Positions 1 to 47,903 of a stretch of DNA of 47,903 nucleotides are shown here, piece by piece. The notes beneath the pieces were generated by a model. That model was not told the origin of the DNA and made no database searches. It saw only the letters and a program-made list of their open reading frames with translations. The position numbers were made by a program, and so were the translations under genes. The stretch's first letter is position 1. Every line of letters starts with the position of its first letter. Location of the stretch: positions 62,001 to 109,903 of the forward strand of contig NGBS01000309.1 in assembly GCA_002245135.1 (NCBI GenBank), given 5' to 3'. The DNA comes from Proteromonas lacertae (Eukaryota).

Positions 1-2994
1 CAGGAATAATGAATTTCTCATTCTTGTGGCAATCTTCACAGAAATATAATTGTGTATATTCACAACATCTATAATTGGATTTTAATAAACCATAAGAGAG
101 AAGTGAATTACAATCAGCACATCTATATTCCTGTAAAGCTAATCTTGCATCAGGTGACATGATTGAAAGATCTTTTACTTCAGTTACTAATGATAAATGA
201 AGACCACCAGACTATAAATAGATAAATAGATAATTATTATATATACAGCCATTTTTCTACATCCACCAAATAAGACAGGTTTTCCTCTTAAGAATGAACC
301 GAATGGATCAGCATCAACATCTTCAGGACATTCCATCATTCCATTATCTCTTAATTGCAACAACTATTTATAAAATAAAATAAAATAAAATAATACTCTA
401 TTCAAATATAATTCTAAATCACTTCTCTTTTGTTCAATATATCTTGGATTGAATGATCTTCCCCATGTTGCTTGAGGTAATGGAGGTAATTGAACTTCAG
501 GATATTCAATCTGTAATAATTGATGAAGTGCTTTGAATCTACCATATCTTCTCATTACTTTCCATTTCTCATGTTTCTGTTCATTCTTATATTTGTATGA
601 TCTTTCTATTGATACTTCATATTCAACATGCTTTGTTGGTTCAGGAACAATCTATTAATAAATAAATAAACTATTACAATAGAAATATATATACTTGTGC
701 TGCTGTAATTTGAATGATCAAATTACCTGAAATACCTCTAGATAGATTCTCAGCATAATAATCACTCATTTTATCACTATTAAGTGATTTTGGTGAAGTT
801 ATTTTAGAATCAAATGAAGAATCAAGTGTTAATGTCTTCTTTATTCCTTCAATACTCTTTTTCAATTTCTCTCTCTCCTGATCATAAGCTACACTTCCTG
901 TTCTGGATGATCTTGTTGTCTTTGTTGCTATAGAAACAGCTGTAGTGTGATGACTATTCAAACTCTTCTATAAAAATAAAAAATAATATTATATATAAAA
1001 AAATGAAATTTATATTCATACTCCTCCACTTGAAGTAACAGATTGTTTTTCCAATTTCTTTATTGATTCTTTCAATCTCTTCCTTTCTTCAATAAATGCC
1101 AAATCTTCTCTCTCTTTCTGTCTTTCTTCTAAGAACTTCTCATAACTGTTATTTCTTCTTCTACTACCACTGTTGTTACTTGAATTTGATTGTATTTTCT
1201 GTAGTGGAGAAGTATCATTCTTTTCTGGAGTTAGTAAACCAATACCAGGATCAGTAGTTCTTGCCATTTGCTGTATATCACTTTGAGTCCAATTGAATCC
1301 TATTGGAGCATCCCATTGACTTTCACCTGTAAATTTATTTACATAATATGTTCTATTATCAGCAATATCTTCATATTTCTCCCATTCTTGAACTGCTTGC
1401 TCATGTTGTTGAGTTAATTGCATTATTCTTTCTTTTAATAACTCTAATAATAATAATAATAATATATATATATATATACGTTCTTCTGACTTGATTGGTG
1501 ATAAAGATACTCTTGAACTTCTTTCTTCAGTTTGAGTTGGTGGAATATATTCATATTGTTCACCTGGTGTGATTTTACTGATTTCCTCTAAGTTGTCTGG
1601 TTTTTCTAAGTCACTGTCACTGTCATCGACCATTGGAGTTTCTTCTTCTTCTTCTCCACCTTCTTCTTCATTCTCTTTTCCATCTTTTGGCTTTGTTTCT
1701 GTTGTTTCTGTTGATATTTCAGTAATTTCATTAGTATTTCCTACACTTGCAGCTGTTGTTAATTGTGGAGGTAAAGAATCTGCAGAGATTGCTGGCTCAT
1801 TTCTTACTTCAAGACTTTCATTCTCATTTGTACCAGTAGTAGTAGTTGTTGTTGTTGTACCAGTTGCTGTTGTTTCTTCATCATTAGCCTTCTTCTTTCC
1901 TTTCTTTGGTTTCTTCTTCTTTATCATCTTCTTCTTTCTAATAACATTAATAGGTTCAACAATATCAGTATCATTCACATCAAATGGTAAATTATTTGTA
2001 CTATCTTCAAGAATTATATTCAATTCATTCTCATCAACATTGTTATTCACAGCTTCAATTGAGCCATCTGATCTTCTTCTTTCATTGTTATTATTACCAT
2101 TATCATCATCATAATTGTTATTGTTATTGTTATTCTTATCTGCTGTTACATCATCATCTAAATTGGGTAATACAATTGGCGCAAAGGAAGAAGGACGATG
2201 AAAAGGTTGTGATATTTTAGTTGCTTCTAAAATTGGATCAATTAATCCAATACTCTATAAATATATAAAAAATGTGTTAATATACAGGTAACCTACTAGT
2301 AATATTGTTAATCAATAATCTTGGATGAATTGTCAAGTATAAATAAGAAAATTCTGGTGGTAAAACCAACATATCATTTAGATAGTTTTTGTTGATATCA
2401 ATGTCGAATTTTACATCTTTTAATGTGGTTACGATTGATGCAAATGTTCCTAAATCTTCTTCGTTCATTAACAAACTATTATTGATGTAGTTTGTAGATA
2501 GAGTGTCTTTTACTTCTTTGATGCTGTCAATCATTATACTTAATGATTTTTTGTTGAGTAATAAACGTATCAAAGCACGGATTTTAGATAAATCATTCTT
2601 AATATTTGCATTGGTTGATATATCTTTCAAACTGCTCTCCCAATTCTCGTTATTTATCTTTAAACATTGGAAAGAATACCATAAAGGAGTGAATTCTTCA
2701 TCAATACTCTATTTTATACATCATGATAAACAATATATATACATACCTTGTAACCAGCGAATAAACATCTTTCAATAGAACCCAATAACTCTGAAACAAG
2801 TTTCATATCTTCATTCATTGGATCTTCTAACTTCAGAATATACTCATTCTTCACAGTATCAACAGTTACCTTTAAATCTTTCAACAAAGATTTTCGAATA
2901 ATCCAATGATCTAAATACATAGAGAAGTACATCATATACCATTTTCATTGTTACTGTCTAACAGAAAATAGTCAGATAGAGTGATTTTGCTCAT
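1..2994 (-). CDS. Multi-exon RUN-WW-PX-Rubicon homology (RH/DUF4206) protein, PLEKHM1/Rubicon-like; 3' end runs off the window
   Basis: ATG at 2994 (MSKITLSDYF), with short GT-AG introns linking ORFs 2714-2935, 2277-2630, 1016-2050, 674-961 and 364-555. Motifs: RUN-like 'KIRALIRLLLNKKSL...Y.NNSLLMNEE', WW 'WEKYEDIADNRTYYVNKFTGESQWDAP', PX 'RRYGRFKALH...LPPLPQATW...YIEQKRSDLELYL'. The exon at 1-211 reads 'LQEYRCADC...YRCCEYTQLYFCEDCHKNEKFIIP', the RH-domain zinc signature. Confidence 0.85.
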
Positions 2995-3072
2995 TATATC
3001 TTCAATACTTCTTTTCGTAACCCAATTTTATTTTTTCGGTTAACCAGGTTTTTTAAACTTCATTTTCTATAT
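2995..3072. promoter_or_regulatory. Compact bidirectional promoter with TAACC(C) motifs
   Basis: 78-bp spacer between divergent start codons. The TAACCC...TAACC arrangement recurs upstream of the paralogs at 4054 and 5254. Confidence 0.4.
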
Positions 3073-3858
3073 ATGGGTGCATTATTTTCCTCAACTGAGA
3101 AGAAAAAATCGTATAATAGAAGAAGTAGCTCTTCATCAAACACTGCAGCTTCAAACAACAGAAGGACAACTAGTAAATCTGTTAGAAATACAAATAAAAC
3201 CATACGGAATAGGAATATAAAATCTTTATTAGACACTTATAGTTTGGCTCAACTAGTGAATAATCCTGTAGATATTCCGTTAATAAATGCTCAAGTAGCG
3301 AAAAATGCTAAAAAGATGAAAAGTAAATTAAAACAAGAAATGTCTAAGAATATCAAATTTTCATCAAGATATAGACATAAAAATATACAAATAAGTAGGA
3401 GTGGAAGAAAAGCTACTTGTTTAAATCCGAGTGTATCAAATCCACATTGTTATATTAATAAAAAATTAGAAGAAGGAAAAGTGTATCATATAGTATATTT
3501 AATGACATTTGCTTTTACACCAGTATTTGGAATAGGTGGTAGTACCAATAATAATTATTCAGGTGAAGATTTAGCTTCTGATAATTCTTCTTGCTGTATC
3601 TATATTGGTGGTTCAGAATCTAGATTATTAGGTGGAAATGGAACGAAAGTAATTTACAGCAAATTTAACAGTATAATAGCTCAAAACAATAGTAGATATG
3701 AAATAATATATGATATGATAAATAATACCGTAAGTATAAGCCAAGATAAAAATGAAAGTATGTTGTTGTTTAGAAGTGTGAGTAATCCATTATATCCGTT
3801 TATATGTTTGAGTAATGGAGGGAATAGATTTGAAATAGTGAATTATTGGGAAGAATAG
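3073..3858 (+). CDS. Predicted N-myristoylated protein with C-terminal SPRY/B30.2-like beta domain (paralog 1)
   Basis: Intronless 261-aa ORF. MGxxxS myristoylation consensus and a basic Ser/Thr-rich linker. The C-terminal ~170 aa align with 4054-5052 ('I.IS.SG.KATCL...NPHCY.N...LYPF.CL.N.GN.FEIV.YWEE'); 'LYPF.C' near the end is typical of SPRY-like domains. Confidence 0.75.
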   Translation: MGALFSSTEKKKSYNRRSSSSSNTAASNNRRTTSKSVRNTNKTIRNRNIKSLLDTYSLAQLVNNPVDIPLINAQVAKNAKKMKSKLKQEMSKNIKFSSRYRHKNIQISRSGRKATCLNPSVSNPHCYINKKLEEGKVYHIVYLMTFAFTPVFGIGGSTNNNYSGEDLASDNSSCCIYIGGSESRLLGGNGTKVIYSKFNSIIAQNNSRYEIIYDMINNTVSISQDKNESMLLFRSVSNPLYPFICLSNGGNRFEIVNYWEE

Positions 3859-4053
3859 AGAAAATTTGATAAATTCATTAAATGTAATAATTTTATTTAA
3901 TTTTATTAGTTTAATTATCTTACAGGATATGGTGTAATGTTTGGCTGATATTATAAAGAAGATTTGATGATTATTTTGTTTTTATTGTTTTTTGATAACC
4001 CATTTTCAATATTTTTGATTAACCCCAAAATCTTAAAACTGCTTTTTCTCTAA

Positions 4054-5052
4054 ATGGGAATTCTATTTTCATCATGTGAGAGGAAAAAATCATATAAAAG
4101 GAGAAGAACTACACCATCAAATGCTTCAACAGCAACTAATCAGAGAAAGAGTTATACATCCTTGAACACTACTGATAACACCACACGAAGAAGAACTACT
4201 GCATCAGTTAGAAATAATAATAATAATACTGTAAGAAAGAGAAATATGAAATCATTTTTTAAATCTTGTAAAACAACTCAATTAGCAAATAATTCATCGA
4301 ATGTTCAATCCACTTATTTTTCTGCAAATCGATCATTACCTACTAATCCTAGCAATCCAACAATCACTTCATTTTATACCCCAATAACAACTAGTACGAA
4401 AACAATACCAGCGGTTATTAATAATTTAGATAATGATGAAGATTACACAGATCTAATATTAAAAAGCCAAGAACAAACAATCGCTATACACAAAGATGAA
4501 ATTGAAATGTTAAAGAAAAAATTAAAAGTAGAACAATTTAAGAATATATCATTTACAGCCAAATATAAACATAAATATATAGAAATAACAGGAAGTGGTA
4601 AAAGAGCAACTTGTTTAGAAAATAGTATGTGCAATCCACATTGTTATATGAATATAAAAATGGAACAAGGAAGTATTCATCATTTCATATTGTTTATGTC
4701 ATTTTATATAAGACCATTTTTCGTAATAGGTGCTACAACTAATGATCATTATGTAGGTGATAGTTTGAATAAGGATTATACATCATGTGATATAACTATT
4801 TGGGATGAACATTCAATCTTGTTAGGAGGAAATGGAAATAAAATTATAAACCAATCATTTAATAGTATAACGGCTCAAAATAATAATAGATATGAGATAG
4901 TGTTTGATATGATCCACAAGACTATGAGTATTAAACAAGAGAATAAAGAATTTGTGTATTTGTTTAGAAATGTGAATGCTCCTTTGTATCCATTTGTATG
5001 TTTGACAAATAAAGGAAATTCATTTGAAATTGTTGACTATTGGGAAGAATAA
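4054..5052 (+). CDS. Predicted myristoylated/palmitoylated protein with SPRY/B30.2-like domain (paralog 2)
   Basis: Intronless 332-aa ORF starting MGILFSSC, with a short coiled coil (QEQTIAIHKDEIEMLKKKLK) before the domain shared with paralog 1. Confidence 0.75.
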   Translation: MGILFSSCERKKSYKRRRTTPSNASTATNQRKSYTSLNTTDNTTRRRTTASVRNNNNNTVRKRNMKSFFKSCKTTQLANNSSNVQSTYFSANRSLPTNPSNPTITSFYTPITTSTKTIPAVINNLDNDEDYTDLILKSQEQTIAIHKDEIEMLKKKLKVEQFKNISFTAKYKHKYIEITGSGKRATCLENSMCNPHCYMNIKMEQGSIHHFILFMSFYIRPFFVIGATTNDHYVGDSLNKDYTSCDITIWDEHSILLGGNGNKIINQSFNSITAQNNNRYEIVFDMIHKTMSIKQENKEFVYLFRNVNAPLYPFVCLTNKGNSFEIVDYWEE

Positions 5053-5253
5053 GGTGTTTGATTATTTAATTGTAGATAGTATCTTAATTTTATTCTTTAA
5101 TTGTTATAAAATGTTATATATAATATGGTAAGCATATTTTATAAACTTATTTAAAGAAAATAAGCGATATATTTTACAGAAACATAATTACTTTTCGATG
5201 CCCAATTTTAATAATTTTCATTAACCAAAATTTTAAAATAACACTTTCTTTTG

Positions 5254-5838
5254 ATGGGAATATTATGTTGTTGTTGTCATAGCGAAAAATCATATTACAC
5301 AAGAGAAACTTCAAGATCAAAAACATACACTTCAAAAAGACGAAGGAGGAGAAGCAAATCAACCAATAATGACAATAAGCCTAAGCCTAAACCTAAAACA
5401 AGACAAAGAAAAGCATCAGTAAAAAATGAAACTACTAAGAGAAAGAGAAAAGTAAAATCATTTTTAGATTCTTTCAGTTTGTCAGATTTGATGAATAATT
5501 TAAATGAATATCCGTCTAGTAGTTCAACAACTTATAGTTTATTATCGGATGATACAAAGAAACCAATATTTAAACCTTCATATACTCCAATAACCACTAA
5601 AACAAATACAACTAAACATAGAAGAACTAGTACATCAGTAAGAGATAGTATAACAAAGCATAAAGTAAATCCTCCAAAAATAAAAGAAGATTTCAAAGCT
5701 TATAAATTAAAAACTCAAGAACAAACAATCACAGAATATGAAAATGAAATTGATAGACTAAAAAGAAAATTAAAAGCTGAAGAGCTGAAAAGTTATGAGA
5801 TAGATTTAAATAATGTAATTAATGTAAAAGAAGAATAG
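5254..5838 (+). CDS. Truncated third paralog (acylation signal and coiled coil, no SPRY-like domain)
   Basis: Starts MGILCCCC. Shares 'KSFL', 'YTPITT.T' and 'LKTQEQTI.....EI..LK.KLK.E' with paralog 2 but ends ~15 aa after the coiled coil. Confidence 0.65.
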   Translation: MGILCCCCHSEKSYYTRETSRSKTYTSKRRRRRSKSTNNDNKPKPKPKTRQRKASVKNETTKRKRKVKSFLDSFSLSDLMNNLNEYPSSSSTTYSLLSDDTKKPIFKPSYTPITTKTNTTKHRRTSTSVRDSITKHKVNPPKIKEDFKAYKLKTQEQTITEYENEIDRLKRKLKAEELKSYEIDLNNVINVKEE

Positions 5839-5930
5839 TATAGTATTAATAATTAGTTTTATTTAATCGATAATCATAAAATACATATTTAATAACATTA
5901 TGAAACTCATTAAACATATAAATTCATAAA

Positions 5931-7345
5931 TTATAAAATTGTACAACCACAACAACAAGTATCAGGATAGTTTGGACTGAATATCTCTTTATTAGTTCCA
6001 TAACAGAAGATATCATAGTTATATTGAGTTTTGATATGAACTACTGGAATCATTCGAATCTTTATCTTTTGACCTAATAATCTCACTTTCTTTCTCATTA
6101 TATTATCATCGATTTTATCAATCATTTCATTCGCTGTATTGTTTATTATTATGTGATTTGACCAAGTAAATTTTTGAAGTTTCGCATCTTTTACATTCAA
6201 TAACACTATTCCTTCAGCTTCTTTGATTTTTTCTTCATCTAAATTTGTTTCATCTATCACTCTATTAGCTCTTTCATTATGAAATATTACTTTCAATTCC
6301 ATATACTGAATTAACCTTCCACTTCCATTACAACTTTTACATACATTAATTCCACTTCCTTTACATGTATTGCATCTATTTTCAGTAAATATAATAATAA
6401 TAATAATAATAATAATACACTATTTTTTTACTTCCCATGCATGTTCTACATATGTTTGGCGGTGGTGGATATGGATTATAAGGAGGTGGAGGTGGAGGAG
6501 GATAAGGATTATAACCACCACCATGAGGTGGAGGTGGAGGTGGAGGTGGATAAGGATTATAAGGATTATAACCACCATGCGGACTAGGGTTTGGATGATT
6601 ACCTATATTGGAAAATTAAAAAAAAAGAATTAAAGAATATTTTTATAATTTCAGATATAAAAATGATATTAAACAAAATGGACATGGTTTATATCCATTT
6701 CTACAATCTCTACATACTAATCTTCCATTACCATTGCATTTGGAACATATTTGAACTGATTCTGTGTGTGGAACTATCATATCAATTGTTGTTTCTGTAA
6801 ATATTGGCGGATATTGTATTGGATATGTAGCTGGATTTGGAGGCTGTCCTTGAGTCATATCATCTACATATCCTCCATTATAACTTCTGGTTTTATAACA
6901 TACCTCCCTTCCTTCTGTATAACTAACAATTTCAACGTGATAGGAGTTTTCATGCTGAAATCTTTTAACTACTATTCCTTCACTTTTAGCACTTCCCCAA
7001 CAACAGTTGTTATTAACATATGCCTTAAAGAGAGAAATAACTTCACTTTCAAGTATTTCATCAGAATCATGAACTACTGGATTTGTATGAGCATAATTGG
7101 CTTTACTAGATTTTAGCAACTTATTATAAGCAGGATCCTAAATAGTTAGTGTAATACAAATATACACATTCACCACTTAATGTTACTGCTTCATAAGATG
7201 GTGTTTTATCCTCATCTGCATTATTTTCAGGTGTTTGTTCACCTAAATCAACAGTATTGTCTAAATCAACTTCACTCTATTTAGGAATTAATCTTGATAT
7301 TATATGTACATCATCTAAACTTATCAAATTCTCATTTAAACTCAT
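5931..7345 (-). CDS. SSUH2: SSUH2-like protein (DnaJ-type CxxCxGxG zinc-finger repeats)
   Basis: ATG at 7345 with four short introns. Motifs 'CCWGS', 'VPHTESVQICSKCNGNGRLVCRDC', 'CNTCKGSG...CKSCNGSGRL' and C-terminal 'YPDTCCCGCTIL' match SSUH2 family features. A Pro/Tyr-rich insert lies at ~6460-6600. Confidence 0.8.
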
Positions 7346-7504
7346 TTCTATCAACCAAAATGTAAAATTTGATTTTGAATCCTGAAACGGCTATAATGAA
7401 ATCGAGGCTTTATTAAATAGGAAATTCATTATATTTCAAAAATTTCATTACAATTAACAATTAACAAACAAACAATCGACAATAAAACAATATTTAGTCT
7501 ATTC

Positions 7505-10500
7505 CTATTCCTTTACTACATTAAAGACAATATTAACAGTGTTTCTGTTTTTAATCATTTGACTGAATTTTTCATTATAATCAACGCCATTGCCTTCACT
7601 ATCACTATCATCATCTTCTTCATCATCATTATTTCTATTAAATCTTCCTCTCTTATAACTGTTATAATAACTCTCATCATTCTCTCTTTTTCTTTTGTTT
7701 TGTTCTTCATTTAAACTTCTTACAATTGAATCAGGGATAATTGCTCTTTTAGCTGGAATTAATTCTCTATTATCTATTTTTTCATAGATTTTATTACTCA
7801 TTTTCTTTTTGTTTTTAACTGAATTATTGACTACTGTATCAAATAATACATCACCATTTATATCTTCTTCATTTATCAATAAATCAAACATATTCTCACT
7901 CTTATATCTTTCTAATAACTTCATATATGTATCTTCCAAGGTTTTTTCATTTTCTGTATTGTATAAATACTTACATATTGTTTGATAGAATATGTTATGT
8001 TGATCTAATTTATAACCAGAATCTAATAATATCTTCAATGATTCATAACCTTTCATTGTAGCATTTAACACAATCTTAAACTCTTTATCTTCACTATATA
8101 TCCTCAATAATTCATCTTTTGGATAAGAATTGATTTTATTCTTAATATAATCTTCATTTTGTGTATTCATTTGATATATTGCTAATATATGTTCATATTT
8201 CATCAAACTACCATAATTATTGAATAATAACAATTCTAAACATTCATAACTCTTAGATCTAATACATATATTAATTGAATGGTCAATAATATATTCAAAA
8301 GAATTCTCCTTCTTTTCTTTTTCTATTTCTTCTTTAGTCTTATCATCTTTCTTTTGCTCATCATTATTCTCTTCTTCTTCCATCTTATTTTTCTCATCTT
8401 TTTCTTTTTCTTCTTTATTTCCTATGATGTATTTACCACTTAATAACAATTCTTTCAACATCTCTGGTCTGTTATATTTACAGATTGCATATAATAGGTT
8501 CTTATTGTATTTATTATCAAACTGTTCAGATAGTTTATTCAATAAATCAAACTTCATCCATTCTTCTTTATCTGGATTATGTTTCTCACAATATTCTTGA
8601 AGTAATTTCTTTGGTTCATCACTTAATAAAAAGTATAATACTTCAAATTGATTAGTCTTAATTGCAGCTGTTGCAATGTGAGTTATGTGATTAGTATAAT
8701 CTGGATTATCAGGTGAAGGATCTAAACGATAAAAGATAAATACTTAAATAAAAAATATACATATTAATTTATAAGCACCACCATGATACTCTAACAAATA
8801 TTTCACCATATCAACACCTTTACAAACGGCAATATCCATCAACTTATTCTGAGATGAACTATACATATTACATATATTGAAACAAGTAATTTTCAATTTT
8901 GTTTCTATTTCATTTTCTGGAGTATTTTCTTTAATTAATGCCTTTCTACCATAATCTTTAATCATATCAACAAATTTGATAAAGTCACTATTTGATAGAT
9001 ACAACATAGCACATTGAACAGCATCATTTGGGAAAATATATTTGTCATAATAACTATTAATAGAATCTCCTTCATTTTCAGTTATTTTTATAGTCTTATC
9101 GAATGTTGATAATAGATAATTATTTGATATGAAGTTTATAGGAGATAATAATGATATAATATCTTCTATATTTTGATGTTGATCAACCACTTTCTTATTA
9201 TTGTTATTTATACCAATTGAATCAAATACATTTCCATTAAGAATATCAAAATTATTAATCTTATATCCACTTCCCTTTTTGTTCTTTTCATCTACTTTCT
9301 TCAATGGTGTATACTGTTTTAAACATACTTCTAATATCACTGATATTAATTTCATATCTCCAACATATAATGCTAATGTAAGCGGTGTAAAGCCAAATGA
9401 ATCTTTACATCCTATTAACAATGATTTTGAATTATTAACGGTATTTGTTAAGTGTAATACTGTATTTATATCTTTTCTCCAAATAGCTTCATACAATCTT
9501 TCATACTCTGGTTGTTGTGATGTTGGTATTGCCACTGTATTATCACCATAATAAGATGAAACTTTGGTGTTAATCAATCCAAAAGAATACTTTTCATGAT
9601 ATCTGTTAGTATAACCACCATATCCTAAACAAGATTGATTATTCCTACTATTTTCATTTTCTAACCTTTGATATGTATTTTTGTTGAATGCATTATTATC
9701 TTTTAGATATTTCATTAGGAATTCTGATCCATTCACCTTTTCTTTATTTTTACTATCGTTTTTATTTGGTAAATTATCTTCATATTTCTTTATTTTATTT
9801 TCTTCTATTTCTATTTGTTCTTTTTCCATTCTAGTATAATTTTCCCATATATAGTATTTATAAGAATCTTTTGGATTTAAACTCAATTTGTTTAATTCAT
9901 CTTTTGATATTTCTCCTACATGATATCCACTAGCAACTGAACTTTTACTTCCATTCTTATTCTTTTTGTAGTTTTCAATATTCTGCAACATATTTCTTAA
10001 CAATCTCTCATATTCACTTCCAATAGTTTCAATTTCATTCCAATTAATGAGATTCTTACCATTTACATATTCTAACATCTCTTTAATCTTATCAAATTTC
10101 TCTTTTTCTTGAATCATATTCATACGTTGTAGTAATACAGAAATTGGATGAACAAAATTCTTCAATCCATAAGATCTAGTATATGATGACCCAATTTTCA
10201 ATAAACTAGAATAAAAATATATATATAATTATTATTATACAATTGATTTATTTCATCAATATCTTTTTGATTAAGCATCATTTTCCCACCATTATCAATC
10301 AATAATTTAAATAATTCAACATTATATGCATTAATTGCCATTATTGCTGGAACACTTTTATAATTACCTTTCATCAAATTAACTAGTTTCTTACAGTTAG
10401 GATCATATTGTAAAAATAATCTAAATATATAATATTAAATTAAACCTATACTTTGTTAATTCATAACTGCAATAATTATCCATATTGTATAAGAAGAAAG

Positions 10501-12642
10501 AAGCACATTTAAATCCATTTTGAACAAACAATTCAAATATTTTTGTTGCTTTATCTGGAACATATTCAAATGTAGTTGTTAGCCAAAATATTATTGATTC
10601 CTAATAATATATTGGTTATTAGATATACAGCTTCATTACCACTATAATAGTTGTTTTCAGGATTTGCACTTTTCATTAATGTAACTGGAACACCATATTG
10701 TAATAACAATTGAACACACTCAACTCTACCGAATATAATTGCATATTCTATTGCAGATAATTGAAAGTTTTTATCCACTATTGTTAAATCATATCTTCTT
10801 TTAGAAAACTCTTTGTCATCTATATTCAATTTTGAATTATATTCTAATAACATCTTCAAAAACTCAATATGACTATTAACATATAAAATAAACAAATGAA
10901 TAACAATAATGATATATATATATATATGCAATACTTATAACAACAAGCAATATGAAATGCTGATCTTCCATCTCTTAAACTTAAATGAATATTCACATTA
11001 TGATCCAACAATATCTTCAACACATCACAATTACCATTAAAAGAATTAATAATCAAACAACTTCTACCTAATACGTCTTCCTTATTAATATCATAATCTT
11101 TATGATCTTCTAAAAACTTGTTTATTCCTTCAATATCACCTTCATTACATAATAACATAAAATCATGAGTTATTTCATTTATATAAGCACCATCAGTCCA
11201 ATCTCCTTCAGTAATTGGATGAAATGAACCAATACTTTGACATCCTGGATTATCTACTACGAAATGAATATCACCAACTACATATTTATCTTTTAAATCA
11301 TTCTTCTCCTCTTCAGGCCATTCTGGACATTTACCACATTGATCTAAAAATACTTCTTCGATTATTTTACCTACAAAACATGGATGAGTATGATAATCTT
11401 TCTTATTGTCATGATTAAACCATTCTGAATTAACTAAGAAATCTTTTATCTTTAAGGAGTTGGCTATTTTCTTAGCAGTCCATTCAGGTCCCCAAGGGAA
11501 GAATACTGTTGAATAATCACTAATTCTTTCACCAAATAGATTCTTTTTCATCCTTGGGTTATTGAAAATTTTGGTTTGTTGGCTTGTTAATGGTTTGCCA
11601 CTACTCATTATTTTACGAATTAAATAATTGTATCTTTCATCTATACAAATGATAACATATATATACTTGGATCTTTATATCTTTCTAACACCAACAATCT
11701 ACTTAATCCTTGTATTTCTTCAAATCCTTTTTCATAGATTAAAGGATCAATCTTTTCACGATTCAATTCTGAGTATAACACTTCATATCCTCTATCTGCA
11801 TATTTAGCTAATCGACTTTCATAAGTAGGTGATCTTCTACTCATATCAATTGTATTGTATTGTGATACAATAGCATGATGTGAACGTGGTAAACAATAAA
11901 CACCATTTCCATCATAATAAACTGCACAACTATCAATATCAAAACCCATTATTACCTCTGGAGCTGATTTGTAGAGTCTTAATATGATTTGGATGTTAAT
12001 AAATGGATATTGATTTACGATTGTGATTGAATGGGCAGTTCTAACATATCTTACTGGATATAAGCAATTACCAGAGATACAGTGGGCTATTTCACTCATT
12101 TTTTCTCTATTTATAATATATATAATAATATACTTGGCTTTTTCTTCATCTAAACCATAAATGAATAAATCTACATCAATTCCTCCATATTTTGTATCAT
12201 GAAAGTATTTTCTTTTATCTTTCTTTGTTTTGTATTCTTCAGGAACTGGTAATAAACAAGCACTAACACATCCACCTGCAGCTATAACGTTACTCCAAGC
12301 GAAATCATCAAACATGCCTTCTGTCAATATGTTGAAGTTAGAAACAAATGTATCATGATCATTTACTGATATATGTTCAGCTTCAGCTCTTTTTTCTAAG
12401 GTGAACAATTTTGGCTCATTTGCTTCTTCTGGAAATAATTGACGGTATTTGAAAAATTCTAAGTTGTCAAATACTGGAATAGCCATGTTTTCTGGATGAG
12501 TTAGACACTCATTATCAGGATCTGTATCTGGTTGAGCAAATACTTCTCTGTAATGGTTCTCCTTGTCCATATACTCTTTCAAAATGTTTTTGTGAGTAGT
12601 ATAGTCGTTAGCTGTAGAAATGGATGAAAGATATTTATTCAT
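7505..12642 (-). CDS. Large multi-exon ankyrin-repeat protein with N-terminal nucleotidyltransferase-like domain
   Basis: ATG at 12642 (MNKYLSSI); ORFs 11641-12699, 10856-11608, 10566-10931, 8744-10201 and 7505-8557 join by GT-AG introns. NTase-like 'VIAAGGCV...IDVDLFIYG...FDID...RRSPTYESRLAKY'. Ankyrin motifs 'GRSAFHIACCY', 'LSAIEYAIIFGRVECVQLLL' and 'GFTPLTLAL'. Confidence 0.8.
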
Positions 12643-12742
12643 TTCAAATTTGAAATAATAGAAACGGGTTAATTTTCGATTATTGTTCAATTTTTTCATT
12701 TCTTCATAAAAACAATAAATTAATAATCTAAACTCAAAGAAT

Positions 12743-14353
12743 TTACTTTTTTCTGAGCAAAGTTAATCTCAGTAATGTAAAATGAATGCAACTAGATACT
12801 CTATGAAGATTATAAATAATCTATAAGATATGATATATATACACAAAACTTTCTTGTGAATCTAATACTTCCAACATCCTCTTACACATTTTCTTGTCTA
12901 ATATACTTTTATCATCATTCACACAATTCATAGAACAAATTTCATAAAATGTGTCAATTGTAACTACAGGATGATACCTAATAGAAATCATAAATATATC
13001 AACACAAGTCATGAAATAAACTTTACTAAACTGATCTATAGAATTTAAATATGCTAGTGCATTTTGTATAATTACTAAGAACAATGATGTTTTATTCCCA
13101 TCTTGATTTGGCCAATGATTTTTCATGTATTTCAATAACTATACATACAATAATAATCTATATAACATACTACTAATGAATAATGAAAATCATAATTTAA
13201 GTAATCATTCAATATATTCCCTAAATTATCACAAAATGAACTAAAATTTGATATTTTTATAAAAGGTAATATATATCTTTTATATAAACGAGTTAAAGTT
13301 TCTTTATCAATAATTGTATCATTATGAAATGTAAATCTATACAAATTTAAATAACATATTTTTATACACATCAAAAAGAGATAATAATCTGTTTAATCCA
13401 TCTACTTTTTCTATTTCATTTGTTTTATCTTTCTTAATATATAACAGTTCTAATAATCTATTTAATAATTCAGTGAATAAAGACTTTCTAAAGTTGGATA
13501 TTCTTCTATACATACTATCTATCACATCTTTTATTTGATCTCCTTCATTAGTATTACAATTTGTTATAAATTCATATAGTCTTTTTATTAATGTTTTTGT
13601 TGATTGATTATCTAATAATGATATTTGACTATAGAAAGTAGAGTTATTTACTATTTTTAATAACATCAGTTTAGTATTCATCCATAGATCATTAAATATT
13701 GGCGATATAATAAGTTCATTTTCATCTTTAGCAAACTCTATATCTTTGTCAAAAAATGATAATATTTTATTCTCTTTTAGTTTCACTATTTTCGATGTTT
13801 CAAAGTTGATTGATTCAAAAATCGTGCTTACTATATCAAAACATTTATTTGTAATATTGGACATTAATAGAAATCTTGAATTATCGTTTAATAATATATT
13901 CACTTGTGTTATGCTTTGTATTATGTCATGTACAATTATAGTCTTTGAAAGATTTCCAACTTGAAGCTTTGAATTGATATTATCTAAACATCCATATATC
14001 AGCATCATTGAAGCATTGCAATTAATGTTTTGGCGAGCGTTTTGACTACAAGATCTATTTCGAAAATGGGTTGGAGGTGTTAATTGAATGTTTTCTGGTA
14101 TTTCATCCGATAAAGATGATCTCCTCAATTTTCTTCTATGATTTAATGTACGAGGTTGTGGTGGGGATTGAAAGTATGGTTTACGAGGAGATGTATCATT
14201 AAAACTGTTAGCTTTAATCAGAGGTGGTCTAGGTGGTGTAGAAATTGATTCCATTTTATCTGCTGCTGAATCTGAGGATGAATACTGGATTTTAGGCAAG
14301 TGTAACTTTTCATCTTCCTTAACTACTCGATGAGATAATCCTTTTGCCAACAT
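12743..14353 (-). CDS. Divergent PP2A regulatory subunit B' (B56)-like protein
   Basis: ORFs 13337-14353, 13132-13374 and 12821-13135 joined by short introns. Ser/Pro-rich N-terminus, then B56-like segments 'E..QIKDVIDSMYRRISNFRKSL', 'GLNRLLSL', 'ILP', 'HYSLVVC' and 'KNHWP..DGNKTSLFL'. Confidence 0.55.
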
Positions 14354-14485
14354 AAAATGAAAATTCTACAAAGAAATCCCAATTATATGATTATTATTCA
14401 ACAATATGATGAAATTTGAATTTCCTTAATAAAATAATTATCAAACTTTTGCTTGATACTCTATTTTGAGTAATTAAAAATACTT

Positions 14486-14751
14486 ATGAATAGAGGTAAA
14501 GAAAAACCAAAACCAGAAGTGTATCGTCCTCCTGTAATGAAGTATAGGAAAGATATAGGGAAATATCTTGTTAAAAAAGTAAGTATTATCATTTATGTTA
14601 ATAGAGTAAACCAGAAGAAAGAATGATGAGAGAAAAACAAGCAATAAAAGATAATGTTCCTAAATCAATATGTAATGGACTTTATTTATCGCTATTACTA
14701 GGATCTATTTGGATTATATTCATAGCTATTGTATATATCGCTTTAAAGTAA
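14486..14751 (+). CDS. Small (79 aa) tail-anchored membrane protein, not in the ORF track
   Basis: Exon 14486-14578, 26-nt GT-AG intron 14579-14604, exon 14605-14751. Gives MNRGKEKPKPEVYRPPVMKYRKDIGKYLVKKSKPEERMMREKQAIKDNVPKSICNGLYLSLLLGSIWIIFIAIVYIALK*, with a C-terminal TM helix. Confidence 0.65.
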
Positions 14752-14862
14752 TTTAACGAGTAAATATTGTAATTATATGTTGTTTCATACACAATAAACA
14801 CATAAATCAAAATGACATGAAAGATTTAAATTACAAATAATAAATACTTCCACAACACATAT

Positions 14863-16550
14863 TTATTCTGGGAATATTTGTTCACCAGTCTTTATATCGA
14901 TTAATTCAGAAGGAGATAATACAGGTTGTTCATATGTAAACTGTTTAGGAGGGAAATCTACTTCAAATTCCTCAGAAGTACCTTCATATACTTTATTATT
15001 ATCATTTGGATCATAAAATTCAGATTCACTATATACAACTTGAACATCATCATATCTCTTATAAGGTAGAATTAAATCAACAATTTCACTAATTCCTGGT
15101 ACAGATGGTGGTGTCTGTGGTTTTTCCACCTCTTGCTGTTTAACAACAATATCTTCTTCATTTCCTTCGCCATTTATCACAAATTCAGTTGAATCTTCCA
15201 ACATGTATAAATCATTTATATCTCTTTCATCATATCTATATTTAGGTAGTATTAAATCAATTTCTTCACTTATTCCTGGTATTTGTTTATTATGAATCTC
15301 TTCTTCATCTTCTACATACAATACTTCACCAGTTTTCATATCTATATATTCAGATGGAATTACACTCACTTCAATATTATCATATTTATTATGTGATGGC
15401 AATATATATTCTACTTCTTCACTTATTCCAGGGATTGGCTTTATATTATCAGCTGGTTCATGCAGTTCTGTAGCATGTAATACGATTGAATCTTCTAATG
15501 GATTAACTTCTTCAGCTACATTCAAATCATCAACTATTGCATCATCTATTGTAATTACTTCTGATTTTTTCTCACCAACTTTTCCTTCTTCTTCTTCTTT
15601 TTCTTCTTCTTCTTTGTTTTCTTCTTCTTCATTTTTATCCCATCCTTCATCTTCTAGTGGAATATCATCATTATTGTTTATCATATCTAAAGCATCTTTT
15701 TCTTCATTATTCTCTTCAAATTCTTCTTTTTCTTTTTCTTCTTCATTCTCCTGGTTATTATTATTGTTATTGTCTGTATCATTTAAGCTTTTCTCTATTT
15801 CTTCTTCATCTACTTGCACATCAACATCCACTCTTTCACTTTCATAATCTTCCAACATTAAATTCTCTTCTGCTTCATCTACTAATCTTTCTTGCTCTTC
15901 TTCACTGATAGTTTGTCGCTTGTTTTCTAAAGGTGGTAATCTACTAGGATGGTCTGTATAATAATTCCTTTCTTCATCAGCTGAGAAATTAACAGATCGA
16001 TCATAATTGTGTAAAATTTTGGTACTTTTTGATTTCATTGGTGATAGTTTTCTTCTATTCTGGATTGGTATATTTTGCTTGAAACGAGACATTAAACTTA
16101 ATACTTTTTTATGATGTTCGTGATCTTTCTTCATTTTCTTCACATCGATGGTTGGTCTTGCTGTATCAATACGTCTTTGTAAAGCATAGTTTTGTTCTGT
16201 GATTTCTTTCAATACCTTCTTTCTTTTTATCCTATGTTGAGTTTTGATAGGCATTAACCTTCTCATTGTGTCATTATGTGAATCAAGAACATCGTGTGTT
16301 TTTATATAAGTAACTCTATCTAATAATACTCTATTTTCATATTCGATTCTGGAATAAAATGCTATAACACGATAAATAAATTGTATAAATTAAATATAAT
16401 CATACTGTCAAGATCTTGCTTCTTCTTTCGAAGTCTAACAGATTCATCCATAGTTCTTGGAGGTTTATTATCTATGAAAGCTTTCACATGTCTTAAACGA
16501 ATTTTATCCCTCTGATCTATTCTTCTTTGCATATACTCTTTAGTTAACAT
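14863..16550 (-). CDS. CFAP97/Hemingway (KIAA1430)-domain protein with long acidic, repeat-containing C-terminus
   Basis: Two exons (intron ~16361-16405). 'RLRHVKAFIDNKPP...KKKQ...RIEYENRVLLDRV...EITEQNYALQRRIDTARPTIDVKKMKKDHEHHKK' matches the CFAP97D-type domain pattern. Confidence 0.7.
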
Positions 16551-16824
16551 CTTTTTTAAAAATAACGAAAAATCAGTTACAAGTTTGAAAAAGGCTTGAT
16601 TCTTATTTTTTTAAATGTTTAATAATTCAGTCATATTATACTTAATAATGCTTAAAAACACTTGCAAAGTAATGAATGTTTTTTGTGAAACATTTTAAGA
16701 GGAAATGGTAAGTAATATTCTTAATTGTTGAAACTATTTTTAGAAAAAGAATGTGAAAATGAAATCTAGTGAAGATAAATAGGTAGTGGTAGAGATAGAA
16801 GGGGTGTTTTATGTTAATGTGATT

Positions 16825-16934
16825 ATCCCCAAAATTTGTCACACCTATTTTGGGTGATTTTTTCTTGATAAAAGGGTTTCCCAAAAGTTTTAGGGACTTT
16901 CACACAAAATGTGTGTGACAAAAAATTTGGGGAT
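16825..16934. repeat. Imperfect inverted repeat with clustered CCCAAA/TTTGGG motifs
   Basis: ATCCCCAAAATTTGTCACAC (16825-16844) pairs with GTGTGACAAAAAATTTGGGGAT (16913-16934), with further internal palindromic motifs. Confidence 0.6.
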
Positions 16935-17000
16935 TTTTTGGCACAATATCCCAAACAAAATTACTGTGATAAAGTATTAACATAAAGAATTAAATAATTT

Positions 17001-17378
17001 TCATTTTAAGGGGATATATTTATTTCTGTTAACATAACAGAGAGATGGAGAATCAGCTAAAGAAAATTGTTTATTACCATTCCACATATCATCTGTATAT
17101 GAATCTAGTTTTCTAATATTCATATGGTAATACTTCTTACCATCCTCATATTCTTCTGTTGTGAATGCTGCATCATAAGGCATGGTTAAATTGTAGTTGT
17201 TACTAATATGAGCAAGAACTTTCCGCTGAACGTTAATTCTCTTTGTGTCACTGCAGCGGAACAAGTTATAGCGGGATGTATATTGATCCACGCTTTTGTA
17301 GTATTTAACCAACACTAGTATAAAGTCTTCGCCTTTGCTAAGTCTATCTATTCTTCTTTGCTTTGTCTTTTTAGCCAT
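17001..17378 (-). CDS. Hypothetical protein (125 aa), no recognised domain
   Basis: Uninterrupted ATG-initiated ORF with protein-like composition and higher GC than its flanks. Confidence 0.5.
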   Translation of the reverse strand: MAKKTKQRRIDRLSKGEDFILVLVKYYKSVDQYTSRYNLFRCSDTKRINVQRKVLAHISNNYNLTMPYDAAFTTEEYEDGKKYYHMNIRKLDSYTDDMWNGNKQFSLADSPSLCYVNRNKYIPLK

Positions 17379-17798
17379 GAAAGCCTATGAATAACTATAA
17401 ATTATGAATTATATAAATACATTCAATTTTCGCAAGAAAAATCCAAATGAGCTTTAAAGTTACTATGAGTTTTATCACACTTATTGTCATTATTATTTTG
17501 GAGGAAAGGAGAGTGAATGTGATGGGAGTTGAACCGCTGATGGATGAATGGAAATGGTTTAACCTTCAACCACTGAGCCACATTAATCTGTTTCATTTTC
17601 CATATATCCAGTATATAAAGGATGATATTATTTACGTTGTATGAAAGATTCCCCTTATTTTTCAAACACCATATTTCATCAAACTTAGTTTGAATATTAA
17701 ATTTACATAATGAATTACTTTGTCAATGTATTTACTTGTTTTACACATTATGCACACTCTATATAAACAAATAAAAGATATAAAAAATAGAAAAAATT

Positions 17799-17870
17799 TG
17801 CGTTACCCGGGAATCGAACCCGGACCTCATGCTTGGAAGGCATAAATCCTAACCATTAGACCAATAACGC
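17799..17870 (-). tRNA. trnG-UCC: tRNA-Gly (TCC)
   Basis: Reverse complement GCGTTATTGGTCTAATGGTTAGGATTTATGCCTTCCAAGCATGAGGTCCGGGTTCGATTCCCGGGTAACGCA forms a cloverleaf with a GTTCGATTC T-loop and anticodon loop CT-TCC-AA. An oligo-T Pol III terminator follows. Confidence 0.96.
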
Positions 17871-18153
17871 TATTAAATTTACCTAAATTTCGATATATAA
17901 AGGCTTAAAATGATAAAAATTGAAAAATCTCATGATTGCATAGGTTAATGAACATAGAAATTAAAATATAAACAAAAAGAACATAATTACATTGTATTAT
18001 TATATCACTTTCTACTTAAATCCAGGTATTCAGAAAAATGATTATTTTTTATCCTCCCATAATTTAAAATCAAATAAACATATGAGTAAATATTACTAAA
18101 TCTCAATAATATCTGAAATTGAATGAGAGGGGGTATGATAAAAAGCGAAAAAG

Positions 18154-19757
18154 ATGTTTAGAGTTGCTGATTATTTTATTGTGGTTGGTGTGGATAGAAA
18201 TGGTATGAAATAATATAAAATATATTACAATATATAGACAGTGAAATAAATGCCAGTTCAGCCACTGCTACTATTGTTGATCGATATCCAAAAGTAGATT
18301 GGGAAGATAGTGAATTTCCTAGTGAAGTTTCTATGTTCTGTATGCCTCTAGGTGTTGATGTTGGGAAATATACACTAGAAGAAAGAAAACCTCGAATCTT
18401 TTTGTTCTCTCTGTGTTCATCGTATTATTGTGTATTTATAAAGTTTTTATTAGTCGTGGATCAAGGCGTTATGGAACTGCTTTGATGTTTTATGAAGAAT
18501 TCAACGGAAAGTACGGAGATGAGGATTATGAACAGTTATACAGTCCAATTACTCTATGTATTATTAGTCAACATCCATTTTACACATTCTTCAGCCAATA
18601 TCTTAGAGAACTATACCGTCTAACAATAGAAGGCAACGCAATTGATTTGTCAGAAAGTAATCAACAATTTTTATTCAACTTGAGGAGGGTAAGTGCAAAA
18701 CCAATATCCTTACTATACAGAAAAGATGGTACTGCTGACGAAGATGATGAAAAAGATAAAGATATTTTATCATCACCAAGAGATGAAAATAACAACATTC
18801 AAATTCCAGTGGAATGTTATATTTCCAACTTAATCAATGGGTATAGCAACAATGAAAATATTGAAGATGGTATATTAATCAAATATCATATTGGAAAGAG
18901 AGTAATGGAATGTATAAAACCACCTGTAGATACATCATTATCCTCAATCTTAGATGATGAATGTTATAGATCATTATTTCATATTTTATCAATAGAAAAT
19001 ATAATTACAATCTATGAGCATTTATTATTACAACATAAAATCATATTTCATAGTAAACAAATGGAGAATTTGACTTTAATAAGTGAATGTCTATTGAACT
19101 TATTATATCCACTTAATTGGACAATGTGCTATGTATCTTTATTGCCTTTACAGTTAATTCAATGTTTAGAAAGTCCATTTCCTTATTGTATAGGTGTTCA
19201 TAGTTGTTTTTTAGATACAGATATAGCTACAGAATGTGTTGAAAATTGTGTTATTGTTTATTTGGACAGTAATATGGTTACTATTCCTAGTTCAATGAAG
19301 AAAGAGAATATAACTCATTTACCTAATGAATTGATTAATATTTTAATATCTAATCTTAAAGAAAGTACTCCCAAACCAATGATAACAGTGTTAGAAGAGA
19401 ATATTGATAATAATTATGTAATTTTTGATGTGATTTTTGGACCAGGGAAAATTGGTATAAAATTCTCCACTACTTCCTGTATTCTACATGAAGAAGACAC
19501 TAAAAAGGTAAAATGTATTCAAGTAGTGGGATTTGAAAAATATGGTGATGATGAAAAATCATTAAGTCCAGCTGAGAAATGTGGTAGTATAACCACAGAT
19601 TCAATATTAATAGCAATTAATGGGAAAAGTGTAATAAATGTACCAATCGACAAGATAATTGAAATGTTGAAGACATTACCAAGACCTGTAGTGTTGAGAT
19701 TTCAAATTGGAATAAGACCAAAATCAATGATTTCATCTACAACAAATACAGAAGAAG

Positions 19758-19802
<45 letters not shown>

Positions 19803-21784
19803 TACAACAACAACAAATGATACTTCACCAAATTCTTCTACTATAACACCAACTACTCCAATGACAATACACTCATCTGGTTCATCATCATCATTATTAC
19901 CATCTCCACCTGCTATAAGTGTAACAAGTAATACTAACTCACCACTACCTCCACTAGTACCATCATCTAATCGAAATCTTCATAATAATAATCATCCGCC
20001 ATTTTCATCACATTCTTCTTCAAATATTAATTCATTATCATCACCTTCTACTAATACATCTACATCTTCTATAACATCTACAACTCCTAAAGATGGAAAT
20101 GATGATGATGAAGATCCACATCATCATCATCATCATCACAAACATGGTGGTGCTGGACATCATAGACAAAGATCATCAGTAGTAGGAAATAGTTATTTAT
20201 TCTCAGAAAATTTTCAAAGAGAATCTTTGGGTTGATAAAGTGAGAAGTGTGTTTTTGTATATAATGATACAATTATTAGGTGATTATGAGCAATTTATTA
20301 TTAGAGACAAAGATGATCCTAAATATCCATTTGATAGTGATAAATATTTATCTAGTATTAGTAATAATAAATCTAAATTCTTATTTATGCAACAATTGAA
20401 AGATACTCAATCATTTACTTCATTTATTGAAGATCATTTGAATGAAGTGATTGATCCAGATTTAAAGTCTTTTATTACATTTTCTAGAGAAGTTTTAAAT
20501 AATAATAATAATAATAATAATACATCAAATACAACACCAACTCCAACTACTCCATCACCAAGAGAACCAACAGAAAATGACTTAGAGAATAATAATAATT
20601 CAACAACAAAGACTCACAGAAGAAGGAATTCGTTATTAGCTGCTTTTCAAGATTCTGATTCTAATTCTTCTTTTTCTTCTACAACTAATGGTAATGGTGA
20701 AAGAAGAGGTAGAAAGTCATCTATTGCCAATCTTTTTGGCTTAGGATCTAATAGCAGTAGTAATAACAATCTTGCAATGGAACAACATAAACAATCCATT
20801 GATACAATATATGAGAAGATTAATAGACTGAATTGGAAAATTAAACTATATGAAGTGGCAAGATATAAAGTTTGAACAATTACAATCGTTTATTTCAAAT
20901 AAGAATGTAAAAATTGAGATTCCAATAGTTGGAGTATTTCCACGATTCAATTACCAATTATTTGATAGTATTAAAAGGAAAGATGTAGAATTTAAACCAT
21001 TCACAAGCAATATTAAAGATATAGAAATAAAACGTAATAAATCTCAAACTATTGAAATGTTATTGAGTAGTGATAAATCTAGTTCAATAAGTGGTTCTGA
21101 TACTGTTATGAATGACAAAGGTGATAGAAATAGTAGTGGAAGCAGTAGTATTGTTGATGGAAAGAGTGTAGCTGTAGTTAAGTCAAGATATTCATTGAAT
21201 TTTAACTTTCAATTTCAAAAAGAGTTATGTATATAATTTTTTATATTTATTTTTTTATGTTATAGACTGTATTACAAAAGAATATAGATGAGAAAAAGGA
21301 AAAAGAAGATAAAGAAAAAATAGAAGAAGAGGATGAAAATATGATGTATTTAGGAGGAAATAACAATATGAATGTGAAGGATAAATCTAAAGTAAATAAC
21401 AGTAATAATAATAATGATATATTCAGTAAAGGAACTAAGTTTTTCAAATCAATGAATATATTCAAACAAAAACCCAATGATAGTTCGCCCAATGATATTG
21501 CTGTAATTAATGAGAAGAAAGATGATAACGTTAATAATGGAAATGAGAAAGAAGATATTGAAGAAGAAGAAGAAAAACATGATAAAGTGGTAGTGAAAGA
21601 AGAATTGACAAGAGATGATAAACCAAAGGAAGAACTACAGGAAGAGGAAAAACCAAAGAGTAGCAGTAAATCTAAGGATAAACATAGACATAAACTTAGA
21701 TCAGAAGAAGTTGAAAAAGAATTAGAAAAATCATCTGAAAAGAAGAAGTCTAAATTCTTATTTAACATGTTTAAAAAGAAGTAA
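18154..21784 (+). CDS. DENN-domain Rab GEF (uDENN-DENN-PDZ-dDENN), carrying three apparent 1-nt frameshifts in this assembly
   Basis: MFRVADYFIVVG, 'DRYPKVDWED..FP..VSMFCMPLG', 'RRYGTALMFYE', 'LCIISQHPF', 'LLYPLNW..CYVSLLP..L...LESPFPYCIGVHS'; PDZ 'GKIGIKF...SPAEKCG..TDSILIAING'; dDENN 'LLGDY...F....Y......FM..L..TQSF..FI'. Frame breaks at ~19801, ~20230 and ~20831. Confidence 0.88.
19760..19801 (+). repeat. (ACT)14 coding microsatellite (poly-Thr)
   Basis: Read directly from the sequence; coincides with a frame break in the DENN gene. Confidence 0.9.
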
Positions 21785-21913
21785 TAGCATATTATAACAA
21801 AATTTAATTACTATTTACACCAAAAAGTATTTGTTTGTAGAGAAAATAAAGAGAAATAATACTGTAGGTTTGATTACTGTTTGATTTTGGATTTTTAATT
21901 TTTGTTGATTTCT

Positions 21914-23068
21914 ATGCAGTCGTTTGCTAAAAAGCTAACATCATCTTTTGGAATTGTATTTGATATAAGTGGTGTGCTAATGAATGGAAAATCAGTCATT
22001 CCAGGTGCTGTAGAGTCATTGAAGCTGTTGAAAGAAAAACAGTATGTTTATTTATCTCATTTTATATTAGTGTACCATACATATTTGTTACTAATGGTGG
22101 TGGTGTATTAGAATCAAAGAAAGCACAATCACTCTCAAAATCACTAAATTTCCCTGTTTCTGATAATCAGATATTATTGTGTCACACACCATACAAAGGA
22201 TTGGTGGATAAATACAAGGATTCTAGAGTTTTAGTATTAGCATAGATTTTATTATTTTGTGAAATAGGTAATAGGTGGAGAAGATTCACTACAAGTAGCT
22301 AAAGAATATGGTTTCAAGAAAGCATGTTGTACTCAAGAATATATCCAAGAACATCCTCATTTAAATCCATTCAGCGAGTATAAAGAGATATATGGTCCAT
22401 ATTCAACTGAATCAATCAGTGCAATAATGATCTATACAGATTCATATGATTGGCATCCTGATGTACAAGTTTGTATTGATTTATTATGTAATGGTGATGT
22501 TAGTTGTATAATTTCTAACAAATTATATTTATAATGATAGTACCAGGTATTAAACAAGCAATACCTATATATCAATCTAATGAGAATTTATTATTCTCTA
22601 CTGACTATCCAATTCCACGATTAGCAGCTGGATCTTTTACAATATGTTTGAAGACACTGTTTAGACAGTTCACTGGGAATGAATTGGATGTAATTACCTA
22701 TGGTAAACCAACAAAAATCACGTATGAATATGCTGAGCATATGTTGAACGGATTTAATGAAAAACCTGTATTGTTGTGATTATTTTATTGTAATTTTAAT
22801 AGTTACAAAGATTTTATGGTATTGGTGATAATCCTGAGAGTGATGTAAAAGGTGCAAACGATGCTGGGAAGAATTGGACTTCTGTTTTAGTATATCCTTT
22901 TTACGTGCAATATGAAGCACATATAAATGTGGTATGACTTAATAAATATTCAATCAAACTGGTATATTCCAAGGATCTGGGAATGATAGTCATTATCCTG
23001 CTGGAATAGTCTGTGATAATGTACAAGATGCAGTGATTGAAATTCTGAAGAAAGAAAACTTAATTTAA
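21914..23068 (+). CDS. HDHD5: HAD-superfamily class IIA hydrolase, HDHD5/CECR5-like
   Basis: Multi-exon. 'FGIVFDISGVL..GK.VIPGA..SLKLL', 'FVTNGGG..E', 'CHTPY', 'PRLAAGSF', 'YGKP..ITYEYA', 'YGIGDNPESDVKGAN..G.WTSVLVQTGIF'. Confidence 0.9.
22892..22953 (+). other. Putative U12-type (minor spliceosome) AT-AA intron
   Basis: 5' end ATATCCTTT (U12 donor consensus) and a branch-like GACTTAAT ~11 nt from the 3' end. Removing the 62 nt restores conserved W-T-S-V-L-V-Q-T-G; no in-frame AG acceptor is available. Confidence 0.7.
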
Positions 23069-23297
23069 AAATATATTTTGTGTTTATGATTTTGACAATT
23101 TACTAATACTTCGATATTTAGGGGGTTTATGAAGTATTTATCACAGAAATGCTGTGTAATGAATAAATTAGCTTATAAATAGCAGCATTTGATTGTGTTG
23201 GACTTTGTGATTTTACCAATTTCAAATCTATTTTGACCAGTGTTTCGATACAAAAGTTTAATCCTGTGTTATTCGTTTTTAAGAAGAATAATCAGCA

Positions 23298-25206
23298 ATG
23301 AATATGAATCTAGCTAATGACAATAATAAGAAATACAAATTAACAAAAAGAGGGAAAGTAACAAACTCGTTAGTCACAAGATGGTTTGAATTGCCAACAA
23401 ATCGTATTGTTTGTTATATAATATGCTTTAGAATATTTAAAATATTACAAATTTGAAACAGATATTGATCCTAAAGGAGTGATTGACTTGAAAGATGTTC
23501 GAGTGGAACAACCAAATTATTGTTCATCTTGTTTAGTTATTACAGTTCCAAATCATAAGAGTAAAATTGTTCTACATCTTCATGGATGCTCTAAAGAAGA
23601 AATCCTTTCCTTAAAGCTTATGATTGATTTAGCTGGTAGTAGGTCAAACCATTATTCACCCTTACAAGCATACGGTACTTTTCAAACAGAAATACCAGAT
23701 ATGAACATTCAATCTAATCGTTCTTTGCTTGTTCGTGGTGATAGTCCAATAGGTAATAAATACTTACTAACCAAATCAGGTTTAACAAAAGTAACCAAAC
23801 AATATGTCAGATTCGATGAAAATTACAATATGATCGTATATAAAAACTCAATAGATGATGATTCAATCAATCCACCAATCAAAACAGTTACGTTAAATGA
23901 TATAATATATTACGAATATGACAGAAATGCCTGTAGATGTCACAAATTCAATGAAATGAGCTATGATGATATAAACGACTCATATTATAGTAACAAATAT
24001 CGTAATTGTATAACAGTAGAATCTAAAACAAAAGGATATAAGAAATTCGTACTACATAGTCATGATTTTAATAAAGAGACTGTCGATTTAAATAGGAAAG
24101 AAATTGAAGAAGTATTAGGAAATATAATAAAGCAACAACACAAACATGTAATGTCAATTGCAGGTGGTGAATTTATAAGTTTATCAGATTTTAAGATAAT
24201 GAATGAAATAGGAAGAGGAGCCTTTGGTCGTGTGTATTTGTGCCAGAACATTAACACTAATTATTATTATGCTATGAAAGTAATTGAAAAAACTATAACT
24301 ACTGAAAAGATGAAGAGAAATACAGTTGATAATTTCAATAGATTAAGAAATATCAATAATCCATTTATTATCAATATACATTACTGTTTTAACAGTGAAA
24401 ATAATGGGAAAATATATACAATTATGGATTATTGTAATAATTATAGTTTATACTACTTCTTACAGTGTTGTAAACATTTTACAGAAGCTCAAAGTGTGTT
24501 TTATTTGAGTGAGATCTTATTAGGATTAGAAGCACTTCATAACAATCATATAATCTATTCAGATTTGAAATTAGAAAATATTCTAATCGATGATTTTGGA
24601 CATATTAAAATAATAGATTTTGGATTATCAAAGTTTCTTCCAAACAATGAAAATAGAGTGAGAAGTAATAGTATATGTGGTAGTAAAGAATATCTAAGTC
24701 CTGAAGTAATTAATCGTGAAGAATATGGTATAGAACGTGATTATTGGAGTTTAGGATGTTTATATTATGAATTATTAGTAGGACAAACTCCATTTCATAA
24801 CAAAATGAATAGTGAATGTGATTTATATGATAGAATCAAAAGTGGAAATGTAATATATCCTAATACTATGTCTGGTGAATCAATTGGTTTAATTAGAGAG
24901 TTATTGAATGTAAATGTGGAAGAAAGATTGAATTTTGTAAAGAATAATATGAAAGATCATATGTTGTTTAGAAAACATAATGTGATATGGGATAATGTAT
25001 ATAATAAAGAGATTATTCCACCAATAATACCCAAATTGAATGAGAATAATTGTGATAATGATTATATGATTCAATATTTAATAAAGACACATAAAAGTAG
25101 TAATAATAACACAGCCAATAGTATAAAGAAGAATTCAATAGATAATGATATGATTGAAGATGTAAATACAAACGAAACAAAAAATAAATGTGTTATAATT
25201 GCATAA
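23298..25206 (+). CDS. PH-PH-AGC family Ser/Thr kinase (Akt/PKB/RSK-like)
   Basis: Exon 1 'LTKRGKVTNSLVTRWFEL' plus exon 2 'YLKYYK....PKGVIDL' form a PH domain, followed by a second PH-like segment. Kinase motifs GRGAFG, YAMK, YSDLKLEN, DFG, ICGSKEYLSPE, DYWSLG; AGC tail 'W..V..K.I.PP..P'. Confidence 0.9.
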
Positions 25207-25297
25207 TTTTAGTTAAAAATTGTAAATACTTAATTTTAATGATTTAGTTATGTTTTTTGAAAGGTAAAAAAACATTTTGTATAAATAATATTGTCCA

Positions 25298-26626
25298 TTA
25301 TTTTTTAGTTTTTCTTGCAATACTACTTTGTCTATGAGTTGGACTTTTACTTCCTTTCTTTCCTTTTCTATGCTTTCTCTTCTTCTTCAACTTCAATTTC
25401 AACAATGCAACAGCTTGTCTAGCGCAATAACCTCTCCATAATGCTTGGTATTTAGTAGCAGCATCCACTAACGTCTTCATCTTATTATAAGCAGCTAATT
25501 GATCATCTCTCAGTTGTTTCTCTTCAGCATCAAAGTTAGATTTATCCCAATCTAATTTGTGGAATAATTCTCTATATATATTAAGTAAATAATATATTAT
25601 ATATACTCTAATCTTCTTAATGGTATTAATTCTTCATCATGTTTTTTTATTATATCTTTCATAATATCCTCTTTTTCTCTACAGTCTTTATCATATTGAT
25701 CTAAAATAACTAACAAATCATTCATCTCTTTATTCTTTCGTTTACTATATATATATATATATATAATTAATATATTTAATATATACCGTAATTTCAATTC
25801 TAATTCTCCATGTGCTAAACTATCTTTTGTTAATGTGTCATTTACCTTCTTATACTCATCATTATATAATGATTCTTTAGCTTCATGAGATGCAAGGTTT
25901 GAGGCTTGTTCTTTTTGAGTATCTTTTAATAATTGAGCAGTTTTTGAATCATAGGATTGCTTTGTATCTGCTATTAATACTTTTAATCGACTTATTTGTT
26001 GATCAGCTCTATGTAAAATATAAAATATATAGGAGTAAAAGTACTTTATTATTTCTTCTTCTTTTCTTTTATTAAATGCTTTAAATTCATCCATTAAGAC
26101 TTTCTTTTCTGTTTCCGCTTTTGTTGTCCTTGCAATTAATTCTGTTATGTTTTGTAAATAGGCTTTATCTTGTTCTACTGTTGAGGATAATCGAGAATTA
26201 AAAACATCTCTTAATTGTTTCAAATAGTTTATACATTCTTGTATTGATTCTTGCACTTTTAAATCTTTATTAACTGTAGCAGCACCAGGATCATTTCTCC
26301 AATCTCTTGCTAAACTTCTTATTATTGGTTTCACTTGTTTAAAAATCCAATCAGCAAACCAATCCTCTTGGTCTATTTTATACAACATTTCCTCAAATTC
26401 TCTCTATTAATAACAACTTCAATAAATACAAGTTTTTCTATTTGAATATTTGTCTCTTCCACCAAATTTATTGCTAATTCTCCTAAATCACAACCCATTG
26501 GAATTCTTCCTAACTAGTTTTCATAAGAACATCAGTTAATACTATTGTTAAGTTTTCTATAGTATCATCCAGAACACCCAGCATTCTAGCAGACTCTGTA
26601 TGTGTTATTGCATTAGTTGTAGCCAT
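25298..26626 (-). CDS. DRC10: Dynein regulatory complex subunit 10 (IQCD)-like coiled-coil/IQ protein
   Basis: ATG at 26626 (MATTNAITHTESARMLGVLDDTIE), five short introns and a long coiled coil including 'ELELKLRKRKNK...YDKD'. C-terminal IQ motif 'AATKYQALWRGYCAR' followed by a Lys/Gly-rich tail. Confidence 0.75.
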
Positions 26627-26699
26627 TTATAACATTGAAAAAACAAAAAAATAAAATAACGTTTTTGAATTAGCTTGATAGATAATCAAGCTTTTTTTA

Positions 26700-27650
26700 A
26701 TGTTTCGCATTTTCTCTCAAACAAGAAAATATTTTAGGTTTATTAAATATTCAAAGAATACATCGTTGAAGGCATTTTCTACTATTATCGAAGATACTCC
26801 ATTTTCTTTTTCTGTTAATTATCAACCAAGTATATAATCATTTTTTTATCAACAATGGTGTTATAAAATGAAATAGAAGATAAAATATTGGTAAATGCTC
26901 CAACCAAAACATCCACTCCATCATCAGTGTATGAATTATTGGGTATAGATGTAACTCCACTTGATGATTTAATTCAAGGATATATATCTGTTCGTATATT
27001 GATTAATTATGTTATTTGTGTTGAAATAGGTTCTTCAATTCCAAAGAATGTAACTCCCAATGAAAGACTAGTTCTATGCAATCTGCCTGGTAATATAAGT
27101 GCTGTAGAAATAACCAATGCATTTAGAATTCTATCACCAATAAGAATACTCTACATAACAAATCCAAATTGGCAAATATCTTCTTGTTCATTCGCTCTTC
27201 AAGATTCAAGCCTAACTCCTACAGTTATTGGTGCTTATGTAACAATAAGAAATCAAAGATGTAGAGTATTATCAGTAGAAATGGCTAAGGAAGAAGGGAT
27301 TTGTTTATTGTGTGGAAAAAAAGGCCATACACAACACAATTGTCCAAAGTATATTTATATTTCATTTAAACATACTGTAGAGGAGCTTTACAATGCTTCA
27401 ATTGTGGTAGATATGGACATACTGCAAAAAACTGTCCATTTGAGTATATTGTTCTTCTAAGTAATTATATTTAGGCATGGAAAGATTATTTGCTTCAGAT
27501 GCCATCGGTACGGTCATTTAGCTAAAGATTGTCCCAATATGTATTTCATTTTGTGTTATTTATAGAGATAATTCCATACCATTTTGTCATTACTGCTATG
27601 AAGAAGGACATTTTCCTAATGATTGTCCTAAGAGAAAACATTCTTCATAA
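26700..27650 (+). CDS. RRM-like plus four CCHC zinc-knuckle RNA-binding protein with predicted mitochondrial-type presequence
   Basis: ATG at 26700 (MFRIFSQTRKYFRFIKYSKNTSLKAFST); RNP2-like 'LVLCNLP'; knuckles CLLCGKKGHTQHNC, CFNCGRYGHTAKNC, CFRCHRYGHLAKDC and CHYCYEEGHFPNDC on separate small exons; stop at 27648-27650. Confidence 0.8.
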
Positions 27651-27795
27651 TTAGATTAACCGACTGTGTGTTTTATTTATGTATTATTAATGAATGTATA
27701 ATCTTGGATTAATACAAAATAACATAATGGTGAAAACGAGGAATAAAATAAAAAGAGTATTATAAAAATTTAGCCGTTATACTATATAATGCGTT

Positions 27796-30700
27796 ATGTT
27801 TTCTATCTATAACCAGTTTGCTTTTTTAACTTTAATAATTATTTCTACATACTGTTTTGATCTAGGTTACCTATACAAAGATGGATCAGTTTCTGAAAAG
27901 GAACAATGTGATTTATTTACTAAATATCTGAATGATAAAGATAGTACTATAAATATACATAGTGAAAAGTATGATGGAACGCTTGGTGGATTTATTGGAG
28001 CTTTAACTCAAATGATTATGTCAAATCCTTTTGACATAGTATTTGTGCAATGTACTGATGATATTATGAAGATGGAAAAGACCTTTATAGAAAAACAAAA
28101 TAAAATTATATGGTGTGTAAACACATACAATTATGGGGATTGTCATCACAACTTTGTAACAGGAAATTCTATTGTAGCTCCTCTAAAAGATAGTATTTAT
28201 TATTTTTGTTAATATTTCATTAGTTGATTTCATCACATCTTTGTCATCTTCCTATCTAGGTGTATTATCCGGTGTTCAAGATGAATTCGATGCATTCTGG
28301 CCACAGAGAATAAAGAACTTAGGTGTAATATTTGGTCAAGAAAACATATACAACGAAACTCCAGGTGAATTACAAGATGCAAATATAACATATTACAAAA
28401 CCCACTTAGAGGATGATGAATTCAAAGATCAAAATGTACAAACGTATGCTGTAATCAGAAAACAAGCACAAGTAAAATTATTACTAGATAGTATTGGAAA
28501 TGGTGAAAAGAGAAGAGTGTTATTTATGATGAATGGTTTAAGTGAAAAAGAAATAATTTTAGGAAGTGGAGCTAGTTCAGATAAGTTAGAAGGTAATTCA
28601 TTTTTGCATTTGTATAGTAATTATTCAGATTATGAGGAATTTTTAAAACAATATTCATTGACAGCAGCAAATCGAGCTAATCCAGATGGAGATGTTTTTG
28701 TGTATTTATATTTAATTATATATATTTGTATTTTTAAATAGAATTGGAATTGCCAATATGTTGATAGATGTTCTTCAAAAGGTTAGAACAGATCGTGTCT
28801 TGGATTTATTACCGTTTTTATACTACAAAGAGTATGAATATCCTGGAGGAGGTAAAATTGTTTTGTTACCAAATAATAACATAGCTAGTACTTGGTTTAT
28901 TTACGAATTCAAAAAAGATAGTGCAGGTAGTGGTATTACATCTTATATGAGATATCCAATAAAATTAAATAAAGATTTTGAACCAGATGAATATTTTGAT
29001 AGATATTACGATGAAAAGTGTTATTTGATACATCCTGATCAAGCTAAAATTAAAGTAGATGTGTTGAAGATATTAATAGTCACAGAATACAGTTTACAAT
29101 TGAATGATAAGCTATTGAGAGAGATGTTACACTCTTTAGTTGCCTATTTTAATGCAAATGTATATATATATATATATATATTATATATAATATAGAAACC
29201 TATAAGAGGTAAATATATTGAAGCAATATCATTACCTATTGATCCTGATAAAGAAATATCACTTTCTACTACAATAGAGCAAATTAATGATTTAGCAGAG
29301 AATCATACAATATCTGCAGTGTTTTTGTACACTTCTGTTGAAAGAAGAATAAAAATTGTGAATGGACTTGAATCTAATTTGATGGTTTTTTACCTTGGTC
29401 ATGTTGAAGGTGATCATTGTGACCCTAATGTTATTTATGTATTAATATATATTATATATATATAGTGTGATATGATTAATATGAACTATATCAAGCTAGT
29501 GTCATTGTATTTAAGAGAAAGCACAGAAAATGAAAAATTATATGTTATAGGAAGTAATGAAGTGTATAATATATACTTATTTTTATATATAAATCAATAG
29601 ATATGGAGAATCAACCAGTAGATTATTAAGGAAGTATTTGTCTGAGAATGATGGTTATGGTAATAGTGATATATTGTATTATGATCTTAAAGACGATTCA
29701 TTTGCTGAATGTAATGCTTCAATTGCTAAAGCCATAAAGGATTGTGCCAATGGATGTGTTGTATTAATAACAGCTGAGGATAAATACAGTAAACCATTGA
29801 TTTTAGCAATTCAAGATAATAGTTTATCTGAGAATGAGAATTTTACAATAATATTCTTTAATATGAATGAATTAACAGCATATTCATTCAATGTATATAT
29901 ATATATAATTATCTTATTATTTTATAGGCTACTAATATCTACTTTATAACTCATTATTATGATGGTTATATTTACAGTAATCATATAAGTCAGTATTTGA
30001 CTAAATTTAGAAAAGATCTTCAAGATGTGTTTAATATTACAATGCCTTTAACAAATATAATGGCTTTGGTATATAATGCATTTCAACAATGGACAGATTC
30101 TGTAATTCTTTCATCAGATGATCCTTCAATATACAGATCCTATTTCTATCATCAAATTACTGAAGATCCTGCAGCTGGACCATATGAAATATATTATAAC
30201 GGATATGCTCAAGGATTGTTGCAAATTGTGAAGATTATAGATCCATATAAGTGTGAATATGAACAAGTGATTCAAGATTACTTTGCAAGACAAGCAAAAG
30301 TATTTCATAATAACACATTAGATTGCTCATTTGAAGATTTGACAGCTAAACCAGTTCAACCAATATCTCAATACAAAATTGGATTAATTTGGAATATTAA
30401 TACAAAAACTGGATCTAAAAGATATGAAGAAATTCAAATGTTTGTTGAATTACTGAATCAAGATGGTGGAATAAATGGAAGAAAATTACAAACAGTAACA
30501 ACTAAGTATAATGATGATCCGACAAAGTTGAATGATATAGTAAAAACACTCTGTAATGATACTGATTTATTATTCTTTATTGGAACAACTACAACTGCAG
30601 AAAGAAATGCTATTAATAAGACATTAATTGATTATGATAAATTATGTTTTTCTTATGCTCCAAGTCCTGGTAATGTTGTTTATAAGAATATAATCTTTGT

Positions 30701-33700
30701 ATTTATATAATAATAATTATTATTATTTAATAGATGAATCGTTTACCTCATCAACATTTGTCTTATCATTTCTATACTGGAGCAGAGTTATTTGATGCAA
30801 TTGCAATTGCATATGATAATAGTGTAGAGTATATATTGATATAGTTTAATTTCATTTATAGGGAAAGTAAATCTGAAGCTCTATTTTTGAAAAAATTTGC
30901 TAATAGTCAACAAGTTGAACCTATTAAAGTTTATGCATATGATTCATCAAAACTGTCAGCCAAACAATTAGCTGATAAAGTAAGTATTGATTTAAATATA
31001 CCTTCTAAAACTACTTTATTATATTCATTCCTGGGTGATTATATTGATGAGTTTATGCAGAATTACACTCTATCATCTGCAACTCATCCAATTATTATTG
31101 AAGATTATGAAAGTGCAAGAGTATCAAACTTTTCATTGTATGATGGTCATTTCTGTGAATCATTCTACTTCAGATTATTTACTACTCCAGTGAATGTCGC
31201 ATTAAAGAAACAGATAGAAACGTATAAAGGTTTACCTGATGAATTAATGAATAAACATGGTTTTATGTTTTATACAGCATTACAGATGATGAAATCAGCT
31301 ATTGAAGCTACTGCTACTCTTAATTCAACTAGTTTGAGATTGAATATGTATGAAACTGAATATGATACTCCAATTGGTAAAATGAAACTTATACCAAATA
31401 ATTATCTTACTCATTACAATAGAATAAGGAGGATATTAGGTACAGGTAAGACAATTGATGAGTTTTACTTCCCTTCTCCCATTTATCCAATGCCTTATCA
31501 TCCAGTAGATAATAATGATCAATATTATGATGTATCTTTCGGTTATGGTGAAAATGGAGCTTTAAAAGAAAAGAATGTAATAATTATTGCCTATTTTGAG
31601 AATATTGAATCTAGAACTAATGCTTACATGAATTATGATATTGTTAGAATAGCTATTGAAAATGCTAACTATAATGGAGGAATAAAAGGAGCTGAAATAG
31701 CAACAGAAGTGTATCAATGTCCTGCCAGTAAAATGGAGGCTTCTGGTACAATATTAGATTTATATAACAGAGGAGTTAAAGTAATAATTGGAGGATGTGA
31801 TGAAAAACATAGAGACTATTTAAGAAGTATTGTTGAGTCATTAAAGATGGTGTTTATTTATACTGGATTTAACGCAGGTGGTGATTGTTCAAAATATATT
31901 AGATATGTTTATAATTCACCAGCACAAGCTCTTATTCCAGTTGGATTACATATGCTATATAATGAACCAGATCGTCCATTCTTTATTTATTCATTAGCTG
32001 ATGATATTTCATCTAGAATTAAGTTAGTAAAAAGTATTTTTAATGCATTTCCTGCTAGATTTGTTGGCGATATAGGCATTCCTGAAGTACAAGATGAAAA
32101 TGAGATTGAAATTAGTATAAGAGAAAGTTTAATAGCTATGAAAAAAGCATTACCAGATGGTGGACCTATACTTGTATTACTTCGTAGTTTATATATGGAA
32201 AAATTCTTAGAGGTTATATTAAACTTGTTATATGATCCAACAAAATTTAGTAGTCATGAAGAAATGTTTGAATATTATCGATTATATTTAATTGATTCTT
32301 CTCATACTCATTATTCTAATGGTGATAAGTTAAAAGGAATAAAAGTATATGCTTCATTCTTACAAACAGAATCAAGAATGAGTCAAACCTTTTTTTCAAA
32401 CTTTAGATCCTTAACAACTATGAGTTATTCCAGTTATGTTAATGCAGTAGATAGTGTAGCAACGACATTCATACTACAAGTATTAAGAGATGTAGCATCA
32501 TTAGATACTGAAGAAATATTGAAGCAAACTTATCTTACTTCTGTTGAAACAGCTATTGGAGCAATTGTTGCTGATTCATCCAATCACTTTAGTCAATATA
32601 TTTATTATGGTCATGTGAATAAAGATGGTGATATTGTAGCTGATTCAACAGTGACTAGCTCATGGAGTGGTGATCCTTGGAGAGAAACATTTGATCAAAT
32701 GGATTATTATAGATGTGATTGGAGAGAATTGGAAAGTGAAAAAGCTTCAGTTTCTTTGTATAGAATGTTAATTATTCTTTCAGAAGATCCTATGTTTAGA
32801 GTTAAATCATTGGTTTATTATTATTCATTGTATGCAGCAGTAAATATGGTAAATGATGATGAAAATGGAATAAATGGTTATTACATTTGGCCAACAGTTG
32901 TAACTGATGGAAATAATGCAACTTACGTTGCACAACTTGTGCGATATTACAATAATGAATATGATATAAAATTATTTTGTGGTGGTGCTACAGCTGCAAT
33001 TAGAAAAGGAATGCAAGAAGGAGCTGAAGATATAGATGTGGTATTGTTCTTCCCATTTGATTATGAAGGTAGAGAATGTTTATCAAAAGGATTGTATTTT
33101 GGTTTACCTTATCAATCATATCTTGTTTTATTCCCTTGGATAGTAAAAATGTCAAAAGGTACAATTATAGTATTATATTCTAATACTGTATATTCGACTA
33201 TATTTTATGAATTTTTGAAAAAGGATTTTGATGCTTATGAACATTATATTGAATTTAACTTAGATATATTAACTTCACAAGATAATATCACTGCTGTTCT
33301 TACTATTATAAAGAACTTGAATTTAGGAGGAGGTTTAATTGTTTCTCTATTAGAAGGTGAGACTGCTCTTTCATTATTTTCTGCCATGAGAGCAAATGGA
33401 TTAACACCTCCTAATTTCATTAGTGTTTCATTAGATATTGATGATTTATCTCTTTATACAGTAGGTGAAGATGCTATTGGACATTATTATTGGGATACAT
33501 TTATAAGAAATACTTCAAATCAGTTTTATTCTACAATTGAAGGTAGAATTCTTAAGATATTTACTTTTTTACCACAAATTAATTCATTAGCTATTACTGC
33601 TGTTGATCAAATTATAGTATTCAGAGATACAATGAAGAAAATGAATGATCTTGCTGGTGTTACAGAACCAACAGCTGCTGATTTCCATGATTTAGTCATA

Positions 33701-36700
33701 AATAGTGAGTTTTCAGTTGCAAATGGTGATAATGTTAAATTTACTCCAGGAGGATCTTTATATACTAATAATTTTATTAAATATGTTCAAGGGTTTAAAG
33801 ATGGAAAGCCAATTATTTCAATAGAATATGGAACACAGAAATTAGTTCCATCTTATCCATTTGGTTGTTTATATCATGACACAGAAATCCAAAGATGTGA
33901 TTGGAGACAATCTGTTTCTAAAATTTTTACTTATTCTACTGTTAAACTTGGATTGATATTCTCTACAACTGGTGAAAATACTGAAATAGATGTAAGATCA
34001 ATAAATGGAGTATTTGCAGCTGTTAAAGAGATATATTTTGATAATGATCCAATTAATAACACTTATTTAACAATAAAGATGTTTAATTATCAATCTAATT
34101 TAGACTATCTTAAGCAACATCTTGAAGAGTTTTTGTCAGATAAAGATATTAAAGTCTTAGTCGGTTGTTCATCAAATGATTGTAAATTATATGTTAAAAG
34201 TGTATTAGAGAAAATGGAAAATCCTCCTCCTTATTTCTATGGAAGAATATCATTAGGTCAAGAATGCAGTCCATTGCTATATCATACAAATTTAGTACCA
34301 GATCAGTTTGTGAATAGATTGTTTGAATATTTTATATCTACCAGTTACAATACAAATTTGTACTTACTTACTGAATTGGCTTATGATGATTATCACTTTG
34401 ATGAATTAATAGAAGATGCTTCAAGTGGTTTATACACATTTATAGGTAATTTCAAAGTATCATCTGAACAAACATTTACTCTAAATATTGTGAAAGAAAT
34501 AACAGCAAACATGTCAGGCGGTGGAGTGATAATTACAGCATTAACAAGTAGTGATTTATCAAGATTTTTACAACTTATTACAAAGATAAGAGCTGATGCT
34601 AATAAATTCGCAATTGTTGATATTTTACTAGAAGAAGAACATCTAGATACTATTCTACCAAGTTATAGAAAGAATCTCTATAAACTGTCAAGATATTATA
34701 AAGATATTCCAACTGAAGCAAATGAAGCATTTAAAAAGAAGATATTACATTATACTAGTGAATCAGATCCAACAGCAATGCTAGAAAGTGTTTATGGTGG
34801 AACAATGTTATGGTATTATGCTGCAAAGAAATGTGGATGTTTTGATCCTGATGAAATAAGAAAAACAATTCATGGATTAAGTGTGGATGTAGGAAGTGGT
34901 GTAATGACCATGACTGAGAATAATTATGCAACTACTCCATTCTTTGTAGCAAGATATTCAGCAGATGGTAGTAAACTAGAAACTAAATACTTTAAATATG
35001 AAACTGAAAATCCATCACCTTGGAGTTGGAATATTAAACTAAGTTATGGTTTGAAATGTAGTTTCAAGAATAATGAAATCAAAACACAATATGTTGTGCC
35101 TGTTAAGAGAGTATTGTTTGCATCAGCTTTAACAGGAAGTTTATCTGATAAATCTGATGGATTAGTTGATGCTTTTCAACTTGCTATAAATGAGATTAAT
35201 GTTAATGGTGGAGTTGGTGGATATACAATAAAAGCTGATATAATGGATATGCAATCTGATACTGAATATTGTAAAAGGGCAATTTCTAATTATATATCAA
35301 GTGAAGTAGCAACAATATTTACATTTGTTCATCCTGTATGTACAAATTATCTAATAGAGAGTGATGTATTGACTAACAATAGATTATTAATGTTTGTAAC
35401 AAAAGAGAGAAAATTAGGTTTTTGTGATCAAAATGTTGCTATAGCTACAGAACATTTATCACTATATGAACCAGTTGCAGCTGTGATTCATACAAGATTC
35501 TATCTGAGACTATTTGTATTTTATAATGAAGAAGATGATGAAATTGCTAATTTTGTATTATCTGAATCAGCGAAACTATCTGTTGATGTAATTACTTATA
35601 TTGCATATCCATTTACAACTTCTGGTATTAGAAGACTGATTAGAGCATATAGTGAAGATGAAGAAAATACAAATTGCATCTTATTCTTTGGTGAAAAAAA
35701 TGACTTTGTCACATTAATGACTGTATTATCAACACAGAATAGAAATAATCAATTTCATGTAATAGTTATGAGAAATGCTGAAAAGATAAGAACATTGAAA
35801 GAATATTACAATACTGGATATGAAATGTTTGGATTTTATGAACAAGATTATGAGAGTGAAGAGAATGAAAAATTTAAAACTAATATTTATCAAAGAATCA
35901 ATAAAGAGAAGTATATATCAGATGGAATGGTGAGATTATATTCATCTGTTAAGTTATGGGCAATGGCTGCAAATAAATTACCGTTAGATCTAACAGATGA
36001 TGAAGGTAATAAAATATCCAGTTTAGATTTCAATGAGTTAAGAAATCATTTACGTTCTTTAGAAGTTGAAAGTCCAAGTGGATTAACACATTTTGGATCA
36101 AACCAGTACTTGGCAAGAATTGGATATTTATCTCAAATACAACCAGATGGAACTGCAAAAATAGTATATACAACTATAACTCCACATTTACCAGAAGCAT
36201 GGCCATTTAAAGATGGAAAATATGTAAAATGTGATTTTGATGATGCAAATGTTGATTCACAAAAAGAGGTTAATACTTATACAGTTGCTGTTGTTGTTTC
36301 TCTTAAAGGAAGCGATGCTACAACTGGATCAAGATTATTCCATTCATTTGCTGCTGCATTAGATCAAATAAATGAAGATGGAGGAGTGTTGAATTATTAT
36401 ATTACTTATCAATTATATGATGCAAATTCAAGTGATGAAAGATATGTTGAAATAATAAATGATATTGTAACTCATACAACATACAGTTATATATTTGGTG
36501 CTAATCTACCTGATACTTTAGAGAAAATAGCTCCAATATTAGAAAAAACTGATAGAGGTTTATTCTTTTTAGGAAGAGCTTATGGAGAAAAATGTTATGA
36601 AAATACAATAATTGCTGGAGTTCCACCCTATGAATTAGTAAGACTTACATTGAGAAGATTATTAGAAATGTCATCAGCGACTTATATAGTTTATAACTCT

Positions 36701-39700
36701 GATCCTTATGTGAAGAAAATATTGGAAAATATGAATGATATGATGGAAAACCTGCAAATTACAACAAATGGTATTAGTAATATCGATGAAGGTAAAAGAG
36801 CTGTTACAAATATAAAGTTAGCTTTGCCAAATGGAGGTTATATAGTTAATATGATCATGGGACCAAGTTATATAGCTGAATTTTACAAATATGTTTTAGA
36901 AGAATCATTATATTACCCAGCTTACACATTTATTGATGTTTTTATTGATGTAAATCTGTTAAGAACATTGGATAAGAAGTTAATGACAGGACATATTTTC
37001 TTAGGAACATTCTTTGAAGAATTAATTGATCCAAATCTTAATAAAGTTGGTGATATTCCATATATTGGTAAACAATTTGTTCAGAATGTGCATATTAGAA
37101 CTGCTGATTATTATTTAAGTGGTGGAATGGAAATACCATACATTCAAGTGTTAGTGTGGAAATCAATAATCACTAAATCCAATAGTTTTGATATTAGTTC
37201 ATTAAGTACAATGTATAATTATCAAATAGATGTACCAAGTTATGAAGTAAGAGTATTAGAAAATAATTATGTTGCAAGAATGGAATTTGCTGGTACAGTT
37301 CAAGAAGATGGTAGTGTATTAATAGATTGGCATCCAACATCAATGTTTGAAGCAAATCCTTATCATGGAACTAATTCTACATCAGTTGGTTATATTTGTG
37401 ATTGGGCTGTTGAAAAGAAAGAAAAAGTATATACTGATCCAATAATAATAGCATTTTTACATGAAAGAGATATTGGTGGTAAAACTGAAATATATAATTC
37501 ATTATTACAAGATATGACAGTTGATGAGATAAATGATTCTGGAGGAGTTTTAGGTAGAAAAATAGCTGCTGTTCATTATTGGGTAGTTATAAATGATGCT
37601 TATAAAACAACAAGAGAAATATTAGAAGAAGGAAAATGTAATATTATTGTAGGATGTTTAACTTCAGAATGTAGAAATGAAGTAAGTAGATATCTTGAAC
37701 TACATGATTTTGTATTTTTATTTACAGGCAGAGATGATGGATATACTTGTAATGAAAATACTGTTAATACTGGTTTAACTATCAATCAAAAACTAGATCC
37801 TGTTTTTGATTACTTTAGTAATATAGGAATTGAATCAATATATGTTGTCGGATCATTTAGAAATAGTTCTCAGACAGAATTATATCTAATTCAAAAATAT
37901 GCTGAAGAGATAAATTGTCCATTGATTGGTTCATATTTCTTCACTCCATTTAGCAATGATTTGTTAGAAAATTGTGTTGAAGATATGGTGAAATTATTAG
38001 ATACAGCTACAAGAGTTGCAGTTATTAATCTATTTGTTGCAAGAGAGAATGAATTGTTTTTGTCAAAGTTCTTATCTAATAGTATCATTAGAGCAAGCGT
38101 TACAATGATAATTATGAATTATGATCCATTAGATTTATCACCTTCTACGAAGTCTTTATTATCTGGTTCATATGTTGTATCATCCTACGATGAATCAGTA
38201 AAGAATACAATATCTGGTGCTTTGAAATATACAGCAACTGCTACTTATCAAAATGCATTAGAGTTAGCTGAAATATCTGAAAATAGTTATAGTGCGTTGT
38301 ATGTTTGGAAAGCATCAGTAGAATATGCAAAATTACAAACAAGTGATGAATGGCCAACTGCAGGTTATGTGAAATTGAGTTTTAAGTATACAACAACAGA
38401 TGGTCCATCTGGTACTGTTAGTGTAAAGAATACAAATCAAATATTAAAGTCTGTTTATATATTCAGAATAACTGATTCAAGTTTATCTCAAGTTTATCCA
38501 AAACAAGGATTACAGTATCAAGTAGATCCAAAAATGACTTACAAATCAGAAAGTGAATGTACATTTGCTAAAGAGAAGGAATTATATGAATATGACTCAG
38601 CTATTCAAACAGTATCAATTGTCCTAGCAGTATTGACTGTAGCTTGTGCTGCTTCTACATTAGGATTTGTGTTCTTCTTTAGGCATTCAAGGATTATTAA
38701 AAGTGCAAGTCCTTTGTTTTTATATTATACATGTGGTGGTATAATGTTATTAGCGTTATGTAGTTTGGTGTTTATATATGAACCAACCAATGATGCAATC
38801 TGTGCATTTAGAATTTGGTTCTTAGCAATAGCACTAGATTTGGTATTTAGTATTTTATTCTGTAAAGCTTGGAGAATTCATAAATTGTTTAACAATAAAG
38901 AATTACAGAGAGTTAAAGTATCAAATGGTCAATTAATGAAGATGATTGGTATTATTTTAGGTGCTCAAGCTGTATATTTGTTAATCTGGCAATTAGTAAA
39001 ACCATCAGAAGCTGTTGAAGTGTTTAGTAGTGGTTATAGTACTTTCCTGAAAGATATTTATATTCGAGAATGTACTTCAACTACTTATTTTGTGTATATA
39101 TTTATTATTTTAGTTTATTATTAAAATAGAGTGATTGAATTAGTAGCAGTAATATTGTTATTCATTTGGGGAGCTAAATTAGCTTGGGGTGTGAGAAATG
39201 CTTCTGCAGAATTCAATGAATCAATGTCTTTAATGTCAACTATTGGTTTTATAAGTATTGTTTATTATATATTTATATAATTTCATAGTGATTCTTGGTA
39301 TATTAGAAATACCATTGAATTATTTATTAGAGTCTGAACCAGGAACATTGGTTATAATTAGATCATTTGGTATTTCATTAGGTTCATTTGCTGTATTGCT
39401 GTTACAGTTTTCATCTAAGTTTTTGTATGTCTATGCAGTGGAGAGATCTACAACTTATGGTTCATCTTCTTTGACAGGAAGTAAATCAAACAAAGAAAGA
39501 AGTAAGATGTTAAGAAAAGCTGCTTCAAGAGGTGCATTTACTGTTTCTCCTGATATGTTGAAATATGGAGGAATTGCTTTATGTACTATATCATTCCCTG
39601 ACAAATTTTATGATGAAGTGACTATGATATCATCCTGTAGTACAGCCAGAAGAAAAATGACCACAAACAATATGAATAGTGCCAGAAGTAGTGCTAAAGG

Positions 39701-39704
39701 TTAA
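27796..39704 (+). CDS. Giant class C (GABA-B/metabotropic-like, 7tm_3) GPCR with ~9 tandem AmiC/UrtA-like periplasmic-binding domains, ~3,850 aa
   Basis: Signal peptide at 27796; nine GT-AG introns join all ORFs in frame. Repeated ~390-aa units with 'A..EIN..GG..G..I', '(Y)EG.EC' and 'P.G...h...N..' motifs. The 7TM carries class C signatures 'R...IKSASP.FL', 'C..R.WF......LVF..LF.K.WRI.K.F', 'FNES' and TM7 'F.SKF'. Confidence 0.9.
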
Positions 39705-39874
39705 AGTAGGTATATAAAAACATAAAATACATTATTAAATTCATAAAAATTATATAATATATTAATTATTGCGAAGTTTAGTATTTTGGGGAATTTATTT
39801 TTAACGGAAAACAACACACTATTTTGAAACACCCAATTATTGAGAGAATTTTAATTTTAATTTTCTTCTTATAA

Positions 39875-42355
39875 ATGGATCTTCCAATAATATTAACAAC
39901 ACAAGCTTTGCCTTCATCAGGTATATTTTGCACTGATGCATAATTAGAATCTATTAGAGCTGATTGTGCTGTTCCATTAGGTGGAGTTATACAACCATTT
40001 GTAGGACCTACTCCAAAAAGAGTATATAAAATAATATTAATTATTAGATATACAATTATTCCCAATTTGATGATATTTTTAGATGTCCAAACTGTTTTGG
40101 ATATTATAACCCATATATTAACGAATCATTTAATACGTATATTTAGTTTTTATTCTATAAATAGTTGGAGATGTCCATTATGTAGTGAATATGCTTCTTT
40201 TCCGTCAGATCCAAGGTTTCGCGATCAATTAGAAAGAAAAAAGACATACGAATGTACCGAGCAATACGTTGAATACATATTACAAGACAAAACACACGAT
40301 GATAATGATCCACCAAAGGTACTATACACATTTGTTATTGATTTAAGTGGAACAGATGAGTATTTCTCAAACCTTCAATCAAATATCATTGAATCATTAT
40401 CCCATTTACCTGATTATGGATCATTTTGTTTAATTACAATTGGAGTAAGAATTGGATTGTATGATTTATCTCAGAAAATACCACGAGTTGTTGTATATCT
40501 TTATTTACTTATATCATTATTTCTATATAGTATTTGAATGGAAATAGTAATTATAAACCATGGAAATTGTATATGTTATCTAAAAACAATATAATTAATT
40601 GGAATGATGTGATAAAATTAAACCGATTTGCATTACCAATAAAAGATAATAAAGAAAAGATAAAATCAATAATTCAATCACTTTGTCCAATCAAAGGAGA
40701 TAAGTATCTATTATTATTATTATTATTATTATTAAATAGATCTTTGCTTGGAGAATGTGTATATTCACTTGTTAACTTTATTAAATCCAATAATAAAGAC
40801 ATATATGGTGCAAATATATTTATATTTTTAAATCAAATGGAATCTAATGCAATATTACCAAGTGAAAGTATACATTTTATTAAATGAATATATTTATATA
40901 ATAGATGCTCCAACTCAAGAATATGATCATGAAACAGAATATACAATCAAAGATGATTTAGTATAACAATATATAATATATAATAACAATTATTAAATAG
41001 ATTGATTCATCTGTTTCCAATGGAATTACATTCAATATGTTTTACTCTATTGAAGATCTTCATATACTTAGTAATTGGGTAACTTTAATCTCTTCAACTA
41101 ATGGTAATATCTATCATATTGAAAAAGAGAATCTTAATAGAATAACCAACATTCTAAGTCATTTGTTTTGTAGTTATAATGGCTATAAAACTTCCTTAAG
41201 AATAAGATCTAGTCCTTCCATAGTGACTTCATTTCCAGAATGTTCTTCATTGAAAAGTGATAAATTATATGATAATTTATACCATATGTCTGTAGTAAAT
41301 AATGGAATTAGTTATAATTTAGAAGTAAATTATGGTAGTTCTGATTATTTCTATTATGATACAAATAATTCATTTGTTATTCAAATGGTATTGTCATATT
41401 ATGGTTATGTTAAGAGTAATGATAATATTGAATATATACCAGCAAATGTAATTAGAGTTTATACAAAAAGAGGAGATATCACTAATGATAAAATGACATT
41501 GTATAAGAAATGTAATCCCAAAGTTATATCTTATTATATCATTCATTCTGTATATAATATAATATATATTTATTTATTTATTTTTCTTATCTCTTTATTT
41601 TATAGATATTAAAATCATATCAAATCAAAGATGTTGATTCTGTCAGAGTGTTATTCTTAAATTGGATTATACAGTTTTACACTCATTACAATTACGAAAC
41701 TAAACCATTAAGAAATGTAAATGATATAAATATGATTGATATGAAATTTCAATTCCATCCTCATTTACTATTAATTACTCATATTGTATAGAATATATAT
41801 ATATATATTATTATTTATTACTATAGATATATTCATTATTAAAGAATGATTTATTATCAAATTATTGTCCAGCTGATAAAAGACAATATTTGTTATATTT
41901 TATTCAACATTTAAGTTGTAATGAATTAACGAGATATTTCTACCCTCAACTGTATAGTTATCAAGCTATGGATGATCAATCTGCTGAAATAATACCATTA
42001 AGTAGATTAGCTATGACTTCATCGTATTTATTGTAATAATTATATTTGTAATAGAAAAGGCCATTTCTTTGTATTAGATGGTTATGAAGATGTAATGGTA
42101 TATAGTGATGCAAGTGTAGAAGATGCTGAAATTCCACCTCCAGAGAATAGTAGGTTATATAAAGATATAGAATTTATGATTAATAACAATTGTCATTGTA
42201 TTCCAAATGTGTATTATATTGAAAGTGGTAAAGATGAGTGTTTACTTGAGAAAGAGTTAATTGAAGATAATACAATGTATGGAAATGGTTATTATGAATT
42301 TGAGATGATTTTACAGAAAGAAATTGAAAGTGATTTAAGTAATAACAAACATTAA
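39875..42355 (+). CDS. Divergent Sec23/Sec24-family COPII coat protein
   Basis: Many short exons. 'VPLGGVIQPF', zinc finger 'RCPNCFGYYNPY...WRCPLC', trunk/vWA 'YTFVIDLSG', beta-sandwich 'LRIRSSP..' and 'QMVLSY...IRVYT', helical 'YPQLYSY', gelsolin-like C-terminus 'LDG...LIED'. Confidence 0.8.
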
Positions 42356-42439
42356 ATTTTCTTTATTTTTCTTTCTTTTTTATCAATCTAAAAAATAACT
42401 AAAATATAACTACAAGTAATTAATAAAATCTCTCTAATC

Positions 42440-44830
42440 TTACAAACTCAAAACATCAGCTTTAAACAAAACATTCTTCTCTATTAAATCAATAATTTCT
42501 ATAAGAAACATTGAATCACCATTATCCAATTCTTCAAATACATAATGAGAAGGTTTACAATTATATTTATCACTATACAACACAATACTATCTTTCAAAA
42601 TCATCATTATCTCCTCAAAACTCTTCTCTCTTTCTTTATTCTCATCTTTCTCACTTAATACTAATGAAAAATGAGTTAAAATCTTAATAATAATCTCTAA
42701 AATATCTTTAAACTCTACTAAATCCTTTCTTATTACAAAATTATCTTTATCTCTTAACAATAAATACAATAAATTAATATTATTACTAAGATGAGGTTGT
42801 TGAAGTGCAAAACATATAATATGAAGAAAACTTTCCAATATAATATGATATATTGTCAATATATTCGTTTCTTTTTTTATAACGGAACTATCATTATCAA
42901 TAATATATCCGTTATATTTTGAATTCTTTAAAGGATAACCTAATTCATACAATATAGCATCAATTCTCATATCATTTTCTTTACTCATTTCATTATTACT
43001 ATCATCTTCATTCTCATCTTCAACTGGACCTAATTTCTTCTTTGAAAACGATTTCTTTTCATTCTCTAATCTTACTTGAATTGGTTGAAATAGATCCTCT
43101 AAATTTGTATCACTTGAACATGGTGAAATTTCAAATTTTAGTTTTGGTGGAGTTATTGGAGTAGGTGATGGCTGTGGAGGTATTGGAATGTTTAAAGGAA
43201 TATTTGAAATACTTATTACTGATCTCCATGTTGGATTTTTATGAATTGAATTGTTAGTATTATCATTATTTGATGGAGAATTAATAGCTTCTATCTTTTC
43301 AGGGTTATTTTTACTACTGCTATTACTGTATTGATGTTTCATAGATGATAATAAATGATTTTGAGGTGGTTGAGGAGAAGATTGAATAGGAAATGTTAAT
43401 GAAGAAATATTATTATTATTATTATGACTATTAACCATTTTATTTACAGAAGTATTATTATAATTTATTTTTGAAGATTTTACAATATAATGTTTCTGAT
43501 GAATCTTACTAAGTGATTTGAATAAATCTAATAACCTTAAACTAGTAATATAATGAATATTATCAACATAAGAAGCAGTGTTGAATATAATAGCATAACA
43601 AATTTGAAATATGTATTGATCTTTCTGATGCTTTGAATTCTGTGAAATTACTTTTAATATTATGATCAAAAGTAATGAACCAAGGTAAATATCTTTCAGA
43701 TTCTCTTCATGATACCAATCAACGAATGTAATACAGATTCTACTATGTATTGTCTTATTGAAACTTGGATCTTGCGAAAGTAATAGGAGTACTAACAATA
43801 GTGGATATAATTGGATGGAGTTTAGAAATGATGTTTGATAGAGTGATTCTATTTTGTTTTTAATGTATAATAATAATTATAAAATATACTTAATAATGGA
43901 AGACACATTATTTCAATATCTGCTTGAGAAACGATATAATTATAGAAATATTTATTATCTTTTAAGAGTTTGTATAATAAGAAAGAACTAATATGATATA
44001 TTAGATAGTTATAGATACGAATAAAATATATTGACATTATTCGGTATATTCAATAGATTTTGGAATGGATATTGCAATGAATTATGAATTGTATAATGTG
44101 ATTTATTGTCTCTATAATATAATAAAATATAATGATTATACTGTAAATGAAGAAAAGCTTGTCTAAAAATATTGTTTCTATCAATTAAAAGACATAATAA
44201 TGAAACACTATTTGTTATTAATAATCTAATAATATAAATCATAATTATATATATATATATATACTCTGTATTCTTATTGGATGGTAAATTATAATATGTT
44301 AATAATATCGTTATTAATTGTTGCATTCTATACAAATATTAATGAATATATCAATATCATATAATACTTTTCAGCATCTAATATTGATGATAAATATTCC
44401 ACAAAATGAAATGGTTGTGGACTATTTTCATGTTGTTTTTCTATCAATATCAATAGTATTAGACATTCAATTATATAATTGTATATTTGAAATAAATCTG
44501 AGATTATTACGTTCTTCAAAAGCAAAAGCAAAAATGATCTGATGACTTTGTATATTGATGATTCTATATAAATAATATATATCACATTTATTACCTTCTC
44601 TAATTGTACTATTGAATGAAGTTATTTCTTTAAATGTTTCAAGATTAATCGTAGATTCTTCAAATAATTCATTCAATATAATCTTTAGCAGTTTTATTGA
44701 CGTTGTTACTCTAACTATTTGAGGATGGAAGATTGTATGCAGATCAAGCTATAACAGTAAATCATTTATTATCACAATTATATGTACATGATTATGTGGT
44801 ATTCTGACAGGACATTCATATATGTATAAC
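42440..44830 (-). CDS. DYM: Dymeclin; 5' end apparently missing
   Basis: 'LLVLLLLSQDPSFNKTIH...WY.E..LKDI.LGSLLLIII.K.I..N.....DQY....C.A...N', 'N.NLLYLLL' and C-terminal 'YVFEE' match dymeclin. Upstream exons trace to ~44830 with no start codon or Met-Gly N-terminus. Confidence 0.8.
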
Positions 44831-44940
44831 CGTAAGAATATCACTGTAGGTGGGTAACCCGTACCAGACTATTCTTAGGTGCTTCTACAGGTAAGAATAA
44901 GCGATTTGAGTGTAAATTAGTTTTTGGTACGGGTTATACT
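44824..44940. repeat. Palindrome-rich boundary segment
   Basis: Perfect 12-bp inverted repeat TAACCCGTACCA (44855-44866) / TGGTACGGGTTA (44925-44936); direct repeat GTAAGAATA (44832, 44891); inverted pairs TAAGAATA/TATTCTTA and CTGTAG/CTACAG. Confidence 0.75.
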
Positions 44941-45081
44941 GGAGGAAGCGGTGAGTTTAAATTTCTTTATATATTTTAGTGTATGAGTAATTTTATGGGT
45001 TAAAATTTTTTCTTTTGTTTTTTGTATATAATTTCATTTAACTTTTTCTTATTGTTATTTATCAATCATAATTTCAAAAAA

Positions 45082-45423
45082 ATGTCAAGAATTTGGATCG
45101 AGAATGTTAATATAGAAGATAGAAATAAGCGTGAAGATGAAGACTTTGAAAGAATCTATGCAATCATTGAAAGTGAAGTAGCTAGAATAGTAGCTGAGCC
45201 ACCTCCAGTAGTAATGTGGTATACTTCTGATACAGCTGATGAGGATGACAGAAAGTATGAAGAATGGCGTGCAATTCATAAACCAACCAGAGTAGCACAA
45301 GCAACCATACGCCCTAGAAAATGGGTTGATCCTGAAGAAGAGCGCAGAAAAACAAAGATGTTAAAGCGTTATGGTATTGATGAAAAAAACATCATTGAAG
45401 AAAGACTAAGATTTCATAACTAA
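45082..45423 (+). CDS. Hypothetical charged protein (113 aa)
   Basis: Likely start AAAAAAATG at 45082 (MSRIWIENV); intronless. Confidence 0.6.
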   Translation: MSRIWIENVNIEDRNKREDEDFERIYAIIESEVARIVAEPPPVVMWYTSDTADEDDRKYEEWRAIHKPTRVAQATIRPRKWVDPEEERRKTKMLKRYGIDEKNIIEERLRFHN

Positions 45424-45551
45424 TTCTTAAATCATTGGTTTTAATTGAATTTTTGTTATTTGATTGGCTGAATAGAAATAAACATAATATTACATAATTC
45501 TTTTCATTCATAAATTTCTTGCGATTTTTGAAATAATCTACATAAATTAAA

Positions 45552-46140
45552 ATGAGTGATATACAAAACGAATTAGATGCTAATATTGAAAAACACTTAC
45601 AAGAAGGTGAAATGTATGAGAATGATATGTCTGAAGTAAAATCATTAATTATTAAAGTATTCAAGGATATGTTGGATGGTATGTATTCTGTGATTGAAGA
45701 GTATGAAGATGATCCAGAATGGAGTGAACAACCAGGTGATGATATTGATATAACAATGGAAGAAGAAGAAGAAGTGAAGGAAGAAAAACAAAGCGAATCT
45801 AAACCTAAAAAAAAGAAAGGATATAACAAAGTTAGATCCAGATTCACAGATATGTAGTACTTGTGGTAAGAAGAAAGCTAATGATGAATTTGGTTATAAG
45901 AGTGAAGGTGTATTCTATAAATCTTGTACAGAGTGTAGAAATAAGAAGAAGAGAAGATATGAAGAAGTAAAGAAAGGAAGTGATAATAGTGGAGAAGATA
46001 AGAAGCGTAAAGTAGAGAATAGTTCCACTGCCGAGGGTCGACCAAAGGTAGATATTGCTAAAGTAGATTGTTCTACAAGTCCTATCCCGGGGGTAGCTAC
46101 AGTAGATCTAACTACATCACCTACCTGTATAATTAATTAA
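45552..46140 (+). CDS. Acidic protein with C4 zinc finger, frameshifted at an A8 run
   Basis: ORF 45552-45857 continues, after removing one A at 45807-45814, into 'KDITKLDPDSQICSTCGKKKANDEFGYKSEGVFYKSCTECRNKKKRR...' ending TAA at 46140. Confidence 0.6.
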
Positions 46141-46204
46141 CTTTTGGTTTAAAATTCATTTTTATATTTCTATACGTTTTTATATATAAATAATTTCACA
46201 TAAT

Positions 46205-46588
46205 ATGCCATATAATTCATCATTAGTTATGTTAGGTGATATGAAAGATACTTTAAATGGTTTGAAACAAGAACTGTATATTTTATTAGGTTGTGTAGTT
46301 CTATGGGTTCTTTATAAATGCAAGAGAATATGTGCATGGTGTTATCATAAAGCCTGTCCTCCAGAATTAAGTGAAATATTAGCTGAGCCAGAACCTGCTG
46401 TTCAATTAGCATTAAGAAAATCTACTATTGTTTCTGCTATTCCATTTACTTTAACACCTGAAAATAGTAGAATAAATTCTAGAAATGTTAGTGATAATGA
46501 AGATGAAGAACCATTAGAAACAGAAATAGAAATTATTCCTATTAATAAACCTGAGATTGAAATTCAAAAACCATTCATAAATATTTAA
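46205..46588 (+). CDS. Hypothetical single-pass membrane protein (127 aa)
   Basis: Hydrophobic 'LYILLGCVVLWVLY' followed by a Cys/basic juxtamembrane segment and an acidic tail. Confidence 0.6.
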   Translation: MPYNSSLVMLGDMKDTLNGLKQELYILLGCVVLWVLYKCKRICAWCYHKACPPELSEILAEPEPAVQLALRKSTIVSAIPFTLTPENSRINSRNVSDNEDEEPLETEIEIIPINKPEIEIQKPFINI

Positions 46589-46772
46589 TTTTATATATAG
46601 ACTTTTTTCGTAATTTGATTTTTGAAAGTTATTTTTTGTACCCCCTTAAAAAATTACATAAAGAAAAACCGTTTTATTTTTCATTCACACTTTTCTTACT
46701 CATTTTCAGTATTTTATTTTTTGCTTTTTTTTACCTTAATAGAAAATTAATTATTCAATCATTCAATCAAAA

Positions 46773-47903
46773 ATGCCAAGCAGACAGAGTCAAACAACCA
46801 ACCAATTCAGAATTATGCTCCCAGCTTCCATTAAAGGGACAGGCTTATGAGTTCTATCAGAAAGTGAGTCGTAACATCCAGCATTTAAAGACATTTTGCG
46901 ACGAAATGTATATTCAAAGTTTGGCTTATGATGACAGCAAAAAATCAAAGAAGAAGCAAAGTCCACCACAATTCAACTATATCGAATTAGAGAAGTCAGC
47001 TACAGCAGTTTATTATTGCTTTTCATGTAAGTTTGATAATCAGAAGTTAATTCCCATTAAACATCTAGAGACATTAGATCAAAATGAGTATATGAATTTA
47101 TACTTTAGTGACGAAGAGATGAAGAGTATAGTAAAACCAGATGTAAAACAGATTAAACCTTTTATTCAACCTCAGTTAAAACAACAACAACAACCACAAC
47201 AAGAACCACCACCACCAACTGTACCTCAAAAACCTAAAAGAGTTTATAAAAGGAAGAACTGATACTGTAAAGAAACCTAAAACAAAAGCAGTTATTGATA
47301 GTGATGATGAATTAATTCATTTAAAGAAAAGAAAGATTGTTAAGGATTCTGATTTTGTTGACGAACCAGTGGGTATAATGTGAAAGATACTGAATCAAGA
47401 ACATCTGCTGATGATTTATTAAGTAGCCAAAGTCCTACCTTTACACCTCCAATGTCACCAAGGTCTGGATACTACACTTCTTGATGTTACTGATATTGAT
47501 ATACTGGATGCTGAATTGAAATATTTTAATGCTGAAATAACTAAAAAAGATGAAGAAAAACAAAAAAGAGATAGAAGAGAAAATTAAGCATCAAGATGCA
47601 GAGAGAAAGAAACAAGAAGATGAAGAAAAAAAGAAAAAACAACAAGAAGAAGAAAGAGTTAGAAAAGTACAAGAAGAAGCAGAGAGAAAGAGAAAACAAG
47701 AAGAAGCAGAAAAGAAAAGAAAAGAAGAATTAGTGGTTATTAAGAATGCTTCAAGAAGAAGAGAATATGAGACAACAAGAAGAGTTAAGAAAGAAATGGG
47801 TATTAGAACAAAAGAGACAAATGGAAGAAAAGATGAAAAAAGAAAACGATGAATTAGAAAAGAAGAAAAAAAAAAAAAAAAAGAAGATGGAATGAAGAGT
47901 TTA
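46773..47903 (+). pseudogene. Frameshifted long ORF with K/E-rich coiled-coil tail (decayed gene or sequence errors); runs off the window
   Basis: ATG at 46773 (MPSRQSQTTNQFRIMLPASIK) joins the 46615-47262 frame after removing one G at 46836-46838. Protein-like segments continue with more frame breaks at about 47255, 47372, 47470, 47565 and 47820. Confidence 0.5.

Follow-up and report, generated by a model that had tools for sequence, protein, structure and literature searches.

Gene and predicted product

The window, that is, the whole stretch of 47,903 nucleotides analysed here (Proteromonas lacertae, contig NGBS01000309.1, positions 62,001 to 109,903), carries a gene for a predicted G-protein-coupled receptor (GPCR) of class C in which nine units of about 385 aa with the fold of the urea-binding protein UrtA precede seven transmembrane segments (7TM) (Table 1). 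After removal of ten predicted GT-AG introns of 27–40 nt the frame from ATG 27796 to TAA 39704 is free of stops and encodes 3,854 aa, and retention of any one of the introns (10/10) results in a frameshift or an in-frame stop. An earlier note, made from the sequence alone, had proposed one spliced open reading frame (ORF) of about 3,850 aa. This holds: the exon 30862–39093 is a single open frame, some 2,744 codons long, for the end of unit 3, units 4–9 and TM1–5 (longest frame among 200 shuffles, 143 aa), and the introns of the window gene are crossed by single ORFs in the orthologues P0027 and P0003, of which P0027 encodes units 1–9 without interruption, in register at 8/8 junctions, and P0003 covers unit 4 through the tail. 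The GC content is 27.5% and the median intron-like length 35 nt. A weak CFAP97 match stayed under the cut-off. As a tentative guess, these features would suit a flagellated opalinatan stramenopile (GC values tabulated in PMC10690189).

Table 1. Features of the predicted receptor gene (positions within the window)
Feature	Position	Strand	Evidence
Complete gene of 11 exons for a predicted class C GPCR of 3,854 aa	27796..39704	+	Frame and intron analysis; orthologues
Predicted signal peptide, aa 1–20	27796..27855	+	Hydrophobic segment aa 8–26; P0027 start alike
Unit 1 (introns 1–2), the UrtA-fold domain that diverges most	27856..29051	+	11.3 bits; P0027 unit 1
Unit 2, introns 3–6	29058..30350	+	91 bits across whole unit; 116 bits
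Unit 3, introns 7–8	30366..31564	+	Peripla_BP_5 27.8 and 44 bits, two main exon pieces
Unit 4, pocket not conserved	31568..32749	+	Peripla_BP_5 51.8 bits; pocket P=0.46
Unit 5	32753..33922	+	Peripla_BP_5 62 bits; pocket P=0.027, uncorrected
Unit 6, pocket not conserved	33935..35092	+	Peripla_BP_5 108 bits; pocket P=0.82
Unit 7, pocket conservation below background	35099..36265	+	Peripla_BP_5 71.8 bits; P=0.99
Unit 8, pocket not above background	36272..37432	+	Peripla_BP_5 85 bits; AlphaFold model; P=0.70
Unit 9, membrane-proximal	37436..38590	+	Peripla_BP_5 97 bits; pocket P=0.053
Class C 7TM, GABA-B2-like, introns 9–10	38594..39434	+	7tm_3 114 bits; GABA-B2 E 3e-14
Ser-rich cytoplasmic tail and stop codon	39435..39704	+	First part conserved in P0003

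The unit starts proposed in the earlier note all lie within about 10 nt of those found here, and the Pfam profiles that it had expected, Peripla_BP_5 (in units 3–9) and 7tm_3, both score above their cut-offs. The score of unit 2 was obtained against a profile made without unit 2. That of unit 1 compares with 5.1 bits for the best shuffle, and unit 1 is 23% identical over 362 aa (E 1e-23) to unit 1 of P0027, which itself reaches 50 bits by profile. The unit motifs quoted earlier fit only loosely: YEG.EC occurs exactly in unit 5 alone, and LLFYP..YEG in no unit. Within the protein the units are 9–18% identical to one another. Of 146 units that could be scored, 142 possess a Cys pair; in unit 3 both cysteines are replaced together. 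The nine units carry 23 N-glycosylation sequons, and a domain profile search of the protein found no autoproteolysis or adhesion domain.

Fold and origin of the units

Units 2–9 match UrtA profiles, although with TIGR03407 the 23–93 bits per unit or unit piece stay below the cut-off of 492.75. An AlphaFold model of units 8–9 with TM1–5 (pLDDT 92.8, pTM 0.87) has UrtA on top of its structure matches; unit 9 superposes on UrtA 8HIC with a VIA Z of 45.8 (rmsd 2.2, 371 residues) and on AmiC with a Z of 43.4, AmiC being weaker than UrtA in every search. The best PDB match of unit 6 is UrtA 7S6E (E 2e-16). The earlier assignment of the nine units to the UrtA/AmiC branch of type I periplasmic-binding proteins is supported. 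A single-sequence AlphaFold model was discarded (pLDDT 40).

The bacterial origin of the module, also suggested earlier, can be narrowed to a cyanobacterial-type UrtA on the basis of the unit trees and of a P-x-G-G insert and Cys pair common to the window units and cyanobacterial UrtA. In these quick trees the intact eukaryotic units form one clade (SH-aLRT 98), which is nested in a clade with cyanobacterial UrtA (99). In the free tree the window units do not join the eukaryotic clade but fall close to the root; when they are constrained into this clade the lnL rises by 44.9 (p-AU 0.92).

The seven-transmembrane domain

The profile 7tm_3 (cut-off 33.5) scores on TM1–5, seven hydrophobic segments lie at aa 3509–3756, and GABA-B2 is the best PDB match, so that the 7TM is complete and of class C, as had been claimed. 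A type I Venus flytrap stands before TM1, in nine copies rather than one. The stalk between the two is about 15–20 aa long, and a search for NCD3G, the nine-cysteine domain of mGluR, CaSR and T1R, gave no match. The sequences CKAWRIH, EFNES, ICAF and RECTS are present and are conserved in P0002 and P0003; they provide the Lys/Arg in TM3, the FNE-type third loop and the TM3-ECL2 cysteines, which are class C motifs. Class C receptors usually have a Pro in TM7 (FxPK), a common motif rather than a definition of the family. At this place the window protein has FSSK and P0003 FASK; P0021, P0055 and P0191 have FVPK.

The urea pocket

In UrtA the contacts to urea are experimentally defined as Ser122, Gln144, Tyr190 and Asn246 (PMC10392092). 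All four of these essential residues together are found in none of the nine window units, the best unit having one of four. The proposal that the protein reads urea or amides has therefore not been upheld. The pocket is complete, however, in 20 of the 24 distal units of three distant eukaryotic receptors that also have nine units (P0191, 8/8; P0192, 7/8; P0021, 5/8 plus one truncated). Among full membrane-proximal units it is complete in 0/32, family-wide.

Two window units deserve separate mention. In the orthologues of unit 5 the pocket appears re-tuned to W-x-Y/F-D-E, the Trp being missing in the window copy, and in unit 9 a conserved F-R-D / R-S sits where the urea residues would be, and in 6/8 orthologues the residues at precisely the ligand positions are charged. 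Only in these units is the pocket conserved over background among orthologues, and weakly so: neither P=0.027 (unit 5) nor P=0.053 (unit 9) withstands correction for the six tests made. The score of unit 9 covers just 7 sites, its orthologues being mostly truncated. The unit 9 test gave P=0.026 with four sequences, 0.13 with three full ones and 0.053 with eight orthologues, and within the P0002 cluster (14 sequences) allele variation in unit 9 plus TM was not significantly lower (5/586 vs 23/1,417 sites, P=0.21). Since the proximal unit resembles a ligand-free pedestal in every distant relative, the conserved residues of unit 9 could be structural. In units 4, 6, 7 and 8 the positions of the pocket change freely (P 0.46–0.99; 6–8 orthologues), as compared with a mean pocket identity of 0.96 in intact control units. 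That every unit is a sensor is thus not supported, the pockets of these four being no more conserved than the rest of the unit.

Relatives

Of 159 matches, 31 combine a 7TM with at least two units; P0117, with two weak unit matches of 13–16 bits, was left out of this count. At least 34 divergent multi-unit relatives have the same amino-acid make-up as the window protein. Orthologue units keep their position and fold at 22–60% identity. For example, P0027 aligns with all nine units in order (20–48% on the diagonal vs 9–21% off it; unit position test, P=2e-5). The number nine recurs in five proteins from distant sources. Descent of the window array from the distant nine-unit arrays, unit position for unit position, was not detected (P<0.05 in 1/6 tests, and in 0/3 for the window gene). 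Capsaspora and a chytrid have small members of the family.

Further searches yielded nothing: a search of metagenomes with the alignment of unit 9-TM (0/182 pattern matches confirmed), a genome scan with P0041 (0/52) and a survey of motif loci for a multi-unit or 7TM ORF (0/239). A word-indexed search that used the exon of 2,745 aa as query (0/4,273 candidates) was a false negative, because the range of lengths covered includes P0002 and P0003. In the literature searched, no characterised receptor with several UrtA flytraps on a 7TM was found, nor a description of the family. The earlier note, too, knew of no characterised receptor with this architecture; the build is not unique, the family being represented in Capsaspora, a chytrid and other eukaryotes.

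Proposed function and alternatives

The balance tips slightly towards an old and so far unrecognised family of nine-flytrap class C GPCRs in eukaryotes, built from cyanobacterial UrtA, whose free-living members would be receptors that bind urea multivalently, at as many as eight sites that act on one 7TM through a pedestal unit without a pocket, and of which the window lineage would have kept the chain, erased the urea sites and expanded into a large, re-tuned repertoire. For the window protein itself we give even chances to the reading that nine UrtA-fold flytraps, all without the set of urea residues, make up its ectodomain as a fixed chain and that a solute other than urea drives signalling by closing the proximal one. 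A cyanobacterial-type UrtA would have entered eukaryotes once; it would then have been joined to class C 7TMs and multiplied to give an array of nine units. The distant relatives, which keep urea pockets in their outer units but none in the proximal one, are predicted to be multivalent receptors for urea. In the window lineage the array may have been frozen, its nine units becoming specific to their positions and each probably being held by a disulfide staple, and unit 9 may have gained its conserved Arg/Asp/Arg/Ser cleft, which would suit a small molecule that carries charge. The orthologues may have a second site in unit 5, and most outer units probably form a rigid, mostly structural stalk. 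Closure of the flytrap would shift the short stalk into TM1 and so switch a probably dimeric, G-protein-coupling 7TM. Against this reading stand the weak pocket statistics, the pedestal-like proximal units of the distant relatives, the place of the window units in the free tree and the negative descent test, as well as two details of the window sequence, namely the absent Trp of unit 5 and the Ser of TM7 in place of the usual Pro.

A possible but tentative alternative is that all nine clefts are dead and that the glycosylated chain, with unit 9 as its pedestal, binds large surfaces (mucus, bacteria, cells) or relays force. The sequons, the lack of a urea pocket in any proximal unit and the many divergent relatives, suggestive of a surface repertoire, would fit, and force through the ectodomain can activate GABA-B, according to bioRxiv 10.1101/2025.06.09.658551. 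The charged residues at ligand positions of unit 9 and the missing autoproteolysis or adhesion domains argue against it.

Slightly less credit is due to a receptor in which different small solutes are the ligands of most of the nine units and are summed onto one 7TM. Unit position and fold are kept across the orthologues, many live pockets are retained in distant relatives, and signal integration has been proposed for BvgS homologues with one to five flytraps (PMC4352136). The freely varying pockets of units 4, 6, 7 and 8 speak against it, however, and with 0/9 urea pockets and weak conservation only in units 5 and 9 a urea/amide multi-sensor fits the relatives better than the window protein.

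It is quite improbable that the product is a surface protein whose 7TM is uncoupled from G proteins or is the silent partner of another subunit: the TM7 Pro is replaced by Ser here and in P0003, but no part is better conserved than the 7TM (55% identity to P0003), and it keeps the class C motifs of TM3, the third loop and ECL2. An artefact, with the 5′ units and the 7TM as separate genes or mis-assembled, can practically be dismissed, for although units 1–3 rest on eight predicted introns, one exon joins units 3–9 to TM5, P0027 and P0003 bridge the chain as described above, and collapsed repeats are excluded by the low identity between units.

Class C receptors are understood as having one flytrap per subunit. 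A chain of nine poses the question of how closure far from the membrane reaches the 7TM, and proteins with all-intact and with all-dead pockets are natural pairs for testing it. The relatives include directly testable candidates for a urea-sensing GPCR; if the multivalent reading is true, urea would be a direct GPCR ligand. In this family one can also trace how a subunit of a bacterial transporter became the ectodomain of a eukaryotic receptor, independently of the ANF-type flytrap of animal receptors.

Comparison with known systems

Among solved structures the 7TM is nearest to GABA-B2, and as in GABA-B a type I flytrap is connected to TM1 by a short stalk in the absence of a cysteine-rich domain. 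Unlike GABA-B, the window protein lacks the TM7 Pro and has nine flytraps, which belong to the UrtA type and not to the ANF type; flytrap and 7TM do not superpose together (rmsd about 25 Å). With cyanobacterial UrtA (7S6E, 7S6F, 8HIC) and AmiC the units share the fold, the P-x-G-G insert and the Cys pair. These proteins, however, are single soluble transporter or regulator subunits, and the window units are only about 16–22% identical to cyanobacterial UrtA and are without the urea residues.

The flytraps of BvgS and EvgS belong to a different class of binding proteins. There, one to five flytraps stand in tandem and the proximal one, closed without ligand, transmits strain (PMC4352136); the output is a bacterial histidine kinase and the likeness an analogy only. 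Protist surface proteins with flytraps are the receptor adenylate cyclases of trypanosomes, with two (PMC6027212), and EhVFT of Entamoeba, with one of bacterial-like type (PMC12965686); they are a single-pass cyclase and a GPI-anchored protein, respectively, with at most two units and no 7TM, unlike the window protein.

CAOG_05347 from Capsaspora is listed in Dataset S1 of PMC3251606, and an architecture "/Peripla_BP//7tm_3/" appears in the supplement of PMC3971589; the available parts of both papers do not mention tandem units or UrtA and characterise neither CAOG_05347 nor KAJ3101170 from Phlyctochytrium. These two proteins, with three and two units, respectively, carry a UrtA-type tandem on 7tm_3 just as the window protein does, but with far fewer units than its nine.

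Gene structure and surroundings

The window is eukaryotic DNA with a GC content of 27.5% and abundant short AT-rich introns. The receptor gene contains ten GT-AG introns of 27–40 nt each, and its predicted spliced product has 3,854 amino acids without internal stops, in agreement with the one spliced ORF of about 3,850 amino acids proposed in an earlier note. Retention of any of the ten introns results in a frame shift or a stop. The product carries nine tandem Venus-flytrap domains (units 1–9 from the N-terminus; unit 9 is membrane-proximal, units 1–8 are distal). A single exon (30862–39093) joins the end of unit 3, units 4–9 and TM1–5 in one open frame of about 2,744 codons; the longest frame in 200 shuffles was 143 amino acids. 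The splice model is a prediction from sequence supported by two orthologues rather than by RNA. In P0027, one ORF encodes a signal peptide and all of units 1–9; this protein is 32.7% identical to the window protein across 3,294 columns and is in register with it at all eight upstream junctions. P0003 extends from unit 4 as far as the tail and so covers the final two junctions. The neighbours are ordinary (ankyrin-repeat, DENN + PDZ, Ser/Thr kinase, Sec23/24-like and Dymeclin genes).

Positions of the receptor gene and its neighbours in the window
Feature	Position	Strand
Three similar tandem genes, basic Ser/Thr-rich N-termini; weak SPRY match in the first	2980-5838	+
Ankyrin-repeat gene	7505-12762	-
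Weak Hemingway/CFAP97 match, under cut-off; hint of a flagellated organism	14863-16389	-
DENN + PDZ gene	18359-20875	+
Ser/Thr kinase	23422-25206	+
Several CCHC zinc-knuckle-like motifs; gene end about 150 nt upstream of receptor ATG	26867-27650	+
Receptor gene	27796-39704	+
Sec23/24-like gene	39944-41612	+
Dymeclin	42440-43876	-

Domains and fold

Units 3–9 pass the Pfam cut-off for Peripla_BP_5, and TM1–5 score 114 bits with 7tm_3. Unit 2 reaches 91 bits on a profile made without it, and unit 1 reaches 11.3 bits versus 5.1 bits for the top shuffle; the assignment of unit 1 leans mainly on its orthology to unit 1 of P0027. The top NCBIfam model is UrtA (23–93 bits per unit or piece versus a cut-off of 492.75). 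An AlphaFold model of units 8–9 plus TM1–5, based on 58 sequences, has a pLDDT of 92.8 and a pTM of 0.87, the latter suggesting a defined packing of these units with the membrane part. Modelled unit 9 matches urea-bound UrtA (Z 45.8, rmsd 2.2 Å, 371 residues) better than AmiC (Z 43.4) or mGlu receptors (Z about 34). The architecture and the UrtA/AmiC-type fold, both put forward in the earlier note, are herewith established. The solved structure nearest to the 7TM is GABA-B2, and a cysteine-rich domain is absent.

The window units share only 9–18% pairwise identity, and the duplications are therefore old. Of 146 units that could be scored, 142 have one Cys following the fourth strand and another in the C-terminal linker; unit 3 of the window protein and of P0027 lacks both. 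This pattern suggests one disulfide per unit.

Relatives

Unit 9 plus TM1–5, used as the query of a full HMMER search, gave 33 matches at E ≤ 1e-30. The best 150 matches of this search, together with 9 further proteins from a second search with three units of P0021, make up a set of 159, of which 47 have at least two units (one weak case left out); a 7TM is also present in 31 of these 47. The family is thus established. The AT-biased amino-acid make-up of the window protein recurs in 34 of the 47, a group whose 7TMs cluster in a single clade (22 rows, SH-aLRT 99). These at least 34 multi-unit relatives (P0028–P0069 and others) are less than 50% alike, and their divergence suggests that receptors of this kind have multiplied greatly within a single group of protists.

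Nine units plus 7tm_3 are also found in three distant eukaryotic proteins whose amino-acid make-up is unbiased: P0191 (4,080 amino acids) and P0192 (3,909), each complete and with a hydrophobic segment at the N-terminus, and P0021 (3,745), whose first unit is truncated. In each of the three pairings their units correspond by position more than expected by chance (P = 0.028, 0.0045 and 0.00012), and the nine-unit array therefore predates their split. The same test gave no link between the window gene and these arrays (0/3; 1/3 for P0027). Smaller members occur in Capsaspora (CAOG_05347, 3 units) and in the chytrid Phlyctochytrium (KAJ3101170, 2 units). The 7TMs of P0191 and of the chytrid protein fall in another region of the tree, so at least two different 7TMs have been combined with the array.

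Two eukaryotic non-GPCR membrane proteins (P0193, P0199), one with ephrin-receptor-like repeats and the other with a weak TRP-like match, carry an intact plus a degenerate UrtA unit; the module is used beyond GPCRs. Four prokaryote-type proteins of about 1,500 amino acids (P0056, P0060, P0066, P0084) have an intact UrtA unit at both ends, in P0056 with HEAT repeats and an NB-ARC-like domain in between.

Urea pockets

Urea binding by UrtA requires Ser122, Gln144, Tyr190 and Asn246, and five further residues line the pocket (PMC10392092). Mapped by profile alignment, all nine residues are present in 8/8 distal units of P0191, 7/8 of P0192 and 5/8 of P0021 (a sixth, truncated, is intact over the part present), and also in the middle unit of P0041. 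P0191, P0192 and P0021, with up to eight complete predicted pockets, are the leading candidates for a GPCR that senses urea. The four required residues occur together in none of 32 full membrane-proximal units, the window's included, and in none of the nine units of the window protein. The loss of the pocket is established, and the earlier suggestion that this protein reads urea is not upheld.

Origin of the module

The eukaryotic units with an intact pocket group in a single clade (SH-aLRT 100; 98 in a second tree). They are marked by a P-x-G-G insert (GG in 17/24) and the Cys pair (20/24); among 33 prokaryote-type units from the searches, the insert was found in 0 and the pair in 1. Marine cyanobacterial UrtA carries both. 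A motif scan of prokaryote genomes gave at least 120 matches; among the 80 listed were 74 named cyanobacteria, 5 uncultured bacteria and 1 Sphingobacterium bin. The cyanobacterial-type urtA in this bin (L058:901-939) may reflect contamination or transfer. When 15 scan loci are included, the eukaryotic sequences fall together with the cyanobacterial ones in a single clade (SH-aLRT 99). A cyanobacterial donor is no more than likely, since the motif was derived from just these two groups and other prokaryotes were sampled thinly (24).

The window units are too divergent for free placement. Several carry both signatures, and a tree keeping them with the eukaryotic clade gains lnL 44.9 (p-AU 0.92). 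The possible bacterial origin of the modules raised in the earlier note is supported.

Novelty and proposed function

The window gene is a real, conserved and novel class C GPCR variant. Its N-terminus has about 3,500 residues; those of class C receptors reach 1,667 in the available part of PMC3251606, whose dataset includes CAOG_05347 and in which no remark on tandem units or UrtA was found. A '/Peripla_BP//7tm_3/' architecture is catalogued in PMC3971589. Full-text searches, largely covering papers free of subscription, found no publication on GPCRs with tandem UrtA-type units or on a GPCR for urea, nor was a mention of the former found in the accessible text of PMC12716839, PMC8687355 and PMC12842992. 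Within that literature the domain pair is already catalogued, and no description was found of the nine-unit array, its UrtA identity or the intact urea pockets, in line with the earlier statement that no characterised receptor of this architecture was known. The most striking aspect lies partly outside the window: the relatives are predicted to be multivalent urea receptors.

In the window lineage the chain would have been retained and the urea sites lost. Pocket conservation was compared with background for units 4–9 in up to eight orthologues. Our best guess, to which we give an even chance, is that unit 9 binds a new charged ligand and the remaining units serve as a stalk. At the Gln144/Glu146/Tyr190/Phe192 positions unit 9 has Arg/Asp/Arg/Ser in 6/8 orthologues; its pocket sites (P = 0.053) and those of unit 5 (P = 0.027) lie above background, neither P surviving correction for six tests, and those of units 4, 6, 7 and 8 do not (P = 0.46–0.99). 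An antenna with only dead pockets is rather unlikely, and so is a true multi-sensor, against which the values for units 4, 6, 7 and 8 speak. A 7TM without coupling is very improbable. Dimerisation and G-protein coupling are assumed here from class C biology. An artefact of the gene model, with two orthologues spanning the junctions, is scarcely credible.

In the proposed ancestral type, several outer units would bind urea and their closure would act via the pocket-less proximal unit on the 7TM; multiple sites could provide greater capture or cooperativity when urea is low. An analogy for this proposed relay is BvgS, in which the closed proximal flytrap transmits strain (PMC4352136).
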